Positions 1 through 64,000 of a stretch of DNA of 64,000 bases are shown in pieces. Numbering within the stretch: the stretch's first letter is position 1; each line of letters begins with the position of its first letter. The position numbers were made by a program, and so were the translations under genes. The stretch comes from an uncultured Pseudobdellovibrionaceae bacterium (GTDB lineage Bacteria > Bdellovibrionota > FAC87 > UBA2466): assembly GCA_964604555.1 (NCBI GenBank), contig CAZRZK010000001.1, forward strand, positions 205,991 to 269,990, in the 5' to 3' direction. The notes beneath the pieces were generated by a model, which had not been told where the DNA came from, ran no database searches, and saw nothing but the letters and a program-made list of their open reading frames with translations.

Positions 1-1106
1 GGATCCACGGCTTTTCCGTTTTCGCGGATTTCGAAATAAAGACTGGGGTGTTCGTTGTTTCCGGTGTCTCCGACATAACCAATCGTCTCCCCTTGATCCA
101 CTTTGGTACCTTGTCCTTTAGTGCTTTTAAAAAGATGGGCGCTGAGCGAATAAAATCCGCCCCCATGGTGAACAATTACCACATTTCCTAATCCCTTCAC
201 CCAGCCATCATACTCGATAACTCCACCTAAGACGGCACTGACCGGAGTGTTGTGCTCGGCCTCGATCTCAATCCCCTTTTGGAAGGTAACGGTGTGGAAT
301 TTTTCGTGAATCGATTTACCAAAGCTTTTTACGATCGTCCCGGTTTCAATCGGGAGAGGCAAGGAGCCGGGGCGAGGAAAGGAAACAGGGGTATCCCGGG
401 TCGCTTCCAGGTTTTGGAAAAGAGCCGAAACTTGTGAAGAGATTTGCTTATATTCCCGGTTGAGTTGTTGAAACTGATTTTGTTTGTCATTTAGATTGAC
501 CATCAGAGAATGTTTTTTCTTAAGTAGGTCAGTTAAGATCTTTTCCTGTTCTTTTAATTCTTTCAAGAGGTCGGCTTCAGCGGCACTTGCGCGGCTTAAT
601 TTTTGTTCGCTTTCTCCCAATCGTTTGGCTCTTTCTTCCAGCTGATGGGTCAGTTGACCATGCGACTTTAAAGTCCGATAGAGAATCCGAATTCGGCTCG
701 TGATGGCATTGAGGTCCTCTCCGTGCATGAAAAACCGGAAAATACCGTCTTTTTTCACTTTGTAGACGACCTTAAACAAGAGCAGAAGCCGTTCTTTCTG
801 AACCTGCTCTTGTTCCTTTTGTCGTTTCACCTCGAGGGCCATGTTTTCCAAGGCCATACTCAACTCTTGTTGATTGGCCGAAATTTGCACTAATTTTTCG
901 CGCACGCGGTTTTGGCTCAGGTTGAGACGATCTAACTCTTCGAAGAGGCTTTTCCGCTGGGTTTCGCGAGCTTCAAATTTGGGTTTTTCTTGTTGAATGA
1001 GGAGCTTCAGTTTTTTCGCCCGTTCCACCTTTTCATTTGATGCTGGATCGGTGGCGCAATGAATGGAGGGAGAAAGAGATAAAATGAGAGTGAAGAGCAG
1101 TGACAT
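1..1106 (-). CDS. M23/LytM-domain peptidase with N-terminal signal peptide and long coiled coil (EnvC-like murein hydrolase activator); C-terminal few residues cut by window edge
   Basis: Manual translation of reverse strand from ATG at 1106..1104: MSLLFTLILSLS...coiled-coil...GIEIEAEHNTPVSAVLGGVIEYDGWVKGLGNVVIVHHGGGFYSLSAHL...GYVGDTGNNEHPSLYFEIRENGKAVD (LytM motif). Lies 3 nt downstream of ftsX, the classic ftsE-ftsX-envC order. Confidence 0.85.
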   Translation of the reverse strand, partial: MSLLFTLILSLSPSIHCATDPASNEKVERAKKLKLLIQQEKPKFEARETQRKSLFEELDRLNLSQNRVREKLVQISANQQELSMALENMALEVKRQKEQEQVQKERLLLLFKVVYKVKKDGIFRFFMHGEDLNAITSRIRILYRTLKSHGQLTHQLEERAKRLGESEQKLSRASAAEADLLKELKEQEKILTDLLKKKHSLMVNLNDKQNQFQQLNREYKQISSQVSALFQNLEATRDTPVSFPRPGSLPLPIETGTIVKSFGKSIHEKFHTVTFQKGIEIEAEHNTPVSAVLGGVIEYDGWVKGLGNVVIVHHGGGFYSLSAHLFKSTKGQGTKVDQGETIGYVGDTGNNEHPSLYFEIRENGKAVD

Positions 1107-1109
1107 GAA

Positions 1110-1994
1110 TTAATTTTCTTGAAACCGTAGGAAAACGGTGATGCTTCCTGCGAAAGCCATTCCCATCCCGACGAAAAGCAGCAGCACTATCTGAGCTGGG
1201 CTTAAAAAGAGCCATTCCCGAATTCCCATCAATGAAACCCAATGGGTGGAGATGAGGGTCGCCATGAGACCTTTGATAAAGACTAAAATGGTCAATGAGA
1301 TCAGAGTTCCTAATATCCCTTCAATTGCAGCCTCCCAGAGAAAGGGGGCGAGGATAAAATTGCGATGGGCACCGATCAACCAAACGGTGTCGATTTCATG
1401 TTTGCGGGATTGGTGCCGCATTCCCATGAAGTTTGCGATGATGAAGCTGCACCCCACCAGGATTCCCATCAACAGGAGCCACCCAAAAACCTTGATCGTT
1501 TGGCGGACCCTTTTATATTGAGCGAGCCAGTCCTCTGAAAAATCGACCTCTGCCACCTCTTGGAAACTGGAAATCTCCTGCTTGTGCTTCGCAATGATGG
1601 CTTCACTCGTATCGGCATTCATTTGCAGTTCGATCACGTCGGGAAAGAGTTCTGTTCCCGGGAGGACATTCATGCCAGCGCCGCCTAAAAACGCTTGGAG
1701 ATCTTGAACGACTACGTTCCTTGTTTTAAAGATGACCGATTGGATTCCCTCCAAAGTCTGGAGACGGGTTTCAAGGGTTTTGATCTCATTTTCAACCAAT
1801 CCCTCTTTGAGGTAAACCGTTCCGGTAACATGAGGGGAGGTTTTCTCAGCCATGCGATCAAAGTTTCGGGAACAGATGAAAAAGGATCCTAAGATGACTA
1901 GGGCGACGCAGATGGTGGAGATGCTGATGAAGTGGAGCCAGGGATGACGAGTAAAGTCGGTCAGACTCCGTCTTAAGCCCCTATTTTTGATCAT
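1110..1994 (-). CDS. ftsX: Cell-division ABC transporter permease FtsX
   Basis: 294 aa, 4 TM topology with large periplasmic loop; immediately downstream of ftsE with 2 nt gap. Confidence 0.85.
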   Translation of the reverse strand: MIKNRGLRRSLTDFTRHPWLHFISISTICVALVILGSFFICSRNFDRMAEKTSPHVTGTVYLKEGLVENEIKTLETRLQTLEGIQSVIFKTRNVVVQDLQAFLGGAGMNVLPGTELFPDVIELQMNADTSEAIIAKHKQEISSFQEVAEVDFSEDWLAQYKRVRQTIKVFGWLLLMGILVGCSFIIANFMGMRHQSRKHEIDTVWLIGAHRNFILAPFLWEAAIEGILGTLISLTILVFIKGLMATLISTHWVSLMGIREWLFLSPAQIVLLLFVGMGMAFAGSITVFLRFQEN

Positions 1995-1996
1995 AG

Positions 1997-2677
1997 CTAT
2001 TCATTCCCTTTATCGACGAGGACTTGGCCCCGTTTGAGTTCAATGACGCGAGCAGGGTATTCCTGCATTAAAATTTCATCATGGGTCGCAATCAGGACGG
2101 TGGTTCCCATTTCATGAATCTCTTGGAAGAGTTGCATGATATCCCGGGCTGTTTGGTTATCGAGGTTGCCGGTCGGCTCATCGGCTAATAAGAGCGAAGG
2201 TTTCCCAATAATGGCTCTGGCAATCGCAATCCGTTGTTGCTCACCACCCGAGAGTCCCATGGGAAAATCTTGACCGCGATCGGAGAGGCCTACTAAGGTC
2301 AAAACCCCTTTAACCTTAAAGTCTATTTCAGAGGGACTAATTTTGCGAATTTCAAGTGGAAGGGCAATGTTATCGTAAACCGTTAAATCGGGAAGAAGTT
2401 TAAAGTCTTGGAAGACAAAACCCACTTCACGACGGTATTCAAACACCTTCTTTTTTGGGAGCTGCGAGATTTCTCGGTTATTAACGAGAATGGATCCTTC
2501 GCTCGCCCGTTCCATTGCATACAGCAATTTCAGAAGAGTTGTTTTTCCGGCACCATTGGAGCCAGTGACATAGGCAAATTCGCCGCGGTCGAGATCGAAA
2601 GTAACATTACAAAGAGCATAACGCTCCGCCGCATAAAGCTTGCCGACACCATTGAGGGAGACCATTTTGCGTGACAT
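1997..2677 (-). CDS. ftsE: Cell-division ABC transporter ATP-binding protein FtsE
   Basis: Walker [13 protein letters not shown] signature [14 protein letters not shown], Walker [14 protein letters not shown]-loop; 226 aa. Confidence 0.9.
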
Positions 2678-2794
2678 GGATTTTTCCTAAAAGGGCCAGG
2701 GGACGTAGATAGACTCTCTAATTGTATCATAAGAAAGAAGGGGGTCCATATAATCGTTGGCAAGCGACCCTAAAATCCTTATAAAGAGAGATTC

Positions 2795-2869
<75 letters not shown>

Positions 2870-2956
2870 TAACACTCAATGATTAACCTCAAGATTAAGA
2901 TTAAACTTTAGCGCCGTAGGCGCTCTGGCAGTCTTCTTTTGTGATAAAATTGTGAA

Positions 2957-4006
2957 ATGCCTTTCATAGGTTTGCTCCTCACTACTTTAATGGCAGCCCC
3001 CCAAGCTTTTTACCTTCAGGAAATAGGCGAGACTTGCAATTGGATGTTACGCAACGCAGAAAAAAAGCAGGTAAAAACCTTCCATCAAACCAAGGCCTGT
3101 CCGAGTCAGATTTTGCTCGACTCAAAAGAAAAGCGAACCCTTTATATTCAAGAAAAAAAACTCTACTCCCATAGTTGGGATCACGCTCCGGCGACTGCCA
3201 AGCTAATCGCAGAACTTCCCTCGTTGCCTCACAATGAGTTTGATGGCGAGCTTATTTTGACCGAGCCCGAAAGGAAAATGCGGATTGTTTATCTTCAGGA
3301 ACTCAAGGAGGGAGAAGTCCAGATTAAAGAGGACAAAAGGTATTACCTCTATAAGGGAAAGTGGATTGAGGGAAGAGAGCCCGCAGTTGGCGTACCGGCA
3401 TTTGCAATTGTTCAGGACCTAGAAAAAGATGGAAAATGGGTCGAAAAACAGATGGTCCAGACCGACACTGGTGCTTGCGATACAGTCGGATTGGACATGT
3501 TGGACAGAAGCCAAAGAAAATTGGCGAGTGGAATAGAAGTCATGCCGAAGGCTGGGGGGACGATGCCTTTTGTTCAGATGGGATGGCAACCCATTTCCAA
3601 GTTCGGATTAGAGGCGCCCGATTTGGAAAAGATAAAAAAACAGTTTCCGAAGTTTGATACCGATGAGAGTGAGATTGTGGCTTTTTCATGGGGAGAGAAG
3701 AAGCTTCTTTTTTTCCTGAAAACTCATGTCGATACTTTTGCCTATCCAGAAGCGCCCATTTTCATTGGAAGTAAAAAGGGTGATGCCATCAATTTTTTTG
3801 CGGAGAAACCAGAGAAGCCGGGCCGAAAAACATTTTCCTTTCACCGTGCCTCGCCTTTTTTGGCTTTGGAAGAGACCGAGACTTTTCCCAGACACAATGT
3901 GACCATTTTAAAAGAAGGGGAAACCGAACCTTGGGACCGAGTTGAATGGGTTCGGCATAATTCTTTTTCGTGGGTTGATGAATCGTTTTTTAAGATTAAG
4001 GATTAA
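2957..4006 (+). CDS. Hypothetical secreted protein (N-terminal hydrophobic signal-like segment), no recognisable domain
   Basis: 349 aa ORF sandwiched between tRNA-Cys and tRNA-Arg; coding-like composition. Confidence 0.5.
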   Translation: MPFIGLLLTTLMAAPQAFYLQEIGETCNWMLRNAEKKQVKTFHQTKACPSQILLDSKEKRTLYIQEKKLYSHSWDHAPATAKLIAELPSLPHNEFDGELILTEPERKMRIVYLQELKEGEVQIKEDKRYYLYKGKWIEGREPAVGVPAFAIVQDLEKDGKWVEKQMVQTDTGACDTVGLDMLDRSQRKLASGIEVMPKAGGTMPFVQMGWQPISKFGLEAPDLEKIKKQFPKFDTDESEIVAFSWGEKKLLFFLKTHVDTFAYPEAPIFIGSKKGDAINFFAEKPEKPGRKTFSFHRASPFLALEETETFPRHNVTILKEGETEPWDRVEWVRHNSFSWVDESFFKIKD

Positions 4007-4007
4007 G

Positions 4008-4081
4008 TGGGCGGTGAGGGATTCGAACCCCCGGCCCCGTGGTTCGAAGCCACGTGCTCTATCCAACTGAGCTAACCGCCC
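4008..4081 (-). tRNA. tRNA-Arg (anticodon TCG), no encoded CCA
   Basis: Reverse complement GGGCGGTTAGCTCAGTTGGATAGAGCACGTGGCTTCGAACCACGGGGCCGGGGGTTCGAATCCCTCACCGCCCA; acceptor GGGCGGT/ACCGCCC, anticodon loop CTTCGAA. Confidence 0.85.
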
Positions 4082-4115
4082 CCATTCGACTGAATGGGGC
4101 GCAGATTACCATCAA

Positions 4116-4760
4116 ATGATACAGAGATCTACTTTCCCTATAGCCCTTTTCCTGTTCTTGAGCAGCCCTGTATTTGCCGAATCGCTCATTCCCCAGCATT
4201 CCATTTCGGGAGTTTTGGGAGTGCCCCACCCCATTACCCTTGCGTACGACTACCGAATCAACCGTACCTTTTCGACCGGCTTTTCAATGGGCTTCTTTAA
4301 TTACACCTATAAATATAAAACCGGTGATGATATCAGGCTTTCAAGTGAGAATTACGATATTCGAGGGCGAATCCATCCTTTTGGGGCCGCTTTTTTTATC
4401 GGGGTGATGTTAGGAACTCGCAAATACCAGGCTGAAGCAACCCGAGATATTCCCCTGGCGAGTGGCTTTAATCTACCCGTGACTGGAACGCTGACCATCT
4501 CTAGTTATTACGTCACTCCCCATTTGGGTTGGTTTTGGGTGAGTCAAAGAGGGTTTACGATCGGAGTGGAATTGGGGTGCCAAATTCCACTGGATCCCAG
4601 TACCAATATTTCGATTCCAGTGGCAGATACTTTCTTTCCTCAGGTGAGAGAAACGGCCGATTACCAAGCCCTTGTTTCCGATATTAATGGTCCTGCACTT
4701 CAAATAGGCAGGACGATATTGCCTTATCTTGCCCTCCTACGATTAGGTTGGACCTTTTAA
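4116..4760 (+). CDS. Putative small outer-membrane beta-barrel protein (signal peptide, C-terminal ...GWTF)
   Basis: N-terminal MIQRSTFPIALFLFLSSPVFA signal; alternating amphipathic strands; terminal aromatic Phe typical of OMP barrels. Confidence 0.5.
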   Translation: MIQRSTFPIALFLFLSSPVFAESLIPQHSISGVLGVPHPITLAYDYRINRTFSTGFSMGFFNYTYKYKTGDDIRLSSENYDIRGRIHPFGAAFFIGVMLGTRKYQAEATRDIPLASGFNLPVTGTLTISSYYVTPHLGWFWVSQRGFTIGVELGCQIPLDPSTNISIPVADTFFPQVRETADYQALVSDINGPALQIGRTILPYLALLRLGWTF

Positions 4761-4782
4761 AATGAGTCAGTAGAATAGCCCC

Positions 4783-5367
4783 ATGACAGTGGATGTTTTG
4801 TGGGTGGTTTTAGCCTATTTAGTGGGGAGCATTCCTACTGGGGTTCTACTCACACGTAATCGTTATGGACTCGATGTCCGCGAAATGGGAAGTGGCAACA
4901 TTGGCGCTACCAATGTCACTCGTGTTTTTGGGTGGAGTGCGGGGATCTTGGTTTTTCTCATCGATGTTCTGAAAGCGGCCATTCCAGTATGGGGATTTGT
5001 AAAACTGGGTTATGAGCCTCTTTTTGTTTCCATCATCGGAATCGCTATCGTCATCGGACATTGTTTTAGTGTTTTTCTTAAGTTTAAAGGTGGAAAAGGG
5101 GTGGCCTCTAGTTTTGGGGTCCTGCTCATTTTGGTTCCCTGGGGTGCGCTTGTGGGAGGCATCGTCTATGGAATTCTATTGGCGGTTACTCGAATCAGTG
5201 CGATCGGTTCTCTGGGGGGGATGCTCAGTGTATTTATCTACCTTTGGGTGATGTCAAAGGAGCAGGCCCATGTGATCTTGATTGCGTTCTTATCGGCGAT
5301 TGTTTTGATCCAGCACCGCAGTAATTTGGTTCGGTTGTGGCAAACGTTTCAGGAGAAAAGAAAATGA
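4783..5367 (+). CDS. plsY: Glycerol-3-phosphate acyltransferase PlsY
   Basis: 194 aa polytopic membrane protein with GSGNIGATN motif characteristic of PlsY. Confidence 0.9.
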   Translation: MTVDVLWVVLAYLVGSIPTGVLLTRNRYGLDVREMGSGNIGATNVTRVFGWSAGILVFLIDVLKAAIPVWGFVKLGYEPLFVSIIGIAIVIGHCFSVFLKFKGGKGVASSFGVLLILVPWGALVGGIVYGILLAVTRISAIGSLGGMLSVFIYLWVMSKEQAHVILIAFLSAIVLIQHRSNLVRLWQTFQEKRK

Positions 5368-6662
5368 AAATTCTTTTTTTGTTTTTAATCAGCGTCCCGC
5401 TCTTTGGAAAAGGATTGTTTCTCAAAGATCCAAAGGCGGCGTTTGAACAAGCCAAGAACCAGAAAAAAAATATCCTGATCGATTTCTATGGGATCTGGTG
5501 TCCGCCTTGTAATGAATTGGATGAGACGGTATTTGAAACCTCCCGCTTTATCCAGGCGGCAAAGAAAAATTTCATTTTGCTTAAAGTGGATGCAGACGCA
5601 AAAGATTCCTGGGAGTTAAAGAGCCTTTATAAAGTCGGTGGCTATCCCACCTTATTGTTTTTAAATTCATCTAGAGACGAGATTTATCGTGTCGCGGGTT
5701 ATCGTTCATTGGATGAGATGATCCGGATCCTGGGATTTGTGACCAACCTGAAAGGGAAGGGGTATCAGGACTCCTGTTTACAGAATGATATAGAATCATT
5801 GTGGCAATGTTTCCAGGTTTGTCGCGAACGCAAAAATGATTCCTGTGTGGCTCTCACCATTCCGAAGTTAGAAGGGCTGGTAAAAACCGGAACTTTTCGT
5901 TATGAGGAACTTCGAAGTTACACCGTACAAAATGAAAAAAATTCCGATCTTAAAAGAGACGGTTATGAGCGTTTGCTGAGTGAAATGCCCCAATCGGTTT
6001 TTGCCCCCCTGTGGTCTTTGGAATACTTAGGACTTTTTGATGCCAATCCTAAACCAGCACCCAAAAAAGAGAAGGTGGAAAAGGTTCTAGAAAAATATTC
6101 GGAGATACTGAAAAATCCAAATTTAGATTTGGCTGGATTCCCGAAATCGGATTTGTTGCAAATGAAAGCGGAACTATTGGCCAAATTGGGAAAAGAGGCT
6201 GAGTCGAAAAAGGCTTGGGCCGAGGCCGCCGAACTTTTGGGCAACTTGGCGAAAGGAAACAAGGCCTCGAAAGACAATCGCGGATTCAATTTGGAGCGGG
6301 CCTATTGTTTGGCTCAATCGGGGGAATCGGAGAAGGCTTTGAAATTGGCCAATGAATACCGGAAGCTTTATCCCGAAGAGTTCACCTTTCATTATCAAGT
6401 CGCTTCCATGCTGAATGGGGACAAAAAGTACACTGAAGCATTGCCCATCGCCAAACAGGCGTATCAATATTCCTACGGGGATAATAAGATTCGCGCTGCG
6501 ATGCTCCTCCTTAAACTCTATGCCACTATTCCCGATAGAGGATCGGCGCAGCAAATATTTGAAAGTGTGAGTAAGGAATTTGCTCCGGTGCCTGAGCTGG
6601 AGATCCGTACCCATCGTTATCTCAAGCAGATGAAAGATCTCTACACCCAAAATTTCAAATAG
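5364..6662 (+). CDS. Secreted thioredoxin-fold protein (WCPPC active site) with C-terminal TPR-like helical region
   Basis: Start ATG 5364 overlaps plsY stop (ATGA); signal peptide MKILFLFLISVPLFG; DFYGIWCPPCNELDE thioredoxin motif; the 5337 start in ORF track is an upstream extension. Confidence 0.75.
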   Translation: MKILFLFLISVPLFGKGLFLKDPKAAFEQAKNQKKNILIDFYGIWCPPCNELDETVFETSRFIQAAKKNFILLKVDADAKDSWELKSLYKVGGYPTLLFLNSSRDEIYRVAGYRSLDEMIRILGFVTNLKGKGYQDSCLQNDIESLWQCFQVCRERKNDSCVALTIPKLEGLVKTGTFRYEELRSYTVQNEKNSDLKRDGYERLLSEMPQSVFAPLWSLEYLGLFDANPKPAPKKEKVEKVLEKYSEILKNPNLDLAGFPKSDLLQMKAELLAKLGKEAESKKAWAEAAELLGNLAKGNKASKDNRGFNLERAYCLAQSGESEKALKLANEYRKLYPEEFTFHYQVASMLNGDKKYTEALPIAKQAYQYSYGDNKIRAAMLLLKLYATIPDRGSAQQIFESVSKEFAPVPELEIRTHRYLKQMKDLYTQNFK

Positions 6663-6676
6663 CCGATATAGGTAAG

Positions 6677-7846
6677 GTGAAGTCTGCCCCTATAACTAAC
6701 ATACCGAGTCAAGAAGAGCGCGTTAGAGAACTCGAACGGAAGCTCGAAACCCTCACCTTGGAGATTAAGCAACGAGAAGAATTCTTAAGCGTCTGCGCAC
6801 ATGATCTGCGTTCTCCCTTAGGTCTAATCCAGACCAGCCTTCAGATGGTGCTGAAAGCGGGGAAATTACAGCCGATGCAGGAGGAATTACTGACCCGAGC
6901 GAAACGGCAATCGGTCCAGGCAATACAATTGATTAAAGATCTCCTCGATGTGATGTCCCTGGAGCAAGGACTCAAACCTTCCTATGAGCTTTTGGGACTT
7001 GATACCCTTTTAAAGGAATTTTGGAACGATCACCAATTGGAAAGTGAAGCCAAGGGAATTCGGTTTGAATACCAAAATGAGATCCCTCAATGGCGTATTT
7101 TAGGGGATGCTGACAGGCTCCGTCAGCTACTCCAAAATCTTTTCACTAACGCCGTTAAATTCACCGATCCCAAAAAGAAGATTTTATTGACGGTAAAACC
7201 ATTTCAGGGCCGACGTCGAAATGATCCCACCCACCCGATGGTGATTGTCAGCATTCAGGATGAAGGAAAAGGGATTCCAGAAGGGGAAATCAAAAAGATT
7301 TTCGATCGCTTTTCACAGGTCAAAGGAGCAGGACGACAAGAGGGTAGAGGATTGGGATTAACTGTCGCGAAACAGATCTCCAATCTTCACGACGGGAACG
7401 TTTGGGTCGAAAGTCAGTCAGGAGTGGGGTCGACTTTTCATGTGTTGTTGCCTTATGCGATAGCTCAAGGAAATTTGGAAGAGTTTCACCCGAAGCGCAT
7501 TTTGATCTGTGAGCCTTCACTTGAGAAGCGCGATGCCTATTACGGCGATTTAGCCAAAAATGGCTACGAGCTTTTCTTCGCCAATGACGGTGTGGACACT
7601 TTGACCTACGCCTTTCATCTTAAACCCCACTTTGTGATCCTTTCGGAACTGAGCCAGAAGCTCCATTCGGCCGATGTCGCGGGCATGTTGAAGACCGAAA
7701 TCGCTTTTCGGAAGGTAAGGGTATTGCTTGCGCACGAAGTTACCGGTCCTAAATGCGAAAGTAGCGCTCTTTACGATGAAATATTGATGCTTCCATTCAC
7801 CAAGGAAGCATTTGATCGCTTCTTATTCAGTGCTCAAGACAAATAG
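6677..7846 (+). CDS. Cytoplasmic sensor histidine kinase with C-terminal degenerate (pseudo-)receiver domain
   Basis: GTG start; H-box CAHDLRSPL, N/G boxes (NLFTNAVKFT, GRGLGL); C-terminal 120 aa resembles receiver fold but acidic pocket replaced (ILICEPS, FVILSELS). Confidence 0.75.
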   Translation: MKSAPITNIPSQEERVRELERKLETLTLEIKQREEFLSVCAHDLRSPLGLIQTSLQMVLKAGKLQPMQEELLTRAKRQSVQAIQLIKDLLDVMSLEQGLKPSYELLGLDTLLKEFWNDHQLESEAKGIRFEYQNEIPQWRILGDADRLRQLLQNLFTNAVKFTDPKKKILLTVKPFQGRRRNDPTHPMVIVSIQDEGKGIPEGEIKKIFDRFSQVKGAGRQEGRGLGLTVAKQISNLHDGNVWVESQSGVGSTFHVLLPYAIAQGNLEEFHPKRILICEPSLEKRDAYYGDLAKNGYELFFANDGVDTLTYAFHLKPHFVILSELSQKLHSADVAGMLKTEIAFRKVRVLLAHEVTGPKCESSALYDEILMLPFTKEAFDRFLFSAQDK

Positions 7847-7855
7847 CAAAAGGGG

Positions 7856-7888
7856 TGTCATTGCGAGGCTGTCCGCCACGCAATGACA
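7856..7888. repeat. Short hairpin copy of the GTCATTGCG palindromic repeat family between convergent genes
   Basis: tgtcattgcg...cgcaatgaca perfect 10 bp stem; lies between stop of kinase gene (7846) and stop of convergent lipoprotein gene (7906). Confidence 0.5.
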
Positions 7889-7905
7889 GTTTTTGCGTAA
7901 ACCAA

Positions 7906-8688
7906 CTAAAAGCTAAGTTCTGGTTGCTCATTCAAATCTTGCCAGAGGTAGAGATCATTCTTTTTATCGACCGTCGTGCTCATCTGATTCACTAGGCCCC
8001 CATCCTGTTCACGGAGCTGCGCGAGGTGGTAACCGATGTATTTGGGTGATGTGATGACCAGTTTGTAGTCTTTTTCGATGTGCCATTCGATATCAACGCT
8101 GAAGTCGATCAGTTCATCAATCTTGTCGGTATCGATCTCTATCTTCCCGTTGTTTTCTGTGTAGAAAGTAAAGCTCATCTCCTTTACAAAGAGTCCATTC
8201 ACGATAAAGGGGTAGTTGATGAGATAATCCTGGCAAGCCACATCCATCTCCTTTTGGTAAAAGCGGTGCAATTGGATTTGATCGATCATCTCTACCGAGG
8301 CCCCTTTGGCTTCGAAATCGACTTTCTTGATGTGTTCCATGTTGAACTTGAAAGTGAAAGGCGAGGTTCCGACGGAGGTAATTAAGTTGAGGCTGGCGTC
8401 GAATTTAAGGTGGGCACTGTAATGGGTTTGAGGAAGATCGGTATCCGACTCCCATCGCAATTCGGTTGGTTCACCATTCCATACGTCCGGGAAACAGCGA
8501 GTTGGAAGGCCCATCGGAAGCAGCTGACTCGGCTTGCCACGGAGAATGGTGCCGGGTCCCACCTTTCCTAATGGAATCCTAAATGGAATGAAACCCAGCT
8601 TTTCAATCCGGGAAAAATATTCGGTTGCGGGATCCTGGCAGCCCACTAATAAAATTGAAATAAGGAGAAATCGACATCGTTTAATCAT
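7906..8688 (-). CDS. Hypothetical lipoprotein (lipobox LLVGC)
   Basis: MIKRCRFLLISILLVGCQ signal/lipobox; 260 aa, no known domain recognised. Confidence 0.55.
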   Translation of the reverse strand: MIKRCRFLLISILLVGCQDPATEYFSRIEKLGFIPFRIPLGKVGPGTILRGKPSQLLPMGLPTRCFPDVWNGEPTELRWESDTDLPQTHYSAHLKFDASLNLITSVGTSPFTFKFNMEHIKKVDFEAKGASVEMIDQIQLHRFYQKEMDVACQDYLINYPFIVNGLFVKEMSFTFYTENNGKIEIDTDKIDELIDFSVDIEWHIEKDYKLVITSPKYIGYHLAQLREQDGGLVNQMSTTVDKKNDLYLWQDLNEQPELSF

Positions 8689-8781
8689 GACTGTCTATCG
8701 GGTTCCGGAGAGGGTACTTAAGACAGCAATTATGAAATTACTGCCACAATTTTAACGTTACTGAACGGGCGTAACTCGATT

Positions 8782-9930
8782 TCACCAGCCACCACGAATG
8801 ATTTTACAGATTCTGCGGACATCGTCAGTTGATACTTTGTGATGGATGGGAAGAACCAGATATTTTTCCTCCAGAGTATCCATGTTCGGGAGATTTTTTT
8901 GGCGTCCCCCAAAAATTGTATAGCGATCATTTCGATAATGAACCTGATTAGATTCGATCCCATGTTGATAAAGTTTTTTCTGAAGGTCTAGTCTACGATC
9001 TTCAACTGCAATGGTCGCTAGCCAAGCAGCGTGTTCTCTATCGGTATAGCTCGCGCCTAAAAGTTGAATGCCAGGGATGCCCTGAAGATGTTCTTTATAA
9101 GTGTGGAGTAGTAACCGACGGTGGGATAATATTCTATCAAAATCATCCAGAGCAGCTATTCCTAATGCTGCGGCAATATCAGTCATCTGATATTTATAAC
9201 CGATTTCGTAGATATCGTTTTCCCACACTCCCGCCTGTTTTGCCATCCGATCAATTCCAAACCACCGAAGGCGTTTTAGTTTTTCGGTGTAACCTGGATT
9301 GTTGAGAGTGATCATTCCCCCATCACCGGTGGTAAAATGTTTAATTGCTTGGAAGGAGTATATCGCAAAATCGGAGAGCATTCCGATTGGTTTCTCCCAA
9401 TATGTAGCTCCAAGGCCATGTGCGGCATCCTGGATAAGAGGAATTCCATATTCCGAAGCAATCATTCGAAGCTCATTCATGTCACAGGGTAGCCCACCAT
9501 AATGGACACAAACAATGGCACGTGTCCGAGAATTAACCAACTGCCTCACATGATTAGGATCGATATTTAAACTATGGGGTTGAATATCGGCAAAAACTGG
9601 CTTTGCACCGATATAGAGCAGGGGGATATTGGTCGCGGTGCAGGTAAAAACGGGAACGACCACCTCATCACCAGCAGATACACCTGCGAGAAGGTAGGCT
9701 AAGTGTAGAGCATCAGTACCCGAACCCACGGAGATGGCGGGGTTTCCTTGAGCAAAACGGGAACTAAATCTTTGCTCGAAAAGTTCCACTTTAGGACCTT
9801 GGCCGATCCAACGAGAGTTGAGGGTATGCGCCACTTCCTGGATACCACCAGGGCTAATATATGGATAAAATAAAACAATGCGATCAGGTCCTGGTTCCAT
9901 TACAGGCATATCTTTCTGAACTGAGGCCAT
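8782..9930 (-). CDS. DegT/DnrJ/EryC1/StrS-family PLP-dependent sugar aminotransferase
   Basis: SFQAIKHFTTGDGG lysine motif, overall family-typical sequence; start chosen at MASVQ (AGGGGGA RBS 5 nt upstream) rather than the ORF-track 9966. Confidence 0.85.
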   Translation of the reverse strand: MASVQKDMPVMEPGPDRIVLFYPYISPGGIQEVAHTLNSRWIGQGPKVELFEQRFSSRFAQGNPAISVGSGTDALHLAYLLAGVSAGDEVVVPVFTCTATNIPLLYIGAKPVFADIQPHSLNIDPNHVRQLVNSRTRAIVCVHYGGLPCDMNELRMIASEYGIPLIQDAAHGLGATYWEKPIGMLSDFAIYSFQAIKHFTTGDGGMITLNNPGYTEKLKRLRWFGIDRMAKQAGVWENDIYEIGYKYQMTDIAAALGIAALDDFDRILSHRRLLLHTYKEHLQGIPGIQLLGASYTDREHAAWLATIAVEDRRLDLQKKLYQHGIESNQVHYRNDRYTIFGGRQKNLPNMDTLEEKYLVLPIHHKVSTDDVRRICKIIRGGW

Positions 9931-9979
9931 ACGTTTCCCCCTGATCTCCACAGAAACAAATAGCAATGTTATTTTAGTT

Positions 9980-10942
9980 TTACCGAACGAGCACGTCCAT
10001 CGGATTCTTCTGCTTTAAAAGTGCTGATTCTAATATCTTATAGGATTCTTCCTCATTATCGAGGTCAATTTCACCTACGTAATGAGTTTGTATATCGGAA
10101 CTAATTTTAAACCAGTTAAGTGATTGCCCTTTTATCGAGAAAGTAGGCATTCTTCCTAGAAATGAACCCCAAGCGCTATACGACGAACCACCAGACCCTA
10201 ACAGGATGTTAGCACGAGTCAGGTTTATTAAATCAGTAATTGCGGCAGGAGATTTTAAGTGATGGGTATTTGGCAAGCTTAAAACTGGCAACAAGTCATT
10301 AGCGGTTCCATCACTGATAATAAAGGCATCCTCAACTTTTCCCAGTACGTCTCGAACCATTTTGAGGGTTTTGGCAAACCAAGTCAGCGGAGTTCGAACT
10401 CCTCCCTTCGTGATGAAGTCGGATTTAGTACGTGCATCTATGAAATCCTTTCCTCTTCGAATATTCAAAACGATGGGCAGTAATTTGGGGGATGTCTCAT
10501 CTAGTTTTAGGTATTTCTGCTTTGTGATTTCGCGAAGCCATTGAATGAGGTGTTTTTGATAAGGGACTAGATCCCCAAAGAATCTCTCGTTACCAGAAAA
10601 TATGATTTGTCCCCTGGGTAGAACCTGCTTTTCAAAAAAAGGTGAAAGTAACTCAGATTCATTCCAACGGGGTTTAAAATATTTTATCCACTCACTCTTA
10701 ATTCCCACCAAGTCTTCTTTGCCAGGTTCGAAATTATCGTAAACAAGTACTTTACGAAATGCGGTCGCATATTCAAATCCTCCTCTAAAAAAAGGCCGAA
10801 TGCGAAAGAAAAACCAGTTTGGGGCCACCATCGGGCAGTTGTTGACATGGGAAAAAATTTTGCAGCGAGCCCATGGGAAAAGCCGATTCCCTAACCCTGA
10901 ACTTCTAACCATTTCAGCTCTGCAAATCGTTAAGGGAATCAT
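9980..10942 (-). CDS. Glycosyltransferase family 11 (alpha-1,2-fucosyltransferase-like)
   Basis: GT11 motifs: N-terminal SGLGNRLFPWA (cf. GGLGNQMFQYA), NIRRGKDF (cf. HIRRGDY), C-terminal GSGGSSYSAWGSFLG (cf. STFSWWAAWL). Confidence 0.6.
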   Translation of the reverse strand: MIPLTICRAEMVRSSGLGNRLFPWARCKIFSHVNNCPMVAPNWFFFRIRPFFRGGFEYATAFRKVLVYDNFEPGKEDLVGIKSEWIKYFKPRWNESELLSPFFEKQVLPRGQIIFSGNERFFGDLVPYQKHLIQWLREITKQKYLKLDETSPKLLPIVLNIRRGKDFIDARTKSDFITKGGVRTPLTWFAKTLKMVRDVLGKVEDAFIISDGTANDLLPVLSLPNTHHLKSPAAITDLINLTRANILLGSGGSSYSAWGSFLGRMPTFSIKGQSLNWFKISSDIQTHYVGEIDLDNEEESYKILESALLKQKNPMDVLVR

Positions 10943-10955
10943 AATTACGACAGAA

Positions 10956-11441
10956 TTAGTCTAACATTTTTTTCATTTTAATACTTTCTAAACAGAGACC
11001 ATCTCTTTGTAAGGGAAGGTGGCTTATTTCTACAAAACCAATTTTAGTATATAAGCTCCTTGCTACTTTGTTAAAAGACAAAACCTCTAAATACAACGTT
11101 TCAAGCTCCAGTAGAGAACAGAGAAAGGGGATAAATTGTATAAAAGCCGCTTTACTTAATCCCTTACCCCTATGTTCTTTGGCCAGGTCTAACCCAATGT
11201 AAATAGAGTGATCTGCTGGGGAGTAATTCGATAGGCGAAAATATCCAACAGGTTTATTTTCCAATTGGATGATATAAAAATTAGGATTGGTTGTTTTAAA
11301 CCAATGAATACATTGCTTTAAGGTAAACTTTCGGGAATCGTGTAAAAAATGACGACACTCATTTCGTACTGAAAGTAAAAATGGAAGCTCAGCCTCCGAA
11401 AGTAAGTGGAACTCAAGACTGGGAAAACGAGTTTTACCCAA
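10956..11441 (-). CDS. GNAT-family N-acetyltransferase (start uncertain; ORF-track start 11519 would overlap ndk by 86 nt)
   Basis: GNAT core ...[36 protein letters not shown]...SLYTKIGF; candidate TTG start at 11441 overlapping ndk stop. Confidence 0.65.
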
Positions 11442-11832
11442 AGAAATATTTGATTTCCCTATCTGCCGAGGTTGGGCTGTCGGAACCATGCACGCTATTG
11501 GCTTCCATGCTTTCGGCAAAAAGAGCGCGAATCGTCTGTGGGGCTGCTTTTGCGGGATCCGTTGCCCCCATTAATTTGCGGTATTTTTCCACTGCGCCTT
11601 GCCCTTCAAGCACCATTAGAAGAACGGGTCCGCTGGTCATGAAAGAGACGAGCGAATTGAAAAAGGGACGTGCCTTGTGTTCGGCGTAGAATCCTTCCGC
11701 CTCCGATTTTGAGAGGGATTTCATCTTGGCTTCGACGATGGAGAGACCTTCCTCTTCAATCATCGCCAGAATTTTTCCGATGTGTTTGGCCTTTACGGCA
11801 TTGGGTTTAATAATTGCAAATGTTTTTTCCAC
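11434..11832 (-). CDS. ndk: Nucleoside diphosphate kinase
   Basis: [13 protein letters not shown]...[19 protein letters not shown]; active-site His region NSVHGSDS. Confidence 0.9.
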
Positions 11833-11847
11833 AGACTACTCGCTTTC

Positions 11848-12720
11848 TTACTTCTTAAGAGCCTTTTCCATCGTATCACCGATAGTTGCAGGGCTCATTG
11901 AAACATGGACTCCTGCCTTCTCCAAGGCGGCAATCTTATCCGAAGCCTTGCCACTTCCGCCACTAATAATTGCACCGGCATGGCCCATCCGCTTTCCGGG
12001 GGGGGCGGTCTGGCCGCCGATGAAGCCAACGACCGGTTTTTTGACGTGGGCTTTAATGTATTCGGCGCCAATCTCTTCAGCATTCCCGCCGATTTCACCG
12101 ATCATGACGATCGCATCGGTGTCGGGGTCTTCATTAAAGAGTTTCAGGGTCTCTAAGAAGGAAAGGCCATGAATCGGGTCGCCGCCAATGCCGACACAGG
12201 TCGATTGGCCGATGCCCCGGACGGTCAGTTGGTGGACCGCTTCATAGGTGAGGGTTCCACTGCGGGAGACAAGTCCCACTTTTCCGGCTTTATGGATGTA
12301 TCCCGGCATGATCCCGATTTTGCATTCCCCTGGAGTGATGATTCCAGGGCAGTTGGGTCCGATGAGGACACATTCTTTCGATTTGAGGTAGCTCTTCACC
12401 GGCACCATATCCATCACAGGGATGCCTTCGGTGATGCAGACAATCACTTTAATCCCGGCATCGGCCGCTTCCAAGACGGCATCGGCCGCAAAGGGCGCGG
12501 GGACGTAGATCATGGTGGCATTGGCTTGAGTTTTTTGAACGGCATCGGCGACCGAATTAAAAATGGGAATCCCATCGATTTCGGTGCCCCCTTTTCCGGG
12601 GGTGACGCCACCGACCACCTTCGTGCCATATTCTTTGCACTGTTTGGTGTGGAAGGCACCCGCTTGGCCGGTAATTCCTTGGACAATCAGCTTGGTGTTT
12701 TTATTGACGAGAATGCTCAC
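11848..12720 (-). CDS. sucD: Succinyl-CoA synthetase alpha subunit
   Basis: [21 protein letters not shown]... CoA-binding and phosphohistidine region GxxGHAGA ([12 protein letters not shown]). Confidence 0.92.
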
Positions 12721-13889
12721 GCTTTGCCTCCTGCCGCCGCAACCGCTTTTTGGGCTGCCTCTGCCATTCCAGTGGCAGTAATGATCTTCAACCCTGAGTC
12801 ACCCAGGAGTTTCTTTCCAAGATCGACGTTGGTTCCTTCAAGCCGCACCACTAAAGGAACGGTCAGTTTCAATTCTTTGGCGGCGGCGATGATGCCGCTC
12901 GCAATGATGTCACATTTCATGATGCCGCCAAAGATATTCACCAGGATCGTTTTCACTTTGGGATCCTGGAGGATGATCTTAAAGGCTTCACGCACCTTTT
13001 CTTCCGTCGCGCCTCCACCGACATCTAAGAAATTCGCCGGGCTTCCACCCTCGAGCTTAATGATGTCCATCGTGGCCATCGCGAGCCCCGCTCCATTCAC
13101 CATGCAGCCGATGCTGCCATCGAGGCTGATGTAGCTTAAGTCAAATTTCTTGGCCTGGGCTTCCGCCGGATCCTCTTCATTGGGGTCATTCAGTTCGAGG
13201 AAGGAGGGGTGTTTGAAAAGGGCGTTATTATCAAAGTTAATTTTGCCATCAAGGGCGATTAATTTCCCCTCTTTGGTGGTGATTAACGGGTTGATTTCGG
13301 CCAATTCACAATCGTTCTCTTGATAGAATTTTACGAGTTGCTTTAAAACGACCGAAAATTGCTTTGCAACATCCCCTTGGAAGTTCATCTGGGTTGCAAG
13401 CCGTCGGCATTGGAAGTCCCGCAATCCTAAAGTGGGATCGACCCATACCTTAAAGAGCTTTTCTGGGGTTTTAGCCGCTACCTCTTCGATATCCATTCCA
13501 CCGGCCTGTGAGGCCATGATACAAAGCTTGGAAACGGCACGATCGAGAGTGACTGCGAGGTAGTTTTCCGTCGCAATATTAGCCCCTTCTTCGATCAGAA
13601 GCCTCTTGACCACTTTTCCTTCGGGCCCGGTTTGGTGAGTCACCAGGGTCATTCCCAGGATCTGCTTGGCATATGTTTCGACTTCGCTCTGGGTTTTAGC
13701 GACCTTAACGCCGCCCCCTTTGCCGCGTCCCCCGGCATGGATCTGAGCTTTTACGACCCAAGGCCCTTTCGGGTTCACTTGGGGAGCCACTTTGATGGCC
13801 TCTTCTAAAGTAAAAGCGATCTTACCTTGTGGGACTGGAATGGAGTATTTTCTAAAAAGCTCCTTTGCTTGGTATTCGTGGATCTTCAT
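12717..13889 (-). CDS. sucC: Succinyl-CoA synthetase beta subunit
   Basis: [20 protein letters not shown]... ATP-grasp; 4 nt overlap with sucD. Confidence 0.92.
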
Positions 13890-14821
13890 TTGAGCCCTTC
13901 AATGACATCAACCAACGTTTTTACCGCTTCGGTCGATTTTTTCAGGTTGGCACTTTCAGTTTCATTGAGATCGAGTTGGATCACCTTCTCAAGGCCGTTT
14001 GATCCAATTTTTGCGAGCACGCCCACGAAGAGTCCCTTCACTCCATACTCCCCTTCTAAGGAGATGGCGCAAGGAAGGACCCGTTTCTTATCCCGTACAA
14101 TTGCCTCTACCATCTGCACTACCGATGCCGAAGGGGCATAGAAGGCGGAACCGGTTTTGAGGTAATTGACGATTTCAATTCCGCCATTTTTAGTCCGCTC
14201 GACGATTTCATTGATTTTCTCAGTCGAAAGGAATTTCTCTAAAGGTACTCCCGCGATGGAGCAAAAGCGGGTCATGGGAACCATGGTGTCTCCATGGCCA
14301 CCATAAACAAATCCGTGTACATCTTGCACGCTCACATCGGCGGCCTCTGCGACAAAGGTGCGAAACCGAGCTGAATCGAGAACTCCTGCCATTCCTAATA
14401 CTCGCTCTCGGGGGAATCCACTCACCTTTTTAGCAACATAGGCCATTGCATCTAAAGGGTTGGAGACCACAACTAGGATTGACTTCGGAGAATACTTCAC
14501 GACCGATTGGGTGACTTCGGTCACAATCTTGGTATTGATTTTCAGAAGGTCGTCACGGGTCATGCCGGGTTTGCGAGGAAGTCCAGCAGTGATCACCACC
14601 ACATCGGAATTTTCCGTTGCGGCGTAATCGTTGCTACCGGTAATCCGGAGATCAAACCCTTCGACCGGTCCCGATTGCAAAAGATCCAGCGCTTTCCCTT
14701 GGGGGATCCCTTCGGCGATATCGACGAGAACCACATCTCCCAGTTCTTTGCTGGCAATCCAATGAGCGGCGGTGGCGCCGACGTTTCCGGCGCCGACAAT
14801 AGTAATTTTGGGGCGTTTCAT
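13886..14821 (-). CDS. mdh: Malate dehydrogenase (LDH-like family)
   Basis: [15 protein letters not shown] Rossmann motif, [19 protein letters not shown], catalytic His region; 311 aa. Confidence 0.9.
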
Positions 14822-14838
14822 TTGAAGTCTCCTGACTC

Positions 14839-16068
14839 TTAAAGGTTATCAATAATCTTGGAAGCAAACTCGGAACACTTTACCTCTTTGGCTCCGGCCA
14901 TTTGCCTTGCAAAATCGTAAGTCACCGTTTTTTGATCGATCGTTTTTTGGATCGAGGTGATGATCGAATCGGCCGCCTCTTGCCAGCCCATATGTTCAAA
15001 CATCATCACGCCGCTCAAAATAACGGAGCAGGGATTCACTTTATCCTGTCCCGCGTATTTCGGAGCAGTTCCATGGGTGGCTTCGAAGATGGCACTTCGA
15101 TCGCCGATGTTGGCGCCGGGGCTGATTCCCAATCCGCCCACTTGTGCCGTGATAGCGTCACTTAAGTAATCGCCATTCAGGTTTGGAGTTGCGATGACTG
15201 AGTATTCATCGGGGCGCAAGAGCACCTGCTGGAACATGCTATCGGCGATGCGATCCTTAATGAGGACCTTTCCCGCAGGAGTTTTGCCGGCATATTTTTC
15301 ATAGACTTCATCTTCGGAGATGGTCTGGGCGTTAAACTCTTCCTTACCAAGTTGATAGCCCCATTCGCGGAAGGCCCCTTCGGTAAACTTCATGATGTTC
15401 CCTTTGTGGACGAGCGTCACACTGGGAGCCCCCTTTTTAAGGGCGTATTCGATGGCCATCTTAATGAGCCGCTTACTGCCGAATGGGCTCATCGGTTTAA
15501 TCCCGATGCCTGAATCATCCCGAATCTTGGTCTTCATCTGGGTGTTTAGATACTCGATAACTTGCTTTGCTTCAGTGGACCCGCTCTTCCACTCATAGCC
15601 GGCGTAAACGTCTTCGGTGTTTTCCCGGAAGATCACCATATTGACCTTCTCCGGGTTTTTCATGGGGCTCGGAACCCCATTAAAGTAGCGAACCGGGCGG
15701 ATGCAGCAATAGAGATCCAAAAGTCGTCGCAGCGCTACGTTGAGCGATCGTAACCCGCCGCCAACTGGGGTGCTCAATGGCCCCTTAATCGCAATGCTGT
15801 GCTCCTTAATGATCTGGAGCGTCTCTTCTGGGAGCCAGTCATTTTTAAGTTTGCTGGCCTTTTCACCCGCCAAAACCTCTTTCCACACGATTCCGCGCTT
15901 GCCGCCATAGCTCTTTTTTACCGCTGCATCAAATACCCGCACGCTCGCGGCCCAAATATCTGGTCCGGTTCCATCTCCTTCGATGAAGGGGATGATGGGG
16001 TATGATGGAACTTGAATTTTATTAGAAGGGGAGTAGGTGATTTTTTCACCCTTGTGCTGGTCGCTCAT
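14839..16068 (-). CDS. icd: NADP-dependent isocitrate dehydrogenase
   Basis: 409 aa; [23 protein letters not shown] metal-binding motif typical of prokaryotic Icd. Confidence 0.9.
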
Positions 16069-16169
16069 AATCGCTTTTCCTTTTGTGATAAAAATCTGCC
16101 CAAAGATTAATCGAGGTAGGCTGCGAAAGTCATCTCATAAAGTTAAAGGGTTTTACCGATAAGGAGGAG

Positions 16170-17579
16170 GTGAAGATCCTTGCTCCTAAATCGACCGGAC
16201 AATCGCTTCTTTCTATCATGGGCCTATTCGCCCTGCTGGGTGGCCTGATGGTGGGGATTCTCAATTTTACAAAGATATTGACCAAACAAAGGTTACAAAG
16301 CACCGGAACATTCCAGGCGGATGTGACGCGTCGCAACCTACTGAGTGTTCTTAATAATTCTAAGGCATGGAACCAGACCATCGCATTGGCATCGAATAAT
16401 CGTACCAGCGGATCTGCTCTGGACTGCTTAAAAGACAAAACCCCTTGCACCACAAATGGGACCGATTTGAGTGGAGGGGGAGTGGCCATCTCCGACTACC
16501 CCATTCACGTGGTTTCGGATGCCGCTGGCCAAACCTATTATGACACCACCTCGAGTAGCAGGGGCTTTACAATGGAAGGGGCACCTTGCACGAGCTTTGT
16601 CGCCCCTCCTGCTGCCGGCAATGATTCATGCCCGTTACGTTTTAATGTGAAATGGTCGGCGGTCTGTGCGGGTTCTTGTGTGAATCCCCAAGTGAAACTC
16701 TCGATTGAACCCATCTACAACCCAGGGACCAATTCGTCACGCAAGATCGCTTTTAATGCCTCCAATTACGGAGCGAATGTCATGCGGGAATCGGCAAATA
16801 GTGCACTGACGAATCATCTCATTGGAGGAAGGCTTACTTTAGTATCGGGAAATCCGGTGGCAGACGCCACACTTGCGACCACTCTCTATTACACTGCTTA
16901 TCTTCACAATCAGATCAGTCTTTATTCAAATTCGGAGTGGTCCACCTTTTCATTTACTGAGCCTTCGCTTTCTTTAGCGGGATTAGCGAGTGGCACCAAT
17001 TACGATATCTTTGCCTATGATTCGAGTGGAACGGTTACTTTAGAAGCATTGGCATGGGCGGGCAATAATGCTCGGACTACCAATTTGGTTCGTCAAGATG
17101 GAGTCTGGGTGAGTGGAGCGGATGCTTCAAGACGGTATTTAGGAACGCTGAGAACTTCAGCAGCGGGCAAGGTGACTGATGATACTGCCCATCGATTCCT
17201 TTGGAATTTTTACAATCGTCGACACCGTTCGCTTTATTATACGAATGGGGGACAAATAGGGGCCTCGGCAGCGAGTGCTTGGCATGTCCCCGATGGGAAT
17301 GCCTACGTCGATTGTGTCGTCGGGATTGTGGACACGACGATGACCACCTACACCACTGCAAGGATCATTGGATGTGGAGGAGTAGCAGTGGCGCCTAATA
17401 TATATTTACAGGGAGGTAGTTTCACCTGCGGTCCACCTGGGGTTTGGCACAGCACCTATTGGCATGTTCCCGCTGCTCCGGTCAACTTAGGACTTACCCA
17501 GCTATTCTTCTCAGTCTGGGCCGCCAATGCCGTAATGCCGATTTCTTATTATTCTCTCACCCTTGATTATGAAGGCTGA
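16170..17579 (+). CDS. Secreted Ser/Thr/Gly/Asn-rich protein with prepilin-like N-terminus (possible pilus-associated adhesin/minor pilin-like); function unknown
   Basis: GTG start after AAGGAGGAGG RBS; N-term MKILAPKSTG|QSLLSIMGLFALLGGLMVGIL resembles type IV prepilin leader + hydrophobic helix but lacks Glu+5; remainder low-complexity beta-rich with Cys pairs. Confidence 0.45.
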   Translation: MKILAPKSTGQSLLSIMGLFALLGGLMVGILNFTKILTKQRLQSTGTFQADVTRRNLLSVLNNSKAWNQTIALASNNRTSGSALDCLKDKTPCTTNGTDLSGGGVAISDYPIHVVSDAAGQTYYDTTSSSRGFTMEGAPCTSFVAPPAAGNDSCPLRFNVKWSAVCAGSCVNPQVKLSIEPIYNPGTNSSRKIAFNASNYGANVMRESANSALTNHLIGGRLTLVSGNPVADATLATTLYYTAYLHNQISLYSNSEWSTFSFTEPSLSLAGLASGTNYDIFAYDSSGTVTLEALAWAGNNARTTNLVRQDGVWVSGADASRRYLGTLRTSAAGKVTDDTAHRFLWNFYNRRHRSLYYTNGGQIGASAASAWHVPDGNAYVDCVVGIVDTTMTTYTTARIIGCGGVAVAPNIYLQGGSFTCGPPGVWHSTYWHVPAAPVNLGLTQLFFSVWAANAVMPISYYSLTLDYEG

Positions 17580-17690
17580 GTCATCTCGGTAGACCCAGCG
17601 CCATATTAGAACCCAGTTTCATAAAGGAACCACCTGTTATGCACGCCAGTGCTGGCATCTCCCTTGCACATACAGAGAGCAACTTTAACT

Positions 17691-17719
17691 AGATTTTGTC
17701 GCGATTCGCGACAAAATCT
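17691..17719. promoter_or_regulatory. 29 bp near-perfect palindrome AGATTTTGTCGCGATTCGCGACAAAATCT, plus related half-site CGCGACAGAATTT at 17821..17833, upstream of gene 17848
   Basis: Seen directly in the sequence; 13 bp arms, 3 nt spacer; typical operator architecture for a dimeric repressor. Confidence 0.45.
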
Positions 17720-17847
17720 ATCCTGAGGCGCAAGCCGAAGGATCTTAACGCAAGGTTTTATGCCTGCGAGACGAGATCCTTCACTTCGTTCAGGATAAAT
17801 TCCGTCGCATTTCTTCGAAACGCGACAGAATTTAACTAGGAGACTTT

Positions 17848-18255
17848 ATGAAATACGTATTACTTTCCACTCTATTCCTGATGAGCTCACTCTCTTTCGC
17901 CGATGATCCTAAACTCGAGCGCCATGCCCAACTGGTTCGGGTTGGTTCTGTGATCAAGGAGGTGGTTGGCCAAGGCCATCCTTCCACAAAATTGAAGGTC
18001 ACCGCTACTTTCAGCAATTCTTGCGTGGTGCCCAATTCCGATGAATTGGTTGCCATCACTCAATACTCGAAAGACTTTCGGAATCTAGACATTGCTTTAG
18101 GTTATGAATCACATCGTGTTTGCCCGGCGGTTTATAAACCGGTCACAGTCACGATCGATCTTGGCACCTATACCAAGCCAAATGATGGTCTCTTTGAGCG
18201 GATCACGGTGAATGGCAAAGGCGCCCAGTATGAATTAGTAAAATTCAATCATTAA
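17848..18255 (+). CDS. Hypothetical secreted protein
   Basis: Signal peptide MKYVLLSTLFLMSSLSFA; RBS TAGGAG; 135 aa. Confidence 0.55.
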   Translation: MKYVLLSTLFLMSSLSFADDPKLERHAQLVRVGSVIKEVVGQGHPSTKLKVTATFSNSCVVPNSDELVAITQYSKDFRNLDIALGYESHRVCPAVYKPVTVTIDLGTYTKPNDGLFERITVNGKGAQYELVKFNH

Positions 18256-18278
18256 TCGGTCAATGACCAGTCATGATC

Positions 18279-18314
18279 AGGGCGGTGCCGTTAAAAAATG
18301 GCCCGCCTTTTTTG
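18279..18314 (+). terminator. Rho-independent terminator candidate (GGGCGG...CCGCC stem followed by TTTTTT)
   Basis: cagggcggtgccgttaaaaaatggcccgccttttttgc immediately after stop of 17848..18255. Confidence 0.5.
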
Positions 18315-18388
18315 CTTTTCAAATCCCAACACTCTTCTGGCTTGACACAAAAACAACGCAGCGAGACAAGGGCCTAATAGGAGGCCAT

Positions 18389-19144
18389 GTGTTAAAAAAT
18401 TATTCCATTCTTTCTGCGCTTTTTTTATTCTCGATTCCATCTTTCGGGGCGGGGGCCAAAATCCTTGCGACTGACGGGGAACATAAAACGGTGAAATTTG
18501 CACTCGATTCCAAAGGAACACCGCGAATCGATAACAATCCCAAGACCTACCCCACCATTAAAGATTTTAGAGAGGATGGCGACTACGAAGATGCTTGCTA
18601 TATTGGCGAGACCAAGGAGGTAAAGGCCCTCCTTGAAGCACTCGTAGACGCTGCCAATGGAGATGGCGATAGCTTTGCTGAATTGAAATCGATTAAACAA
18701 AGTGCTCAGGCGAAGTTTACGGTTCGAGCCCTCATCACCAATGAAGGAGGGAAGAAGGAAGAGGTTTATGTCTTTCTCCCGTGCAAAACCCAGGACAGAG
18801 GAAACGTGACGGTGGAGTGCAAGACGACAGAGGGAAAAGTGCACAAGCTGAAAGCGAAATTAACCTCTAAAGGGAAGTTGGTCCGCTGGGATAATAAGCG
18901 TTTTGTTGAGGCCGATTCCAAATCGATCTTCCACCTCTTTGCGACCGATCAGGAGGAAACGGGAGTGGAGTATAGCAAGGAGTTCCAGGCCAAGAATGGT
19001 TATTCGATCGTGGTGCTAGGAACAACTGCCGATGAACACACGCTCGGAATCAGTTTGGAAAAATTGGACGGATTTTTTCAATACAAAGATCTGGGATCGG
19101 GCAGCGGCAACTCAAAAGAAAAGCTGTCCTGCAAGAAACTATAG
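18389..19144 (+). CDS. Hypothetical secreted protein (GTG start; ORF-track 18263 start is an upstream extension through the terminator)
   Basis: TAGGAGG RBS then GTG; signal peptide VLKNYSILSALFLFSIPSFGAGA. Confidence 0.5.
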   Translation: MLKNYSILSALFLFSIPSFGAGAKILATDGEHKTVKFALDSKGTPRIDNNPKTYPTIKDFREDGDYEDACYIGETKEVKALLEALVDAANGDGDSFAELKSIKQSAQAKFTVRALITNEGGKKEEVYVFLPCKTQDRGNVTVECKTTEGKVHKLKAKLTSKGKLVRWDNKRFVEADSKSIFHLFATDQEETGVEYSKEFQAKNGYSIVVLGTTADEHTLGISLEKLDGFFQYKDLGSGSGNSKEKLSCKKL

Positions 19145-19149
19145 GCACG

Positions 19150-19240
19150 AACGAGATTGCTTCGTCGCTTTGCTCCTCGCAATGACCAACCGTTTGTCAT
19201 TGCGAGGAACGAGCGCAGCGAGTGACGCGGCAATCTCGCA
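19150..19240. repeat. Copy of palindromic REP-like element (GATTGCTTCGTCGC / TCCTCGCAATGAC / GTCATTGCGAGGA / GCGGCAATCTC)
   Basis: gagattgcttcgtcgctttgctcctcgcaatgaccaaccgtttgtcattgcgaggaacgagcgcagcgagtgacgcggcaatctcgc; intergenic before the DegP/HtrA-family protease gene. Confidence 0.7.
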
Positions 19241-19259
19241 GCTGTGATATATATAAATA

Positions 19260-20345
19260 ATGTTCCTAATTATTAAGTGTCTCATCCTAAATAGCGTCGC
19301 GGCTCCGCTCCTTCAAGATGAACAGAACAACGTCGATGTTTATCAACGAGTCAACGGGGCCGTCGTCAATATCACGACCACCACCCTCCGCCGGGACTTT
19401 TTCTTAGATGTGGTTCCTCAAAAAGGGCAAGGTTCGGGAGTTGTTCTGAAGCCAGAGGGCTATGTCATCACCAATTTCCATGTGGTTGGAAATGCAGTGA
19501 ATGTGGAGGTTACTCTCCATGATAAAACCCAGTTCAAAGCCAAGGTGATTGGACTCGATCCCGATTCCGATCTCGCTCTTCTCAAGATCGACCCTAAAGG
19601 AAAAAAGCTGACTTCGGTTGAGTATGGAAATGGCGAGAAATTAATGGTGGGGCAGAAGACCATGGCCATTGGAAATCCTTTTGGGTTTGGCGGATCTTTG
19701 AGTGTCGGCGTGATCAGCGCGCTCGGAAGAGATATTCGGGCTACGACCGATCGGTTGATCCGCGATATTATCCAGACCGATGCCGCAATTAACCCGGGTA
19801 ATTCTGGCGGCCCGCTATTGGATAGCTCGGGAAATCTCATCGGCATCAATACCCAGATCTTTTCACCCAGTGGCGGCAGCCATGGGATCGGCTTTGCTAT
19901 TTCAGTGAAGACGGTGAAAAGAGTGGTTGAACAGCTGATCCAGTTCGGGCAAGTGTTGCGCCCCGATCTTGGAATTGAAGCGGTTGGATTAGGCGGTGAC
20001 CTTCTTCAATTTTTTGGCATGCCGATTTCTCAAGGGGTGATGATTCTGGCCTTTGATCGCGGGTCGCCTGTCTATCGCGCAGGGTTAAAGCCTGCAACCG
20101 GTGAGCGAATCCTGGGATTCCGTCGTATTCCAGTCGGAGGAGATGTGATTTTCCAAGTCGATAATCAAGAGGTGGGTACGTTGCGCGATATCCTCGACTA
20201 CATTTCCGAAAAAAAAATCGGCGATACGGTCACCCTCCACTATGTTCGTGGCAAAGCGAAACGGCAGGCTAAAGTGAAGTTGAGTATTCCGAATGGGGGA
20301 AGGGCGGCGGATGCGGAAACGGGGCAGGTTTACGAGAGCCTTTAA
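19260..20345 (+). CDS. DegP/HtrA-family periplasmic serine protease with one PDZ domain
   Basis: Catalytic triad context ITNFHVV (His), DLALLKI (Asp), GNSGGPLLD (Ser); C-terminal PDZ-like region. Confidence 0.85.
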   Translation: MFLIIKCLILNSVAAPLLQDEQNNVDVYQRVNGAVVNITTTTLRRDFFLDVVPQKGQGSGVVLKPEGYVITNFHVVGNAVNVEVTLHDKTQFKAKVIGLDPDSDLALLKIDPKGKKLTSVEYGNGEKLMVGQKTMAIGNPFGFGGSLSVGVISALGRDIRATTDRLIRDIIQTDAAINPGNSGGPLLDSSGNLIGINTQIFSPSGGSHGIGFAISVKTVKRVVEQLIQFGQVLRPDLGIEAVGLGGDLLQFFGMPISQGVMILAFDRGSPVYRAGLKPATGERILGFRRIPVGGDVIFQVDNQEVGTLRDILDYISEKKIGDTVTLHYVRGKAKRQAKVKLSIPNGGRAADAETGQVYESL

Positions 20346-20599
20346 CGATAGACTTCTTTCCGGTGTGCCACTTTTACTACCCAAACGATCAATTCTTTGT
20401 CTTGGATTGAGTAAACAATTCGATAGGGCCCTTTTCGGATTCGGTATTTCTCCTCTCCCGAAAGTTTCTCAGAGCCCATAGGTCTGGGATCGGTAGTTAA
20501 TCCTTTAATTGTTTTTAAAATGGGTTGTAAATAGTTTTTTGGAAGGTTTTCTATTTCTTTTTGGGCCGATTTTTTAACAATGAGGCTATATTTTACCAT
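20342..20599 (-). CDS. RelE/ParE-family type II toxin
   Basis: 85 aa; ...YRIRKGPYRIVYSIQDKELIVWVVKVAHRKEVYR typical RelE/ParE C-terminus; overlaps upstream antitoxin gene by 14 nt. Confidence 0.8.
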   Translation of the reverse strand: MVKYSLIVKKSAQKEIENLPKNYLQPILKTIKGLTTDPRPMGSEKLSGEEKYRIRKGPYRIVYSIQDKELIVWVVKVAHRKEVYR

Positions 20600-20819
20600 C
20601 TCGTTTTAATTTCTTAACAAGTTGTTCAAACGTGATTCCACTTTCATTTGCCCGTTCTTCAAATGCTTCTAAGTCCTCCGCATCTTCGCTCAAGTAGCGT
20701 TGAATCGCCTCAGCCACGATAGCCGAAACGGAACGTTCGGTATCTACTGCTTTCAGTTGGATGGCCTTGAATAACTTTGGCTCAAAATAGACGGTGGCTC
20801 TTTTTGATAAACCCTTCAT
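20586..20819 (-). CDS. Ribbon-helix-helix type II antitoxin (partner of RelE/ParE toxin)
   Basis: 77 aa; N-terminal RHH-like KRATVYFEPKLFKAIQLKAV; located immediately upstream of the toxin in the same orientation. Confidence 0.7.
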   Translation of the reverse strand: MKGLSKRATVYFEPKLFKAIQLKAVDTERSVSAIVAEAIQRYLSEDAEDLEAFEERANESGITFEQLVKKLKRDGKI

Positions 20820-21027
20820 ATAAGGTATTGTAGCGATTTAGCGTTAAAACGTCAAGGTGCTATGAATGAGGCTAGCCCCTAGAAGCGCTGCTCCGATTTG
20901 GATGCGCGACTAGTTAGAGGTCACACTCTCCATTGGTGCCGCTCCGAACATGATTGAACAGTGTAAAAGAATTAGGACTGGTGGCAAAACGGCCCTGCTT
21001 CGTTTCATGATTTAAGCCCTATTTCAC

Positions 21028-21043
21028 TGGCACCTGAGTTGCA
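21028..21043 (+). promoter_or_regulatory. Sigma-54 (RpoN) -24/-12 promoter TGGCAC-N5-TTGCA
   Basis: ctGGCACctgagTTGCAaat exact match to consensus spacing, about 48 nt upstream of ATG 21091. Confidence 0.6.
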
Positions 21044-21090
21044 AATATAGGGAAATTAGAGTGTCCATATGAGAACACCATGGAGGGAAG

Positions 21091-22665
21091 ATGATAAACT
21101 GGCTCTGTTTAATAGTGTTCAGTGTTTTCGCCTTAGCCGATGAAGCGCCGAATCCCAAAGAAGTTTACATCGAATCTTTCAGTCACAATGGTTCAGGTTG
21201 TCCGATTGGTTCGACCGCTTCCGTTCTTTCTGGGGATGCAAAAGCCCTTACCGTTTTATTTGATCGTTTTAGTGCGAGCACCGAATCGGGAAGTCGACGG
21301 GATTTTAAAGCCTGTTCCCTCGATGTGAAGTTGCATGTGCCTTCCGGTTGGTCCTTCGCCCTTTTTCAAACGCAAGTGCGGGGTTTTGCCAATATTGCGT
21401 CGACCAGCATCGGAACTCAGCGTTCTCGTTACACCTTTGGTGGTCAACGGCTTGCGGTTTTGGCAAAGCAGATCCCGGGCCCTTTTGCGGATGACTATAT
21501 CCATGAAGAGACGGCTCCCATCTCTTCACTTGTTTATTCTCCTTGTGGAGGAGAGCGGAGCTTGGGTGTGCTCACCAGTTTAGAATTAGACGGGCCGAAT
21601 TCTTTGATGACCGTTGATTCAACCAATGGCGAACTGGTTCAGAAATACCAGATGAACTGGAAACGTTGTACAGGAGCAGAGTCGATTGGTCCGGTGAATT
21701 TTACGCCGAACTTTTCCCAGGTGCGGGTGTTAGATGGAGATACGGGAAAAGATGTGGCCCGCATCCAAGCCTATGCGCCTGAGGTGAGGGGCGGAATGCA
21801 TGTGGCCGCTTGTGATCTGAATGGAGATGGCGTTTCCGATGTGGTGACCGGAACGGGAAAGGGAGCGCCTCCGCACGTCAGGGCCTTTGATGGGAATAAT
21901 GGTCAGGCATTAAATCATCCTTTGAGTAGTTTTTTTGCCTATGCCACCTCATTTATAGGTGGGGTGAATGTGGGGTGTGGAGATATCGACGGCGATGGAC
22001 GGCAAGATCTCATCACGGGAGCGGGTCCCGGAGCGGGATCGCATGTGATTGTCTGGAGTGGCAGAACCGGCGCTGCGATTCGAAGTTTCTTTGCCTATCC
22101 TAATTTTACTGGAGGAGTCACCGTCGCCTCTACCGATCTCAATCGAGATGGAGCGGCTGACATCATTACGGGAACGGGAGCAGGAGGCGGCCCCCACGTG
22201 AAAGTATTTGATGGTCGAACCGGTAATGAGATTCGGAGCTTCTTTGCTTTCGAGCCCAGTTTCAGTGGTGGGGTAAAAGTCGCGGGGGGAGACCTGAATC
22301 AGGATGGTTTCGGCGATATCATTGTGGGTGCAGGCCCTGGTGGTGGACCTCACGTAACCGCCTTTAGTGGAGCCACTCAACAAATATTACAAAGTTTCTT
22401 TGCTTACGACGTGAAGTTTACTGGGGGAGTCACTGTTGCGGTGGCTGATATGGACGGAGATGGAGTGAATGACATTGTGACGGCCGCCGGAAAAGGGGGC
22501 GGCCCTCATATTAAAGTGATCAATGGCATGACGGGACTCTCGCTCGAAGGGTGGAATGGATCCTTCTGGGCCTTCACTCCCACCTTTAGGTATGGAGTCG
22601 AGGTGGCGGCAGGTTCTCCTCGTCGGTTTTTCCTGGTGCCAGCGAGTGGAAGTGCTTATCGGTAG
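21091..22665 (+). CDS. Secreted protein with unknown N-terminal domain followed by seven FG-GAP-like repeats (beta-propeller)
   Basis: Signal peptide MINWLCLIVFSVFALA; seven roughly 47 aa repeats DxNxDGxxDxxxGxGxGGxPHVxxFxGxTG...SFFAY.. also visible as ~141 bp tandem repeats in DNA. Confidence 0.75.
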   Translation: MINWLCLIVFSVFALADEAPNPKEVYIESFSHNGSGCPIGSTASVLSGDAKALTVLFDRFSASTESGSRRDFKACSLDVKLHVPSGWSFALFQTQVRGFANIASTSIGTQRSRYTFGGQRLAVLAKQIPGPFADDYIHEETAPISSLVYSPCGGERSLGVLTSLELDGPNSLMTVDSTNGELVQKYQMNWKRCTGAESIGPVNFTPNFSQVRVLDGDTGKDVARIQAYAPEVRGGMHVAACDLNGDGVSDVVTGTGKGAPPHVRAFDGNNGQALNHPLSSFFAYATSFIGGVNVGCGDIDGDGRQDLITGAGPGAGSHVIVWSGRTGAAIRSFFAYPNFTGGVTVASTDLNRDGAADIITGTGAGGGPHVKVFDGRTGNEIRSFFAFEPSFSGGVKVAGGDLNQDGFGDIIVGAGPGGGPHVTAFSGATQQILQSFFAYDVKFTGGVTVAVADMDGDGVNDIVTAAGKGGGPHIKVINGMTGLSLEGWNGSFWAFTPTFRYGVEVAAGSPRRFFLVPASGSAYR

Positions 22666-22683
22666 AATCAGGCCCGCCACAAA

Positions 22684-22772
22684 ATTGTCATTGCGAGGAG
22701 CCGAAGGCGACGAAGCAATCGCGTTATTGAAGTTGAATTTACGCGATTGCTTCGTCGCCTTCGGCTCCTCGC
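22684..22772. repeat. Near-perfect palindromic REP-like element (38 bp arms, about 20 bp loop)
   Basis: attgtcattgcgaggagccgaaggcgacgaagcaatcgcg...cgcgattgcttcgtcgccttcggctcctcgcaattgtaa directly after the FG-GAP gene stop. Confidence 0.75.
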
Positions 22773-22780
22773 AATTGTAA

Positions 22781-23020
22781 ATGTTACGTAATTCGGTGAT
22801 GGAATTAGAAATTTAATGGGTTTAGCCCCGCCTAGAATATTCAGTAGAATTCAGGATGTTTGGCGGGGTTAGTCATTTTAAAATCTTCGAGAAACCTTTG
22901 TATCTTACTTATCAGAAGGCTATACACTTTTGTTCTATTGCGGGTAATGTAAATAACGGTGTTCGTTGCATAGAACAACACCCATTAAATTTCTAATTCC
23001 ATCACCGAATTAGGTAACAC
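22781..23020. mobile_element. MITE-like non-autonomous element: 30 bp perfect (about 40 bp imperfect) terminal inverted repeats enclosing about 160 bp with internal hairpins; no ORF
   Basis: attcggtgatggaattagaaatttaatggg at 22791..22820 and exact reverse complement cccattaaatttctaattccatcaccgaat at 22981..23010; flanks extend IR with 2 mismatches; abuts repeat at 22684..22772 and a repeat half-site at 23024..23040. Confidence 0.5.
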
Positions 23021-23063
23021 TTACAGCAATGACAATTTTGTGGCAGAGCAGATAAAAAAATCG

Positions 23064-23285
23064 TTAAGTTTTTTTCGATTTTTTATTTCTAAGAGAGTTC
23101 AGGAGTATAGTGGGCTCATCTTTCCGTTGATGATATGCTTCGAGATCGATGGCATCTTCTAAATGCTCAACCAGAGCTTTTTCAATCAAATATTGCAACT
23201 TGATGCCATGACGTTTGCAGTAGGCGGAAGCGGCTTGTTTGACATCGGCATCTATGATAGTCGAAAGGCTAACCGATCTTTTCAT
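23064..23285 (-). CDS. Orphan ribbon-helix-helix antitoxin-like protein (paralog of 20586..20819 family; cognate toxin missing)
   Basis: 73 aa; shares C-terminal E-D-x-x-DLEA-x-x-x-R motif with the antitoxin at 20586..20819; downstream position where a toxin is expected is occupied by the MITE-like element. Confidence 0.55.
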   Translation of the reverse strand: MKRSVSLSTIIDADVKQAASAYCKRHGIKLQYLIEKALVEHLEDAIDLEAYHQRKDEPTILLNSLRNKKSKKT

Positions 23286-23330
23286 TGGATATGCCCATTT
23301 TTACAGAAAAACCATGAAAAATAAATATTT

Positions 23331-24959
23331 TTGCAGAGGGAGCGGGTGGGTATGCCTATTCTAGGTTTATTCACGATATTAGTGCTGCTTTCATTCTGGA
23401 TCGCCCCCTGGGGAAACTTCCCCTTAAATGATGATTGGCAATACAGTCTGATTGCCCATCTCCTAGCGGTCGATGGGAAAGTGCGCTTGATCCTGCCGGT
23501 CGCTCCGTCGTTAGTGCTGCAATCCTATCTTGGGAGTTGGGTGATTCAGGGGTTTGGTTTCAATCACCTCTATTTGCGATTGCTCACCTTATTGATCTCG
23601 GCCATTTGGCTTGTCGCCATCGATTGGATTCTACGGGAGTTGCAAGTCGCTCCCCTTTTCAGATTTTTGGCAGGACTGTTGGTCATTCTTAACCCACTCT
23701 TTGTCCATGTTGCTTTAAGTTTTATGACGGAACCGTATGGTTTTGCTTTTGCGACCTTAGGGGTGGCCTTTTGGTTTTATGGACGTCGTTCTTCCCATTC
23801 CTGGATCTTCTACAATATAGGGGCGATTTTATTGGGCTTGTCCTTTTGGGTTCGGCAATTGTGCGCGCTCTATTTTCCAGCGCTGATTTTTGCGGAGGCG
23901 GTTTTGGCTTGGCAAGAAAAGCAGTTTTGGAAAAGAGCGGTCCAGTGGGTCCTTCCGAGTCTCTTGTTTACTCTCCTTGTGGTTGGGTTTGCGGTTTGGG
24001 TCCGTCAGACCAAGAATTTAACGGTCGCCTTTGAAGGGAATCTGGTGGCCCTGTTGATTCCCAATGTTGGGAATTTTATTTTACAGGGTTTTGTATTCCT
24101 GGTTTATGGAGCCTTCTTTTTCTCTCCTTGGCTGGTGCAATGGAAAGTTCCCTTCCAAGAAAAAAAATACCGATGGGTGTTGGGTCTGCTTTTCGCCATT
24201 GCGATTGGGGTCTATATCGGCTCCACAAAAAGGTATCCGATGAAGGCCAATCTCCATGCGGTCTTTCCTTTTTTGGGAAATGTGATGAACCCTTCCGGAT
24301 TGGGGCCGATTACCCTGACCGATCGATATACTAATGATTATCCTACCCAGCTTCCCCATTTTACGCCCATATGGATATTGATTGAATGTCTTCTGATAAT
24401 CGTTGCCCTCAATTGGAAAAGGGTTCTGCCCGCAAAAAAACACTTTGATTTTGTTTCTCTTTTTGCTCTGGGTGCCATCGGCATTCAGTTCCTGATTATC
24501 ACTCAAGCCTTTCAGCAGGGGATTATCGATCGTTATTTGATGGGGTTTATATTACCCGCGCTTTTGCTCCTGGCCCGAATATCCCATTCCCTTCATTTTT
24601 CCTGGAAAAAGGCTGCCTTTCCGGTAATTTTTTTGGCGCTCTATTCCTGGGGTGGAGAATATGACTATTTCCGGTGGAATGAAGTCCGCTGGCAGCTGGT
24701 TTCACTGGCACAATCCCAATCGATTCCCATGGATCAGCTGGATGGGGGATTTGAGGTGAATGGCTCCCTCCATTTTCAAGACATCCACGCCGATCCCTAT
24801 TCTGATCCCCTTTGCGGCCCGCAGAAAAGTTGGTTCTGCGGAGATCTGAAATATGGCATTGGCTGGGAACCCCTTTCCAGTCGGGTAATTCTAGAATCCC
24901 GCAAGGTGAACTCTCTCTGGGTCAACTACCCCGAGATTTTTCTCTATTCACAAAGGTAA
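23331..24959 (+). CDS. Polytopic inner-membrane protein, GT-C-like (ArnT/PMT-like) glycosyltransferase fold candidate
   Basis: 542 aa, at least 11 predicted TM helices, extracytoplasmic loop motif near N-terminus (NDDWQY); weak resemblance only. Confidence 0.4.
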   Translation: MQRERVGMPILGLFTILVLLSFWIAPWGNFPLNDDWQYSLIAHLLAVDGKVRLILPVAPSLVLQSYLGSWVIQGFGFNHLYLRLLTLLISAIWLVAIDWILRELQVAPLFRFLAGLLVILNPLFVHVALSFMTEPYGFAFATLGVAFWFYGRRSSHSWIFYNIGAILLGLSFWVRQLCALYFPALIFAEAVLAWQEKQFWKRAVQWVLPSLLFTLLVVGFAVWVRQTKNLTVAFEGNLVALLIPNVGNFILQGFVFLVYGAFFFSPWLVQWKVPFQEKKYRWVLGLLFAIAIGVYIGSTKRYPMKANLHAVFPFLGNVMNPSGLGPITLTDRYTNDYPTQLPHFTPIWILIECLLIIVALNWKRVLPAKKHFDFVSLFALGAIGIQFLIITQAFQQGIIDRYLMGFILPALLLLARISHSLHFSWKKAAFPVIFLALYSWGGEYDYFRWNEVRWQLVSLAQSQSIPMDQLDGGFEVNGSLHFQDIHADPYSDPLCGPQKSWFCGDLKYGIGWEPLSSRVILESRKVNSLWVNYPEIFLYSQR

Positions 24960-26636
24960 ATTGCCCCTCTTTGCGATCGCTTCAAGAAGTCCGGGCAGAG
25001 TGAATGTTTTGCGAGGGGTGGAGAGCTGTTTCTTGAGCTCGGTGATCACCTTCTCGTCAGTATTGATCTTTCTTGCCCAGGACAAAAAATCGATGTAGCC
25101 AGGCAGTTCGCCGAATTCATTTTTGAATGATTGGGTGAGTTGTTGCGGAGTAAAGTAACTGCGATCATGGTGGCACATCAGGCACATGTCGGCATGGGCG
25201 TGAGTGGTGATTCCTTTACCGGGCTGTTTTTCTTCGATCGTAAAATAGATCCCTGGAAAGAGGGTCTTTACTTTTCCTGTATCCATATGAATTTCATAGG
25301 AGAGGCCGATAAAACCACGTCCCATATGATCCAACTCTTTTACTTCCACTCGCACTCGCATGGCATCTTGCTGCGAGATTGGCTGGAATCGAATCATTCC
25401 ATTTTTTAAAGAGGCAAGATCCAACTCGAAGAAAAAGATAATGGAGATCAATCGAGATTGGACTTTTGAAAGCCAAACCACCCGCAATCCGGCGGCATCA
25501 TCTTGACTCGTCTCATATTTTCCTTGATGCCGTTCCTTGGGATCGGTAAAGGTCTGGTAACTGACGACGGCTAGGGGATCTTTGAGAGCATAGAAAAGGG
25601 CCGGGAGGATTTCCTTTTCCAATCCCTCTTGGAATTTTTGGAAAGATTGCACCGCTTGGGGCCATTCCCGTTCCCTGAATTTTTTAAACTCATTCCAGGA
25701 ATCGGCCTCACGTTCTTTATATTGCTTCCAGGAGATCTCTTTTCCGGGAGTGTATTGGAATGAAGAGGTAGGCAAAGTGGGGTCCTGCTTTTTCCAGGCT
25801 ATTTCACCTCCGAAGGTCAGATCCAGGGGAATGGCCATTTCTTCGTCCGATTCTTTGAATTGCACCCAGACTCGATAGTTCCCCTCCTTACTTACCTCAA
25901 GTGGGGCCTGAAGGAGCTGGATTCCCTTCTCTTTCCAGAGTTTTTCGGCCTCTTCGCGCGTCTTTTTTGAAAGGGTGTGGGCATGTCCACCGGGATGGAG
26001 GATATCCATCGCATGGGCATGTTCAAAAATTCGGCCATCTTGAGAGATCAAAATAATGTGGGCCGGTTCTCCGAGAAGGGGCTGGAGTTGAAATGCTTTT
26101 TTATCTAGGCGTTGTAATTCGATGGTAGTGGGGTTGGCCCAACCTGCTATGAGTGAGGCATCGATTCTAATTTTAGCCTCTCTTTGAAGGACGCTTCCTC
26201 TTTTCGACTCCTGAAAGGGTTTTATTTTTACCCCCGGTTTTCCCTCTTCAACAGTGATGAGTGCATTCGCCGCAAAAGTAGTTTGGGTCTCTTTGAGAGT
26301 GCCTTGAACCCAAAGATAATAGTTTCCTTTCGATTCGAGGGTGATGGGCAGAGTCCAATTTCCCTTTTCATCGCATGTAGGATGGAGATGTTGAAAAATC
26401 TCTAACGAAGTGTCGAATAAAAAAGCGTGGAGTTTGTACTGGTGAACTTTTTCAAGTTTTTCCAGGGGGACGATCTCTTCGTCTATTTTGTTTATCAGTT
26501 TAAAGGAGAGTTGCGCGGGGGCCGATTTGATCTTCCGTCCTTTTGGGAAGAAAAACTCAACCGGGGATTCCCCCTCCACGTGGGCAAAGAGAACGATTGG
26601 AAAGAGAATGAGATTAAGGATCCACAGCTTCAGCAC
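24948..26636 (-). CDS. Secreted protein with two tandem His-rich modules and a C-terminal CxxCH motif (last gene of six-gene operon)
   Basis: Signal peptide; repeated HxH...HP...GNY(Y/R)(L/V)WVQ pattern twice; HAHADMCLMCHHDRSYF contains CLMCH heme-c-type motif. Confidence 0.5.
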   Translation of the reverse strand: MLKLWILNLILFPIVLFAHVEGESPVEFFFPKGRKIKSAPAQLSFKLINKIDEEIVPLEKLEKVHQYKLHAFLFDTSLEIFQHLHPTCDEKGNWTLPITLESKGNYYLWVQGTLKETQTTFAANALITVEEGKPGVKIKPFQESKRGSVLQREAKIRIDASLIAGWANPTTIELQRLDKKAFQLQPLLGEPAHIILISQDGRIFEHAHAMDILHPGGHAHTLSKKTREEAEKLWKEKGIQLLQAPLEVSKEGNYRVWVQFKESDEEMAIPLDLTFGGEIAWKKQDPTLPTSSFQYTPGKEISWKQYKEREADSWNEFKKFREREWPQAVQSFQKFQEGLEKEILPALFYALKDPLAVVSYQTFTDPKERHQGKYETSQDDAAGLRVVWLSKVQSRLISIIFFFELDLASLKNGMIRFQPISQQDAMRVRVEVKELDHMGRGFIGLSYEIHMDTGKVKTLFPGIYFTIEEKQPGKGITTHAHADMCLMCHHDRSYFTPQQLTQSFKNEFGELPGYIDFLSWARKINTDEKVITELKKQLSTPRKTFTLPGLLEAIAKRGNLPL

Positions 26637-27258
26637 TTAACACCTTCCCCGATGTCGCCTCTAGTTTGATGCGAATCAATTTGGTTTCTTTGTTGGATCG
26701 AATATCTACTACTGCCGTTGTTGTCTTATCTTGGCTCTCTTTTTTCAGGGTGGCACTGTGAAAATCATTTTTATATGGAAGAAAACTCTCTTTTTTATCC
26801 CGATTATCGATAATCACGTGCAGCGCCTGTCGGGTAAGCGCAGAGGCATGCCAGCGTTTATTGGGCCAAGTCGGGGCTTCTCTCTTTTCATTTTTAATGT
26901 CAGAAACCACTCCTTTGTCATCTTTATCATCGTAAACCGGTTCCCCGGTATTTTTTAAAAGGACGGTCAATGTATTGGGTTGTTCCTTATCAGCCACAAA
27001 GGTGGAAAGGACATATTTGTATCCCACCCCAGCCTTTTTCTCCTCTTCGGCTGGATTGAGCCGCACCAACTTTTGGAACCCGGTCTTATAAAAAGCTTTA
27101 ATCTCTCCCACAATCGAAAGCTTTTCCATCAGGTGTAGCGCAAAGTCGGCTGCCTGATCGGAAGTGGCCGGAGACCCATCAGGCGCACGGGTATCGGGAT
27201 TCTCTTCGGAATAGAGGAGCCCTGAAAAAAGAAACAGGGCCAAAAGAAGTGGCTTCAT
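26614..27258 (-). CDS. Hypothetical secreted protein (operon member)
   Basis: Signal peptide MKPLLLALFLFSGLLYS; start overlaps upstream gene stop (ATGA). Confidence 0.45.
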   Translation of the reverse strand: MKPLLLALFLFSGLLYSEENPDTRAPDGSPATSDQAADFALHLMEKLSIVGEIKAFYKTGFQKLVRLNPAEEEKKAGVGYKYVLSTFVADKEQPNTLTVLLKNTGEPVYDDKDDKGVVSDIKNEKREAPTWPNKRWHASALTRQALHVIIDNRDKKESFLPYKNDFHSATLKKESQDKTTTAVVDIRSNKETKLIRIKLEATSGKVLSAEAVDP

Positions 27259-27647
27259 TCGGTTGCTCCTACCGGGAAGATGGGAATATCCTTGAGATCC
27301 ACTTTTCCGGAATCGATTTTCTGTTGGATGATATCCCGCAATGCCTCAGTGCCTTTCACCCTTGCTTTGCTAGTTTTTGCATAGGCGGCAGCTACCACCT
27401 CTTCACGTTGTGCTAATTGCAAGGCTTCCAGCGATCCCGATCCCCTTTGGTAAAGGTCCTCAGCTCTTTTTCGAATTTTAACTAAAATTTCATGGCTTTT
27501 TTCCCATCGCTCTTGGTTGGCTATAGCCACCTCTACTTGCGCTTTGTAGAGTTTAATGAAGGGATTATCTTCATCGGCACGCATTTTTTGGTGGGGAATG
27601 AGAATTCCTGCAGCTAAGAATAAAGCAATGATGGCCGCCTTTTTCAC
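27255..27647 (-). CDS. Hypothetical secreted helical protein (operon member)
   Basis: Signal peptide MKKAAIIALFLAAGILIP; coiled-coil-like; ATGA overlap both sides. Confidence 0.45.
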   Translation of the reverse strand: MKKAAIIALFLAAGILIPHQKMRADEDNPFIKLYKAQVEVAIANQERWEKSHEILVKIRKRAEDLYQRGSGSLEALQLAQREEVVAAAYAKTSKARVKGTEALRDIIQQKIDSGKVDLKDIPIFPVGATE

Positions 27648-28702
27648 TTTTTCTCCTTTAGCCTAGGTTTCAATTCTTCCAATGGGCAATTACTAGAGAA
27701 ATAATGCTGCATTGGATTTAAAATCAGGTTATGCGTAAAAAACCTTCCTTGATGAATGAGCTCGTCTCCGTCTGGGACCTCTTCGGCCGATAAAAGATCG
27801 GAAAGAATGTCATGCAGCAGATGGAGATTATCGAACACCACCGCAATCCGAGCGAAAAGCAGGGGATCCTTTTCGCTTCCCTTATAATAAGTAAATTTTC
27901 TGGCCGAGCTTTTCATTACCGGCATGCCGATTGCAAAATTAAGGCGACGAGGCAAGTTTTGAACTTTCTTTTCAAATTCCTTCACCACCGATTTTACTTG
28001 AGTAACTTTCATTTCCTTGCTTTCGGCAATCAGGGCGTCATAAAGCGCCATCTGGAACCAATGGTAGGTCCAGATGAGATCATTCATGAATGGAAATGTC
28101 TCGCTGAAAGTTTTAGAGAAGGTCACTCCTTCCGTTTTTAAATATTTATCTGAAGTGTCGATCTGAGGAATGAATTTGAGATCATCCATCATTGTCATGG
28201 AAAGGCATTTATCGGTAATCACGTAGAGGGGGTATTGCTTCTTATATTCTGTGAAAATGGCTTCGGCGCGCTCAATCATCTGTTTCGGTTCGGTGTGGGT
28301 CGCCATCACGTCATATAAGAATTGGTGGAGGTAGTGGGACCAATCGAAAACATTCACCGTCTTGCTAAAAAGACGGGAATAGTGGGGAGCGATGTCCTCC
28401 TCGAAGGATTTCGTGGCAAAATGGCGATTCAGTAATTTTTGGATATCGATCACTAATTCTTTATCAAGGGCTAAAAGCTGTTCCTTAGAGTATTTCTTCT
28501 TACTCTCTTTAATCTGAAGGAGTCGGGAGTAAAGCAGAGCATGGCCATGATCAAAGGCGAAAAGGTAGCTTTGCGCTTTTTGAAACTCCTCATCATTTGA
28601 GAGTTTGGAGAAGGAGTAGCGTTCAGGAGGCATCCCTTCCCAGATCACCCCCGCCTGTGCAAGCGAAGTCCAAATGACCAGGGATGAGATGAGCAATCTC
28701 AT
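27644..28702 (-). CDS. Hypothetical secreted protein (operon member)
   Basis: Signal peptide MRLLISSLVIWTSLAQA; 352 aa; ATGA overlaps. Confidence 0.45.
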   Translation of the reverse strand: MRLLISSLVIWTSLAQAGVIWEGMPPERYSFSKLSNDEEFQKAQSYLFAFDHGHALLYSRLLQIKESKKKYSKEQLLALDKELVIDIQKLLNRHFATKSFEEDIAPHYSRLFSKTVNVFDWSHYLHQFLYDVMATHTEPKQMIERAEAIFTEYKKQYPLYVITDKCLSMTMMDDLKFIPQIDTSDKYLKTEGVTFSKTFSETFPFMNDLIWTYHWFQMALYDALIAESKEMKVTQVKSVVKEFEKKVQNLPRRLNFAIGMPVMKSSARKFTYYKGSEKDPLLFARIAVVFDNLHLLHDILSDLLSAEEVPDGDELIHQGRFFTHNLILNPMQHYFSSNCPLEELKPRLKEKK

Positions 28703-29349
28703 TTCAAATCTCCATGCGGATGGTAAGAGAGTGCATAGGTATTGTGGATCCAGCGAAATTGGGGAAGGATCGGAGTTTTTGAAGCTAGATCCCGGATCTG
28801 GAATTCAAGAAAGGTCTCCCAGAGGTCATCTGAAACCGTGTAGTTCAGTGGATTAGTGTTAAATGGCCCCTTACATTCCGGATCATTAGCTCCCAGTTTT
28901 ACCATCAATCGGAAACGAGGGTAGAGAGCCGGTTTGGTCTTGTGAACATCCAAATTATCCTGTCCATCCACAAAGACGCAATCGAGGGGAACTTTCGACG
29001 AAGTTTCTCCTTTGACTTGAATATAGGAACCACTCTCATGAAGCAAAACCTTATCGGTCCATATGCGAACATTCGCCGTCAGAGGGGTGGCCATCTTAAA
29101 GAACTTTAGATTCTTTAAGGCCTCTTCGGTCCATTTGATCTCATATTCTACCTCAACCGGTTTCATTCCCGGCGGAATCCAGCGAAATTTTTTATGGGTC
29201 GGAAGGTTGGCAGTGATTCGACGATAAAATTCCTCTTTAGGCCGTTCCTTTGGGTTGGAAACGATCTCCTCATTGGGAAGCTCTATTGGGATGTAACGGT
29301 CTTCAGTGAAACCCTGAACTGAGAAAAATAGGAGGAAAAAGAGGCTCAT
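28699..29349 (-). CDS. Hypothetical secreted protein (operon member)
   Basis: Signal-like N-terminus MSLFFLLFFSVQGF; ATGA overlaps. Confidence 0.45.
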   Translation of the reverse strand: MSLFFLLFFSVQGFTEDRYIPIELPNEEIVSNPKERPKEEFYRRITANLPTHKKFRWIPPGMKPVEVEYEIKWTEEALKNLKFFKMATPLTANVRIWTDKVLLHESGSYIQVKGETSSKVPLDCVFVDGQDNLDVHKTKPALYPRFRLMVKLGANDPECKGPFNTNPLNYTVSDDLWETFLEFQIRDLASKTPILPQFRWIHNTYALSYHPHGDLK

Positions 29350-29684
29350 TCTTTGTTTGCTCCTTCTTTAATCCAATCGTAAATGGTCTGTTTGTCCCGA
29401 TCGGAAATCGGATCATAGCGCTTGTCCCTAGGGGGCATGGGATCATCCTCATCGATCAGTTTTAAATAGAGGGTGCTGTCTTTGGGTTTACCCGGTTTTA
29501 CCATCCCCAGTTTTTTGCTGAGGAGGGTTTCGTAATCCTTTAAAGGGCGTAATTTGGCCTCCCCTTTTTCGGAATGGCAGTCAAAGCACTGGTATTTGAT
29601 AAAAAGTTTCTGGATATCAGAAAAATTGGGTGCTGCCACAACTAATGGGCAAGCAAGCCCAAACCAAACCATCAAGCCCCGCAT
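29346..29684 (-). CDS. Small secreted c-type cytochrome domain protein (PSCyt1-like: CxxCH ... MPP ... WI..GA)
   Basis: Signal peptide; CFDCH heme-binding motif, followed by LRPLKDYETLL...KPGKPKDSTLYLKLIDEDDPMPP...IYDWIKEGA matching the planctomycete-type cytochrome c module; first gene of operon. Confidence 0.6.
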   Translation of the reverse strand: MRGLMVWFGLACPLVVAAPNFSDIQKLFIKYQCFDCHSEKGEAKLRPLKDYETLLSKKLGMVKPGKPKDSTLYLKLIDEDDPMPPRDKRYDPISDRDKQTIYDWIKEGANKE

Positions 29685-29720
29685 TAATGCACCGTATCAT
29701 TGTGAATAAAAAACGCAATA

Positions 29721-29790
29721 CCTAAGAAGGTTCATTGTGGTTAAGCCAGAATAGATCTTTTACATGACTGGTCAGCAGTAAAGTACGGGG
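29721..29790. repeat. Left 70 bp imperfect direct repeat bounding the TA islet; decayed duplicate of the SDR gene 3' end
   Basis: cctaagaaggttc...agatcttttacatgactggtcagcag... about 78% identical to 32561..32630; reverse-complement translation DLFWLNHNEPS* mimics SDR C-terminus DLFLFRLREPS*. Confidence 0.6.
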
Positions 29791-30218
29791 ACTGAATTTC
29801 GTACCTGTGGCAAACGAAAATCAGACTGGTTATAAGGCCATCACACTTGAATTGTTGGCATCAGCGTTGCTCTTCTAATCGCAGTGCCGAGATGGATTAG
29901 AATAGAAACGAAGGGTATGAAGCCTCGTTCAAAAAAAGGAAGATTTACCGAGCGATAAATGATGAAACAACCACCGAATTAAAGCTTGTTCGAATAATTG
30001 ATGAATCAGGATACTCTTACCTTTTTTAGAAGAAAAGTTTCCAGGGGCGAGCTCTGGCTGGCTTCTTCTCGGTGTAGTCATAAACCTTGCAATGGCAGTA
30101 ACCATTCTTTTGGGACTATGGCGGGTATTCGTCCCAAAGATTCTCTAAATTCTAAAGACATTCTTGCAAAGAATCCACGCTTGACCGATTCCTGATCTTT
30201 TAGGTGGGTTGGCCATTA

Positions 30219-30482
30219 TCATCCTATTTTGAGATTAAGCCCTTCGATACGAAGCTGATCCTGCAAGGCTAACTTTACAAGCCATTCGGGTGGCAGTTTA
30301 AGCGTTTTGGCTACCGACTTAGCCAGCCTAATACTGATATTGAATCGGTTTTTCTCGATATCGCACAACCTTTGCTTAGAAATGCCGAGTAGTTTGGCCA
30401 TCTCCGTTTGATTGAGCCCTTCCCCCTGACGGTGCACATTAATAAATTCTCCGAATGAAAGATCCTTTGTCCTAATAGTCAT
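30219..30482 (-). CDS. HigA-like antitoxin, XRE-family HTH
   Basis: 87 aa; HTH LNQTEMAKLLGISKQRLCDIEKN; overlaps upstream toxin gene by 11 nt; toxin-first arrangement typical of HigBA. Confidence 0.8.
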   Translation of the reverse strand: MTIRTKDLSFGEFINVHRQGEGLNQTEMAKLLGISKQRLCDIEKNRFNISIRLAKSVAKTLKLPPEWLVKLALQDQLRIEGLNLKIG

Positions 30483-30828
30483 GTTTAGTTACCTCAAGAA
30501 CCTCAATTTGATCAAAACCTGACTGACGATAAATGATTCGATAAGACCTGGAAAGTCGGACTGACCTCTGACCAAACCGCTTTCCCATCAAGGGCTCATC
30601 ATGAAACCCTTTGTACTTTCGAGCCTCTAGTAATCCTAAATATTGAATCATATCTACCCAATACCCGAACTTTTTGGCGATGTGCTGAGGCACACGTCTT
30701 AAAGATTTCTGTGCTCCTCCGGAGACTCTTATCTCCACGCAAACAACTCCTTTATAGTACGTATTTTTTACGTACATGTCAATATCTGAAAGTGATTTTG
30801 CAGGTTTTGCGCCTAGACTTAAGGGCAT
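30472..30828 (-). CDS. HigB-like toxin (RelE/ParE superfamily, plasmid-maintenance-system killer type)
   Basis: 118 aa; ...KRFGQRSVRLSRSYRIIYRQSGFDQIEVLEVTKHDY typical HigB C-terminus. Confidence 0.8.
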   Translation of the reverse strand: MPLSLGAKPAKSLSDIDMYVKNTYYKGVVCVEIRVSGGAQKSLRRVPQHIAKKFGYWVDMIQYLGLLEARKYKGFHDEPLMGKRFGQRSVRLSRSYRIIYRQSGFDQIEVLEVTKHDY

Positions 30829-31065
30829 GAACTAGCCGAAGGAGTTCAAATATTGGACTGCCCTGGCTAGTTTTCAGTCTCGAAAACCTTCTTTGTTTTA
30901 TATGAAGAAACTAGTTTGGTGCCAACGGCACGCCTATGGCAAGGAATGGCCATTAATTCGAAATGCTCACATGACTGATTCTCGGTACCTAGAGACCAGT
31001 AAATGGTCTCTTTCAGTTATCCCCATGCTTCAAAATTTGGCATCGACATTGCTCTGCTGGACATT

Positions 31066-31332
31066 GTGCCAAAGATATCCGAATTCTACGGGATCACTAT
31101 TTGAATGTACTGGTTCGACACCCAGAAACATAAGAAACCTCATTTTCATGCACGCTATCAAGGCCTGGAAGCTGTCTTTGACCTGGATGGAAATCCAATA
31201 AAAGGGGTGCTTAGCCCTACTGCAGCTCGTCTTATCAAGCAATGGTGCCAGAAGAATTCTCATGATATCTATGAGGCATGGGAAAAAGCAAAACAAGGCA
31301 AGGAACTCCCGTGGATAAGTCCCCTGAAGTAA
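31066..31332 (+). pseudogene. DUF4160-family gene interrupted by in-frame TGA at codon 13 (31102..31104); ORF-track CDS 31105..31332 is the downstream part
   Basis: Same frame: GTG-PKISEFYGITI-TGA-MYWFDTQKHKKPHFHARYQGLEA... matches DUF4160 N-terminal consensus MPxIsxFYGIxIxMY..D..PPHFHARY across the stop. Confidence 0.5.
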
Positions 31333-31346
31333 TAGTCAGTTTCGAG

Positions 31347-31589
31347 ATGCCGAGCTATGGTCTGGTTATTATCGATACCTCGAACAGGTTGCGATATCAC
31401 GCAGATTTAAGCAGCTTGTCCCAAACCTACTGTTATCCGAAGAATCTGGAACAGTGGAAAAAAGCCTCTATTGACTCTTATGGCTTAGCCCTTGTCTGGC
31501 AAAGTCGGTTTGAAGTTCACATCGATCAAATTATTGGCCTTGCGTCCAATACTGAGTCGCTCGGTAGCGCAAAGAAACATACCGGATAG
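31347..31589 (+). CDS. DUF2442-family protein (usual partner of DUF4160; putative TA-like pair)
   Basis: Start at internal Met MPSYGLVIIDTSNRL...; ORF-track 31278 start would overlap DUF4160 gene. Confidence 0.55.
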   Translation: MPSYGLVIIDTSNRLRYHADLSSLSQTYCYPKNLEQWKKASIDSYGLALVWQSRFEVHIDQIIGLASNTESLGSAKKHTG

Positions 31590-31845
31590 AATCTGTCTCA
31601 GGTTCGATCTTCTTTCTTTAGTCATATTGGCCATTTAATCCCGAGGTCCAGACTTCGGCTTTTGGAGACCAGGAATTGGTCTCCATTGGTTTGCGGTCGC
31701 GCTTGAATTAATGGTCCCGATATTGCTTCAAATGTAGGCAAGTGCGGACAATCTGAGGAATTCCCAGCAGGATTGCCAGGTTATCCGACAAGAGTTCCAG
31801 TTGCTAATACCAACTATAATTGGTATCATGTAGGGGAGAGAGTCG

Positions 31846-32022
31846 ATGCCGAAGTCGGGCAAGGAGATCTTGCGTTTGTATGAGAAAGAGGGCTGGAGAG
31901 TACTCCGGCAGAGGGGCAGCCACGTTATTGTTGGGAAGGGTGGCGAACGCGAAACCATCCCGATGCATAAGGAGCTAAAGAAAGGACTTGAGAGGTCGCT
32001 GCTCAAGAGGATTGGAAAATGA
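31846..32022 (+). CDS. hicA: HicA toxin (mRNA interferase, YcfA-like)
   Basis: 58 aa not in ORF track: MPKSGKEILRLYEKEGWRVLRQRGSHVIVGKGGERETIPMHKELKKGLERSLLKRIGK; stop overlaps hicB start (ATGA). Confidence 0.8.
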   Translation: MPKSGKEILRLYEKEGWRVLRQRGSHVIVGKGGERETIPMHKELKKGLERSLLKRIGK

Positions 32023-32450
32023 AATACCACTTCAAAATACATAAAGAAAGGCGTGGCTTTTGGGCAGAGTGCATTGAGCTTAAAGGATGCCAAACCCAGG
32101 CCGAATCTAAGGCGTCCTTATTGGAAAATATGAGAGAGGCTCTTAATCTTTACCTAGATGAGCCAGCTGACTCTAAGGCCATCTTTTCTCTTCCAAAAAA
32201 AAGCTGTCTTGGAAGAAATGTAGTGGCAGTTCCGGTTGACCCTAAAGTTGCTCTGGCATTTCTTCTGCGAAGACATCGACTCGAGAGGGGACTCACTCAG
32301 ACGCAGGCAGCAGAACAACTTGGGCTGCGAGGGTTGTATTCCTATCAGCGCCTCGAAAATTCTAAGACCGCGAATCCGGAATTCGAAACGATCATACGGA
32401 TCAAACGCGTGTTTCCTGAACTAGACATCGATGAGCTCTTGGCAGCATGA
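32019..32450 (+). CDS. hicB: HicB antitoxin with C-terminal XRE-type HTH
   Basis: N-terminal HicB/UPF0150 fold MKYHFKIHKERRGFWAECIELKGCQTQAESKASLLENMREALNLYLDE; C-terminal HTH GLTQTQAAEQLGL. Confidence 0.8.
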   Translation: MKYHFKIHKERRGFWAECIELKGCQTQAESKASLLENMREALNLYLDEPADSKAIFSLPKKSCLGRNVVAVPVDPKVALAFLLRRHRLERGLTQTQAAEQLGLRGLYSYQRLENSKTANPEFETIIRIKRVFPELDIDELLAA

Positions 32451-32560
32451 AACTTCCGCCGCTGTATATGTAAAAACGTGATCCTCCGGAAATTGACTTG
32501 TGTTGCAAAGATTGGCCAATGTTTAATACGACTGTTTACACATTCTAAAATTTGCCTAAG

Positions 32561-32630
32561 CCTAAGAAGGTTCTCTGAGTCTAAACAAAAAGAGATCTTT
32601 TACATTACTGGTCAGTAGCAGGCGTCGGGG
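32561..32630. repeat. Right 70 bp direct repeat (overlaps 3' end of SDR gene)
   Basis: Partner of 29721..29790; contains intact SDR C-terminal codons and stop. Confidence 0.6.
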
Positions 32631-33374
32631 AATAAAGCGGTGAAATCGGAGCATTAGTTTTCCATTTAAGGTGGGGAAGATCTCCAGCTGTTTTCGATTG
32701 AGACCTGCCAAAATCTCTTTGGCCACCTTTTCAGGGGTAGAGATAAAAGGGGCCATCCAATTGGGAAGGCCTCCCTTTTGCCCGCGTTCAATCATGGAGG
32801 TGTCGACAAAGCCGGGAGAGGCGAGCACCAGTTTTACGGGTGAATCTTTTAATTGGAGCTCTTGTCGTAGGGCCCGCGTGAAGCCGACGACGGCATGCTT
32901 GCTGGCTGAATAGGAGGTGAGGTAGGGACAGCTGATATGGCCTGCCACCGAGGCAATATTCACGATGATCCCTTTCCCTTGTTGTTCCATCTTCTCAATA
33001 GCAAGACGAGTTCCTAGGACCACTCCCCCTAAGTTGATCCGAAGGGTGGTTTCATATTCTTCGAAACTCTGCCGCATGAAATCGCCTTTGCCACTGATAC
33101 CGGCATTGTTGATCCATAGAAAGATAGGTTTGGCTTGTCCCGATATTTTTGTGATCGCCTCTTTCATCTGGGTGGGATTAGCAATATCAACGGCAAGCGC
33201 GCTGAAGGAATGGCCTTCTTTAGAGGCGGCGTCTTCTAAAGCAGCCAAATCTTTTTGATTCCTATCGAGTCCCCAAACATGGGCGCCCAGATTGAGGCAC
33301 TGGAGGGTGAGGCATTTTCCAATTCCACCAGCCGCTCCGGTGATCACCACTGTTTTTCCCATAAGTGATTTCAT
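32562..33374 (-). CDS. Short-chain dehydrogenase/reductase (SDR) family oxidoreductase
   Basis: TGAAGGIGKCL cofactor motif, NNAG, catalytic YxxxK (YSASK); 270 aa. Confidence 0.85.
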   Translation of the reverse strand: MKSLMGKTVVITGAAGGIGKCLTLQCLNLGAHVWGLDRNQKDLAALEDAASKEGHSFSALAVDIANPTQMKEAITKISGQAKPIFLWINNAGISGKGDFMRQSFEEYETTLRINLGGVVLGTRLAIEKMEQQGKGIIVNIASVAGHISCPYLTSYSASKHAVVGFTRALRQELQLKDSPVKLVLASPGFVDTSMIERGQKGGLPNWMAPFISTPEKVAKEILAGLNRKQLEIFPTLNGKLMLRFHRFIPRRLLLTSNVKDLFLFRLREPS

Positions 33375-34222
33375 AAAAATTCTCCCTGATATTGGGGCGA
33401 GCGCTCCAACCAGCGGGCCCCGTCCTGAGTCACCACTAAAATTTCCTCAAACTTCGCCCCGAAATGGGCGGTGCCTAGGTGAGGTTCAATCGCCCAAAGT
33501 CCTCTCATATCCCCTTCAAAATGAGGGGTCATGAGTTGTCCGAGCAATCCTCGGGAAAGGAGGGTCCAATAGGATTGCCAGCCAAAGTGGAACAATTTTC
33601 CCATCGGTAGTTTTTCATTCGTTTCATGCACCCGGTGGCCGAGCACCGAAAAGGGGTAGAGTTGGTGGACATTGGAGTAGTTTTTGGCCTTTAGCTTTTG
33701 ATCAATCGTCTTCCAGACATCTGATCCTTTGAGAGCCGATGAAAAAAGGTAGGGAATTTCATCCCGCAGCGATTTTAAAAAGTTTTTGGCGGAGAGGAGC
33801 TCCTGATTTTCACCCAGAGATCCGGTGTAACCAATATCTGCGATAAAACCCTGATAGATAGGGGCGACATCTAAAATGAAAACTTCGCCAGGGCGCAAGA
33901 CCCGTTTACTGGGAGCATATTCCCCATAATGGCGAACCCCTTCAAAGCGGGTACGATCCCCATACCAAACGAATGGATGGTGGAAGAAGGCCTTTACTCC
34001 AGAGTCTCGCAGGTAGGTTTCGATCAGATCGGCCGCCGCTTTTTCGGTCCAGCCTTCCTGCAACATTTTCGCAATTTCATTCACCGCCTGCTGAGCAAGG
34101 CGTTGCGCAGCCAGGTGTCCTGCCATTTTCGATTCATCCACCTCTCGATTGGCCGCCGGGGAGACAAGGTTTAGGACGGGTAATGAACCGATTTTAGAGG
34201 CTTGTTGAAAGAAAAGTTTCAT
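33371..34222 (-). CDS. M24-family (pita-bread fold) metallopeptidase-like protein
   Basis: Metal-ligand context conserved: ILDVAP..ADIGYT (D,D), GHRVHE (H,E), AIEPH, FEEILVVTQDG (E,E); 283 aa. Confidence 0.6.
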   Translation of the reverse strand: MKLFFQQASKIGSLPVLNLVSPAANREVDESKMAGHLAAQRLAQQAVNEIAKMLQEGWTEKAAADLIETYLRDSGVKAFFHHPFVWYGDRTRFEGVRHYGEYAPSKRVLRPGEVFILDVAPIYQGFIADIGYTGSLGENQELLSAKNFLKSLRDEIPYLFSSALKGSDVWKTIDQKLKAKNYSNVHQLYPFSVLGHRVHETNEKLPMGKLFHFGWQSYWTLLSRGLLGQLMTPHFEGDMRGLWAIEPHLGTAHFGAKFEEILVVTQDGARWLERSPQYQGEFL

Positions 34223-34224
34223 AG

Positions 34225-35079
34225 TTACGTCTCAAAAAATTTTTCTAGGAGCCGATTCATCTGCTCAGGGTTTTCGCGAAAAATCCAATGGCCTCCCGAT
34301 AGAGTTCGCACCGTTAAATGGCGGGCCTCTTTTTCCAATTCGTCGATGGAAGGGGGAAGTACGAAAGGATCCCGTTGTCCCCAAACGACCATTACCGGCG
34401 ATTGAATGGGTGGAGAGGAGAAGTCCCTCAACAGAAGCTGCTTCGCAAAGGAACGGTATTGGATCATGGGGTTTGAGATAAAGGGGCCTTTTTTGAGAAG
34501 CGGAGGCCGCTTTGAGGGATGGAGCCCCCCCATAAAATAGGCAAACTTTAAAAGAGGTGAGGCAAATCCCATCGAGATCTTTTGTGGAAGATAGGGAATG
34601 AGCATGGGATAGATATACCAAGAGTGGAGCCATTGAGAGGGTCGGCTTTTAGCACGTGAGCGCAGTTGCCCCAGGGAAAGGGAGTTGATGATCACCATCT
34701 TGGCGAGCCGCTTTTTTAAATAACCGGCCAATGCCCAGGCAACGGGACCTGCGAGATCATGGGCGACGATATAAACTCTTTTTCGATGATCGGGATCGAC
34801 CCTCTCCAAGAGTTGGAGGTAGTCGAGACATAAGGAGTTGAGGTGGTGGCGGGAAAAATTGGGGGTCTTTTCGGTCGAGGGGTGGGTACCAATCGCATAG
34901 GGACAGAGGACATGGAATCTCTTTGCAAAATATTCGGTCTGGAAATCCCAAACCTCAGGGCCATCGGGGTAGCCATGCAAAAAGAAAAGGATTGGCCCTT
35001 CGGTATTGCCCCCTTCATACCAATGGACGGGGAGCTTCCTAAAGGTGGCCTGTTGTTCTATGAAGGAATCCAACCGCAT
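34225..35079 (-). CDS. Alpha/beta-hydrolase fold protein (epoxide-hydrolase/haloalkane-dehalogenase-like)
   Basis: ILFFLHGYPDG oxyanion region, nucleophile elbow VAHDLAG, 284 aa. Confidence 0.8.
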   Translation of the reverse strand: MRLDSFIEQQATFRKLPVHWYEGGNTEGPILFFLHGYPDGPEVWDFQTEYFAKRFHVLCPYAIGTHPSTEKTPNFSRHHLNSLCLDYLQLLERVDPDHRKRVYIVAHDLAGPVAWALAGYLKKRLAKMVIINSLSLGQLRSRAKSRPSQWLHSWYIYPMLIPYLPQKISMGFASPLLKFAYFMGGLHPSKRPPLLKKGPFISNPMIQYRSFAKQLLLRDFSSPPIQSPVMVVWGQRDPFVLPPSIDELEKEARHLTVRTLSGGHWIFRENPEQMNRLLEKFFET

Positions 35080-35272
35080 AACAGGATGAGATTACCCAGA
35101 TTTGGCTGGAAAAGTCATGAATCTAGAAAATGGGGAGCCGCTCCCAGCAAAAATGGGAACACATTCTATCGATTCTATTTAAGCAGTAATTGTGCCTGAG
35201 AGTAATATTTGCAGCCATGCATCCGTCTTTTAAAACAATCCACTCTCTGCTATTAGCCGGCACGGAGTAACA

Positions 35273-36598
35273 ATGAGAAAATGGATATTGGGCTTGGTTT
35301 TCTTAAACCCCTTTTTGATGGCGCCGTTATCGATAGCTGAAGATCGTCAGGTGGTTCGAGTAGCAGCGCTGAATAATGAAGATGCGCCTATCTTAATTGC
35401 AGAGCATGCGGTTAAAAAAAGAGTCGTTGACCATACAAATTTGTATTTGCGGTTTTCCAATGGAGAGGCATTTGCCACTCTTTCCGGATTGGATCTCAGT
35501 CGGCGAATGTACGGGATGCACATTCCAGATACATCCGATATTTACCTCCATGACATGATCGCCCGGCTGGAGGGCGGGTATTTTCTATTGTTGGATTTGA
35601 AGCAACGGGACATCAGAAAACCAAAGTGGTGGACATTACTGATCGCTTTTGATCCCCATGGCAAAATGGATGGGGGATTCGGTTCAGGAGGAATCCAGCT
35701 CCTCAAAGGCTTTGATCCGGAAGACCACTCCATGAAAATGGCAATGACATTGGATGAAAACCGTTTAGTGGTGGCGGAAACGAATCATTATAATCAGCAA
35801 CACTATATTTTTTCCTATAGGCGGGAGAGCACGCGTTTATATCATCTTAATCCCATCGATAATAGTTTAACGGAAAAATTCCTCCCGCAGCTCGATTTCG
35901 GTCTTCCAGATCATTTCAAAGCGCGGTGTGCTTCGGTGAAAACCTTTAATTACATGGATTCGGAAGTTGTTTTAGAAGAGGTTCAAGGAATCGTATTGCT
36001 GCACAGTGGAGAGATCGGATTGGTGACCCGTTTAACGTACCCCTTTGACAAGCACGAGATAAATGAGCTCATGCCCATCCGGGTTCGGTTATTCAATCGG
36101 CAGGGGACTGCTTTGGTTGAGGAATTTGGCAAAAATGGGATTTTAACGGAGTATGGAAATAGGGATTCGAAATTGCCTTCGGGCGGACAGCGAAGTTTTA
36201 CGGTGCAATTTGAGCAAGGGGGATCGGGAATTGTATTTGAAGTTTACACTTATTTCACTCCCCGTTCCCGCTATGAAGCCTTTGCAAAGGGGGAAAGAAT
36301 TCCGGCCGACTGGCTCAATATCATTAGGGTGGACAAAGATGCCGGTCGAAAGGATGTCTATTCAGGGCCAAACAAAGAGGTTTTGGATTCGGTGCTTGCG
36401 AATGTTGTGTCTTTGTATCCCAAGATCGAGGAGGGGAAAAACATTAATCCCGTTCCATTCCGAGCGGTGATGACGTTAGGAAGATCCTATTTCGATGAAC
36501 CGGCAATCATAGGAACTGTAAATCCCTCACCCTATGCAGCAGTAGATGCGCATTCGGGCTGTCGAGAGATCCTCAATCATGCCCTTCAGAATCCCTAA
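35273..36598 (+). CDS. Hypothetical secreted protein
   Basis: Signal peptide MRKWILGLVFLNPFLMAPLSIA; 441 aa; no domain recognised. Confidence 0.5.
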   Translation: MRKWILGLVFLNPFLMAPLSIAEDRQVVRVAALNNEDAPILIAEHAVKKRVVDHTNLYLRFSNGEAFATLSGLDLSRRMYGMHIPDTSDIYLHDMIARLEGGYFLLLDLKQRDIRKPKWWTLLIAFDPHGKMDGGFGSGGIQLLKGFDPEDHSMKMAMTLDENRLVVAETNHYNQQHYIFSYRRESTRLYHLNPIDNSLTEKFLPQLDFGLPDHFKARCASVKTFNYMDSEVVLEEVQGIVLLHSGEIGLVTRLTYPFDKHEINELMPIRVRLFNRQGTALVEEFGKNGILTEYGNRDSKLPSGGQRSFTVQFEQGGSGIVFEVYTYFTPRSRYEAFAKGERIPADWLNIIRVDKDAGRKDVYSGPNKEVLDSVLANVVSLYPKIEEGKNINPVPFRAVMTLGRSYFDEPAIIGTVNPSPYAAVDAHSGCREILNHALQNP

Positions 36599-36607
36599 AA
36601 ATAGCTT

Positions 36608-38479
36608 TTATCTCCGGACCTTTGGCTCCAGCCACCAGTGGATCATCTTGTCCAAGTTTTCAATTTCACTATGTGGAATATCTTCGTTCAGCGCTTTGAG
36701 GACCATCGTCTCGAATTCCTCCCGTTCCTTTGGATTCCGCATCCAATAGTTACTGAATTCGGTCTGGATCGTCTTTCGGTATTCAATGAAATGGAGATCC
36801 ACTTCGGGGGTAAAAGCGGTCGTTTCCACGATGAATCGGGCCATTGTTTCCGCAGCGATCACTTTTGCAAAGGGATCCGAATTAGAAAGCTCCATATAGG
36901 AACGCAGTTGGATGAGAGCGGGTCTCAGACTGGTGCGGACTTGGTTGGAGTTCCATTCCCCCGTCTCGGCATTGGCAGAAATAACCTGTCTCAGTCGGTT
37001 GAAAGTGGCTTCAAAGTGCTCTTCAAAGACATTCCTTCTATTTCCATTATTATAGGCATTTTTTGAAGTTCCACTTTTAACAAAGGCATCTACCGGCATT
37101 GCGTAGCCGACCAAGAAGGGGGCGGTAAGAAAAGAGATGATAGAGACGGCAATCGTTGCCCCGGCACCTATTGCACTATCAGTTGTGCTTAGAACCACGA
37201 CTCCATTAGTGGCAGAGACGGTGAAAGCTGAAAGTCCAAAGTAAGAGACCGCCTTTCGGGTTGGGATAATGGATCGGAGCTGTTCGGCAATCGGCTTAGT
37301 GATACGAACCAGGACTTCATGCAATTCCTTCTGATTGCAGTGGGTTCCGCATTCTTTCAGCGATTTATCGGCGATTTCTAAAGAATGTTTTGAGATCGCA
37401 CCACGAAAATACCGGCGAACGAACCATCGATCTTCTTGCTTAGCGAGATCTTCGAGCATCTTGGTGATGGAAATGACTGTTTGAAAGGATTCGGTCAGGT
37501 GGGCACTGAACTTCTCAGAGGCGCAGCCCTCTCCACAACGTTTTTTTGCCCTCTCGACTGCGACATCGGTCAACTTGTCGATTGAATTACGCAACCATCT
37601 TTTTAAGAAATATCCTTCCTCTTTTGAAACCAACTGCTGGATCTGCTTTTTTGCTTCTAAGATGACAGCTAAATGGTTGAGAAGTTCTTTAGAAAGCTCC
37701 TCGGGACCACAAGAAGCTCCACATTTTTGCAAAGAACGTTGGAGGGCTATCTTTGCCCCTCTTTCTAATGGCCTCCAAGTCCACCATCTCCACCAGCTGA
37801 TATGAATCGAGTTTTTTTCGAGTTCCTTTTTAATAGAATTGCCGAGGTCCCGAAGCGTTTTGAAGGATTCGGCCAAATAGGAACCAAGTTGCTCTGGCGG
37901 GCAGGTGGGGCCACACTTCTCAAGGGCCCGGTCTAAAGCAGTGTCAGCGACACTTTCTAAGGTATTACGGAACCATTGAGAGGAGAGGGAACGGCTGCCA
38001 CGGGCCTCTTGAACCACCTTTTCCAACTCTGTTTTCACCGCAATTGCCTGAAGAACAGCCGCGCGGAGGTGATTTTGGAACTCTGCTGCCGAACAGTTAG
38101 GGCCACAATACCTTATTGCCCTCTGTATCAGCTGATCGGTAATGGAATCGAGAGAATTACGGAGCCAACGTCGGTAATCCAGATCCTCCGTAGCGGTACG
38201 GATTTCACGATCCAGCAACGCAAGGGTTTTGAAGGAGTCCTTGAGCTGATCTTCAAATTCCTTAGGGGTAGGGTCCTCTCCACAGATTTTACGGGTGGCC
38301 TCGATGACCTCATTAGCTCGTTGATAAAGGCGATTTCTTTCGGATCGGCTTTCGGCAATTTCATAAATGGTGCGATCGGCCAGCATTTTGGCGGTTCTGG
38401 CGCAGACATATTCGATTGCATGGAGAGAGTTCTGGAGTAGGAGGGAAAAACCAAGGACTAAAAATAATTTTTTGCTCAC
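36608..38479 (-). CDS. Secreted repeat protein: six ~55 aa helical repeats each with CGxxC (one degenerate) followed by TM segment and about 170 aa C-terminal domain; unknown function
   Basis: Signal peptide MSKKLFLVLGFSLLLQNSLHA; repeats ...RWLRNS(L/I)DxxTDxxxxRAxxxCG(PN/PT/AS/EG/TH)Cxx(E/K)(F/L)xxxLxxSFxTL...; hydrophobic stretch VVVLSTTDSAIGAGATIAVSIISFLTAPFLVGYA. Confidence 0.55.
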   Translation of the reverse strand: MSKKLFLVLGFSLLLQNSLHAIEYVCARTAKMLADRTIYEIAESRSERNRLYQRANEVIEATRKICGEDPTPKEFEDQLKDSFKTLALLDREIRTATEDLDYRRWLRNSLDSITDQLIQRAIRYCGPNCSAAEFQNHLRAAVLQAIAVKTELEKVVQEARGSRSLSSQWFRNTLESVADTALDRALEKCGPTCPPEQLGSYLAESFKTLRDLGNSIKKELEKNSIHISWWRWWTWRPLERGAKIALQRSLQKCGASCGPEELSKELLNHLAVILEAKKQIQQLVSKEEGYFLKRWLRNSIDKLTDVAVERAKKRCGEGCASEKFSAHLTESFQTVISITKMLEDLAKQEDRWFVRRYFRGAISKHSLEIADKSLKECGTHCNQKELHEVLVRITKPIAEQLRSIIPTRKAVSYFGLSAFTVSATNGVVVLSTTDSAIGAGATIAVSIISFLTAPFLVGYAMPVDAFVKSGTSKNAYNNGNRRNVFEEHFEATFNRLRQVISANAETGEWNSNQVRTSLRPALIQLRSYMELSNSDPFAKVIAAETMARFIVETTAFTPEVDLHFIEYRKTIQTEFSNYWMRNPKEREEFETMVLKALNEDIPHSEIENLDKMIHWWLEPKVRR

Positions 38480-38690
38480 TTCTTCTCAACACCTCACTGG
38501 TTGGAACCCAGAGCCTCGGATTGGATTCGGTGAGTCTGGGCCGTTTTGGCGCGTATTCTCTCGAATCCACTCCGCGATTCTGGGTAAAAAATGCATAAAA
38601 CATAATTTGTGACTCGGTGCAATAGTAAAAAATAGTTTTTTTAGATTTTGGTTAGGGAAAAAAATCTCTCGCTTTTTATCGACGTATTTT

Positions 38691-39686
38691 TTAAGCGATC
38701 GAGAGACGGGGGCGGGGCATAGGGATCGAAAAAACCCCCTGCTTTTTGGCGGAGAGCTGGGTTTTTTTGTGGAAATGGGGATTTAAAACCAAACTGACGT
38801 GAGGAGCGGTCACAAAAAGTCGACGAGCGAGCTCCCATTTGGGGAGTTTTTTGAAAAGAGGTTCGCAACTGGCGATCACTTCGAAAAAAGGGTGGGCCTT
38901 TTTGAATTTTTTCGCCTCAAAAATCTTGGCCATCTCCGCCAACATCCAACTCGTGGAAAAGATTTGCCCAAAAATGAGGTCGGTTTTGGAGTGAAAATAG
39001 GTGCTGAGTCCTCGATTTTGGTGTCCAATCCATTCCAACATCATGAATGCATAGTTATGGTGACGAGATTCCTCTTCCATGTGCTTAAGATGGACTTGAT
39101 AATAGAGGGGATCGATTTCAGTCTTTGCGGGTTGGAGGTTTTTAAAGAATAAAATCGACACCTCCTCAACGGCAGCCACCACCCACCAAAAAGCATGTCC
39201 TCCCCACTGTGAATTGGCCCGGATGGAACTTAAAAAGAGGGATCCAAACACCTTAGGAAGGATAGGATCGAGTTGTTCCCGGTCCATCCCATTGGCAGAA
39301 CAAAAAAGTTCGATGTATTTCGAAAAGGCCCGGGAGTGTTTCTGTTCTTCCTCGAAGAAAAGCTCACCCAGTTGTGTAAACTCGGGGCCCACGGGTCGTT
39401 GGCGCAGGAGCGTTTCCCAGGCGGCATCCTTCAATTTATGGATCACATCCTCCATCTCTCCAATAGAGGAGTTGATGAGCAGTCCCAAGAGTTGGGAAAT
39501 GGCCAGTCGCTGTTCGGCACTTGCTCCGGGGAAGACAATCGCTTCATCATCTAAAGGAAGGAAGGGTTTATTGGGATCGACCCCTAAATGCCAGGGAACC
39601 CCTGTTTCCAGATCCCAGGCATACCTCTCTTGTCGTTTGACCTGTAACTCTAGCGCCTCGGGATCGAAAAGAGTTTTCGCGTACAT
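38691..39686 (-). CDS. Ferritin-like di-iron carboxylate oxygenase (AurF-like family)
   Basis: Two ExxH motifs (EEQKH, EEESRHH) with preceding carboxylates in predicted helices; 331 aa. Confidence 0.5.
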   Translation of the reverse strand: MYAKTLFDPEALELQVKRQERYAWDLETGVPWHLGVDPNKPFLPLDDEAIVFPGASAEQRLAISQLLGLLINSSIGEMEDVIHKLKDAAWETLLRQRPVGPEFTQLGELFFEEEQKHSRAFSKYIELFCSANGMDREQLDPILPKVFGSLFLSSIRANSQWGGHAFWWVVAAVEEVSILFFKNLQPAKTEIDPLYYQVHLKHMEEESRHHNYAFMMLEWIGHQNRGLSTYFHSKTDLIFGQIFSTSWMLAEMAKIFEAKKFKKAHPFFEVIASCEPLFKKLPKWELARRLFVTAPHVSLVLNPHFHKKTQLSAKKQGVFSIPMPRPRLSIA

Positions 39687-39727
39687 GGTGGACTATTTAA
39701 TTTATTATAACTATTATCGGCCCACTT

Positions 39728-40648
39728 ATGGAAAATCTCATTATTATCGGTTCTGGCCCGGCGGGTTATACAGCGGCAATTTATGCCGCCCGCGCAAACT
39801 TAAACCCTCTTCAGATTGAAGGCTACCAATCAGGGGGCCTTTTAATGTTAACAAGTGACGTGGAGAATTTCCCCGGTTTTCCGGAAGGGATCATGGGGCC
39901 CGAGCTCATGCAAAAATTCCGCAAACAGGCGGAACGTTTCGGGACCCGCCTTATTCAGAAGGATTGCACCGCCGTCGATTTTAAAGGAAAGACCTTTAAA
40001 GTAATGGTCGGGAAGGAAACCTACGAATCGAAAACGGTGATTATCTCTACCGGTGCTTCCACGAAATGGTTGGGACTGGAGTCGGAAAAGCGGCTTCTCG
40101 GAAAAGGGGTTTCCAGCTGTGCCACCTGTGACGGCGCCTTCTTCAAAGGCATGCCTTTAGTGGTAGCAGGTGGAGGAGATTCGGCCATGGAAGAGGCCAA
40201 TTTCTTGACCCGATTTGCTTCTAAAGTGACCCTTGTCCATCGAAGAGAGGTCTTTCGCGCCTCCAAGATCATGCTCGATCGGGCGAAAAATAACCCCAAG
40301 ATCGAGTTTGTGCTGAATAGCGAAATCGAGGAGATTTTGGGTGCCGACGGCGTCAAAGGGGTGCGGATCAAAAACACCCAAAATGGTGAAAAGCGAGAAA
40401 TTGCCTGCGATGGCGTCTTTGTGGCGATTGGACATGAGCCGAACACCGCCATCTTTAAGGGGCAAGTGGATCTCGACGAGAAGGGGTATATTCTCATGAA
40501 GAACCGCCCCACCACGGCGACCAGCGTGAAAGGGGTGTTTGCAGCCGGAGATGTTCAGGATATCATCTATAGACAGGCCATTACGGCTGCGGCCTCCGGT
40601 TGCCAATCGGCCATCGATGCCGAACGGTATTTAGAGACGTTACACTAA
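39728..40648 (+). CDS. trxB: Thioredoxin reductase
   Basis: [13 protein letters not shown] motif, redox-active [21 protein letters not shown] motif; 306 aa. Confidence 0.9.
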
Positions 40649-40665
40649 AATCAAAAGGAGCTCAT

Positions 40666-42576
40666 ATGCCCTCCCTCATCTGGACGCTCTGCTTTTTGGC
40701 GGGTATTGGATTTTTCTCTTGGCAACTCTGGCAGCGGTTTGGGGTGCTTCTAAAGTTACGTCGAGATGACGGGCGTGACTACAGTCAAAAAACCTTTGGG
40801 AAGCGGATCAGCAACACAATTATATACGCCTTCGGGCAGTGGAAGTTCTTCCGCGACGATCAACCAGCTGGCGTAATGCATATCGTGATCTTCTGGGGAT
40901 TCATGACCCTCTCCCTCCAAGTCATCACCATGTTTGCTCGGGGGTGGTTTCCCGAATTCCACATTCCTATCCCAGGATACCATTACATGCGCGATGCTTT
41001 TGAAGTTGGCGTTTTGGTCGCTGTTTCGGTAGCGCTGTTCCGATGGCTTGTGTTGAAGCCGACCCGCCTTTTTGGATTTCTTCCGGCGGAGAAAAGATTG
41101 CGCTCTCAATCACACGGTGAAGCGATCCTCATCCTTTGCTTTATCGCCACCATTATGATCTCAGGACTTTTATATGATTATGCCTCCCCCGAGATCGCAA
41201 GTGCGGCTTGGTGGGTACATAACTTGGTTATTTTAGTTTTCTTGAACCTTTTACCGCGTTCGAAGCACTTTCACATCATTACCGCCGTTGCAAATGTCTT
41301 CTTAGGGAAGGTGGAGCCCAAAGGGCAGCTCGCCAAGAAAGACTTTACGAGCGACAATCCTCTTTTTGGACGTTCCACCGTCAATCAATTTACCTGGAAG
41401 CAAGCGCTCGACATGTACAGCTGCACCGAATGCGGCCGTTGTTCGAGCATGTGCCCTGCGACAGCTACCGGGAAGCCACTCGCTCCCCGCCAATTTTTAT
41501 TGGATCTCCGGGATGCAGTATATGGTGCACAACCCCAACTTTTAAAAGCAGCCGCGGGTGCTGAAGGGTTTGAAACGATAGTAGGGGAAGGAAAAGCGGT
41601 CATCGATGAGGTGATTTGGTCCTGTGTGCAATGCCGTGCCTGTGAAGAGGCCTGTCCGGTCAATATTGAATACGTCGATAAAATTGTCGATATTCGGCAG
41701 CACTTGGTGCAAGAGGCCTCCCGCTTCCCCGCTGAGTTGAATCGCGCCTTTAAAGGAATGGAGACCCAATCGAACCCTTGGGGCATCAGCAGCGCCGAGA
41801 GAGAGGCCTGGTCGGAAGGATTAAGTGTCCCGAGACTTTCGGAGAAACCCAATCCTGAATACCTTTATTATGTCGGGTGTGGAGGCTCCTTCGATGCCAA
41901 CAGCAAAAAATCTTCTCAATCCTTTATTAAGATCTTAAACGCTGCCAAAGTCGATTTTGCCATCTTGGGAAATTCGGAACTTTGCAACGGCGATTCTGCC
42001 CGGCGATTGGGGAATGAATACCTTTATCAGTCGATGGCAGAGGCTTTAGTGAATACCCTCAACAGCAACGGGATCAAAAAAATATTGGTCAATTGCCCCC
42101 ATTGTTTCAACACCATCAGCAAGGAATATCCGCAATTTGGTGGCCATTATCAAGTCATAGCGGCAGCAGAGTTCGTGAATCAACTGGTCAAAGAGGGGAA
42201 AATCAAGCCGACCAAGAACCTGGATAAAAACATCGTCTATCACGACTCTTGTTACTACGGGCGCTTCAGCGATCTCTATAGCGAGCCACGTGATGTGTTG
42301 AAATCGATTCCAGGCGTGCAGCTTTCCGAGATGGAACGTTCGAAAGACAAGAGCATGTGCTGCGGAGCCGGTGGCGGAAGAGTCTGGATGGAAGAACCGG
42401 CCGACCAACGGGTGAATGTGCTCCGAACCGAACAGGCTCTGGAGAAAAAACCGGATGTCATCGCAACTTCATGCCCCTTCTGCAAAATCATGATCGGCAG
42501 CGGAGTGAATGAAAAAGGCCTAGCCGAAAAAGTGGGCGTGATGGACGTCATGGAAATCGTCGCCAATCAACTTTAA
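40666..42576 (+). CDS. Membrane-anchored iron-sulfur oxidoreductase with two 4Fe-4S ferredoxin motifs and two CCG domains (HdrD/GlpC/LutA-like)
   Basis: Start ATG 40666 with AAAAGGAG RBS (ORF-track start 40600 overlaps trxB); N-terminal 5-6 TM helices; CTECGRCSSMCP and CVQCRACEEACP clusters; CCG-type Cys motifs (CGGSF..., CCGAGGG). Confidence 0.75.
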   Translation: MPSLIWTLCFLAGIGFFSWQLWQRFGVLLKLRRDDGRDYSQKTFGKRISNTIIYAFGQWKFFRDDQPAGVMHIVIFWGFMTLSLQVITMFARGWFPEFHIPIPGYHYMRDAFEVGVLVAVSVALFRWLVLKPTRLFGFLPAEKRLRSQSHGEAILILCFIATIMISGLLYDYASPEIASAAWWVHNLVILVFLNLLPRSKHFHIITAVANVFLGKVEPKGQLAKKDFTSDNPLFGRSTVNQFTWKQALDMYSCTECGRCSSMCPATATGKPLAPRQFLLDLRDAVYGAQPQLLKAAAGAEGFETIVGEGKAVIDEVIWSCVQCRACEEACPVNIEYVDKIVDIRQHLVQEASRFPAELNRAFKGMETQSNPWGISSAEREAWSEGLSVPRLSEKPNPEYLYYVGCGGSFDANSKKSSQSFIKILNAAKVDFAILGNSELCNGDSARRLGNEYLYQSMAEALVNTLNSNGIKKILVNCPHCFNTISKEYPQFGGHYQVIAAAEFVNQLVKEGKIKPTKNLDKNIVYHDSCYYGRFSDLYSEPRDVLKSIPGVQLSEMERSKDKSMCCGAGGGRVWMEEPADQRVNVLRTEQALEKKPDVIATSCPFCKIMIGSGVNEKGLAEKVGVMDVMEIVANQL

Positions 42577-43020
42577 GGAGATTGCTTCGTCGCCGGAGCC
42601 TGCCGTGAGCGCAGCGTGGCGGTCTCCTCGCAATGACAAATGAGCTGTCATTGCGAGGCCCACCCCTCTTTCGTTGCCATTGTTGTTGACATGTTTTCGG
42701 AAATGAATTTGAGCCTCCCTGTACGATCGAATCCCCAACAGATAAGATTCGAGTAACCCCCTTTTTTTTAAAAAGGGAATATCTGGTCCTCGAAATCCTT
42801 CTTTATCCAACATTTCATTGTATAGAAACCGCGAATGGGGTTTCGGTTCATAGCCAAATTCAGGTGAGTAATTGGCTTCGATTCGAGTATTGAAAGCCGG
42901 CCTATCTTCGGGAAGCTGTGACAATGCAGTAATGAAGCGAAAAGGAATGTGTAAAATCGCTTCAGCAAATAATATTCCTGAAAACAGTCCCAGGACAATT
43001 AGTAAAAGTTTTCTTTTCAT
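42520..43020 (-). CDS. Small secreted hypothetical protein; 3' end of the ORF reads through the REP-like element and into the convergent gene, so true C-terminus is uncertain
   Basis: Signal peptide MKRKLLLIVLGLFSGILFAEA; last about 45 codons are encoded by the repeat (…HLSLRGDRHAALTAGSGDEAISL…). Confidence 0.4.
   Translation of the reverse strand: MKRKLLLIVLGLFSGILFAEAILHIPFRFITALSQLPEDRPAFNTRIEANYSPEFGYEPKPHSRFLYNEMLDKEGFRGPDIPFLKKRGLLESYLLGIRSYREAQIHFRKHVNNNGNERGVGLAMTAHLSLRGDRHAALTAGSGDEAISLKLIGDDFHDVHHAHFFG
42577..42662. repeat. REP-like palindromic element copy
   Basis: ggagattgcttcgtcgcc...tctcctcgcaatgaca...gtcattgcgaggcc immediately after the membrane-anchored Fe-S oxidoreductase gene stop. 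Confidence 0.7.
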
Positions 43021-43050
43021 TGTCCTGGGAAAGTGGTCAGGATTCTTGAA

Positions 43051-43317
43051 TTAGTCTAAATAACAAGTCGTGACCTGACAACTGCTGGAACAGTAGCTAT
43101 GGGCTAAACATTTATTCTTAGCACGATCGATGGCCCACGATTTGCTGGTCGATGAGCCCACAAAACGATAGCCATGTTTATCTTTCGCGATACAGACCCA
43201 TTCTGAGCAATGCGTGTAAGAGCATTTGCTGTAGGGCTCTTTCAGATTTACTGTCAGATTCTCTGCCATCGAACAGGTGACTGCCAATAATAAGAATAGA
43301 TAGATTTTAGTTTTCAT
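43051..43317 (-). CDS. Small secreted cysteine-rich protein (8 Cys in 66 aa mature part)
   Basis: Signal peptide MKTKIYLFLLLAVTCSMA; Cys spacing suggests 4 disulfides; no homolog recognised. Confidence 0.5.
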   Translation of the reverse strand: MKTKIYLFLLLAVTCSMAENLTVNLKEPYSKCSYTHCSEWVCIAKDKHGYRFVGSSTSKSWAIDRAKNKCLAHSYCSSSCQVTTCYLD

Positions 43318-43443
43318 TTTTTCCTCCGTTAGGAGGCCTGATTACAGAAAATTAATTTTAAGATCAAAAGGTATTTTTGTTTTTTGAAAAATATTGTTTC
43401 TAAAAATCTGAAACATTCCGTAGAAGAGGACGGTCATATTTCT

Positions 43444-43751
43444 GTCATTGCGAGGAGCTTGAAGGGCGACGTGGCAATCGTGCTCTGTTGAAATCATCGT
43501 CTTTTATCCAATTTTGTCGGGTTTGGACTCGCCTACCGGCTGACGTAGAAACTCAGATAATCTGCGAGGCTAATGGTTCTGAAGCTTCGAGAGGTCTTTG
43601 TTCCTTGCGCTTTGGAGCTCTTTAACTTTCGTGCTGGAGAAGTTTAGTAAAGTGGCGAAGAAGTCAAGCCAGCCCGATACCCGACAAAATTGGATAAAAG
43701 ACGATGATTTCAACAGAGCATGGCAATCGCGTCGCCCAACGTCATTGCGAG
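43444..43751. repeat. Composite inverted-repeat structure: two about 75 bp arms (41 bp exact core), each carrying a GTCATTGCGAG repeat core, flanking about 155 bp
   Basis: gtcattgcgaggagcttgaagggcgacgtggcaatcgtgctctgttgaaatcatcgtcttttatccaattttgtcggg at 43444..43521 versus cccgacaaaattggataaaagacgatgatttcaacagagca...gtcattgcgag at 43679..43751. Confidence 0.6.
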
Positions 43752-43789
43752 ACCCCATAGGGGTCGAAGCAATCTCCTGGTTTGTATAT

Positions 43790-44491
43790 TTATTTCCTTT
43801 TAATACAAAGAACGCCTGAAAGAACTTCCGGCTCCTGCTTTATTTCTTTATCCGAAAGGAGGTCAAAGACAGCCTTGTCTTCACGCAACCAAACTTGAAA
43901 ATGACGAGGGGTGAGCCCCCCGGCTTCTTTAAAAGACAACTTTAATTTTTCCAACGAAGGACGAATATCCTCTTTCTGAGGGATCACCCACTTCACATCG
44001 TTACAGGCAGCCTCACCTGCTTTTTGCGATTTAAGTTCGGGAAGTAATAGCCAACTGACGACGCCATCTCGAGTTATTGTCGGATTTTTCTTTTCAGTTC
44101 TTTTCAAAGGGAGGCTGTTTTTTTTCATCAAGCTTAAATAGGGGGCCATGATCTCTTCTTGCACCTCTAATTCCATATCAAAGAAGGTTCCCCACTTGGT
44201 TTTTTCCAATTGGATGGCCGCCTCATTCTTTTCGGCCTTTGAAGAAACCGACGTTTGGGTGATGAGTTTCTCTAATGCAACCACCTCATCCAAGGTCCAA
44301 GTACTTTTCTTCTGTTCTACCTCTCTGCAGATCTGAGAAAGGGTTTCATAGGCCTTCCCGAGATATCGATTGGCAATCCAATCTCCACCCGATTCATTTC
44401 CGGCCATCAAAGTTGAATGGACTAAGCAGAGGCTAAATATCAACTGGGAATAACTGCATCGAAAGTGCATAAACTCTCCTCTTTTTTCCAC
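43790..44491 (-). CDS. Hypothetical protein (possible signal peptide); start uncertain because of overlap with upstream gene
   Basis: 233 aa ORF; N-terminus hydrophobic LIFSLCLVHSTLMAG. Confidence 0.4.
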   Translation of the reverse strand: MEKRGEFMHFRCSYSQLIFSLCLVHSTLMAGNESGGDWIANRYLGKAYETLSQICREVEQKKSTWTLDEVVALEKLITQTSVSSKAEKNEAAIQLEKTKWGTFFDMELEVQEEIMAPYLSLMKKNSLPLKRTEKKNPTITRDGVVSWLLLPELKSQKAGEAACNDVKWVIPQKEDIRPSLEKLKLSFKEAGGLTPRHFQVWLREDKAVFDLLSDKEIKQEPEVLSGVLCIKRK

Positions 44492-45197
44492 GTTCCAACT
44501 GTTCGCAAACGGTTCGGCGAAATGATTTCATGCTTTGGCGGGCATCCTCCAGTTTTGTCGGGTCGGCCGCCATCACCACGGTGTAATATGCCAAATCTTC
44601 CGGCAGGTTCTTATCCAAAGCCTCTTCTGCCTTTTTCAAATATTCCTGGGTATGGTTTCGGATCGCCGGATCGGCCAAGGTATCTTGAGTGGCCAGGGGC
44701 GGTGCGATCTGCCGATATTTTCCGTCATTTTCTTCGATCAATTTCAGACGCTTCATGCGTTCTAATGCTTCTTCCGCTTCCCGTTTTAAAATGCCTAGCT
44801 TTTTTGCAATCCATTCCGGATCGGAGTTGGAGTTCGGCAGCTCTGAGAGGCTCAGCATAGCGTAGTGATACCACTGCGAGATCAGTTGGAAGGTGTCGAG
44901 TTCCAACACCTGATAAATATCTTCCGCCGTTGCCGCCTTCTTTGCATTGACCGCTTTTAAAAGTTCAGCGCGATCTTTAGGGGAGAGATTCAGCCTCAAG
45001 GCGATCTGTTTGGCCATTTTTCGGGTCAGACGTCGTTTTCCAGAGAGCACTCCTGATAAGGTCGCTGGACTTATCCCTAATTTTCCGGCAAAGGCCCGCA
45101 TCGAAAGGGCAGGGTTTTTCTTTTGACGACTTTGGAACTCCCCCTGAAGCCATCGCCGATGGTTTCGAAAGGATTGTTCCGTGATGAGAGTTTCCAT
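44433..45197 (-). CDS. HTH-containing putative transcriptional regulator of unknown family
   Basis: N-terminal HTH-like LSMRAFAGKLGISPATLSGVLSGKRRLT; 254 aa; divergent from gene 45385. Confidence 0.5.
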   Translation of the reverse strand: METLITEQSFRNHRRWLQGEFQSRQKKNPALSMRAFAGKLGISPATLSGVLSGKRRLTRKMAKQIALRLNLSPKDRAELLKAVNAKKAATAEDIYQVLELDTFQLISQWYHYAMLSLSELPNSNSDPEWIAKKLGILKREAEEALERMKRLKLIEENDGKYRQIAPPLATQDTLADPAIRNHTQEYLKKAEEALDKNLPEDLAYYTVVMAADPTKLEDARQSMKSFRRTVCEQLERGKKRRVYALSMQLFPVDI

Positions 45198-45384
45198 TTC
45201 CTAGCTTTTAAACAAAAATTACGCGCATGTCCAAGTAAATGAAATAAACCGTTTCAAAAAAAATGAAACAACTTTCACTATTAATTTTGAGTAGTTAACT
45301 AAATTACTCTAGCCAACAACCAGGTAAATGAAATTTGACTCAAGGCGATAATACTGCGATACACCGCTCAACATTGGAGAACGC

Positions 45385-47901
45385 ATGTTTCAGATTCTTT
45401 TTTTGATGGCTTTGTCTCTCGGAGCAGAGGAAAACCAACTCAATCAAAAGGTGACCACGCTTTTTAATAGTAAATGCCAAAAGTGCCATAACGCGGAATT
45501 GGCTGAAGGGGATCTCGATCTGACTCAGCTGAAAATGACCGCTGCCCAGAAATTGGAACTCCCCAAGCGCATCGCCCCCGGTGGCGGAATGCCTAAAGGT
45601 GGCGCTCCACTCTCCAAGGAGGAGATTGCACTGGTGGCTGAATGGTTACGGACCACCGATGTGAAACCACCGGTCGTGAAAAGAAAACTAGAACTGAAAG
45701 ATGATATTGATCCTGAGGATCATAAACAGGTATTGGAGCTCCAGATTTTAAGAGTGATCCTGAATGACTTGACCCGTCTCTCTGAAGCGGAAGCGTTGAA
45801 TGCCCGCTATCTCACACTGACCCATTTATGGGTAGCAGGAGAGTCTGAACAGAAAATGGAAGTGTATCGACAAGGCTTAACTAAACTTTTAAACAGCCTT
45901 TCGTGGAAGTCGGGGTTGCATCACCCCGTAGCAATAGATAAGCACAAAACGATTTTGCGCTTTAGCCAGGCTGCTTTGGGCTGGAAGGATTTGCACTGGA
46001 ATCTATTAGCAGCTACCGATCCTTATTTTCGTAAATTGAATGAACCAATCTACAACCTGCTCAGCAAATTTAATCCGGAGGTTCCCGTTCCCTATGTTCG
46101 CGGTGATTCATTTGCCCAAAGGGTAAGCCGTTCTCCTTTTTATGAAGATATTTTGGAGCTTCCCAAAACGGCGAAACAATTGGCCGGTTTTTTTGAGAGT
46201 CCTTTCGAAAAAAATATCCAAGAAGGAAAAGTGGCCCGAGCCGGGTTTCGGAAATCGAATGTTTCAGGTTTCAACCGTCTTATCGAACGCCATGAATTAG
46301 ATACAAAGTTATATAGAACTGTTGGGGGAGGGTATTACTGGAGAAGTTACGATTTCGACGGCAATTCCGGGGATAAGGATCTCTTTAAAAACCCTTTTAC
46401 CGCAGTCGATAAATCCACCAAGAAATTTAATCATGGCGGTGGGGAAGTGATTTTCAGTCTACCCAATGGTATGCAAGCCTATTGGTTGGAAAAGGCCGAT
46501 GGCACTCGTCTTGATATTGCCCCTACCGAAATTGTTTCTGATACCAGTCGTCGTGATACCCGCATCTTCAATGGGATTAGCTGCATGGGCTGCCATGTCG
46601 GAGGACTTCACATTAAATTCGATTCGATCCGTGAACATGCAGAACGGACCCCTGCCGCCTTTAAAGCGGACGATCTCGCACTCATAAAAAAGACCTATAA
46701 GGACCAGACTGAAATGGCCGCCATTTTTAAGAAGGATATCGAACGGTATCAAGCGGCGCTCGGAAAGATCGGGGTCAAAGAGGAGGGGAAACTCGATCCC
46801 ATTCGAACTCTGGTCGATCGATTTGAAGCTCCGGTCGATTTAGAAAATGCCGCGGCAGAACTTGGGATATCGATCGAGCAATTGAAGGCCGAGGCGAAAC
46901 GCAATGTGGAGGTCAGTGAAGCGTTGAGTGAACTTGAGAATGGCGGTTTGCCTCGGGATACATTTATCAAATTCTTTGTTAGCTTCATCCTTTCCGGTGA
47001 TGGAAAAGATAAATTCGGCGCCTTAAAGATCCACAAGCATCCAGAATTTGATCCCCATTTTGAATTTGTAGAAATTCCAGCTGGAAAGTTTCTGATGGGA
47101 AGTCCTAAGACGGAAAAGGGGAGAGATTCTGATCCTGTGGAAAAGCAAAGAGAGGTCACCATTTCCGAGCCATTTGAAATGCAAACGACGCACGTTACTC
47201 AGTCGTTATATGAAAAGGTAAATGGCAGGAATCCTTCTCTTCGCGTAGCAAGAATTAAGCCAGTTGAAAACGTGTCATGGCTTCAAGCCAATCAATTCGC
47301 CCTCGATCTTACTCTACTTCGAAACGACGGCTACACCTATCGCCTACCGACCGATGCAGAATGGGAATATGCTGCGCGTGCCGGAACTCAAACCGCCTAT
47401 TATTTTGGAGACGATCCGGGCAAAGATAATGAGATATTAAAACAGCATGCTTGGTTTGATAAGAAGGAAACGACTTCTGTGGCTTCTCTTAAACCGAATC
47501 CTTGGGGACTCTACGATATGTATGGAAATGCGTTTCAATGGGTAGAAGATATGTTTTCAGAAGATTATCTCAATAATCGAATTCTTCGAGGGGGAGGATT
47601 CCATCATTCACTTTCCGACAGATTACGTTCGGCATCAAAAACTCACTTTAATCGGGATTATGGAGACACTACTACCGGTTTTAGATTAGTGCGAGTAAAG
47701 AAAAAGAAAGCCGAGACTCCTGCCACAAAACCGGCAGTCGTCACCCCGAAGCTCATCGATCCGATGCCATATATTCCACCCCAGCCTTCGCAACCAGTGC
47801 GCACCTCAAACCCTGTAACGCCACTTCCGGCTAACGCAACCATTCAAGAGCGAATCAAATGGTGGGAACAGAACTACCCGCACCTCGTTCCTAAGAAGTA
47901 A
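45385..47901 (+). CDS. Secreted multidomain protein: PSCyt1-like c-type cytochrome domain (CQKCH) + central domain with second CxxCH (CMGCH) + C-terminal formylglycine-generating-enzyme (FGE-sulfatase/SUMF1-like) domain + Pro-rich tail
   Basis: Signal peptide; N-term ...CQKCHNAELAEGDLDL...GGGMPKGG...LVAEWL; C-term ...FVEIPAGKFLMGSP...NVSWLQANQFALDL...YRLPTDAEWEYAARAG...NPWGLYDMYGNAFQWVED...ILRGGGF...GFRLVR. Confidence 0.7.
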   Translation: MFQILFLMALSLGAEENQLNQKVTTLFNSKCQKCHNAELAEGDLDLTQLKMTAAQKLELPKRIAPGGGMPKGGAPLSKEEIALVAEWLRTTDVKPPVVKRKLELKDDIDPEDHKQVLELQILRVILNDLTRLSEAEALNARYLTLTHLWVAGESEQKMEVYRQGLTKLLNSLSWKSGLHHPVAIDKHKTILRFSQAALGWKDLHWNLLAATDPYFRKLNEPIYNLLSKFNPEVPVPYVRGDSFAQRVSRSPFYEDILELPKTAKQLAGFFESPFEKNIQEGKVARAGFRKSNVSGFNRLIERHELDTKLYRTVGGGYYWRSYDFDGNSGDKDLFKNPFTAVDKSTKKFNHGGGEVIFSLPNGMQAYWLEKADGTRLDIAPTEIVSDTSRRDTRIFNGISCMGCHVGGLHIKFDSIREHAERTPAAFKADDLALIKKTYKDQTEMAAIFKKDIERYQAALGKIGVKEEGKLDPIRTLVDRFEAPVDLENAAAELGISIEQLKAEAKRNVEVSEALSELENGGLPRDTFIKFFVSFILSGDGKDKFGALKIHKHPEFDPHFEFVEIPAGKFLMGSPKTEKGRDSDPVEKQREVTISEPFEMQTTHVTQSLYEKVNGRNPSLRVARIKPVENVSWLQANQFALDLTLLRNDGYTYRLPTDAEWEYAARAGTQTAYYFGDDPGKDNEILKQHAWFDKKETTSVASLKPNPWGLYDMYGNAFQWVEDMFSEDYLNNRILRGGGFHHSLSDRLRSASKTHFNRDYGDTTTGFRLVRVKKKKAETPATKPAVVTPKLIDPMPYIPPQPSQPVRTSNPVTPLPANATIQERIKWWEQNYPHLVPKK

Positions 47902-48126
47902 CCTCGCTGTTATTGCTCGCTAACCCCTCCGGGTAAAAAGGCAGGGGTGTGCCTTGAGGAGTTTTTAGTCCTTAAGATATGAGGATGAATTTTTGGGGAA
48001 ATGAAGTCTCATAAGTACAGCCTAATAATCGAGCCAAGCGGCTATCTGACTACTAGAAGCTTGGACTCTTTCCGCGCGGCTCCGGAGTGGGGGTTAGTCC
48101 CCTTGTGGGTCGCCCGAAGACCCGGT

Positions 48127-48169
48127 GGAATTGCGAGGAACGAGCGTAGCGAGTGACGCGGCAATCGCG
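48127..48169. repeat. Half-copy of REP-like element (GAATTGCGAGGAACGAGCGTAGCGAGTGACGCGGCAATCGCG)
   Basis: Near-identical to second half of copy at 19195..19240; sits between convergent genes. Confidence 0.6.
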
Positions 48170-48185
48170 TAGCAATAGCAGGGAA

Positions 48186-48692
48186 TTAATTCCTTTGAAC
48201 AGCAGGGGCTTTTTTGCAACGAATGGAATGGCCATCTAAGCGCTCGGTATTTTCGCTGATCGTCTTGTCCAGTGATTTTAACAATGCTTCGAGATCTTCG
48301 ATCAGTGTTCTAAGTTGGCTAAAAAACAGATCTCGGGTGCTTTCATCCCATGTCGTGGGAGTCTCCATGGGGCTCAGCTCTTTGAGCGCTGCTGCATACC
48401 CGAAAAGCAGCTCCTTGCATTTGGCGTCAGGTATCAGATCTTTGTAATAAAGATTGGCCACCTCGATTACTCTTTGAACTGAATAGAGCGAGGTGCTTTT
48501 TTCGTCCCGATTGGCTGAAAAATTATTCCAGATATTGAGGTAGAGCTCTATCGCCGCTCTGAGTTTTTTTAGGCATTCCAAGGTATCGCAAAGCTTTGTC
48601 TGTTCGGTGCCGGGGCCGGCAGGAACTTCGGCTTGAGCAATGCCCGTGAAGAATAAAAACATAAAATTAAGCGCCAGAATCTTGAATCTCAT
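48186..48692 (-). CDS. Hypothetical secreted protein
   Basis: Signal peptide MRFKILALNFMFLFFTGIAQA; 168 aa. Confidence 0.45.
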   Translation of the reverse strand: MRFKILALNFMFLFFTGIAQAEVPAGPGTEQTKLCDTLECLKKLRAAIELYLNIWNNFSANRDEKSTSLYSVQRVIEVANLYYKDLIPDAKCKELLFGYAAALKELSPMETPTTWDESTRDLFFSQLRTLIEDLEALLKSLDKTISENTERLDGHSIRCKKAPAVQRN

Positions 48693-48793
48693 TTTAGTAC
48701 CCCTTTTGTCTTATCTATCGGCCAAACCAAGCCAATAAATGAGAAGGAAATCGTGAGGTTGAAGCAGAGCGTAGCTTGGGCTATTTTGAAGGG

Positions 48794-51433
48794 ATGAGAT
48801 CTGCCGATATCCGTAGCCGTTTTATCCGTTATTTTGAGTCCCAGGGTCATACCCGGGTTAAAAGTTCGAGCCTCATTCCGGCCGCCGATCCCACGTTGCT
48901 TTTTACCAATGCCGGGATGGTGCAGTTTAAAGATAATTTCTTAGGAAAGGTCGATTCTGGCTATAAAAGGGCAACTACCAGTCAAAAATGTATCCGGGCC
49001 GGGGGAAAGCATAACGATCTCGAAAATGTAGGGTTTACGGCCCGTCACCATACCTTTTTTGAGATGTTGGGGAACTTCTCCTTCGGGGATTATTTCAAAA
49101 AGGAGGCGATCGCTTATGCTTGGGACTTGCTGATAAAGGAATTTAAGTTTCCCAAGGACCGCTTACGGGTCACCGTTTTTCGGGACGATGACGAGGCCTT
49201 TAATCTTTGGAAGGGGCAGGGGATTCCAGCCGATTGGATCACCCGTCTCGGAGAAAAGGATAATTTTTGGGCGATGGGCGATACCGGCCCTTGCGGCCCC
49301 TGCACCGAGATCTACTTCGATCTGGGGAAAGAGTTTGGTCCCGATATTCCCGATTGTAATCCTGGGAATGATGGGGGAACCCGGTTTTTGGAGATCTGGA
49401 ACTTGGTTTTCATGCAGTTCGATAGGAGCTCAGATGGGAAACTGACGCCGCTTCCAAAACCGAGTGTCGATACCGGCGGTGGATTAGAGCGATGGGCAGC
49501 AGTGTTGCAAGGGAAGTTCAGCAACTACGAATCCGATCTCTTTCAACCGATATTGCAAACGATTGCTAAGAGGGTAGGGAAGACTTATGGGACCAGGTCG
49601 GAGGATGATGTTTCGATGCGGGTGATTGCCGACCATTTGAGGTCCGGCGCTTTTTTGATGTCCGATGGAGTCAGTCCCAGTAATGAAGGGCGAGGTTACG
49701 TATTACGTCGTATTTTGCGACGTGCGATTCGGCACGGAAAGAAATTGGGACAGGAAACCCCCTTCCTCTTTGAATTATTACCTTCGGTCGTGGAGAGTTT
49801 GGGGAGTGAATACCCGGAATTGGTCCAACAAAAACAACTCACGACGACCCTTCTGAAAGAGGAAGAGACCAAATTCCATGAAACCCTCCACCGTGGCATG
49901 CATGTCATGGAAGAGGCAATTCAGGCGGCTAAGAAAAAGGGATCGAAGATCTTCTCCGGTGAGGCGGCCTTCAAGCTTTATGATTCCTATGGCTTCCCGA
50001 TGGATCTGATCGAAGTGATCGCCAAGGAAAACCAACTGGATCTGGATCAAAAAGATTTTGACGAACGGATGGATCACCAACGTTCCCAGAGCACCTTTTT
50101 AAAAGGACAGGGGCCGGAACCGGTAGCAAAAATCGAGGCAGGTATCGGTGGGCAGGCGAACACTCGATTTTTAGGTTATGACTGCACCGAAGCCGAAGGC
50201 ACGATTACCCACTTATTTAATGAAGAGGGATCTGCCGTTGATAAATTAAAAGGAAATGGTTTTGTCATCGCCGATCAAACCCCTTTTTATGCGGAAAGTG
50301 GCGGACAGATAGGAGATAAAGGGGAGATTGTGGGCGCAGCGGTGGTTCACAACACCTTTAAGGTTGGTGCAAATTCTGCTCACCGTGTGGAAACCAGTAA
50401 GGAACTCAAAAAAGGGGAAAAGGTAAAGTTCCGGGTGAATCCGGAGCGGCGCCAAGCGACCGCGATCAATCACACCTCGACTCATCTGCTACATGCCGCT
50501 TTACGGAAAGTATTGGGAGATCGAGTGCGACAAGCGGGATCGTTAGTCGATTCGGAACGGCTCCGTTTCGATTTCACCTATCCGCGTGGACTTTCCCCAG
50601 AAGAATTGGCGGAAGTGGAAAGCATGGTAAATGCCGCGGCCGATCGCCAGGAGACGGTAAAGGTCCAGGAGATGGGCTATGATCAGGCGATTCAATCGGG
50701 GGCATTGGCCTTTTTCGACGAGAAATATGGGAGCAATGTTCGGGTGGTGCGGGTTGGTGGAGAGGAGCCCTTTAGTGTCGAGCTCTGCGGAGGGACCCAC
50801 TTAACCAACACCGGCCAAGTGCAGCTTTTTAAGATTACCCAGGAATCTTCGGTTGCGAGTGGAGTGCGTCGTATTGAGGCGGTAACAGCGAAGCGAGCGC
50901 GCGAATTTCTGCTAGATCGTCACCACCTTCTCCAAGGATTGGAACAAAAGCTGGGAACTAAAGGCGAACAGGCGGGCGATAAGATCGAGCAGATTCAGAA
51001 TGAACTAAAATCGAACAAACGGGAAATCGAACAGTTGCAGATGAAGCTCGCTCGTGGAGGGGGCAGTGGAGGCGGTTCGCTCTGGGATAAAAAGATTGAT
51101 ATCAAAGGGATTCAATTTGTCCGCGAAGCTGTCAACGACGTGAAAGCCAACGTGTTGCGCGAATTGGTCGACCAAGTGCGGGACAAATTGAAACAAAAGG
51201 TGGTCGTTTGTCTCGCAAGCCACAGCGAAGGAAAAGTTTTCTTGTGTGTGGGGTTGAGTTCTGATCTGGTCTCCAAATGGAGTGCCTCTGAAATGGTCAA
51301 GGAGATCGCTTCGGAAGTGGGCGGTAGTGGTGGCGGTCGCAACGATTTTGCGCAGGCTGGAGGGACGATTATCGACGGGATTCCAAAAGCGTTTGAAAAA
51401 CTAGAACGGTGGATTATTGGACACGCTGGATAG
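48794..51433 (+). CDS. alaS: Alanine--tRNA ligase
   Basis: Start MRSADIRSRFIRYFESQGH (ORF-track 48776 is extension); class II motifs, editing-domain HxxxH/CxxxH region, C-terminal DHHA1 GGGSGGG. Confidence 0.92.
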   Translation: MRSADIRSRFIRYFESQGHTRVKSSSLIPAADPTLLFTNAGMVQFKDNFLGKVDSGYKRATTSQKCIRAGGKHNDLENVGFTARHHTFFEMLGNFSFGDYFKKEAIAYAWDLLIKEFKFPKDRLRVTVFRDDDEAFNLWKGQGIPADWITRLGEKDNFWAMGDTGPCGPCTEIYFDLGKEFGPDIPDCNPGNDGGTRFLEIWNLVFMQFDRSSDGKLTPLPKPSVDTGGGLERWAAVLQGKFSNYESDLFQPILQTIAKRVGKTYGTRSEDDVSMRVIADHLRSGAFLMSDGVSPSNEGRGYVLRRILRRAIRHGKKLGQETPFLFELLPSVVESLGSEYPELVQQKQLTTTLLKEEETKFHETLHRGMHVMEEAIQAAKKKGSKIFSGEAAFKLYDSYGFPMDLIEVIAKENQLDLDQKDFDERMDHQRSQSTFLKGQGPEPVAKIEAGIGGQANTRFLGYDCTEAEGTITHLFNEEGSAVDKLKGNGFVIADQTPFYAESGGQIGDKGEIVGAAVVHNTFKVGANSAHRVETSKELKKGEKVKFRVNPERRQATAINHTSTHLLHAALRKVLGDRVRQAGSLVDSERLRFDFTYPRGLSPEELAEVESMVNAAADRQETVKVQEMGYDQAIQSGALAFFDEKYGSNVRVVRVGGEEPFSVELCGGTHLTNTGQVQLFKITQESSVASGVRRIEAVTAKRAREFLLDRHHLLQGLEQKLGTKGEQAGDKIEQIQNELKSNKREIEQLQMKLARGGGSGGGSLWDKKIDIKGIQFVREAVNDVKANVLRELVDQVRDKLKQKVVVCLASHSEGKVFLCVGLSSDLVSKWSASEMVKEIASEVGGSGGGRNDFAQAGGTIIDGIPKAFEKLERWIIGHAG

Positions 51434-52490
51434 ATTGCTGATCAAGGAGTTTCTTTCCTTTTTCATTTTAGTGCTCTTGGCGCTCGCTATTCTTTTTATC
51501 GGAATCGATTTTTTTTCCAACTTCTGGAATTTTCAGTGGCCGCTTGCAAAGACCCTGACCTATTACCTCTATAAATTACCGGCTGCACTTCAATTGTTTG
51601 TGCCGGTCGCGAGTTTAATGGCGGTGCTGTTGGTGTTGAGTTCGATGTCGAAACAGAATGAGGTCTTGGCCCTATTTGCTTCGGGGATCAGCACCGCTCG
51701 GGTCGCCTCTACCTTTGTCGCCGCGGTGGCGGCGATCAGTGCCCTTTCTTTTTTAGTTTTTGATCACCTTGTTCCCCCTTTAAATAAGAAACAAAAAATG
51801 TTGGCCCAAGGGCTCGAGGCCAACCAGGACTATAATCTATTTTCCACTCAAGGGAGTTTTTGGTACCGAAGCGGCGATATTATTTATCACGTTGGAAGGT
51901 TTACTCCAGAAACGGCGACCATGGAACAGGTCGATATTTACCAGATTCTGCCCAATCAACAGCTGGCCAAGCAGAGCCATGCTCGCACTGCAAAATACAA
52001 TCCCGATCGAAAGCATTGGATCTTAGAAAATGGGGTGGATATCGATTTCAATGATTCTTTTCCTAATACAACCCCATTCAAGGAATCGGTGGGGGCGATT
52101 CCGGAAAAGCCAACCGATTTTCGGACGCTTCGAATCCAAGAGGACATGATGAAGTTGCGGGATCTGCGCCTCTATATCAATCGTAATCAGGCCTATGGCA
52201 TGGACATGACCCAACAACGGGTCAATTATCATGAGCGGCTCGCGATGGTTTTTACCCCGCTCATCTTTGTGCTCTTGGGAATTCCCTTTGCGCTGCACCC
52301 TCTGAAGAACCGGTCGATGCCCAAGAGTATCGCCTTCTGTTTTTTAATGGTTTTCATCTATCTTTTGATGCTGCGCATGACTTCCTCCATTGGAAAAGGG
52401 GGTAATATTCCGCCTTGGGTAGCCGGATGGGCGCCGAATCTGATTTTTATGGTAGCCTGGTTCTTTTGGCTCTTAAGAGGCAAACGATAA
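51417..52490 (+). CDS. LptF/LptG-family (YjgP/YjgQ) LPS export permease
   Basis: 357 aa, 6 TM with large periplasmic loop, family-typical N-terminal LDRLLIKEFL. Confidence 0.8.
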   Translation: MDTLDRLLIKEFLSFFILVLLALAILFIGIDFFSNFWNFQWPLAKTLTYYLYKLPAALQLFVPVASLMAVLLVLSSMSKQNEVLALFASGISTARVASTFVAAVAAISALSFLVFDHLVPPLNKKQKMLAQGLEANQDYNLFSTQGSFWYRSGDIIYHVGRFTPETATMEQVDIYQILPNQQLAKQSHARTAKYNPDRKHWILENGVDIDFNDSFPNTTPFKESVGAIPEKPTDFRTLRIQEDMMKLRDLRLYINRNQAYGMDMTQQRVNYHERLAMVFTPLIFVLLGIPFALHPLKNRSMPKSIAFCFLMVFIYLLMLRMTSSIGKGGNIPPWVAGWAPNLIFMVAWFFWLLRGKR

Positions 52491-52503
52491 TTTGGGACTC
52501 TAG

Positions 52504-53010
52504 ATGGCACGACTCGAAATTTTAAAATACCCTGATCCCAGGCTTAAAATGATTTCCAAAGAGGTGACGGAGTTCAACCCTGAACTCCGTGCGTTGCTCG
52601 ATTCGATGATCGAGACGATGTATTCGGCCAATGGAGTGGGGCTTGCGGCTCCACAGGTCAATCGGCAATTGCGCGCCTTTGTTATTGATCTTGGTTCGGA
52701 AGAGGATCAAGAGCGAAAGCTTTACGAATTTATCAATCCCCGTCTTTCGAACGGCAAAGGAAAGATCAGCTTTCAAGAAGGCTGTTTAAGTGTGCCCGGC
52801 GTCAGCGAATCGGTTTCCCGTAAAGAAACCATTGAGGTGGAATATCAGGATAGAAGTGGGAAGAAGCAGAGAATGTTGGCAGAAGGACTTCTAAGTGTTG
52901 CGATCCAGCACGAGAATGATCATTTAGATGGGGTGCTTTTTGTGGAACGACTCTCTCTATTGAAACGAAAGATGATTCAAAGGAAGCTAGCGAAGGCCAT
53001 CGAACTATGA
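52504..53010 (+). CDS. def: Peptide deformylase
   Basis: GVGLAAPQV, EGCLSVPG, HENDHLDG motifs. Confidence 0.9.
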   Translation: MARLEILKYPDPRLKMISKEVTEFNPELRALLDSMIETMYSANGVGLAAPQVNRQLRAFVIDLGSEEDQERKLYEFINPRLSNGKGKISFQEGCLSVPGVSESVSRKETIEVEYQDRSGKKQRMLAEGLLSVAIQHENDHLDGVLFVERLSLLKRKMIQRKLAKAIEL

Positions 53011-53933
53011 AGATGGTCTTTATGGGGAGTCCCGGCATTGCGGCCCAAGTTTTTAGAGGTGTTGCCTCAAAATACAGACCCCAGCTCGTGATCACCCAAA
53101 CAGCAAAAGCGGCGGGTCGCGGACAGAAGATGACCCCCACTGCCGTGGCGGAATGGGCAAAGGAATCCAATCTTGCTTATCTCGAAACCGAGAATGTAAA
53201 CAGCGAAGAGATGCTCGCGGAGATTGCTAAAGTGGCTCCCGATGTGATCTGGGTTGTCGCCTTCGGACAAATCTTAAAGGAAAAATTGCTCAACCTTCCG
53301 AAAATCGCCTGCCTCAATGTCCATGCCTCTCTTCTTCCCAAATACCGAGGTGCTGCCCCAGTGCAATGGGCGATTTGGAATGGCGAGAAACAGACCGGGA
53401 TTACCATCCAGAAGATGGTGAAGAAACTGGACGCCGGCGACATTCTCCTTCAAAAAAGGACAGAGATCTGGCCGAAAGAGACCTCGATGGAACTGCTGAA
53501 TCGACTTGGGGATCTCGCCATCACCGGTTTTTTAGAATCGATGCAGCTCTTTGAGTCAGGGAAATATTCTTTTCAAGCACAAGACGACTTGCTTGCTACC
53601 CATGCCCGTAAAATTGAGAAGGACGATGCCGTTATCGATTGGGAACAGTCGGCAGATCAGATCCTCTGCCAAATCCGGGCTCTGCAACCGTGGCCGGTCG
53701 CGGAAACTTGGCTTGAGGGAACTCGCCTGCGGATTTTTAAGGCCGAAAAGATATCGGGAGTGCAACCTCCCGGCATTTTGAAAACTGACGGCCAAACCTA
53801 TTTACAGGTGGGGTGTGGCGATGGCATCCTATCGCTACTTGAATTACAGCTGGAGAGCCGCAAACGCTTGGGAGTAGGCCCATTCTTACAAGGGTTTAAC
53901 GGCGATTTTAAATACCAACGTCTTGGCCGCTAG
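53007..53933 (+). CDS. fmt: Methionyl-tRNA formyltransferase
   Basis: ATGA overlap with def; formyltransferase N-domain (NVHASLLPKYRGAAP) and C-terminal domain. Confidence 0.9.
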   Translation: MKMVFMGSPGIAAQVFRGVASKYRPQLVITQTAKAAGRGQKMTPTAVAEWAKESNLAYLETENVNSEEMLAEIAKVAPDVIWVVAFGQILKEKLLNLPKIACLNVHASLLPKYRGAAPVQWAIWNGEKQTGITIQKMVKKLDAGDILLQKRTEIWPKETSMELLNRLGDLAITGFLESMQLFESGKYSFQAQDDLLATHARKIEKDDAVIDWEQSADQILCQIRALQPWPVAETWLEGTRLRIFKAEKISGVQPPGILKTDGQTYLQVGCGDGILSLLELQLESRKRLGVGPFLQGFNGDFKYQRLGR

Positions 53934-53941
53934 AGGGAACC

Positions 53942-54394
53942 ATGTCTGAACACAAAGCAAAAGTTACCTGGAAACGGGAGACCCCCGATTATGTCTATGA
54001 AACCTATGACCGCACCCATCAGGTCACCTTCCCGGGAGGCATTCAAGTAAAAAGTTCGGCCGCCCCGGAATATATGGGGAAAGCGAGCCTAACTAACCCC
54101 GAAGAATTATTGGGAGCCGCCTTGGGCAGTTGTCATATGCTCACTTTTTTGGCGGTGGCGGCAAAGAGCCGGCTTACGGTCGATAAATATGAGGATAATG
54201 TCGTCGCGATTTTAGATAAAAATGCCAATGGAAAATTGGCGGTGACCAAAGTGATCTTGAGACCGGTAGTTGAATTTGCGCCAGGAGCGAATGTTACCTT
54301 GGAGAAGCTAACCGAACTCCACGACAAGGCCCACCGCAATTGTTTCATTGCAAACTCGGTGGCGTGCGAAGTGGTCATCGAACCCGGACATTGA
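53942..54394 (+). CDS. OsmC/Ohr-family peroxiredoxin-like protein
   Basis: 150 aa; two conserved Cys (LGSCHMLTF..., ...NSVACEV) in OsmC fold context. Confidence 0.8.
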   Translation: MSEHKAKVTWKRETPDYVYETYDRTHQVTFPGGIQVKSSAAPEYMGKASLTNPEELLGAALGSCHMLTFLAVAAKSRLTVDKYEDNVVAILDKNANGKLAVTKVILRPVVEFAPGANVTLEKLTELHDKAHRNCFIANSVACEVVIEPGH

Positions 54395-54409
54395 CTTTAT
54401 CATGCGGGG

Positions 54410-54494
54410 AGATTGCTTCGTTGCTCCGCTCCTCGCAATGACAGAAGTGCGCCGTCAGTGTCATTGCGAGGAGCGGAGCGACGAAGCAATCTCG
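54410..54494. repeat. Best-preserved REP-like palindromic element (35 bp arms, 1 mismatch, 15 nt loop)
   Basis: gagattgcttcgttgctccgctcctcgcaatgaca gaagtgcgccgtcag tgtcattgcgaggagcggagcgacgaagcaatctc between the OsmC/Ohr-like gene and fumC. Confidence 0.8.
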
Positions 54495-54514
54495 TCAATT
54501 TAAAGGAGAATAAA

Positions 54515-55927
54515 ATGGCAGAAGAATTTCGGATTGAAAAAGATTCCATGGGGGAGATGAAGATCCCCTCGAAATACCTCTATGGGGCTTCCACGCAAAG
54601 AGCAGTGGAGAACTTCCCCATTAGCGGATGGCGTTTTAGCCGCGAATTTATCCGTGTCCTTGCTGTGATCAAAGGGGCCTGTGCCGAGGTGAATCGTTCC
54701 CTCGGAAAATTAGATCCGAAAATTGCCGATGCCATTATTAAAACGGCCGAACAGATCGAATCAGGAAAATATGATGAGCATTTTGTTGTCGATATTTTCC
54801 AAACGGGATCGGGCACCAGCACCAATATGAACTACAATGAAGTTGCTGCCAACATCGCCAATCTCGCGGTGGGGAGTGCCGTGGGAAGCAAGAAACCGGT
54901 CCATCCCAATGATCATGTGAACATGGGACAATCGAGCAACGATATTATTCCCACTGCCATTCACGTTGCCGCAGCGGTTGCGGTGAAGGAAAAGTTACTT
55001 CCAGCTCTCACCGGATTGGAAACCACCCTTAATCAAAAAGCAAAACAGTTTGATGGCATCGTAAAAACCGGGCGGACTCACCTTCAAGATGCAACTCCCA
55101 TCACGTTAGGGCAGGAGTTTTCGGGATACGCCTATCAAGTTAAAAAAAGTAAAGAACGGATCGAGGGGGCACTTCAAGGAGTTTATGAATTGGCCGTCGG
55201 TGGAACTGCCGTCGGGACCGGGATCAATACCGATGCTAAGTTTGGTCACTTGGTCAGCGAACAGCTCAAGAAAAAGTTGGGACTTCCTTTTAAGGAATCA
55301 GGAAACCATTTTGAAGCTCAGGCTTCTAAAGATGGTTGTGTCGAGTTGAGCGGGGCTCTCAAGACGGTTGCCGTGAGTTTGACCAAAGTGGCAAATGATA
55401 TTCGCTGGCTCTCGAGCGGACCACGCTGTGGCTTTGCCGAGATTAATCTTCCTGCCGTGCAACCCGGCAGTAGCATCATGCCGGGAAAGGTAAACCCGGT
55501 GATCCCCGAAGCGTTGCTTCAGGTATGTGCCCAGGTGATCGGAAATGATCTTGCTGTATCGTTAGGGGGACAATCGGGCAGTTTCGAACTTAACGTCATG
55601 ATGCCCCTCATTGCCCATAATCTTTTAGGATCGATCCAGATCCTTTCGACGTCCGTGAATGTCTTCAACGAAAAATGTATTAAAGGACTCGAAGCCAATC
55701 TGGAGCGGATCCACGAAACGGTGGAACGTAGTCTGATGTTGGCTACTCCATTGGCTCCGGTTGTGGGTTACGACAAAGCGGCCGAGATCTCGAAGAAGGC
55801 CTTCAAAGAAAATAAGACGGTCCGTGAAATCGCTGAGGCTACGTTGGATCTGTCGAGAGAGCAACTGAATGAGATCCTCGATCCTTCTAAGATGGTTATC
55901 CCTGGTGCGGGTGGGGGCGGAGAGTAA
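54515..55927 (+). CDS. fumC: Fumarate hydratase class II
   Basis: Start MAEEFRIEKDSMGE after AAAGGAGA RBS; signature GSSIMPGKVNP; ORF-track 54413 start is a spurious extension through the repeat. Confidence 0.92.
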   Translation: MAEEFRIEKDSMGEMKIPSKYLYGASTQRAVENFPISGWRFSREFIRVLAVIKGACAEVNRSLGKLDPKIADAIIKTAEQIESGKYDEHFVVDIFQTGSGTSTNMNYNEVAANIANLAVGSAVGSKKPVHPNDHVNMGQSSNDIIPTAIHVAAAVAVKEKLLPALTGLETTLNQKAKQFDGIVKTGRTHLQDATPITLGQEFSGYAYQVKKSKERIEGALQGVYELAVGGTAVGTGINTDAKFGHLVSEQLKKKLGLPFKESGNHFEAQASKDGCVELSGALKTVAVSLTKVANDIRWLSSGPRCGFAEINLPAVQPGSSIMPGKVNPVIPEALLQVCAQVIGNDLAVSLGGQSGSFELNVMMPLIAHNLLGSIQILSTSVNVFNEKCIKGLEANLERIHETVERSLMLATPLAPVVGYDKAAEISKKAFKENKTVREIAEATLDLSREQLNEILDPSKMVIPGAGGGGE

Positions 55928-55980
55928 TAGACGACGATAAGGCAGCATAAAGGCAAGTCTTATGTGTCGTCCCGGTTTTC

Positions 55981-56574
55981 CTATTCAATATTTAAAGTAA
56001 AGATATCAGAGAGAGAATCCAGTATTGTTACATAGGGGATTCTCAAACCAGAGATGTTTTTTTCTGCCGCGCATGTCATGCTGATAACTTCCCCATCCTT
56101 GGTGGTAAGCCCATAGCGACCAACTGCGTAGGAGTCTAAAACCCTTCGCGATATATCCGTAACTGCAAACAACATATCAAACCTGCGTTTCACTTTTTCG
56201 TAGTATGGACTTGGGGGTGGATTTAGAATGCCGACTATCGAGCGGTACTCTAACTCCATACGCACATTCTCTCCATTTTCGTACCAAGACTTAATCATCT
56301 CCAGCAGAGATCCTGTGACTGTAAGCACACTCCCTGCACGCAGCAAAAGATCGTATTCGTAATTGGAATTCACCAAATCACATCGAGCGTGTTCGATGTT
56401 GTTGGAATATAGGGTAACGGGATTGCCGCCCGCAAAGAACGTCACATCCTGTGCAACTGTAATTTTACTATTGCGGGGCAATGGAGCCGCTGGCCTTGCC
56501 ACGGCTTCCGATACCGAAAGCAAAATCGTCATCGATAAGATAATCGTGATTACATTCGAATACATTGCTAGCAT
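55981..56574 (-). CDS. Hypothetical secreted protein
   Basis: Signal peptide MLAMYSNVITIILSMTILLSVSEA; 197 aa. Confidence 0.4.
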   Translation of the reverse strand: MLAMYSNVITIILSMTILLSVSEAVARPAAPLPRNSKITVAQDVTFFAGGNPVTLYSNNIEHARCDLVNSNYEYDLLLRAGSVLTVTGSLLEMIKSWYENGENVRMELEYRSIVGILNPPPSPYYEKVKRRFDMLFAVTDISRRVLDSYAVGRYGLTTKDGEVISMTCAAEKNISGLRIPYVTILDSLSDIFTLNIE

Positions 56575-56717
56575 GCACCCCCCCTGAACCTAAGTAAGAA
56601 GAAACTATAACCAATGCAAGTTATCTGAACCGAGAGTCGATGGCAAAAATAAAAACAAGGGAAAAAGTATCACACCATGATAAGGCAGTAATCACATCAT
56701 ATGATGGCATATTGAAT

Positions 56718-57128
56718 TTAAATCGACTTTAATATTGAACCTTTTGCTAAAGGATCGCATAAATATTTGCGGCTCAAGGGAGAAGCAAGGTCTCCTTCCG
56801 GAAGCTTTTGAATAAATTCGCACTGCGATCGCAGCACATCCTGACATTGGGCGAGGCCCACTCCAATACATTTACCTCCACCGGACCGCCATCGGCAGAT
56901 GCCTTTCTCTTTACAAAGCTGTTCGTATTTAATTCCAGAACAGGATGCATGCTCCGATTCTGAAGAAGGAAGCAATTTTAGGTAACAAGTATCTTTCTGT
57001 TTCCGCTCCTCACTTGAAAAACCACCTCTTCCACTTTCGCGAGGTTCTGCATAGGGATTGATGGCACCACCGCTATCTGCCAGAAGATAGCAGCCAATGT
57101 GTATCAAGATTAAAAAACAATATTTCAC
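56718..57128 (-). CDS. Small secreted cysteine-rich protein (10 Cys)
   Basis: N-terminal hydrophobic signal-like segment; multiple CxxxC/CxC spacings. Confidence 0.4.
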   Translation of the reverse strand: MKYCFLILIHIGCYLLADSGGAINPYAEPRESGRGGFSSEERKQKDTCYLKLLPSSESEHASCSGIKYEQLCKEKGICRWRSGGGKCIGVGLAQCQDVLRSQCEFIQKLPEGDLASPLSRKYLCDPLAKGSILKSI

Positions 57129-57207
57129 TCAACCTATTCTAATGTAATGACGCAGGAGGGTTCAAGTTTGGCCTTAGCATTCCCGATATAGCTCCCACGG
57201 AGGAAAC

Positions 57208-58302
57208 ATGAAGGTACTTGCGCTCATCTTCACCTTTTCACTCACTCTTTATGCCCAAGAATGCACCCACCAGTGGGATATTTACTTTGATACCAACCCC
57301 TTACACTCCAAGTACCTTTCCGGTGATACAGCAACCGGTTACGGTGTTTTTAATTACTGGGGCGATCCCAACTTGGTTTTAAAAATCGAAGGACAGTTTC
57401 CTAAATCCCGTTTCTTGAGTTTTGAAAGTGAAGCAACCGAACTTGCCATCAATGAAGATCACCTTTTCGATTATGAAATGGTGGCGAATGAGGGATCGCG
57501 GAATCCCTTTTTGCCTGGAGAGGACATTGCGACTACCAATCGCTCTTACACCGCATGGGCGATGCAAAATCCACCCGCAGGTAGAGTAAATACTTTCCGC
57601 CTTCCATCGGGACGGCTCACTCAAGCGATCATGTATCGGGTCTATTCTCCGAATGAAGGAGTCAAGCTGACCCGTAAAGATTTGCCTCGGGTGTTTGCCT
57701 ATAATCGTTACACCGGACAATCCACGAGTTGCCCTCGTTTTATCTTTAATGATCCCAAGTTCTATTTCCCCCAATTCTTAGCCGGCATTTATACTCTCTT
57801 CACTCCCTTTGAATTCAAGCAACCCGAAAACATGACAATCGCGGGGCTAAACAAAGCAGCGGGATATGCATTTGCCTTAACTCCCTTGTCTACCAATGAA
57901 GTTGTGGTTGTTAAATTCAAAGCTCCCACCTTCTTCAATTCCCATTCAGGGAAGGGAATCTTTTCCTTAGATAGCCAGGTTCGGTATTGGTCCTTCTGCA
58001 CCAGCAATCTTCCCAAAAATCAGACCTTGAATTGCCTCCCCGATTTTAAATCGAAACCGGATAGCAAAGGTTATGTCACAGTAGTGGTGGGAACAGGGGA
58101 TTCGGTTAAGAAAAAAGCTGAACAACAGGGCTATTCTTTTCTGCCCGATGCTCGTCAATGGACCCAAAAAGTAATGGGCTTTGTTTATCGAAATTTAGTA
58201 GTGCGGGAAGACTTTAAGGAAAAGGATATGTATCAAGGTGAATACCTTCCCCATGGAAAGGTCTGCTCACGCAATTCTTTTTTAGCAGGCAGTTGTCGTT
58301 AA
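57208..58302 (+). CDS. Hypothetical secreted protein
   Basis: Signal peptide MKVLALIFTFSLTLYA; 364 aa. Confidence 0.45.
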   Translation: MKVLALIFTFSLTLYAQECTHQWDIYFDTNPLHSKYLSGDTATGYGVFNYWGDPNLVLKIEGQFPKSRFLSFESEATELAINEDHLFDYEMVANEGSRNPFLPGEDIATTNRSYTAWAMQNPPAGRVNTFRLPSGRLTQAIMYRVYSPNEGVKLTRKDLPRVFAYNRYTGQSTSCPRFIFNDPKFYFPQFLAGIYTLFTPFEFKQPENMTIAGLNKAAGYAFALTPLSTNEVVVVKFKAPTFFNSHSGKGIFSLDSQVRYWSFCTSNLPKNQTLNCLPDFKSKPDSKGYVTVVVGTGDSVKKKAEQQGYSFLPDARQWTQKVMGFVYRNLVVREDFKEKDMYQGEYLPHGKVCSRNSFLAGSCR

Positions 58303-58784
58303 TAAACTGCGAATCGATGACATTGCCACCCGCTTCTTAAAAAAGACGCAGGTAGTATTCGGCGGAAGCGTTTGATCAGAATAATTCCGCGAGTGATCAA
58401 TACATAAAATGAACCGATCCAGTTTTGCCATTCGAATCGCATCGAATTTCCTTTTCAGGTAATCGGGCATCCAAATGCCAATGATTTCGAGAAACCACGT
58501 CTGATTAGGATCATTTCTGTTTCGAAGCAGAAAATCGGGAAAGATATGAGAAGGGTCTGCGTGGACCGGTTCGGGTTCCGAGATCAAATCCCAATCTTTA
58601 AATTCCTTCATGAAGTCTCACGCAAATTGAGCCTTTATCTAATACTCACTGGCAATGATCACCTCAATGAAATCTTGGATTTTATGGCGAGATACTTGCT
58701 ACATTCAGAAGGTCCTATTTCCTGCCACAAAAATCAGGGATGATATATTTTCTTCCAACTAAAATCGTATATAAGTCATCCTCG

Positions 58785-59504
58785 ATGAATCAAAAGATTT
58801 TTACCGTTTTATGTCTTTTAGCCCCCATCGCAAGTGCCAATCAGGAAGGGGCGAATCCACCTTTTAAAGGAACCTGCGCTGCGATCACCTATGAATTGTC
58901 GCTCGGGATTGAAAGCCGGATTACCCATTCCGGCCTGGTTGAGTACCAAAATCCGATCTTGCATGAAAAGGGGGGCTCTATCCAGCTTTTAGAAATGGTT
59001 CCCGAAGTATTGAAGGATTACAACCCACTTCCTGACCCTATCTGGCGGGTTGTAACAAAGAGGTTAAGAGGAGAACAAAAAATTCTCCTTGAATTTACGA
59101 GTCCTCAAAACAAGAATGAAAGACTCTCTCTAGACATTACATTATCCGCAACTTACGAGCTATCCTGGGACCTCACCCAGCGTGTCTTTCAGGAAAATTA
59201 TGGAGTTACATTAAGCCATGGCTCCACAATCGTAGGTAAGCTTTATTTTACTAATCCCGCGGTCGATACTCACTTTTATTTACACATCCCGGTAACGGGT
59301 ATCCTGGGATATCCAAGATTTAATCCTAAGGAGCATCACACGAACGTTATGTTAAAACTTTGGAAATCGGGATTGGAAGACGACCTCCTTGAGTTTTATT
59401 TGCCTCCTGATTCCGGTCCCAACGAGCCGTCTTCCAGCCACGATTTCGATCCTAACGAGCCCCAGACACCACCGGGATTCAACAGGATTTCATCTTCCGA
59501 ATAA
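58785..59504 (+). CDS. Hypothetical secreted protein (start at internal Met MNQKIF... with signal peptide)
   Basis: Signal peptide MNQKIFTVLCLLAPIASA; ORF-track start 58740 is an extension. Confidence 0.45.
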   Translation: MNQKIFTVLCLLAPIASANQEGANPPFKGTCAAITYELSLGIESRITHSGLVEYQNPILHEKGGSIQLLEMVPEVLKDYNPLPDPIWRVVTKRLRGEQKILLEFTSPQNKNERLSLDITLSATYELSWDLTQRVFQENYGVTLSHGSTIVGKLYFTNPAVDTHFYLHIPVTGILGYPRFNPKEHHTNVMLKLWKSGLEDDLLEFYLPPDSGPNEPSSSHDFDPNEPQTPPGFNRISSSE

Positions 59505-59516
59505 AAGCAGGGTCAG

Positions 59517-59639
59517 AGGGCCACCGCAAAGTCCTTGGCCAAGTTGTCATGGTGAGGTGCAGCCGAATTCATCTCGTCGTCATTGCTTCTACAATGGGAT
59601 TGCTTCGACCTCTCGCTATAACGACTTTGCGGTGGCCCT
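59517..59639. repeat. 16 bp inverted repeat (GGGCCACCGCAAAGTC / GACTTTGCGGTGGCCC) flanking a degenerate GTCATTGC...GATTGCTTCG copy
   Basis: Seen directly; lies just after stop of 58785..59504. Confidence 0.5.
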
Positions 59640-59766
59640 GGAACCAGAATGAATGGTTGTAAATCTGTGGCAGATAAATAACTTCGCTTTATACTTGTGA
59701 TGAGTTGTTTGACCTTAATCTTCCCCATATCCTATTTACTGGTACTTATCAATCGAGGGGGAACTG

Positions 59767-60327
59767 ATGAAAAATCAATGGATGCTCTGGGGACTCTTTG
59801 GAGTCCTCTCTGTTTTATCCTCTGCAGATCCAATTATGCATTGTGAAGGAGGTCTTTATAACTCAGCAGCTAGCCTCCTTTTTGAAGGGGATCAAATTGT
59901 ATTCGATTACAAGGGCCCCTATTCTATCATTCTCAATCCCTTTGCCGTTTCAATTGGGCTCGCGGTCTCTTCTGAAAATCCTGTGGTGCGAATGGTTTTT
60001 CGGCGTCTCGTCTCTCCGCTAAACGAGAAATGTTTGATTGATTACAAGGAACCTTTTAATCTTCTACGCTGCCCGCTGAACGAGAACGAAATCAGCTCAG
60101 AAATTGAATTCCATTTCAAAGATCAGAGCATAAAGAAGGTCTCTTCCAAATACAGCGCAATTCATTTAGAACGGCACATCACCGAATTTGCAGGTGGGGG
60201 AAAAGCTGACTTTGGATATGTCAAACTCCATTTTATGGCGCTACCGCCTTCTTCCGTTATCCAAGAATTAAAGCTCCCGTTCACTACCATCACTGGTCCG
60301 AATGGATTTCATTATTGCGTCCGATAA
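59767..60327 (+). CDS. Hypothetical secreted protein
   Basis: Signal peptide MKNQWMLWGLFGVLSVLSSA; 186 aa. Confidence 0.45.
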   Translation: MKNQWMLWGLFGVLSVLSSADPIMHCEGGLYNSAASLLFEGDQIVFDYKGPYSIILNPFAVSIGLAVSSENPVVRMVFRRLVSPLNEKCLIDYKEPFNLLRCPLNENEISSEIEFHFKDQSIKKVSSKYSAIHLERHITEFAGGGKADFGYVKLHFMALPPSSVIQELKLPFTTITGPNGFHYCVR

Positions 60328-60498
60328 ATTCCGACTTTATAGGTGAAGCTTGTTTTCGCCGCAATCATTGAACTCAACAGTTTAATCGATCCAAATAGGG
60401 GAAAGCAGGGTTGATCCTGGCTAATTTTTGAAGCGAAAAAAGTTGTGTTATATAACGCAACTTATTTTGATGCTCTATCTAGTCGCTGTCGGGAAATG

Positions 60499-60525
60499 CA
60501 AAAAAACAGCCCCGAAGGGGCTCAC
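60499..60525 (-). terminator. Rho-independent terminator on minus strand (GAGCCCCTTCGGGGCTG + TTTTTTT)
   Basis: Plus strand caaaaaaacagccccgaaggggctc; about 220 nt downstream of ompA-family gene stop. Confidence 0.55.
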
Positions 60526-60744
60526 TTTAATGTATTCCCGAAAGCGGCGTATCCCGAGCGCATGCGAGGGATCTCGTCGTAAATGCTTGAGATGACGAGA
60601 TCCTTCGGACTCCGTCCTCAGGATACGTTCCCGTCGGGAACATATTAATGAGGGCCCTCCGGGCCCACCTTTTTGGATTTCCCGACAGGAACTATCTAAT
60701 AGAATAGAAATGGAAAGAAAGTTTCGGGAGGGCCCTTATTCCCC

Positions 60745-62124
60745 CTAATCCACAATAATAAACTCAACCCGTCGGTTGAGGGCGCGGCCCTCGTCGGTGA
60801 GGTTAGAGGCGCGGGGGCGTTGTTTGCCGTAGCCTTGGACCATGAAGATCTCCTCTGCAAGGCCACGCGAAACGAGGTAGCGTTTCACGCTGGTGGCGCG
60901 GTCCACCGAGAGTTTCATGTTGTAGTTTTCGGTGTGGGAAGAGTCGGTATGGCCAACGATGAGAAGCTTGTTGATTTTGTTTTGCTGGATCACTTGGGCG
61001 ATTTGATCGAGTACGCCTAGGCTGTCTTGGGTGAGTTCGGCGCTGCCGACGAGGAAGTTGATGTTCCGGCCAATGACGAATTTGCGATCCACCACCGCGA
61101 CATCGGCGGTTTTGATGTAATGTTTTCTTTCGGTGGAGTTGAGGCCGAAGGTGTAGCTCACCTGTCCGATGATCTGGTAGTCAGGGCTAAAGGGCACGCC
61201 CGCTCGGAGTCCTTTTCCTAATCCAATATCGCCACCTAATAGAATGGAGAGTCCTTTATTCTCGAATGGAAGGATGCGAGTGCCCAGGGTTAGCTTTGAT
61301 GGCATTTCGGAGTAGGTGAGTCCGCTGTTGGCGTGGATGGTCTGGCTTAATTCGGTGAAAGGGATAAAGTTTCCGGTTTTGATCTCTCCGGCCATGGCGA
61401 GCGTGACGGTGTTGAAGCGACTGAAGTTAAAGTAGGTTTCCGGTTCGATTGTTGGCCCTTTATTGGTGCGCACCTGGGGGGCGTGGTAGCCGATGTTGAA
61501 ATGGAAATAGATCGGGTTCTCACCAGCGCGGTTCACGCCGAGTGTGGCGGCGAGTCCACCGCCGGCACTGAGGGTGGATCCGGCGGGGGCTAGGTTATTA
61601 AAATTGGAGGCGACCAAGATATTGAAGTAAGGGGCGAGCGCGAGAGCTTCATTGGCCCAAAAGCTATACTGAGTGGAGAAGGTAAAATCACCGAGTGATG
61701 AGATCAGCTGTTGTGGATTGCCGAAGGTGGTGGAGGAGTTTCGTCGCATGAGGGAGAGGGTGATGTTTTCCCAGGGGGCATAACCGACAAATAGACTTTC
61801 CGCGATGGTGGTGGCATGGCGATCACCAACTCCTAATTCCGGTCCATTTTGAATGTTGTAATATTCACCGCCAATTCCGAAGGTGAGGGCTCCTTGCGGA
61901 AGGCTTTCAGCGGAACGCACACGGAAGGTTCCGGCCTGCCCTAAATTATTGGGATAAATGTAATCACTGCGGTTGTAGGTAATCTCTGCAGTGACCTCCT
62001 CCTTCCCTTCGACTGTTTCAGTCTTGGTTACAGGGAATTGAGAAGGTTGTTGCACCTGCGGAGGGGCAGCAATTGCGAGTTGCCAAAGAAGCTGAAGAGT
62101 AAGCTGAAAAATGATGAAGTTCAT
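60745..62124 (-). CDS. OmpA-family outer-membrane protein (N-terminal beta-barrel, C-terminal peptidoglycan-binding OmpA domain)
   Basis: Signal peptide; C-terminal NINFLVGSAELT...LLIVGHTDSSHTENYNMKLSVDRATSVKRYLVSRG...ALNRRVEFIIV. Confidence 0.8.
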   Translation of the reverse strand: MNFIIFQLTLQLLWQLAIAAPPQVQQPSQFPVTKTETVEGKEEVTAEITYNRSDYIYPNNLGQAGTFRVRSAESLPQGALTFGIGGEYYNIQNGPELGVGDRHATTIAESLFVGYAPWENITLSLMRRNSSTTFGNPQQLISSLGDFTFSTQYSFWANEALALAPYFNILVASNFNNLAPAGSTLSAGGGLAATLGVNRAGENPIYFHFNIGYHAPQVRTNKGPTIEPETYFNFSRFNTVTLAMAGEIKTGNFIPFTELSQTIHANSGLTYSEMPSKLTLGTRILPFENKGLSILLGGDIGLGKGLRAGVPFSPDYQIIGQVSYTFGLNSTERKHYIKTADVAVVDRKFVIGRNINFLVGSAELTQDSLGVLDQIAQVIQQNKINKLLIVGHTDSSHTENYNMKLSVDRATSVKRYLVSRGLAEEIFMVQGYGKQRPRASNLTDEGRALNRRVEFIIVD

Positions 62125-62246
62125 GAAGGATTTGTGAAGCTATTTTCAATTTTATCACTCCTAGCCCTAAGAATGTGATTTTTCTGCCAAGGTGTAATGC
62201 AGTGCGAAAAAGTATCGTATAATGGGTTTATTGGGAGGGGTTATTT

Positions 62247-62825
62247 GTGAAGAACACCCTTAAAATTGGAATCGTCGCACTCTTTGTTGCATCTACAGGT
62301 CTGACCGCATTTTACCTCATGCAGATTTCGCAAATGTCCCAGGCCATTATGGTCGCTGCAGCTGCCCCGGCTCATGGAGCAAGTGGCGGCCACGGCGCTC
62401 CGGCTGCTGGCGGCGGGCATGGGGCACCTGCTCCGGAAGGAGGAGGGCACGGCGCTCCACCGGCGGAAGGTGGGGGGCATGGAGGTGGGGGAGGCGGCGG
62501 TGGTGGTGGACAGGTCACCATCATGGGGTTGGATGAAGTCTTTGCCAATGTGAATGCAGGACAAGGAGAGAATCGCCGGATGCATATTCTGGGGGTGAAG
62601 CTGGAGCTGGAGCTCTTCGAACCGGAAGGGAAGGAACTTTTGGAAACAAAAATGGCAGGTGTCAAAGATGCCGTGATCACCACTGCCATAGAACAGGATT
62701 ATGACTGGCTTAATACGGTCGCCGGCAAGTTATTTTTTAAAGAGGCTTTGGTCGCCAGAGTAAACCATTACTTTAAGCGGCCGCTGGTTCGTGATATTCA
62801 CTTTACCTCCTATTATGTGCAGTAA
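62247..62825 (+). CDS. FliL-like flagellar basal-body-associated protein with Gly/His/Ala/Pro-rich repeat linker
   Basis: N-terminal TM helix; low-complexity (GGHGAP)n segment; C-terminal ...[82 protein letters not shown] matching FliL family end. Confidence 0.55.
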
Positions 62826-62832
62826 GGAATGT

Positions 62833-64000
62833 CATGTTTGAAACTACGACCCCGCCCAAGCGAAAAACTCGCATCGTTTGTACCCTAGGCCCAGCCGTCG
62901 AAAGCGAAGAAAAAATCCGAGCCCTCGTGAAAAATGGGATGAATCTAGCCCGTCTTAATTTTTCCCATGGTTCCCATGAAAAGTTTGCCGTTCAGATTGC
63001 CAATCTCAGGAAAGTTGAAAAAGAGGAAGGGAAGCCGGTTGGAATATTAGCCGATATTCAGGGGCCAAAACTTCGGGTGGCAAAGTTAAAAGGTGGAAGC
63101 GTTGAACTCACCGCCGGTCAGAAGGCTTTTATTACGGTAGAGAATATCGAGGGGGGATTGCTACCAAGTGGCGAAGCCTTGATTCCCACCATCTATAAAG
63201 ATTTTGTGAAGGATGTCGATCCCGGTTTTACCGTCCTGCTCGATGATGGTCTTTTGGAGTTAAAAGTATTGGCCCGTAAGAGTGATACCCGTTTGGAATG
63301 CCAGGTGGTTTCCGGTGGATTATTAAAGGACAACAAAGGGATTAACGTTCCCCAAGCCAGTTTCTCTTCGCCTAGTATTACCGAAAAAGATTATGACGAT
63401 ATTCTCTTCTGCACCGAACAAGGGGTCGATTTCATTGCCATGTCCTTCGTTCGAACCGCTCAAGAGGTGAGACATCTCAAGCAGTTTTTAAAATCGCGGG
63501 GAAAACGCACCCAGGTCGTCGCCAAGATTGAAAAGCCCGATGCGATCTCCAACTTAGAGGCGATTATCGACGCGTCCGATGGGATCTTGATTGCCCGTGG
63601 AGATTTAGCGGTCGAAGTGGGGAATGAACGGGTGCCGGTACTGCAAAAGAAGATTATCCGCAAATGTAACTTGCGTGGGAAGACAGTTATCCTGGCGACG
63701 CAAATGTTGATGTCGATGGTCGATAACCCTCGGCCCACTCGCGCCGAAGCTTCGGATGTCGCGAATGCGGTTGTCGATGGCGCCGATGCTTTAATGCTTT
63801 CAAATGAAACGGCTATCGGGGAGTATCCCATTGAATCGCTCCAGATGATGGAGAAGATCGCCCTGGAAATGGAACATGAAGATCGACCCATTGCGATCCA
63901 TTGGAACGAATGGGAACTATCAGAAGAAGGGCAGCACCAAGTCGCTCTTCTTCAAAGCACCGTGCGACTCGCTTCGATCGTGAAGGCCAAGCGAATGGTG
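62833..64000 (+). CDS. pyk: Pyruvate kinase (3' truncated by window edge)
   Basis: [21 protein letters not shown]...ARLNFSHG...[10 protein letters not shown]...; open to window end. Confidence 0.9.

Follow-up and report, generated by a model that had tools for sequence, protein, structure and literature searches.

A REP palindrome sits between a convergent FG-GAP/DUF4360 gene, whose stop codon lies at 22665, and an orphan relB-like antitoxin gene, and it is interrupted by an inverted-repeat element, here called E1. From 23063 down to that stop codon, the DNA holds only this palindrome, which resembles a REPIN, and E1. A ribbon-helix-helix (RHH)-ParE gene pair nearby was used for comparison. 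The features are listed below, with coordinates referring to the window, i.e. the whole 64-kb stretch of DNA that was analysed.

20342-20819, minus strand: RHH-ParE pair for comparison, intact (antitoxin 20586-20819, ParE 20342-20599)
22677-22775: main part of the REPIN-like palindrome (left arm 22677-22724, including the plus-strand REP unit 22687-22724; 16-nt loop; inverted unit 22741-22775)
22771-22775: left copy of the GCAAT direct repeat (target-site duplication)
22776-23025, plus strand: E1, 250 bp, non-coding foldback (MITE-like) element with TG...CA termini
22776-22821, plus strand: left terminal inverted repeat of E1, 46 nt, pairing with 22980-23025
22822-22979, plus strand: conserved interior of E1, 158 nt, comprising hairpin P2, a single-stranded stretch and hairpin P3
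22822-22831 with 22863-22872 (about): P2, GCCCCGCC/GGCGGGG, with GTAGAA in its loop
22885-22892 and 22896-22901: conserved single-stranded blocks between P2 and P3, CTTCGAGA and CTTTGT respectively
22930-22941 with 22965-22978 (about): P3, TTGTTCTATTGC/GCATAGAACAA
22980-23025, plus strand: right terminal inverted repeat of E1, 46 nt
23026-23030: right copy of the GCAAT direct repeat (target-site duplication)
23031-23043: severed distal 13 nt of the right arm of the REPIN (GACAATTTTGTGG), displaced by E1
23064-23285, minus strand: orphan DUF6290/RelB-like ribbon-helix-helix antitoxin gene, 73 aa, intact (Pfam and alignment)

A repeat search of the window showed that the two arms of E1 are complementary at 44 of 46 positions (96%) and are separated by 158 nt. 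The two mismatches fall at 22781 and 22788, and the exact core measures 33 nt. This 33-mer, TAATTCGGTGATGGAATTAGAAATTTAATGGGT, occurs exactly twice in the window, once on each strand (0 expected, from 100 shuffles), and no other copy of the arm sequence was found within the 64 kb. The preliminary description of this DNA had given 30 of 30 matching bases, extending to about 40 bp with two mismatches, which is correct and slightly conservative. The two internal hairpins that it named, GCCCCGCC/GGCGGGG and TTGTTCTATTGC/GCATAGAACAA, both exist and carry compensatory changes in the second copy described below. When the RNA fold of the element was predicted, as had been proposed, a very stable structure was obtained (-104.3 kcal/mol, z = -13). 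Neither promoter-like nor terminator-like sites were found inside E1.

The sequence on both sides of E1 records the way in which it would have arrived. The pentamer GCAAT stands directly outside both termini. To the left lies a perfect inverted pair, in which 22690-22724 and 22741-22775 are complementary at 35 of 35 positions. To the right, GCAATGACAATTTTGTGG (23026-23043) is complementary to 22677-22694. It had been suggested that a REP-like palindrome abuts the left end, that a half-site follows the right end, and that the element had therefore inserted into a REP copy. The 35-nt pair is that palindrome, and the half-site proved to be the severed end of its own right arm. Without the duplication, the right arm of the REPIN reads ...CTCGCAATGAC..., a mirror of the left arm. 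In-silico excision of E1 together with one GCAAT yielded a hairpin whose 48-bp stem has no mismatch and whose loop measures 16 nt (-104.9 kcal/mol). Since the hairpin is restored without flaw, it follows that E1 entered an intact REP pair; the GCAAT duplication, the exact restoration of the palindrome and the presence of the second copy in another REP unit all bear out the suggested insertion. E1 thus integrated at GCAAT in the right arm of a REPIN-like palindrome that was already there, and this pentamer was duplicated in the process.

The REP family comprises 12 units of the form GTCATTGCGAGG...GACGAAGCAATC in the 64 kb, each with an internal ATTGC...GCAAT inverted repeat. Inverted pairs are formed by 22687-22724 with 22741-22775 (plus 23031-23033), across a 16-nt spacer, and by a further pair at 54409-54493. 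With its two 38-nt units and 16-nt spacer, the palindrome that hosts E1 has the architecture of REPINs, which are RAYT-mobilised inverted REP doublets (PMC3116915, PMC2817692). E1 itself, unlike a REPIN, has no sequence in common with the REP unit, and a duplication flanks it. A full-text literature search for the REP core GTCATTGCGAG returned only papers that were unrelated, as judged from their titles and abstracts. The source lineage lacks close relatives: in a search of 5.8 billion proteins, the homologues of a neighbouring 542-aa protein did not exceed 36% identity.

The antitoxin gene next to the palindrome encodes a protein of 73 aa which matches DUF6290 in Pfam at 29.2 bits (cutoff 27) and the NCBIfam RelB models weakly, below their cutoffs. 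In a multiple alignment with 8 homologues, it carries all 21 of the 21 invariant columns and is 52-64% identical to the homologues. A co-directional gene lies directly 3' in five of the six homologue contexts examined. Four of these genes are called ParE_toxin; the fifth is cut by a contig end and has no family call. The remaining homologue, P0002 (64% identity, with the best E-value among those whose neighbourhood was read), is an orphan in a different genomic context. In the window, the ORF list contains no toxin ORF downstream of the 73-aa antitoxin gene, and no ParE remnant was detected in 22600-23120 by tblastn with four ParE proteins (at most 18 bits). The gene thus has the family domain of RelB/DUF6290-ParE type II modules and differs from them, as P0002 does, by the absence of a toxin gene or remnant. 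It is a true orphan of a normally two-gene family, and in this point the preliminary description was right. Its proposed paralogy with the antitoxin at 20586-20819 stands in part: the motif ED-A-x-DLEA is common to both and the pairwise E-value is 7e-6, but the similarity is weak (38% over 37 aa). The ParE at 20342-20599 shares 40% identity with a ParE that accompanies one of the DUF6290 homologues.

A simple possibility, put forward at first reading, is that the element deleted or replaced a ParE/RelE toxin gene that once lay 3' of the antitoxin gene. E1 does occupy the position of the toxin gene in homologous operons, and its 250 bp come near the 261-276 bp that ParE genes measure among the homologues. 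However, the clean 5-bp duplication lies in a REPIN that becomes flawless on removal of E1, which indicates that the pre-insertion state was already without the toxin. The REPIN, complete before E1 came, starts only 20 bp past the antitoxin stop codon, so that there was no room for a toxin gene of about 260 bp just before E1 arrived. The four ParE proteins gave nothing but noise in this interval, an inserting transposon does not on its own delete its target, and the homologue P0002 is also an orphan without such an element nearby. The claim of replacement is therefore not supported; it seems highly improbable that E1 removed the toxin gene, which was already gone when the element arrived. Preferably, E1 would have entered the slot after toxin loss, and it landed beside the antitoxin gene because a REP target was present there.

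A second copy of the element, E2, was found in the same window:

43472-43480 and 43721-43729: 9-bp direct repeat TGGCAATCG flanking E2
43481-43720, plus strand: E2, 240 bp, with 42-nt perfect arms and a 156-nt interior, inside another REP unit

The arms of E2 are complementary at 42 of 42 positions. Like E1, E2 interrupts its REP unit at a plus-strand GCAAT, and the orientation of the element is equal in the two cases (n = 2). When the flanks of E2 are joined they read GACGTGGCAATCGCGT, which agrees with other REP 3' ends, e.g. GACGCGGCAATCGCGT in the unit at 48130. The interiors of the two copies are each other's best non-self nhmmer match, on the same strand (E = 0.0018 and 0.013); over 120 nt of the approximately 157-nt interior they are 62.5% identical, and the global alignment of E1 with E2 gave z = 5.9 against shuffles. 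A 20-base pattern of fixed spacing matched E1 and E2 as the sole sites in the window. By contrast, the similarity between the arms of E1 and those of E2 was not significant (z = 1.5). These results placed E1 in a small family that counts at least E2 as a further member.

To judge from six-frame translations, no reading frame is common to E1 and E2. The interior of E1 had been described as having no ORF. This holds in the sense of coding capacity, although two mechanical ORFs of 46 aa are present (22856-22996 on the plus strand and 22841-22981 on the minus strand); neither matches a Pfam family, both are absent from the protein collection, and the idea of a coding element was dropped. In Rfam, a search of the whole window at the gathering threshold returned 2 tRNAs only and no family for E1. 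By E-value (up to 10), E1 gave Plastid-psbN twice (E = 5 and 6.8, against a gathering score of 50 bits), while E2 gave zero matches; microRNA-precursor and other Rfam matches by E-value fell on, or at the margins of, the perfect REPIN hairpin, not on E1. There was no blastn match in a plasmid collection (E1 and E2) or a phage collection (E1). The pattern CTTCGAGANNNCTTTGTNNCTTNC had 9 matches in 185,579 species genomes, among which the source genome is not included, and all were due to chance. Pattern scans of JGI metagenomes returned 0 and 3 matches, the latter again due to chance, and scans of viral collections gave chance matches only. With nhmmer and the covariance model R1, only E1 and E2 were recovered from the window and the fetched loci, the other covariance-model matches being plain hairpins. 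Another foldback family in the window (F1, F2) showed no significant similarity to E1 or E2. To our knowledge, E1 and E2 resemble no described MITE family in sequence.

E1 and E2 both fold very stably on either strand (z between -11 and -13), and their consensus fold keeps 38 of 38 core pairs in both copies, 13 of them altered on both sides. The core cells were paired in 100%, against 35-51% in slid controls, figures which come from two sequences that also supplied the structure. Blocks of unpaired sequence are conserved between the copies as well. The family may therefore be regarded in another way, namely as above all a gene for a structured RNA, or an RNA or DNA hairpin acting in cis, with a host function (a stabilising or terminating hairpin, or a small RNA), whose insertion features are secondary. 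The stable folding on both strands, the conserved unpaired blocks, and the 13 double-sided changes that preserve pairing in the two internal helices and at the base of the long stem all speak for it. On the other hand, covariation is weak in two sequences from which the structure was itself derived, Rfam is empty even at E-values up to 10, and E1 contains no promoter-like or terminator-like site. The contexts of the copies differ too: E1 lies between convergent genes, whereas E2 is antisense between two co-directional genes. Both copies split REP units and are flanked by direct repeats, unlike a resident regulatory hairpin. We consider this explanation quite unlikely, and a dedicated host function for E1 is probably lacking. 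Together with the REPIN, E1 would nevertheless place a very stable hairpin in read-through transcripts of the convergent genes. A retron non-coding RNA was also considered and was rejected, as no reverse transcriptase gene is adjacent.

In overall form, E1 is like the long-hairpin MITEs of bacteria (Correia/CREE of Neisseria, ERIC/IRU of enterobacteria, RUP and MITEAba12; PMC10969869), which are likewise small, non-coding and intergenic, with terminal inverted repeats, a short flanking direct repeat and a stable transcript hairpin. E1 and E2 differ from known MITEs in their unusually long arms (42-46 bp), in that the arms are unconserved while the interior is conserved, and in their target, a specific pentamer in REP units. 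REP sequences are documented insertion hot spots for five IS families, with short direct repeats (PMC1525189). The insertion sequences concerned include IS1397/ISKpn1 and ISPsy8 of the IS3 family, ISRm22, and IS621/ISPpu9/ISPpu10/ISPa11 of the IS110 family, and the direct repeats measure 3 bp for ISPsy8 and 6 bp for ISRm22 (PMC1525189). As with E1 and E2, these insertions are found at a fixed point in the REP palindrome, and the REP is rebuilt when the element and one direct repeat are taken away. E1 and E2 differ from them in lacking a transposase, in flanks of 5 and 9 bp, and in belonging to another REP family and host lineage. A cognate insertion sequence for E1 and E2 was not found in the window or in collections from which the source genome is absent. 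Pfam screening of 25 window ORFs revealed no RAYT or transposase gene, and repeat searches of the window for matching ends gave no autonomous partner.

TG...CA termini, as seen on E1, are typical of the IS3 family. Single-strand transposition of the IS200/IS605 or RAYT type leaves no target duplication and was rejected for E1, at which a flanking duplication is present. A transposase encoded elsewhere, most likely a DDE-type enzyme that makes a staggered cut, may act on the element in trans, and the integrating enzyme would recognise REP DNA.

A different route of movement is offered by site-specific recombination. Here, the element would pass through a circle, closed so that its two ends make up a long palindrome centred on a GCAAT core, and this circle would recombine with a REP GCAAT by means of an IS110-type or other REP-specific recombinase, and the apparent duplications would be the shared crossover core. 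The closest example is ssr9 of ISPpu9 in Pseudomonas putida, a non-coding small-RNA module that is independently mobilised into REP sequences (PMC12288879). Like E1 and E2, ssr9 is a short structured non-coding module that stands alone in REPs, and it has been read as a selfish passenger served by a transposase in trans. Both E1 and E2 lie at a plus-strand GCAAT in equal orientation, and repeats of 5 and 9 bp suit a core homology of variable length better than a fixed stagger; moreover, the literature records both IS110 elements that target REPs and a non-coding module that is mobilised on its own (PMC12288879, PMC1525189). However, the likeness to IS110-type modules extends only to the fixed REP position (n = 2). 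The IS110 group lacks terminal inverted repeats and uses a 2-bp core (PMC12288879), whereas E1 and E2 have repeats of 42-46 bp and flanks of 5-9 bp; ssr9, likewise, carries A'/B' boxes and recombines at an AG dinucleotide where E1 and E2 have long inverted repeats. For ssr9 the transposase and the circular intermediates were demonstrated experimentally, while E1 and E2 are known here from their sequence. No recombinase gene was seen among the 25 ORFs screened against Pfam. There was also no sign of a guide segment, as matches of the interior to the element's own junctions were no commoner than expected by chance (about four 6-mers, by a hand estimate), and a guide or bridge RNA was dropped as a candidate. 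Taken together, movement by site-specific recombination seems unlikely.

The above results suggest that E1 is a non-autonomous, non-coding MITE-like foldback element which inserted into a REP sequence, and that the ParE gene of the adjoining antitoxin was lost earlier and separately; we put the probability of this reading at roughly two in three. As such, E1 is a genomic parasite of an ordinary and already known kind, the REP-targeted MITE-like elements, and the mobility of E1 and E2 is putative, being deduced from their anatomy. Several observations weigh against this reading. The family is known from two copies only, about 40% diverged. The arm sequence of E1 recurs nowhere else in the 64 kb, and neither relatives nor an autonomous partner came out of the searches described above. 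Their arms are dissimilar (z = 1.5) and their interiors similar, whereas ordinary MITE families conserve their termini. The flanking repeats are unequal, 5 bp at E1 and 9 bp at E2, and a single enzyme with a fixed stagger is not expected to yield both; a 5-bp repeat at E2 would require that the element be given CG...TG termini.

The conserved part of the family is probably the internal three-helix core of about 157 nt together with the GGGT/ACCC base of the long stem, and the remaining arm sequence may be constrained only to self-complementarity. Taken further, the same pattern could mean that E1 and E2 represent an undescribed class of REP-targeted foldback elements, in which the selected part is the three-helix core, as RNA or single-stranded DNA, and the terminal stem is free to change as long as it remains paired. 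Such an element would be a structured nucleic acid that moves as a module, for instance as a small RNA or as a cofactor or decoy of a recombinase, riding on a REP-specific enzyme, and not a decayed insertion sequence. We regard this as a doubtful proposal.

With E1 taken as a REP-targeted MITE-like element, the locus corrects the tempting causal story of a MITE displacing a toxin gene. The orphan antitoxin might still act on the related ParE 2.5 kb away, either by neutralising it or as a regulator. The locus also shows cleanly how a foldback element can nest inside a REPIN, one mobile DNA within another, with REP palindromes serving as landing pads in a deep-branching and poorly sampled lineage. 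The sole unusual point is that the interior, and not the termini, is conserved between E1 and E2. If this conservation holds true over many copies, a structured nucleic acid would be the functional unit of the element.

The following features were located at E1, a non-coding MITE-like foldback element of 250 bp (22776-23025), beside it and, for the REP family, across the window.

22776-22821 and 22980-23025: terminal inverted repeat arms of E1, 46 nt each, 96% complementary, 158 nt between them (repeat search and sequence)
22690-22724 and 22741-22775: inverted pair directly left of E1, 35/35 complementary, 16-nt spacer (repeat search)
7842-7890, 19151-19242, 22677-22775, 42624-42659, 43440-43480, 43735-43775, 48130-48173 and 54409-54495: dense REP family GTCATTGCGAGG...GACGAAGCAATC, 12 units over the 64 kb, frequently paired, either inverted or in tandem
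23064-23285, minus strand: orphan antitoxin gene, 73 aa, DUF6290 above the Pfam cutoff, weak RelB-family NCBIfam matches

The inverted repeat claimed in the preliminary description was recovered, with two mismatches (22781 and 22788) and an exact 33-nt core which occurs once on each strand (zero expected from shuffles). Each arm of the pair directly left of E1 is a unit of the GTCATTGCGAGG...GACGAAGCAATC family, several members of which form inverted pairs, and these repeats have the architecture of REP units and REPINs (inverted REP pairs). Right of E1, the next 18 nt (23026-23043, GCAATGACAATTTTGTGG) are exactly complementary to 22677-22694, as expected of the half-site proposed there; E1 therefore breaks the palindrome in its right arm, at a point 13 bp from the base. 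A copy of GCAAT directly adjoins each end of E1, at 22771-22775 next to the terminus TGTAAATG... and at 23026-23030 next to ...CACTTACA. When E1 and one GCAAT were removed in silico, a perfect 48-bp stem with a 16-nt loop was regained (-104.9 kcal/mol). These junctions are the classical signature of entry into an intact REPIN with a 5-bp target duplication, and the suggestion of a MITE-like element inserted in a REP copy is upheld.

Folded as RNA, the 250 nt of E1 gave -104.3 kcal/mol for the plus strand (z ~ -13) and -95.3 kcal/mol for the minus strand (z ~ -12), and both internal hairpins named previously were seen. The interior had been said to contain no ORF. Two mechanical 46-aa ORFs are present, but Pfam matched neither, no reading frame is common to them and the second element E2, and neither was found in a collection of 15 billion proteins. 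No promoter-like or terminator-like site was found inside E1. Rfam gave no match to E1 at the gathering threshold; with the limit raised to E = 10, E1 itself matched just Plastid-psbN, twice (E = 5 and 6.8), and E2 matched nothing, while microRNA-precursor and other matches fell on the perfect REPIN hairpin or the edges.

No toxin gene follows the antitoxin, as had been noted: tblastn with four ParE proteins yielded only noise in 22600-23120, the sole real match being the ParE of the other pair (20345-20590, E = 1e-13). The product of 23064-23285 is a true orphan antitoxin. A homologue search returned nine proteins, of which P0001 is identical to the query and the other eight are 55-66% identical by BLASTP; in their alignment the protein is intact, with 21/21 invariant columns present. 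Six neighbourhoods were read (P0002, P0003 and P0006-P0009). A gene called ParE_toxin comes right after P0003, P0007, P0008 and P0009 (spacing -4 to +13 nt), and P0006 has, 14 nt downstream, a gene that runs off the contig and has no family call. P0002 (locus L001, 10001-10219; 64% identity; GCA_041749855.1) is solitary, and the next gene is a convergent 70-aa gene, not a toxin. Because P0002 is also solitary, orphan copies recur in this antitoxin family.

It had further been proposed that the element deleted or replaced the toxin. The REPIN occupies the span from 20 bp past the stop codon of the antitoxin gene to 11 bp past that of the convergent gene, and E1 entered it cleanly, making its duplication with no REPIN sequence lost. 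The order before E1 was therefore antitoxin, REPIN and convergent gene; the REPIN was already complete and left no room for a toxin gene, which argues against replacement. The toxin was lost earlier, in a separate event, and E1 lies at this site because a REP target was present.

Paralogy with the RHH antitoxin at 20586-20819 holds in that the two share the ED-A-x-DLEA motif, but the relation is distant (38% identity over 37 aa, this stretch included). The ParE of that intact pair (20342-20599), 2.5 kb from the orphan antitoxin, is 40% identical (E = 1e-13) to the ParE partner of a DUF6290 homologue (locus L002, 10219-10482). Since both antitoxins carry the motif and the ParEs are 40% identical, the orphan might still act on the 20342-20599 toxin, and cross-neutralisation is conceivable.

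A whole-window repeat scan detected an E1-like structure at 43464-43737, resolved as follows.

43481-43720, same strand as E1: E2, TG...CA termini, arms 42/42 complementary, 156-nt interior
43472-43480 and 43721-43729: direct repeat TGGCAATCG around E2 (flanks, region 43440-43770)

E2 interrupts a REP unit, and its joined flanks (GACGTGGCAATCGCGT) agree with the 3' end of other units, e.g. GACGCGGCAATCGCGT in the unit at 48130. The contexts are unlike: E1 lies between convergent genes, E2 antisense between two minus-strand genes. As judged from sequence similarity, the interiors are homologous. In single-sequence nhmmer each has the other as its best non-self match (E = 0.0018 and 0.013), with a collinear, same-strand alignment; blastn gave 62.5% identity over 120 nt, and 92 of 162 columns are identical in the global alignment (z = 5.9), the reverse-complement alignment being at background. 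The blocks GGGTTT, CGCCTA, GTAGAA, GCGnGGnTAnT, CTTCGAGA, CTTTGT and ACCC are identically spaced. Similarity between the arms is not significant (z = 1.5), except for terminal TG/CA and inner GGGT/ACCC. The consensus fold consists of a long stem (P1), a 9-bp hairpin with a 31-nt loop (P2), a conserved unpaired stretch and a further hairpin (P3). All 38 pairs of the 186-column core alignment are kept in both elements, 13 with both partners changed, and slid controls were just 35-51% paired; this is suggestive of conserved pairing between two sequences from which the structure was itself derived. One reading kept open is that the structured nucleic-acid core may itself be the unit under selection.

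Across the window, nhmmer and a covariance model of the two elements (R1) found E1 and E2 only, and blastn found no fragments of either; two diverged copies were thus counted in 64 kb. Pattern scans of a genome collection without the source genome and of metagenome and viral collections gave chance matches only, and blastn against plasmid and phage collections gave nothing. The source lineage is very isolated; a search of 5.8 billion proteins gave no homologue of more than 36% identity for the 542-aa membrane protein adjoining the antitoxin (gene within 23331-24959).

E1 and E2 are non-coding foldback elements with an insertion signature, and both target REP at GCAAT in a fixed orientation (n = 2). 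They would have been mobilised in trans; no transposase or recombinase was found among 25 window ORFs screened against Pfam. TG...CA termini together with short duplications are in keeping with a DDE transposase (IS3, IS481, IS21 or Mu type). The duplications are of unequal length (5 bp for E1, 9 bp for E2), and the E2 duplication may also be taken as the 5-bp GCAAT, the termini of E2 then being CG...TG. Because the duplications are unequal and the termini are not conserved, alternatives are kept open. The two elements may represent subfamilies moved by different enzymes. Alternatively, by analogy with ISPpu9, which targets REP, and its ssr9 module, which is mobilised independently (PMC12288879), they might move by site-specific recombination at a GCAAT core. 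However, elements of the IS110 group, to which ISPpu9/ssr9 belongs, have no inverted repeats and a 2-bp core, whereas E1 and E2 have arms of 42-46 nt and flanking repeats of 5 and 9 bp. A bridge-RNA-like guide was also considered; each interior matched its own insertion junctions no more often than the ~4 chance 6-mers estimated by hand, so there is no sign of such guides. As for transposition, insertion sequences of five families target REP with repeats of 3-6 bp (PMC1525189).

The 25 screened ORFs include no RAYT gene, and 14 of them have no Pfam match. Two exact GTCATTGCGAG matches occur in an unrelated Anaerolineaceae contig (L007), so the REP core may be widespread. A second, unrelated structured-repeat family (60480-60694 and 17690-17835) has the common palindromic core TATCCyGA...GArGGATCT...AGATCCTTC...TCAGGATA; the former copy has imperfect 40-nt outer arms and the latter is flanked by small perfect hairpins (17691-17719 and 17797-17833). 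This family does not significantly resemble E1 or E2, and Rfam gave no match in 60380-60780. The second copy of a 76-nt direct repeat (75% identity; 29721-29796 and 32561-32636, 2.8 kb apart) overlaps a short-chain dehydrogenase gene at the gene's 3' end, and 29350-32019 is 2.7 kb without an ORF of at least 130 aa. tRNA genes at 2795-2866 (+) and 4008-4081 (-) enclose a 349-aa ORF (2957-4006) with no Pfam match; genes for a DUF4423 protein and a FliL protein lie at 44433-45197 and 62247-62825.

Taken together, the observation in the preliminary description is confirmed and its interpretation partly supported, toxin replacement being the part not supported. The locus is a MITE-like insertion in a REP copy, adjoining an orphan antitoxin, and the conserved core with variable arms is the sole feature that deserves a further look.

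Follow-up and report, generated by a model that had tools for sequence, protein, structure and literature searches.

Bacteria have to control the oxidation state of their periplasmic copper, so that the metal is not toxic and can be loaded into cuproenzymes. The known solutions include multicopper oxidases, CcoG and the PepSY_TM reductases. A heme-dependent periplasmic reduction by CcoG and CrpH supports copper delivery (PMC13038864), and YtkA/CtaK, like the YtkA domain of YcnJ, has a supporting role in CuA assembly (PMC13344008).

The six-gene locus described here (g1 to g6) belongs to an uncultured Pseudobdellovibrionaceae bacterium and was analysed within a window of 64,000 nucleotides. Among the closest known systems are YtkA/CtaK and the YcnJ YtkA domain of Bacillus subtilis, together with FixH/CcoH of cbb3 oxidase assembly. 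Unlike these, the last protein of the locus, g6, has two tandem domains with a different, histidine-only conserved pattern, is predicted to be soluble rather than lipid- or membrane-anchored and is fused to a putative heme c module, and no oxidase genes lie near it. As to CopC, PmoD and CrdA, which bind copper in the periplasm, g6 does not match CopC in sequence, its other conserved ligands are different, and a CopD-type membrane partner is absent from the operon. The likeness to CcoG and CrpH (PepSY_TM), in which a redox cofactor reduces periplasmic copper for cuproenzyme maturation (PMC13038864), lies in the proposed function only. Those are membrane proteins with Fe-S clusters or b-type hemes, whereas the operon's products are predicted to be soluble and secreted, with c-type hemes. 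There is no sequence relationship either, including for g5, whose C-terminal end resembles a PepSY motif without significance (hhalign probability of 7.6% against a PepSY protein, no Pfam match to PF03413).

Structure of the operon

Six co-directional open reading frames run on the minus strand from 29684 down to 24948 in the window's ORF list, exactly where the initial annotation had placed them. Their translations, including two GTG starts, are identical to independently called proteins of an NCBI assembly (308,097-bp contig).

29346–29684, minus strand: g1, 112 aa, PSCyt1-type monoheme cytochrome c, predicted secreted
28699–29349, minus strand: g2, 216 aa, predicted secreted, no recognised family
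27644–28702, minus strand: g3, 352 aa, predicted secreted and all-helical
27255–27647, minus strand: g4, 130 aa, GTG start, predicted secreted; ORF and identical NCBI protein
26614–27258, minus strand: g5, 214 aa, predicted secreted, no recognised family
24948–26636, minus strand: g6, 562 aa, GTG start, predicted secreted, two modules; overlaps g5 by 23 nt
25812–26582, minus strand: g6 N-module, residues 19–275, two Ig-like beta-sandwiches of the YtkA/FixH kind
24951–25790, minus strand: g6 C-module, residues 283–562, modelled as a helical hairpin, an antiparallel sheet and a helical tail

The genes meet at five junctions, four of them 4-nt overlaps (ATGA, ATGA, GTGA and ATGA) and one the 23-nt overlap. 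The initial annotation had described the coupling as five ATGA overlaps in addition to the one of 23 nt; the latter stands, while six genes leave room for no more than five junctions in all, and GTGA takes the place of ATGA in one of the four short overlaps. A Shine-Dalgarno-like, purine-rich stretch precedes most of the starts. Signal peptides had been assigned to all six products. Judged by eye, five N-termini show the canonical arrangement of a basic residue followed by a hydrophobic stretch; the assignment has to be qualified for g2, where the N-terminus MSLFFLLFFSVQGFT lacks a basic residue. Export of g2 is supported indirectly, by the long hydrophobic N-terminus of its homologue on a metagenomic contig (L010) and by a fusion on another (L006), in which the g2 domain lies behind a cytochrome c that carries a signal peptide. 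A translationally coupled array for secreted products, with a PSCyt1 cytochrome c first and a CxxCH protein last, is supported. The outer membrane, initially named beside the periplasm as a possible site of the system, is not retained, as nothing points there.

Neither a sigma-70-like promoter upstream of g1 nor a terminator after g6 was found by the promoter and terminator scan, and no paralogues of the six genes were found elsewhere in the window. The Rfam scan of the window returned only two tRNAs, hence no riboswitch upstream of the operon. Among the larger ORFs of the window, most of which were scanned against Pfam or NCBIfam, none near the operon was identified as a copper ATPase, a CueR/CsoR regulator, a multicopper oxidase, a cuproenzyme or a transporter.

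Composition of the encoded proteins

The PSCyt1 domain is usually the N-terminus of large multidomain proteins, whereas it stands alone in the window and is fused to a g2-like domain on L006. The motifs from which g1 had been taken for a planctomycete-type cytochrome c (CFDCH, MPP and WIKEGA) are present in its translation, and Pfam bears out the assignment (PSCyt1, PF07635: 28.8 bits against a gathering threshold of 22, covering the whole profile from 1 to 59). Heme would be attached at CFDCH (residues 33–37, encoded at 29574–29588), and MPP (residues 83–85) is likely to provide the Met ligand; CxxCH and MPP are both kept in the g1 homologue of L006. The LIC11213 lipoprotein family of Leptospira has the cytochrome domain in common with g1 (NF047812, 29.7 bits, below the NCBIfam cut-off of 100), but membership was rejected on account of this score and of the lipobox: the only early cysteine, C12, follows G-L-A rather than a canonical lipobox, and its leader is shorter than required.

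An exhaustive HMMER search with g6 yielded 737 relatives, which split into N-module and C-module groups and include one full-length homologue, P0007 (38%); a match to the 1140-aa repeat protein P0067 proved spurious. Against Pfam, g6 itself has no family at E <= 0.01 and only noise at E <= 1, the YtkA (PF13115) threshold included among those it does not reach. Its N-module is homologous to proteins that match YtkA, and the Ig-like beta-sandwich fold agrees with this; a Foldseek search of the PDB with the g6 model gave generic tandem Ig matches only. Pfam matches among 147 aligned N-module sequences comprise 27 to YtkA, 10 to HMBD, 8 to Cupredoxin_1 and one each to YHS and TRASH. The family is associated with heavy-metal loci. 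One relative, in an Oligoflexia MAG, lies in a locus with MerR, a YHS/HMBD P-type ATPase, a multicopper oxidase and YtkA, those on Rhodococcus and Tsukamurella plasmids adjoin HMA proteins and P1B ATPases, and one on a Legionella plasmid is found near CusA. Eight histidines are conserved in the N-module (H19, H65, H70, H83, H85, H193, H206 and H208). Of these, H19 would begin the mature protein, as cleavage is predicted between LFA and H, and it is kept in 76% of the relatives that have a residue at that position. The last protein had thus far counted as unassigned; this no longer applies to its N-terminal 275 residues, a tandem YtkA/FixH-like domain whose association with heavy metals and copper is clear, and still describes the half with CLMCH, which belongs to an unannotated family.

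This C-module family is rare, and its CxxCH (in g6 the CLMCH that had been pointed out initially, encoded at 25170–25184) is invariant in 14 of 14 sequences. Matches to cytochrome c families are sub-threshold only, with OmcF and c6 at E about 0.7 and, in one family member, Cytochrome_CBB3 at 0.012. Among the 14 sequences, no Met or His outside CxxCH is conserved as a sixth ligand. The C-module has the CxxCH of a class I c-type cytochrome, and neither a significant family match nor a conserved sixth ligand. In the alignment used for AlphaFold, most N-module relatives have their domain 2 wrongly placed on the C-module, which makes the model of this module less secure than its pLDDT suggests. Among 8000 candidates from a set of 5.8 billion proteins, a C-module profile search returned at least two proteins.

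No domain had been recognised in the four middle proteins, and the HMM check (Pfam and NCBIfam) matched no characterised family: scans of g2 to g5 at E <= 1 gave noise only. No sequence-level relatives in the PDB were found for g2, g3, g5 or the g6 N-module profile, and PDB sequences gave no match for g4 either. In g2, two cysteines (C124 and C159) are invariant and the motifs GQDN and NDxxCxGPxN recur, and there is no conserved His, Met or free Cys; its homologues are the L006 fusion (30%, E 2e-9) and a gene on L010 (29%, E 1.5e-16). Both g2 and g3 matched only themselves in a word-indexed search of 5.8 billion proteins, an effect of the word index and not a sign of orphan status, since homologues were found later via gene neighbourhoods.

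The best-conserved middle gene is g3, with a homologue on L010 (36%, E 5e-61) that has two cysteines in common with it and another on plasmid 1 of Gemmatirosa (28–35%) with a Met/His-rich tail. Six histidines (H54, H123, H126, H214, H294 and H297) are kept in all three known family members and sit on four long predicted helices in a low-confidence, single-sequence AlphaFold model (pLDDT 40). Identification of g3 as an HD-domain protein, a hemerythrin or a tyrosinase was dropped, given unfit motif spacings and no HMM support. The least conserved member is g4, for which no homologues were detected; from its sequence, it looks helical or coiled-coil. A gene fragment at the equivalent position on a third contig (L002) gave no BLAST match to it, and it is absent between the g3-like and g5-like genes of L010. 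A resemblance of g4 to Spy/CpxP/ZraP-like chaperones was set aside in the absence of HMM support.

Gene linkage and candidate functions

Linkage of the genes is partly conserved. The evidence consists of three short metagenomic contigs, L002, L006 and L010; the metagenome scan yielded two short contigs only, and two scans of GTDB representative genomes found nothing. On L002, a g5 homologue (30%, E 5e-21) lies directly upstream of a full-length g6 homologue (38%) and overlaps its start. L010 carries g2-like, g3-like and g5-like genes in the same order as here, the last as an N-terminal fragment (E 0.003), divergent from a stand-alone N-module gene. On L006, a g1-like cytochrome and a g2-like domain share a single ORF, which lies in divergent orientation to a free-standing C-module gene. 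The two cytochrome-like parts, g1 and the C-module, co-vary: both occur in the window and on L006, and both are absent from L010, where sampling took in every flank apart from the stretch past the truncated g5-like gene, with which the contig ends. L002 breaks off a short way upstream and was left out of this comparison for g1. The expectation that the six genes would be found together elsewhere holds for subsets, which recur in these three independent loci, and fails for the complete set, which was met at no other locus; g4 lacks a detectable homologue. Distant C-module members and most N-module relatives examined occur without other operon genes, and the distant C-module genes of L007 and L009 show no linkage to g1–g5.

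We tentatively read the operon, at somewhat less than an even chance, as a redox module that handles a metal in the periplasm, copper being the likeliest, in Bdellovibrionota/Oligoflexia-like bacteria. The tandem YtkA/FixH-like domains of g6 would bind copper via histidine clusters, one of the ligands being the His that becomes N-terminal once the signal peptide is removed. The C-module, through its c-type heme, would reduce this copper from Cu(II) to Cu(I) or oxidise it in the opposite direction, with g1, the small soluble cytochrome c, as its partner in electron exchange. A docking partner of g1 is suggested in g2, because both form one polypeptide in another organism. The helical g3, with its six conserved histidines, may be the metal acceptor or a metalloenzyme; g5 and g4 could have accessory roles, and some of these proteins might form a physical complex. 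It is doubtful, in our estimate, that the operon goes further and constitutes an undescribed soluble periplasmic heme-copper redox system, in which a new-fold monoheme c domain fused to a tandem, His-rich module for copper binding, a small dedicated cytochrome c with its docking protein and g3 as a new four-helix, six-His metalloprotein oxidise or reduce periplasmic copper, or use a binuclear copper centre, independently of multicopper oxidases and of CcoG- and PepSY_TM-type reductases. If true, a soluble c-type heme fused to a YtkA/FixH-like module would couple copper chemistry to the cytochrome pool of respiration in a different way.

The histidines of g3 also allow a rather unlikely alternative, a periplasmic oxidoreductase of unspecified substrate in which g3 is catalytic through a four-helix, six-His binuclear centre (di-copper or di-iron), g1 and the g6 heme form the electron chain and the N-module is only a metallochaperone loading g3. 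The complete retention of the six histidines, the conservation of g3, the co-variation of the two cytochromes and the role of YtkA-type proteins as copper chaperones in enzyme assembly (PMC13344008) all fit this arrangement. Yet the histidine pattern comes from three sequences only and is spaced unlike any known signature of hemerythrins, tyrosinases or ferritin-like proteins, and g3 has no match in Pfam; moreover, g3 occurs on L010 without g1 or the C-module, and in Gemmatirosa without any other operon gene, in a neighbourhood where no functional clue was found.

A system that oxidises, reduces or captures periplasmic iron in the manner of P19/FetP-Ftr or Tp34/HftA, with the cytochromes shuttling electrons, is improbable: the recognisable fusions and neighbours of the N-module are of the copper and heavy-metal kind (HMBD, YHS, cupredoxin, HMA, P1B ATPases, multicopper oxidase), and the surroundings of the operon showed neither an Ftr1/EfeU-type permease nor a Fur-type gene. 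Still less probable is that these are co-transcribed secreted proteins without a common redox or metal function, for instance envelope or predation factors that include two cytochromes by chance, even though four products have no recognisable domain, the six-gene locus has not been met elsewhere and the lineage is rich in orphan secreted proteins, each of the six being a singleton cluster at 90% identity. Functional linkage is argued by the g1::g2 fusion and by the repeated adjacency of g2, g3, g5 and g6 modules at 28–41% identity in varied arrangements. With this locus, unannotated families are defined for g2, g3, g5 and the C-module of g6, in a setting that lends itself to testing. Homologues occur in cultured organisms, namely Gemmatirosa kalamazoonensis for g3 and Rhodococcus, Priestia and Legionella for the N-module, so that parts of the hypothesis are open to experiment.

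The adjacent toxin-antitoxin islet

Upstream of g1, an imperfect 76-nt direct repeat, with copies that are 75% identical, brackets a group of small genes.

29721–29796: left repeat copy, displaced pseudo-3' end of a short-chain dehydrogenase gene
29797–32560: inserted islet of small toxin-antitoxin-like genes (from Pfam matches, the flanking repeat and the ORF list)
30472–30828: ParE/RelE, with an HTH gene at 30219–30482
31105–31332: DUF4160, with a gene at 31278–31589
32019–32450: HTH protein
32561–32636: right repeat copy, functional 3' end of the short-chain dehydrogenase gene (32562–33374, minus strand)

The initial annotation had placed the insertion of a toxin-antitoxin islet in the promoter region of the operon, and the flanking repeat supports an insertion beside the start of the operon. 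ParE_toxin scores 24.2 against 23 and HTH_3 39.5 against 23, and the two genes overlap by 11 nt, as in a type II pair; the ORF list holds no integrase-sized ORF within the islet. Insertion between the short-chain dehydrogenase gene and g1, which separates the operon from the dehydrogenase gene, is supported by the repeat copies themselves. The left one translates as FSPRTLLLTSHVKDLFWLNHNEPS followed by a stop codon that lies 37 nt upstream of the g1 ATG, and the real dehydrogenase C-terminus is FIPRRLLLTSNVKDLFLFRLREPS, likewise followed by a stop.

Operon architecture and the upstream region

The six minus-strand genes running from 29684 down to 24948, here g1 to g6 in operon order, form a real and partly conserved operon that is a member of no described system and includes several unannotated families together with one probable new cytochrome c domain. 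The initial annotation had placed the six co-directional open reading frames exactly, and the translations from the starts listed below are identical to the independently called proteins of an NCBI assembly (308-kb contig); clustering at 90% identity leaves each product as a singleton.

Genes of the operon
29346-29684, minus: g1, 112 aa, ATG start
28699-29349, minus: g2, 216 aa, ATG start
27644-28702, minus: g3, 352 aa, ATG start
27255-27647, minus: g4, 130 aa, GTG start
26614-27258, minus: g5, 214 aa, ATG start
24948-26636, minus: g6, 562 aa, GTG start

The junctions, described before as five ATGA overlaps of 4 nt, in fact comprise four 4-nt overlaps (ATGA, ATGA, GTGA, ATGA) and one of 23 nt, and a purine-rich Shine-Dalgarno-like stretch precedes most of the starts. 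All six N-termini resemble Sec signal peptides and contain neither a lipobox nor a twin-arginine motif. That of g2 is without a basic residue; its homologues either start with a long hydrophobic stretch or follow a secreted cytochrome as part of a fusion. The operon ends with g6, which overlaps a convergent downstream gene by 12 nt. This gene (23331-24959, plus) encodes a 542-aa, apparently polytopic membrane protein with many hydrophobic stretches and no Pfam match. The host lineage is apparently uncultured.

At the operon start, the proposed insertion of an islet of small toxin-antitoxin (TA)-like genes is borne out by an imperfect direct repeat, the copies of which bracket 2.8 kb of such genes, with no integrase among them.

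Features upstream of g1
29721-29796 and 32561-32636: copies of a 76-nt direct repeat, 75% identical
32562-35079, minus (operon strand): tightly packed genes for an alpha/beta hydrolase, an M24-type peptidase-like protein and a short-chain dehydrogenase

Of the two copies, the right-hand one forms the genuine 3' end of the dehydrogenase gene. Since the left copy translates as a diverged duplicate of the dehydrogenase C-terminus, a displaced pseudo-3' end with its stop codon 37 nt upstream of the g1 ATG, the ancestral layout reconstructed from the sequence places g1 directly after the dehydrogenase gene, 37 nt past its stop. Two upstream genes are closely packed with the dehydrogenase gene, and all three may have been co-transcribed with g1 to g6 prior to islet insertion; a sigma-70-like promoter was not detected ahead of g1. 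Several small TA-like genes surround the operon, one more being a lone 73-aa DUF6290 (antitoxin-like) gene (23064-23285, minus) with no obvious toxin partner. Nearby, 21091-22665 (plus) encodes DUF4360 and five FG-GAP repeats behind a hydrophobic, signal-like N-terminus.

The two modules of g6

When 1.84 billion representatives were searched exhaustively with HMMER, 737 relatives of g6 emerged, which fall into two non-overlapping sets. The first comprises secreted proteins of about 250-300 aa matching residues ~10-275 (the N-module), and the second, much rarer, comprises proteins of about 270-350 aa matching residues ~283-557 (the C-module); only one of the 737, P0007, is a full-length homologue (38% identity). 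The AlphaFold model built with the collected alignment (pLDDT 80.9, pTM 0.72) predicts two beta-sandwiches, spanning residues 26-131 and 156-275, with an alpha/beta C-module after them.

The association of the N-module with copper or heavy metals is reasonably supported by domain matches, conserved histidines, genomic contexts and a precedent, even if g6 on its own falls short of every Pfam threshold. The alignment of g6 with 146 relatives contains matches to YtkA (27 of 147), HMBD (10), Cupredoxin_1 (8), YHS (1) and TRASH (1), and fusions to membrane domains of the Ferric_reduct or DsbD type occur in single relatives. A clean realignment of 109 proteins shows conservation of H65, H70, H83, H85, P86, H193, H206 and H208; H19, the first residue past the predicted signal cleavage site, is conserved in 76% of the relatives having a residue at that position. 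The relatives often lie in copper or heavy-metal loci. In an Oligoflexia MAG, a MerR regulator, a YHS/HMBD P-type ATPase, a multicopper oxidase, a Met/His-rich protein and a YtkA protein are encoded within 9 kb; on Rhodococcus and Tsukamurella plasmids, the relative is directly upstream of P1B ATPases, with HMA proteins alongside, and on a Legionella plasmid it is near CusA. A relative on a Priestia plasmid has no such context. As a precedent, in Bacillus subtilis both YtkA/CtaK and YcnJ, the latter through its YtkA domain, support CuA assembly (PMC13344008).

The C-module probably represents a new family of putative monoheme c-type cytochrome domains. Among its 14 sequences, CxxCH and D, G, R, D, R, S and Y positions are invariant, no conserved methionine or second histidine offers a candidate sixth ligand, and no significant Pfam family matches. 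Against PDB sequences, the family profile finds only sub-threshold similarity, around CxxCH, to the monoheme cytochromes OmcF and c6 (E about 0.7). The annotation of one member gives a Bdellovibrionales MAG as its source. A "nearly invariant H489" was rejected as an artefact: the 147-sequence MAFFT alignment put domain 2 of most stand-alone N-module proteins on C-module columns, so that their HxHP motif landed on the CxxCH histidine. The same misalignment contaminated the AlphaFold input in this region, and the C-module fold is to be read as a prediction accordingly limited.

Linkage of the genes in other genomes

The assignment of g1 to the PSCyt1 cytochromes holds (28.8 bits against a Pfam threshold of 22, with CFDCH and MPP present), and its score against the Leptospira LIC11213 lipoprotein family, 29.7 bits, is far under the cut-off of 100. 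No domain is recognised in g2 to g5, which have zero Pfam or NCBIfam matches; g2, g3 and g5, the three compared with the PDB, have no sequence match there.

Co-occurrence of the six genes is found only in part: subsets occur together in three settings, and none of these has all six.

Comparison loci
L002/L004, 3.6-kb metagenome contig: the full-length g6 homologue, its start overlapped by a g5 homologue (30%, E 5e-21)
L010, 13-kb contig: g2-like (29%, E 1.5e-16), g3-like (36%, E 5e-61) and g5-like N-terminus (E 0.003)
L006, 1.8-kb contig from a MAG: a single uninterrupted ORF in which a g1-like cytochrome is fused to a g2-like domain

In L002/L004, the fragment upstream of the g5 homologue has no detectable g4 similarity. 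L010 keeps the gene order of the window minus g4. Divergent from its genes is a stand-alone N-module gene, after which come YceI and a CxxCH beta-barrel-like protein. The latter two (2850-4703) adjoin the N-module gene; the 361-aa protein has an N-terminal CTACH and weak outer-membrane beta-barrel matches, and is possibly a Cyc2-type fusion of cytochrome and porin. The fusion in L006 argues that g1 and g2 would act together. It runs divergently from a C-module gene that stands alone, a layout repeated on the contig of P0008. Within the fused ORF (1-822, minus), a PSCyt1-like cytochrome c is joined to the g2-like domain via a Pro/Gly/Ser-rich linker. Both g1 and the C-module are present in the window and in L006, and both are absent from L010.

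A copper-handling reading and its rivals

The best-supported reading, which we advance tentatively and hold to be somewhat short of an even chance, is that of a periplasmic copper-handling redox module. The N-module histidine clusters of g6 would bind copper, the adjacent heme would change its oxidation state and electrons would be exchanged with g1, docked through g2; g3 would serve as acceptor or metalloenzyme, and g4 and g5 as accessory proteins. CcoG and CrpH are precedents for copper reduction in the periplasm that depends on heme or Fe-S (PMC13038864); both are membrane proteins unrelated to the operon products. It counts against the copper reading that Pfam or NCBIfam scans of most of the larger ORFs in the window show no copper ATPase, regulator, oxidase or transporter near the operon. 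An iron system is a rival.

Another rival is an oxidoreductase centred on g3. The g3 family has three known members (window, L010 and Gemmatirosa). All three keep H54, H123, H126, H214, H294 and H297, which lie in the motifs FD(H/Y)GHA, FDWSHxLHQ, YHW(F/M)Q and FDNxHxxHD, and a low-confidence model places these histidines on four long predicted helices. This suggests a helical metal-binding protein, which we keep only as a lead because it is based on just three sequences and no usable structure. The third rival is that of unrelated secreted proteins. A fixed six-gene system is spoken against by the linkage: C-module genes of distant relationship stand alone, g2, g3 and g5 are not near most N-module relatives examined, no other operon genes lie within 10 kb of the g3 homologue carried by plasmid 1 of Gemmatirosa kalamazoonensis, and scans of GTDB representative genomes gave no matches.

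The Gemmatirosa g3 homologue (L013, about 9850-11160) carries an extra C-terminal Met/His-rich tail. Just upstream, MRTRRLLSVALSALGAAASGASPARA reads as a plausible signal peptide but in a different frame, which suggests a frameshift or sequencing error. Besides the operon genes, the only window ORF of at least 80 codons with CxxCH is 45385-47901 (plus), encoding an 838-aa protein with two such motifs, an N-terminal Cytochrome_CBB3 domain and a C-terminal FGE-sulfatase/PvdO-like domain.

Follow-up and report, generated by a model that had tools for sequence, protein, structure and literature searches.

Three toxin-antitoxin (TA) operons lie between the 3' end of a short-chain dehydrogenase (SDR) gene and a small cytochrome gene in the 64 kb stretch of DNA analysed here, hereafter called the window. 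The 2.8 kb islet that they form is bounded by two copies of the SDR gene end and has no detectable recombinase gene. This raises the question of how the gene end was duplicated and how the TA genes came to lie between its copies. With moderate confidence, we favour a decayed, integrase-less islet that is similar to a cis-mobilizable element (CIME), with a gene-end duplication of the e14/icd type and with TA cassettes that were acquired independently of one another.

A duplicated end of the SDR gene

Pairwise alignment revealed two flanking direct repeats at positions 29721-29796 and 32561-32636, which align without gaps and are identical at 57 of 76 positions (75%). The original prediction described repeats of 70 bp with about 78% identity. 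The repeat is real, but it extends over 76 nt, and the identity over those 70 nt amounts to 53/70 (76%). The longest exact runs shared by the two copies are 13 nt, and a single long identical core is absent. The genuine 3' end of the SDR open reading frame (32562..33374, minus strand; Pfam adh_short, 162.6 bits) is provided by the right repeat, where the minus strand reads FIPRRLLLTSNVKDLFLFRLREPS followed by the stop codon at 32562-32564. The left repeat is a C-terminal fragment of the same gene and reads, also on the minus strand, FSPRTLLLTSHVKDLFWLNHNEPS followed by a stop at 29722-29724, 37 nt upstream of the cytochrome start codon. Both identifications agree with the earlier reading of these sequences.

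Chance similarity or a dispersed repeat family would be a trivial explanation for this arrangement. When the right copy was slid over both strands of the window, it matched 57/76 at position 29721 and at most 36/76 elsewhere. Likewise, the 13-nt and 23-nt repeat cores occurred at these two sites only, a count that no shuffle matched, and no further copies of the repeat were found within the window, as had been expected. Moreover, the left copy comprises 24 codons in frame plus a stop that is aligned with the stop of the SDR tail. Judging from the 64 kb of the window, we consider this explanation hardly credible. Outside the window, the 22-base core of the repeat, used as an att core pattern, had no match in viral or metagenome contig collections.

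The duplication takes in no more of the SDR gene than its final 25 codons, and its boundary lies one base beyond the stop codon. Accordingly, a tblastn search of the SDR protein against positions 29000-32560 returned a match to these 25 residues only (E 3.8e-6); the rest of the SDR is absent. This extent bears on the possibility that the left copy is a relic of an old local tandem duplication of the SDR gene or its end, which arose without site-specific recombination and whose downstream copy was mostly deleted or overwritten while TA cassettes accumulated. The fact that no SDR sequence beyond the last 25 codons survives speaks against such a duplication, as does the boundary just described, since att-type duplications typically end in this way. 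Tandem SDR pairs were also found in none of the relatives examined.

Which of the two ends is native was addressed by comparing their substitutions. In the first 16 duplicated codons, a segment that was picked post hoc with the data already seen, the copies differ at 8 of 12.5 synonymous versus 4 of 35.5 non-synonymous sites (Fisher p 0.0004). Such an excess would follow from divergence of the two ends as coding sequence in separate lineages. At the same time, this near-saturated synonymous divergence fits long-lived functional paralogues as well as an imported end, which is a point in favour of a tandem duplication. When all 24 codons are taken together, synonymous changes are not in significant excess (P 0.067 with two neutral copies as the null model, P 0.40 with one copy neutral and the other constrained), and the last five differing codons carry seven non-synonymous and no synonymous changes. 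The left copy has N at the position of the family-invariant Arg265, and the tail of the right copy is similar to the family consensus DLLLLRKxPP. The left repeat had been described as a drifted duplicate of the right one; judged by the substitutions, either copy may be the native one. Under a replacement of the 3' end, the right, working copy would be imported, and the native end would survive, displaced, as the left copy. The geometry of the locus fits such a replacement as known from e14/icd, and the substitution pattern is suggestive only.

Insertion between the SDR and cytochrome genes

The small mono-haem c-type cytochrome gene beyond the left repeat (29346..29684, minus strand; Pfam PSCyt1, 28.8 bits) heads a minus-strand operon whose genes overlap tightly. 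If the islet was inserted, this gene should directly follow the SDR gene in related genomes, as proposed in the original prediction. This arrangement was indeed found in four SDR lineages, although these relatives are distant (SDR identity 57-59%). In them the gene order AurF-Abhydrolase-M24-SDR continues with a small c-type cytochrome, and the 190-240 nt between SDR and cytochrome contain no TA genes. Since distant relatives have the cytochrome c gene right after the SDR gene without TA genes, the islet represents an insertion. In none of the SDR lineages examined was anything integrated at the SDR 3' end.

The relatives are no close reference for the window. Homologues of the SDR at 57-59% identity are the closest ones apart from the protein itself, and a scan of the genome contigs with the SDR protein yielded relatives of 24-34% only. 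The AurF, Abhydrolase, M24 and SDR genes are common to the window and the block of the relatives, and in the window 3.6 kb of extra DNA splits AurF from Abhydrolase. A second insert, at 35080-38690, has no surrounding direct repeats. The similarity between the cytochrome of the relatives and that of the window is weak (29% over 55 residues, pairwise E 0.002), and the genes beyond the cytochrome differ between the window and the syntenic relatives. Judged from its place in the gene order, the gene at 29346..29684 corresponds in position to the cytochrome found after the SDR gene in the relatives.

Base composition gave a signal in the same direction: the GC content of the islet is 0.444 compared to 0.472 for the window, which places it in the lowest 11% of equal-sized windows, but this signal is weak. 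A promoter of the cytochrome operon had been placed at 29685..29720, directly against the left repeat; a consensus scan gave no minus-strand site there. The 422 nt between the left repeat and the first TA module (29797..30218) lie outside the homology block of that module. Folding of this spacer on both strands revealed no excess of structure (z -0.46 and -0.29), a search of positions 29300-32800 against Rfam gave no match, and the spacers showed no similarity to the window or to 85 fetched loci. The longest spacer segment (71 residues) retrieved one non-credible match in a phmmer search against 1.8 billion representatives.

Modular origin of the toxin-antitoxin cargo

The first of the three pairs had been named HigB/HigA, and a RelE/ParE-fold toxin gene followed by an HTH antitoxin gene was confirmed on the minus strand. 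The toxin gene higB (30472..30738; Pfam ParE_toxin, 24.2-25.5 bits, cut-off 23) overlaps higA (30219..30482; Pfam HTH_19, 40.6 bits, or HTH_3) by 11 nt, and a promoter scan placed a promoter-like site upstream of higB at 30782..30754. Scores in the corresponding NCBIfam families were 27.6 bits for RelE_StbE with higB (cut-off 27.9) and 20.7 for the HigA equivalog (cut-off 47.7), both below the cut-off. The borders of this module (30216..30952) are set by 87% nucleotide identity to locus L084. HigA has relatives of 87-90% amino-acid identity; a scan of the viral collection with HigA gave no match.

The second pair, on the plus strand, was proposed to be DUF4160/DUF2442. These families form DhiTA, a type II TA system (PMC8198452). 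In our analysis the DUF4160 domain is present, but the toxin gene is disrupted, and the DUF2442 label holds at the level of the predicted fold only. The toxin gene (31066..31332) carries an in-frame TGA at 31102-31104, which is codon 13 and corresponds to Leu in locus L082; the called open reading frame covers 31105..31332. The domain scores 60.1 bits, or 68.6 bits with the stop repaired, and the score for NCBIfam DhiT is 64.9, below the cut-off of 100. The partner gene (31311..31589) has no Pfam or NCBIfam match and falls outside Pfam DUF2442 by sequence, and its profile gave only a spurious match among PDB sequences. Its predicted fold is NE0471-like, which suggests a DUF2442-like protein. 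The whole module (31005..31593) is delimited by 81% nucleotide identity to L082.

For the third pair, HicA/HicB, also on the plus strand, the toxin was borne out (hicA, 31846..32022; Pfam HicA_toxin, 54.4 bits, cut-off 27), and its partner (32019..32450) was placed as HicB by its position and a C-terminal HTH_31 or HTH_3 domain. The two genes overlap by 4 nt. The promoter scan found a promoter-like site with a palindrome upstream of hicA (31801..31829), and the module borders (31806..32450) are set by 87% nucleotide identity to L019 and L020. In both of these loci the hicAB module lies approximately 130 nt downstream of a tRNA-Asn gene; tRNA genes are another classic integration site. Judged by the genes alone, the three operons match HigBA-type, DhiTA and HicAB systems in gene order, sizes, overlapping or abutting open reading frames and domain content. 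The islet differs from the known families in the unreached HigA and DhiT equivalog cut-offs and in the premature stop of the DhiT-like gene.

The original prediction treated the islet as one mobile unit. This view did not hold: for each of the higBA, DUF4160-pair and hicAB modules, relatives of its own were found at 81-87% nucleotide identity, all of them in unrelated contexts. The nucleotide homology stops sharply at the borders of each module, and the genes beside these relatives have no counterpart in the window. Occurrence of the same TA genes elsewhere without flanking repeats had been named as evidence against an integrated islet, and it was found in part, namely for single modules: no direct repeats surround the modules in L019, L082 and L084. 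The TA proteins have relatives at 85-90% identity compared to none above 59% for the adjoining SDR. Because of this gap and of the different contexts we infer horizontal transfer of the modules, which is not proven thereby. The three operons are best read as cassettes reaching from promoter to stop that were probably acquired independently. Since the modules came independently of one another, the region behaves as an accretion spot. Their independent arrival is also compatible with the tandem duplication discussed above, as is the absence of any recombinase trace; taking all of this into account, we regard such a duplication as unlikely, though it is the most probable of the alternatives.

Proposed route of integration and relation to known elements

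No remnant of an integrase or recombinase was detected in the islet, in line with the original prediction. This Pfam search covered the islet open reading frames and ten stop-free segments of the spacers, the latter at E values up to 10, and it likewise revealed no relaxase, excisionase or transfer domains. Neither of the att-like repeats has an integrase gene beside it, the islet contains no backbone remnant of an ICE, IME or prophage, and the whole islet had no match among plasmids in a blastn search. A related element with the same att sequence was not found in the viral, metagenome and plasmid searches. Because remnants of integrase, excisionase and transfer genes are all absent, a site-specific recombinase is a purely inferred part of our explanation.

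A RecA-dependent single crossover would produce the same topology as site-specific integration. Here, a circular DNA carrying the SDR 3' fragment of a related bacterium together with TA genes would have recombined with the SDR gene, which duplicates the shared segment. Such an event accounts for the absence of an integrase and for the coding-like divergence of the copies. However, the copies have only 76 nt in common, and exact runs now reach no more than 13 nt, which is very short for efficient homologous recombination unless most of the differences came later, and a donor sequence was not found in the viral, metagenome and plasmid searches. We therefore consider this route improbable.

In the explanation that we favour, a circular element would have integrated in Campbell fashion into the last approximately 25 codons of the SDR gene, most likely by means of a site-specific recombinase that disappeared later. 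It would have brought its own version of the SDR gene end, so that after integration one copy was fused to the SDR gene (right repeat), while the other, an orphan (left repeat), came to lie at the opposite border beside the original downstream cytochrome gene. What remains would be an islet without integrase, bounded by att-like repeats, whose cargo consists of the higBA-type, dhiTA-type and hicAB operons. Each of these operons would circulate independently as a cassette, with one toxin gene already inactivated.

Similar arrangements have been described. CIMEs are decayed remnants of ICEs or IMEs which have kept attL and attR and have lost the genes for integration and transfer (PMC5704250). 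The islet resembles them in its lack of integrase and transfer genes, its accessory cargo, its att-like boundaries, its location at the 3' end of a protein-coding gene and its absence from the same site in the four distant SDR lineages. In contrast to CIMEs, it has no element backbone to show its origin, and a cognate integrase is not known. In E. coli K-12 the e14 prophage lies between icd and the C-terminal pseudogene fragment icdC (PMC13626634; Hill et al. 1989 as cited there). There, too, the gene runs into the insert, which supplies a substitute 3' end, and an orphan C-terminal fragment is left at the far border; the two gene ends differ by conservative and synonymous changes, which is a further similarity to the islet. 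However, e14 comprises approximately 15 kb, encodes a functional integrase and still excises, whereas the islet has no recombinase and its copies differ far more (25%). With only 75% identity, the islet repeats may therefore no longer work as att sites. In our opinion it is doubtful that the SDR end is, in this uncultured, deltaproteobacterium-like lineage, a live attachment site from which the islet could be mobilized in cis by an unseen integrase, or that bare TA cassettes are delivered to the 3' ends of genes and tRNAs by an undescribed mechanism. If this were true, the sharp module borders and the hicAB module beside tRNA-Asn would be entry points to such a delivery mechanism.

Taken as a whole, the islet is a common instance of a type already described and adds no new principle. 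Its value lies in annotation: the SDR 3' end is marked as an integration site, an orphan gene-end fragment that is otherwise open to miscalling is explained, and one disrupted toxin gene is identified. Furthermore, the downstream operon no longer adjoins the gene that once lay upstream of it. As clean, cassette-sized horizontal units with exact homology borders, the three TA operons could feed a wider survey of cassette movement.

Two copies of one gene end

The toxin-antitoxin (TA) islet is bordered by a left repeat (29721-29796) and a right repeat (32561-32636), both read on the minus strand. The original observation of such a repeat, 70 bp long with roughly 78% identity, holds with a slight correction, as the copies align over 76 nt without gaps with 57 identical positions. 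A sliding comparison of the right repeat with both window strands placed the top match (57/76) at 29721, and all other positions reached at most 36/76. Within the window, a 13-nt core CCTAAGAAGGTTC and a 23-nt core AGATCTTTTACATNACTGGTCAG were each confined to the two repeats, with counts unmatched by any shuffled sequence. Chance similarity or a dispersed repeat is a highly improbable source of such a pair.

The right repeat forms the end of the minus-strand ORF of a short-chain dehydrogenase (SDR; 32562..33374), which scores 162.6 bits with Pfam adh_short, and the shared segment ends one base beyond the stop codon. The left repeat was proposed to be an orphan copy of this gene end, and its translation FSPRTLLLTSHVKDLFWLNHNEPS with a following stop, compared with FIPRRLLLTSNVKDLFLFRLREPS and a stop in the right repeat, as well as an in-frame tblastn match of the 25 terminal SDR residues (E 3.8e-6), confirmed this. 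The same search with the SDR protein found no further SDR remnant in 29000-32560. A local duplication of the SDR gene would likewise leave such an end, the remainder being overwritten by accreting cassettes; we regard this course as unlikely. Just outside the right repeat, at 32555-32566, the hexamer CCTAAG is tandemly doubled (CCTAAGCCTAAG), which gives a second in-frame TAG two codons past the SDR stop; the left repeat has a single hexamer.

The 19 differences between the repeats fall on codon positions 1, 2 and 3 in numbers of 4, 5 and 10. The Nei-Gojobori method counts differences at 8 of 17.5 synonymous sites and at 11 of 54.5 non-synonymous ones (dN/dS about 0.34, Fisher p 0.06). For segments picked post hoc, there are 8 synonymous changes and 4 non-synonymous ones among the first 16 codons (p 0.0004), 0 and 7 in the next five differing codons, and a heterogeneity between the two segments of p 0.013. 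Over all 24 codons the pattern is compatible with constraint on one copy and free drift of the other (p 0.40). Since Asn replaces an Arg that is invariant in 26 homologues, the left repeat is the non-functional copy today. A replacement-end model would make the gene-adjacent right repeat the imported end and the left repeat the displaced native one, an assignment that the data neither confirm nor reverse.

The insertion compared with related loci

The closest non-self SDR homologues share 57-59% identity. Four of these lineages have the order AurF, Abhydrolase, Peptidase_M24, SDR, a gap of 190-240 nt and a small c-type cytochrome, and none of the four carries TA genes between SDR and cytochrome; a fifth has CoA-transferase genes downstream of the SDR gene. 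Of this block, AurF, Abhydrolase, M24 and SDR are present in the window, with amino-acid identities of 50-61%. The expected succession of SDR and cytochrome was thus found in relatives, but the likeness of the window's cytochrome gene (29346..29684, minus strand) to theirs is weak, being restricted to the haem motif region (29% over 55 residues, pairwise E 0.002), and the genes downstream of it are wholly different. Those of the relatives (SDF transporter, methyltransferase, Peptidase_S51) are absent from the window, where the minus-strand stretch 24948-29684 continues after the cytochrome with five overlapping or abutting ORFs of 216, 352, 130, 214 and 562 aa, none with a Pfam match. The GC content of the islet is 0.444 compared with 0.472 for the window, a weak signal within the lowest 11% of equal-sized windows.

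A second non-syntenic insert of 3.6 kb (35080-38690) parts AurF and Abhydrolase, which are adjacent in the relatives. It holds a plus-strand ORF of 441 aa (35273..36598) with no Pfam match and a minus-strand ORF of 623 aa (36608..38479) with a weak NACHT N-terminal helical (NNH1) match only, and could harbour a defence-type gene. No direct repeat was found flanking this insert.

Three cassettes with separate relatives

The cargo consists of a higBA module (30216-30952, minus strand), a DUF4160-pair module (31005-31593, plus) and a hicAB module (31806-32450, plus). Each has its own nucleotide relatives on short contigs: L084 for higBA (87%), L082 for the DUF4160 pair (81%) and L019 and L020 for hicAB (both 87%). 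For all three modules homology begins 40-220 nt ahead of the first gene and breaks off no more than a few bases from the final stop codon. These sharp borders and separate relatives speak for independent cassettes and did not bear out the proposed single unit. The TA protein relatives are 85-90% identical, whereas no relative of the adjoining housekeeping SDR exceeds 59%, from which we read the cassettes as horizontally acquired, independently of one another. In L084 the relative sits within another cluster of small TA-like genes and in L082 it adjoins an FAD-binding oxidase gene. The hicAB relatives have a tRNA-Asn gene about 130 nt upstream, preceded by a gene for a small GTPase-like protein that by eye resembles MglA; the tRNA gene lies at 278-351 of L019, with the module at 485-1129, and at 652-725 of L020. 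The vicinity of tRNA-Asn genes is another classic integration hot spot. No flanking repeats were found around the TA relatives in the short contigs examined. On a further contig, L022 (1755-2954), an ORF of 399 aa that has a YMDD motif and by eye resembles a reverse transcriptase comes after a hicB relative of 71% identity.

In the higBA module, a RelE/ParE-fold toxin gene (30472..30738, minus) reaches 24-25 bits for Pfam ParE_toxin (cut-off 23) and 27.6 for NCBIfam RelE_StbE (cut-off 27.9). It is overlapped by the following HTH antitoxin gene (30219..30482, minus), and a promoter-like site, TTGACA-17-TACTAT, lies upstream at 30782..30754 on the minus strand. On the plus strand, hicA (31846..32022, HicA 54.4 bits) follows a promoter-like site at 31801..31829 and overlaps an HTH-carrying gene in the HicB position (32019..32450).

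The frame of the plus-strand DUF4160 gene (31105..31332) opens at GTG 31066 and is interrupted by an in-frame TGA at 31102-31104, with ATG immediately next. TGA is an ordinary stop here, because hicA and hicB both terminate in it. With the stop replaced, the match spans the whole profile and rises from 60.1 to 68.6 bits, and L082 has Leu at the corresponding codon. This islet toxin gene is already broken. Its protein scores 64.9 bits against NCBIfam DhiT, under the cut-off of 100; DhiTA of Dickeya is an experimentally validated DUF4160/DUF2442 pair with the toxin gene first (PMC8198452). In another relative, L083 (666-1048), the DUF4160 gene lacks its 5' half and the partner gene is kept. Given this deletion and the TGA knockout in the window, the DhiT-like toxin has been lost repeatedly with the antitoxin retained.

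Proposed integration into the SDR gene

As had been anticipated, no recombinase was detected by Pfam among the islet ORFs or in ten stop-free segments of the four spacers, which gave no match even at E 10. The left spacer (29797-30218, 422 nt), the leftmost part of the islet, contains no gene, Rfam match or excess RNA structure; it resembled none of the fetched sequences, and phmmer among 1.8 billion representatives gave no credible homologue. Between the orphan stop codon and the cytochrome start codon there are only 37 nt. A promoter of the cytochrome-led operon had been placed at 29685-29720, which is unsupported, as a consensus scan of sigma-70-type sites only yielded no minus-strand site in or near this interval.

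With an orphan end at one border, a working end at the other and an insert missing from relatives, the geometry suggests Campbell-type integration, in which a circular element would have entered the 3' end of the SDR gene. We moderately favour this origin, with the islet now lacking an integrase and retaining its att-like repeats. A RecA-mediated single crossover could join an element at the same gene end, and seems to us quite improbable, more so than the local duplication. Of the mobile islet originally envisaged, the insertion and the lack of a detectable recombinase stand, the cargo is three cassettes and not a single unit, and the promoter is unsupported. A documented parallel to the geometry is e14 of E. 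coli, which is flanked by icd and the icdC fragment (PMC13626634), and an integrase-less end state that keeps its att repeats, like the islet, is known in the literature as a cis-mobilizable element (PMC5704250). The islet is an ordinary decayed genomic islet of a known kind.

Follow-up and report, generated by a model that had tools for sequence, protein, structure and literature searches.

Alpha/alpha solenoids with a disulfide in each repeat are known from the Helicobacter proteins HcpB and HcpC and from COA7, and a disulfide reductase activity has been reported for COA7, a disulfide-containing Sel1-like repeat (SLR) protein (PMC8892353). In the 64,000-nucleotide stretch of DNA that we analyzed (the window), one gene encodes a 623-aa protein that we regard as analogous to the Helicobacter Hcp and COA7 SLR proteins, and not as a member of their family. 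The predicted likeness lies in the setting (exported or in the intermembrane space), in the alpha/alpha-hairpin solenoid built from several tandem copies, in a Cys pair per repeat that would link both helices, and in a probable role as a binding platform rather than a classical enzyme. In contrast to SLR units of 36–44 aa, the unit here is 62–64 aa long with two helices of 23–30 residues; the measured period of 59–64 aa lies outside the SLR repeat length of ~36–44 aa, and no Sel1 or TPR profile was found in Pfam, even at E <= 10, or in NCBIfam. Also unlike the Hcp and COA7 proteins, the paired Cys residues are four residues apart across the predicted turn, and the array is followed by a putative hydrophobic hairpin and an unrelated helical domain.

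Sco proteins combine a thioredoxin fold with a conserved distal His. The 623-aa protein resembles Sco1/SenC in its C-x3-C spacing, in a periplasmic or intermembrane space setting and in its closeness to a membrane anchor, but it is all-helical in our models, lacks the conserved His and has no thioredoxin-like or Sco family match. The twin C-x3-C and C-x9-C proteins (small Tims, CHCH proteins and plant alpha-hairpinins) likewise combine disulfide-stabilized helical hairpins, an oxidizing compartment and a C-x3-C element; however, they carry a C-x3-C on each helix and two inter-helix disulfides, whereas here there is one C-x3-C per predicted hairpin, placed at the turn and repeated in tandem. 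The alpha/alpha solenoids recovered by structure comparison (DHR and THR designs, the TPR proteins LGN/Pins, IFIT, alpha-SNAP and the CATCHR rods of the exocyst) match at a TM-score of at most 0.30 and an identity of at most 17%, which is a likeness of generic fold class only, and none has Cys at its turns.

Coding sequence, export signal and repeat array

The open reading frame spans 36608..38479 on the minus strand and encodes 623 aa and a stop codon from a GTG, the first start codon past the upstream stop. A purine-rich GAGG/GAGAAGA stretch precedes this GTG. The N-terminal 269 aa were found identical on an independent Logan assembly contig. The encoded protein comprises a signal peptide, six gap-free repeats, a moderately hydrophobic two-segment region of ~50 aa and a 163-aa C-terminal helical domain; all its features lie on the minus strand. 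The window also carries lptG, a gene for an OmpA-family protein and alaS, which identify it as part of the chromosome of a diderm, so the host has a periplasm. The initial annotation had called the protein secreted, and this is upheld by a Sec-type signal peptide at aa 1–21 (38417..38479), read by inspection as MSKK / LFLVLGFSLLL / QNSLHA with cleavage before IEY and with a 19-aa hydropathy peak of 1.42; the relatives described below carry an equivalent signal. Export and a helical make-up are both supported, the first by this signal peptide predicted by inspection and the second by structural models. The predicted mature protein opens with the start of an N-terminal helix (38378..38416), which contains Cys26 (38402-38404) 5 aa past the predicted cleavage site.

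Six C-G anchors at aa 66, 125, 189, 253, 315 and 377 follow one another at 59, 64, 64, 62 and 62 aa, giving a unit of ~62–63 aa, and six 63-aa units can be aligned without gaps (repeat alignment A1). Comparisons of unit against unit by BLASTP reach E-values as low as 2e-14, and each unit scores between 23.4 and 55.3 bits against a profile built from the other five, where the best among 1000 shuffles reaches no more than 9.9 bits. Repeat 1 (aa 35–95; 38195..38377) scores 24.3 bits in this leave-one-out comparison and carries Cys66 only, in CGEDP. The remaining five have the CGxxC form: CGPNC with Cys125 and Cys129 in repeat 2 (aa 96–157; 38009..38194; 41.8 bits), CGPTC with Cys189 and Cys193 in repeat 3 (aa 158–221; 37817..38008; 49.2 bits), CGASC with Cys253 and Cys257 in repeat 4 (aa 222–283; 37631..37816; 28.0 bits), CGEGC with Cys315 and Cys319 in repeat 5 (aa 284–345; 37445..37630; 55.3 bits), and CGTHC with Cys377 and Cys381 in repeat 6 (aa 346–406; 37262..37444; 23.4 bits). 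When the mature protein was shuffled 100,000 times, the highest count of C-x3-C motifs was 4, and five or more never occurred.

These measurements leave the proposed count of six repeats in place, on the gap-free alignment and the leave-one-out scores, and replace the proposed length of ~55 aa by a period of 59–64 aa. The central CGxxC motif described in the initial annotation is present in five repeats, with the cysteines in C-x3-C spacing, and the first copy, described there as degenerate, is indeed so. Of the consensus given for the repeats, the element (R/Q)W(L/F)RN(S/T)(L/I)(D/E) is clean in repeats 2, 3 and 5 only; it has diverged to SWWRWWTWRPLE in repeat 4, RRYFRGAIS in repeat 6 and SERNRLY in repeat 1. 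Repeat 4 also contains a Trp/Arg cluster, SWWRWWTWRP, at aa 228–237.

Hydrophobic region, C-terminal domain and relatives

An Ala/Ser/Thr/Gly/Val-rich region of moderate hydrophobicity follows the array at aa 410–460 (37100..37252; model pLDDT 28–35), with hydropathy peaks at aa 414–432 and 439–457 separated by STTDSA; it would form a helical hairpin or else cross the membrane once. Beyond it lies the C-terminal domain (aa 461–623; 36611..37099), so that the TM-like segment and the domain of roughly 170 aa noted at the outset are both recovered. This domain contains no Cys, is kept in the relatives and has no family or PDB match in profile and PDB searches; the fold search with its model is meaningless, at a pLDDT of 49.6 and a best E of 1.4. 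The best-conserved motif of the family alignment falls within it at aa 473–505 (36965..37063), with the pattern R-[NH]-[VI]-x-E-[EK]-x-[FY]-E ... R-x-x-[IL]-S ... G, and near its end stands a W-W-L-x-P motif (HWWLEP, aa 614–619; 36623..36640) that reads SWLREP and WWLRP in the relatives. The summed Hessa scale gives +2 to +8 kcal/mol for the hydrophobic segments of all three proteins.

When 1.84 billion cluster representatives were scanned exhaustively with HMMER, only two distant relatives came up, P0002 and P0003 (E = 4.7e-4). Both are all-helical proteins of 340–364 aa with a central hydrophobic stretch, and each carries a signal peptide and, 7–8 aa past the predicted cleavage site, one N-proximal Cys, together with a single C-x3-C unit that aligns with repeat 6 of the 623-aa protein, a hydrophobic region with the same two-segment feature, and a C-terminal domain. 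Each has three Cys residues in all. The Cys pair is conserved as CVKGC and CREVC, followed in both by an acidic N-cap box, and the Gly after the first Cys is not retained; two relatives at this E-value make for thin conservation statistics.

Further searches support the assignment to a very small orphan family, with three singleton sequences among the 1.84 billion cluster representatives. Nothing scored above the cut-offs of Pfam, NCBIfam or PHROGs, and the PDB yielded no meaningful sequence match to the protein, to the repeat profile A1 or to the family profile A2, in agreement with the earlier remark that the repeat family was not a recognized one. A word-index search of 5.8 billion clusters with the same three queries retrieved P0003 and the query protein, and nothing else. 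Scans of genome, metagenome and viral contigs, which included the conserved pattern of aa 473–505, gave no further locus, plasmids gave no match by tblastn, and, run against the window and L002, the A1 and A2 profiles detected no paralogue. A Pfam match to NNH1 (PF22733) that covers only one of the six repeats and, at 20.3 bits, falls short of the gathering score (27) was set aside as helical noise. The 623-aa protein is genuine, but as an exported bacterial protein it stands almost alone.

The genes near it include trxB, which is divergently transcribed, and genes for an AurF-like protein, an FeS/CCG protein and a DUF4423 protein. The neighborhoods of the relatives share no gene with this one, and trxB and the FeS gene are absent there; we have accordingly rejected trxB, the AurF-like gene and the FeS/CCG gene as a functional context, and the adjacent trxB is probably coincidental.

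Cysteine pairs at the predicted hairpin turns

All twelve Cys residues fall within the exported N-terminal part, and the last 218 aa have none; their even number fits full oxidation. In the AF2 model (pLDDT 60.4, pTM 0.53, and so of low confidence, with matches to generic solenoids only) 13 helices are arranged in hairpins, and helix A ends at Cys125, Cys189, Cys253 and Cys315, followed by a 5-residue loop and helix B. A second model (pLDDT 49.6) gives the turn of repeat 6 the same layout, with the first Cys ending helix A and the second starting helix B. Both models are of low confidence, and the position of the Cys residues at the turn is a prediction from them. Both Cys residues of each pair are in the i/i+3/i+4/i+7 hydrophobic register of helices A and B; together with their places at the end of one helix and the start of the next, this resembles a structural staple of the turn. 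For the degenerate first repeat, the AF2 model sets helix 23–41 antiparallel to helix 45–67, and Cys26 probably pairs with Cys66, the only Cys of that repeat.

The initial annotation had likened the motif to thioredoxin-like or metal-binding dithiols, and this likeness is weakened, as C-x3-C differs by one residue from the C-x2-C of thioredoxin and also from MxCxxC-type motifs. Its accompanying judgment that the context is not that of thioredoxin is sound: with C-x3-C spacing, all-helical models and no thioredoxin-like Pfam match, the protein lacks the marks of a thioredoxin-fold C-x2-C oxidoreductase. A c-type heme site, C-x(2-4)-C-H, is absent as well, since the residue past the second Cys is S, P, G, A or N and never His. 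The residues between the paired cysteines vary (PN, PT, AS, EG and TH in the repeats; VKG and REV in the relatives), and neither the repeat alignment nor the family alignment contains a conserved His, Met or Asp partner near the motif. The suggested check on conservation of the Cys pairs came out in their favor, with C-x3-C kept in P0002 and P0003, the only relatives found.

Closely spaced periplasmic Cys pairs are normally oxidized. The cysteines are most likely structural disulfide staples rather than a thioredoxin-like active site, and turn staples are favored because the Cys pair is conserved with the acidic N-cap box and the Gly is not, because both residues lie in the core-facing register, and because the Cys count is even. 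We propose that Sec export to the oxidizing periplasm would allow an intra-turn disulfide to form between the two Cys residues of each unit. In this arrangement helix A would end with the first Cys, next to which stands a C-capping Gly, and the second Cys would occupy the helix B N-cap, ahead of a [S/P/T]-x-x-E capping box. Each hairpin would thereby be stapled by its disulfide, the degenerate unit 1 by Cys26 and Cys66, and the twelve cysteines would yield six disulfides.

Explanations for the array and its membrane region

The cysteines might instead be functional dithiols. The five C-x3-C pairs would then form a periplasmic multi-site redox relay or a scaffold for soft metals (Cu(I), Zn, Hg) at the membrane, a reading that we regard as unlikely. 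Apart from the Cys pair, only one Leu is invariant across the repeats; both relatives retain the pair, and the models place its second Cys at a helix N-terminus, which is also a hallmark of reactive thiols. The odd number of three Cys residues in each relative would leave one thiol free or intermolecular, which fits a metal or redox role as well as it fits a staple, and the three could form a three-thiolate site. Helical redox proteins without a thioredoxin fold exist (CcmH), and Sco binds Cu through C-x3-C. There is, moreover, the reductase precedent of COA7 (PMC8892353), and the trxB and FeS/CCG genes lie nearby. Against this stand the lack of a conserved His, Met or Asp partner, the variable residues between the cysteines and the core-facing register of both; TrxB is cytoplasmic, its gene is divergent and missing from the relatives' neighborhoods, and no CcdA/DsbD-type partner was found among the adjacent genes scanned. 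The periplasmic redox or metal-binding scaffold of the initial annotation is possible, but no test result favors it over structural disulfides. A more far-reaching version would make the protein the expanded founder of a class of envelope proteins not described before, perhaps from Bdellovibrio-like predators. In it, the C-x3-C turns along a rigid helical rod would form a functional thiol array at the membrane surface that relays electrons, disulfides or soft metals at several sites, with a membrane-inserting hairpin coupling the rod to a new conserved C-terminal domain; we hold this version to be improbable.

The hydrophobic region invites other readings of the whole protein. If a hairpin were buried in a soluble helical bundle and inserted into a target membrane, whether of prey or the cell's own outer membrane, the protein could be a secreted, conditionally membrane-inserting effector with the repeat rod serving reach or oligomerization; hairpins of colicin-type, ClyA-family and T3SS-translocator proteins behave in this way. 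The signal peptide, segments too weak on the Hessa scale for confident translocon integration, positive charges at both ends of the hairpin around a short uncharged or acidic connecting loop (by inspection), the SWWRWWTWRP cluster with the conserved C-terminal WWL motif, the all-helical relatives with their central hydrophobic stretch and the nearby DUF4423, a domain found in Bdellovibrio, are all consistent with this. We nevertheless consider it distinctly unlikely, given that no HlyE, Bacillus_HBL (ClyA/Hbl/Nhe), colicin or other toxin family matches at E <= 10, that structural matches carry no weight with a C-terminal model of pLDDT 49.6, that no secretion-system or immunity gene lies alongside, and that the taxonomic assignment is only a hint. 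Segment 2 (aa 439–457) is the only stretch with transmembrane-like hydropathy (1.96), and it could be the single span of a bitopic type I inner-membrane protein with a periplasmic repeat domain for sensing or binding and a cytoplasmic C-terminal domain for signaling or anchoring. The charges past this segment, K/K/RR in the 623-aa protein and K/R-rich stretches in both relatives, agree with the positive-inside rule and fit a cytoplasmic C-terminal domain, and so a single span, better than a hairpin; the best-conserved motif of the family comes just past the segment, and the C-terminal domain is free of Cys. The same segment is poorly hydrophobic in P0002, however (1.40; +7.8), the C-terminal domain matches no known signaling domain, and no partner regulator is conserved nearby, which leaves the bitopic reading with a low probability. 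Exceedingly improbable is a kinship with the stalk and paddle of LeoBC, a bacterial dynamin-like protein of the Eleos defense system, in a form without the GTPase. PADLOC matched aa 275–532 to positions 328–560 of the 601 in the LeoBC profile (E = 7.1e-6, 23.4 bits), and 0/9 block-shuffled controls did so, but fragment 275–532 gave no match when scanned by itself. The single fragment with a match was the N-terminal one (E = 0.0098), and it fell on another part of the profile, so the score merely adds up weak helix-to-helix matches. P0002 and P0003 do not match, a P-loop ([AG]xxxxGK[ST]) is absent and there is no LeoA gene nearby, and the candidate was rejected after these fragment and shuffle controls.

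We give about an even chance to the explanation that the protein is an envelope-exported, membrane-associated alpha-solenoid with disulfide-stapled hairpin turns. By alignment, the core of the family consists of a signal peptide, a Cys near the mature N-terminus, one long helix-turn-helix with a C-x3-C turn, the two-segment hydrophobic region and a helical C-terminal domain of ~165 aa ending in WWL-x-P. The hydrophobic region and the Trp-rich motifs would hold the protein at the membrane or insert it there, and the copies of the unit, stacking as an alpha/alpha solenoid rod, would serve as a rigid spacer or as a binding platform, with a length that can vary. If this reading is right, it describes a second, independent natural way to disulfide-locked alpha/alpha solenoids for an oxidizing compartment, beside the SLR proteins of the Hcp/COA7 type, and the compact C-x3-C staple across a hairpin turn could be borrowed by protein designers to rigidify helical repeat proteins. 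It touches no long-standing open question. It does document an extremely rare family whose members have one or six copies of the unit, a difference that would neatly illustrate how a repeat can be amplified while the membrane-associated core is conserved. The six-copy array would have arisen by tandem duplications of the 62–64-aa helix-turn-helix unit; at the DNA level the repeats share matches of only 18–22 nt, which is chance-like, and the duplications are therefore old.

The repeat array of the 623-residue protein

The open reading frame at 36608-38479 on the minus strand of the window encodes a protein of 623 residues. It begins with a GTG, the earliest start codon downstream of the preceding stop, and a purine-rich stretch (GAGG/GAGAAGA) lies 5' of this codon. 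By inspection, the N-terminus (MSKK-LFLVLGFSLLL-QNSLHA|IEY) has the appearance of a Sec signal peptide, with a basic n-region, an 11-residue h-region and an alanine at position -1. The protein contains twelve cysteines: Cys26, five residues past the predicted cleavage site, Cys66, and five C-G-x-x-C pairs at residues 125/129, 189/193, 253/257, 315/319 and 377/381. A 3306 bp Logan contig (L001), assembled independently from reads, contains trxB and the AurF-like gene together with codons 1-269 of the target gene, which encode an identical protein sequence; the source organism thus occurs in the public run SRR16481183.

The initial annotation described six repeats of about 55 residues centred on CGxxC. 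The six units are borne out, but successive C-G anchors lie 59, 64, 64, 62 and 62 residues apart, which gives a unit of about 63 residues. The observation itself is real, with its period and its motif spacing (C-x3-C) corrected, and the interpretation in the initial annotation is partly supported. Six 63-residue windows align with zero gaps, and the first cysteine (Cys1), the glycine and one leucine are invariant. The array far exceeds what chance would produce. BLASTP between units gives E-values as low as 2e-14, and in a leave-one-out test a profile of the other five detects every unit at 23-55 bits (at most 9.9 bits for the best of 1000 shuffles). When the mature protein was shuffled 100,000 times, no shuffle had five C-x3-C motifs. 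The DNA of the repeats retains no more than chance-like matches of 18-22 nt, which implies that the duplications are old. In the fourth repeat a Trp/Arg cluster, SWWRWWTWRP (residues 228-237; window 37769-37798, minus strand), takes the place of the usual RRWLRNSLD element; with five tryptophans in eight residues, this stretch recalls segments of the membrane-interface or antimicrobial-peptide type.

A very rare family with a shared core

The protein is an orphan with next to no relatives. Searches of Pfam, NCBIfam and PHROGs returned no match above threshold, and neither the protein, the repeat profile nor the family profile matched any PDB sequence, in keeping with the earlier remark that the repeat family was not recognised. 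Among 5.8 billion clusters, a word-index search with the protein returned it alone, as a singleton. Scanning 1.84 billion cluster representatives exhaustively with phmmer added just two proteins, P0002 (364 residues) and P0003 (340 residues), each a singleton cluster and each covering residues 339-620 with E = 4.7e-4; the two match each other by BLASTP with E = 1e-12. No other relatives came from additional profile searches or from scanning collections of genomes, metagenomes, viruses and plasmids.

Alignment of the three proteins shows that both relatives have a signal peptide, one N-proximal cysteine 7-8 residues past the predicted cleavage site, and one helix-turn-helix unit whose C-x3-C (CVKGC, CREVC) directly precedes [S/T]-x-E-E. 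The cysteine pair is therefore kept in both homologues, so that this comparison, proposed in the initial annotation, does not refute its idea; the glycine after Cys1 is not conserved. C-terminal to the repeats, the target has an Ala/Ser/Thr/Gly/Val-rich region (residues 410-460) with two Kyte-Doolittle peaks in a 19-residue window (1.31 at 414-432 and 1.96 at 439-457), then a cysteine-free C-terminal part of 163 residues. Both relatives share the two-segment region, whose hydrophobicity is weak in all three proteins, and the C-terminal domain, which has the motif R-[NH]-[VI]-x-E-[EK]-x-[FY]-E...R..[IL]S...G directly past the hydrophobic part and ends in WWL-x-P. These shared features define a family core of one unit, the hydrophobic region and the C-terminal domain, and the target is an expanded member, with six units to the relatives' one.

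Proposed disulfide-locked hairpins and the alternatives

The single-sequence AlphaFold2 model of residues 22-410 is mediocre (pLDDT 60.4, pTM 0.53; repeats 3-5 at 62-81), and the family-core model (residues 341-623, three sequences) is poor (pLDDT 49.6; 28-35 across the hydrophobic region). Both are wholly helical. In the former, the first helix of repeats 2-5 stops exactly at Cys1 (125, 189, 253, 315), and a five-residue loop (G-x-x-C-x) leads into the second helix; the sixth repeat has the same layout in the family-core model. Under helix-capping rules, the glycine past Cys1 would fit a C-cap, and [S/P/T/N]-x-x-E past the second cysteine (Cys2) an N-capping box. Conserved hydrophobic positions are spaced i/i+3/i+4/i+7, and both cysteines are in this register, so that they would face the hairpin core at its tip. 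A fold search with the C-terminal model gave no usable match.

The most likely mechanism, to which we give about an even chance, is an exported rod of six alpha/alpha hairpins with disulfide-locked tips and membrane-interface association. After Sec export, the N-terminal part would fold in the oxidising periplasm, a C(i)-C(i+4) disulfide locking the tip of each hairpin. In the degenerate first repeat Cys26-Cys66 may be the equivalent lock, because the model places helix 23-41 antiparallel to helix 45-67; one lock per hairpin would then account for all twelve cysteines as six disulfides. The two-segment region, the SWWRWWTWRP cluster and the terminal WWL motif suggest association with the membrane interface. 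Function probably resides at the end formed by the conserved C-terminal domain, and the array would serve as a spacer or as a platform for binding, of variable length (one unit versus six). Of known analogues, HcpB/HcpC and COA7, Sel1-like repeat proteins that contain disulfides (PMC8892353), come closest; the target does not belong with them, given its profile match, repeat length and cysteine placement. As modelled, the architecture would be of a known kind, a disulfide-stapled alpha/alpha solenoid, built from repeats of a new sequence type: a neat structural motif in a very rare family, with so far no mechanism-level surprise.

The functional redox or metal dithiol array suggested in the initial annotation appears unlikely. 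An odd cysteine count in the relatives and the position of Cys2 at a helix N-terminus speak for it, but the residues between the cysteines vary, co-ligands are lacking (no conserved His or Met near C-x3-C in the three proteins) and the gene neighbourhood is not conserved. The likeness of CGxxC to thioredoxin motifs does not hold, the spacing being C-x3-C rather than C-x2-C. A secreted effector with conditional membrane insertion, which the charged flanks and weak hydrophobicity of the segments would fit, is improbable; no toxin family was matched, nor a toxin fold with the low-confidence models. The positive-inside rule favours a bitopic protein with a cytoplasmic C-terminal domain, a reading that we consider quite improbable. 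Both of these readings concern topology and function and are compatible with structural disulfides.

A stalk of a dynamin-like LeoBC protein was rejected: the 23-bit PADLOC match vanished once the matched fragment was scanned alone, P0002 and P0003 have no such match, and the absence of a P-loop in the target counts against it. The match was not compositional (0/9 block-shuffles match LeoBC).

Genomic context

The window is diderm chromosomal DNA, with alaS, lptG, fumC and an OmpA-family protein gene. Within 38691-42576 lie a minus-strand AurF-like di-iron gene (PF11583, E = 7e-6, below gathering score), 211 bp upstream of the target gene on the same strand; a divergent plus-strand trxB (thioredoxin reductase); and, beyond it, a gene for an HdrD/GlcF-like membrane protein of 658 residues that combines 4Fe-4S dicluster and CCG domains. 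With the listed TTG (40600) as its start, this last gene would overlap trxB; the real start is probably an ATG some 63 nt further in. Convergent with the target gene, stop codons 9 bp apart, is a plus-strand gene (35273-36598) for a 441-residue secreted orphan with a Sec-type signal peptide, which has no Pfam or PADLOC family and whose exact sequence is absent from a 15-billion-protein collection. None of these four genes lies beside P0002 or P0003, so the trxB link is probably coincidental.

Genes for HTH + DUF4423 proteins occur near the target (44433-45197, minus strand) and near P0002 (14845-15717 of its locus, plus strand). DUF4423 also occurs in Bdellovibrio bacteriovorus (Bd3700; PMC12546842), which hints weakly that Bdellovibrio-like bacteria may be where the family lives. 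Short-chain dehydrogenase, M24-family metallopeptidase-like and alpha/beta hydrolase genes (32562-35079, minus strand) are tightly packed or overlapping and probably form one operon. An 838-residue fusion of a cytochrome c domain (Cytochrome_CBB3, N-terminal) and an FGE-sulfatase (formylglycine-generating enzyme-like) domain is encoded at 45385-47901 on the plus strand. Rfam matches in the window are limited to two tRNA genes, tRNA-Cys(GCA) (2795-2869, plus strand) and tRNA-Arg(TCG) (4007-4081, minus strand). Within 10001-16000, GC content is 0.42 at 10-12 kb and then steps up to 0.51-0.52 at 12-16 kb, the window mean being about 0.47.
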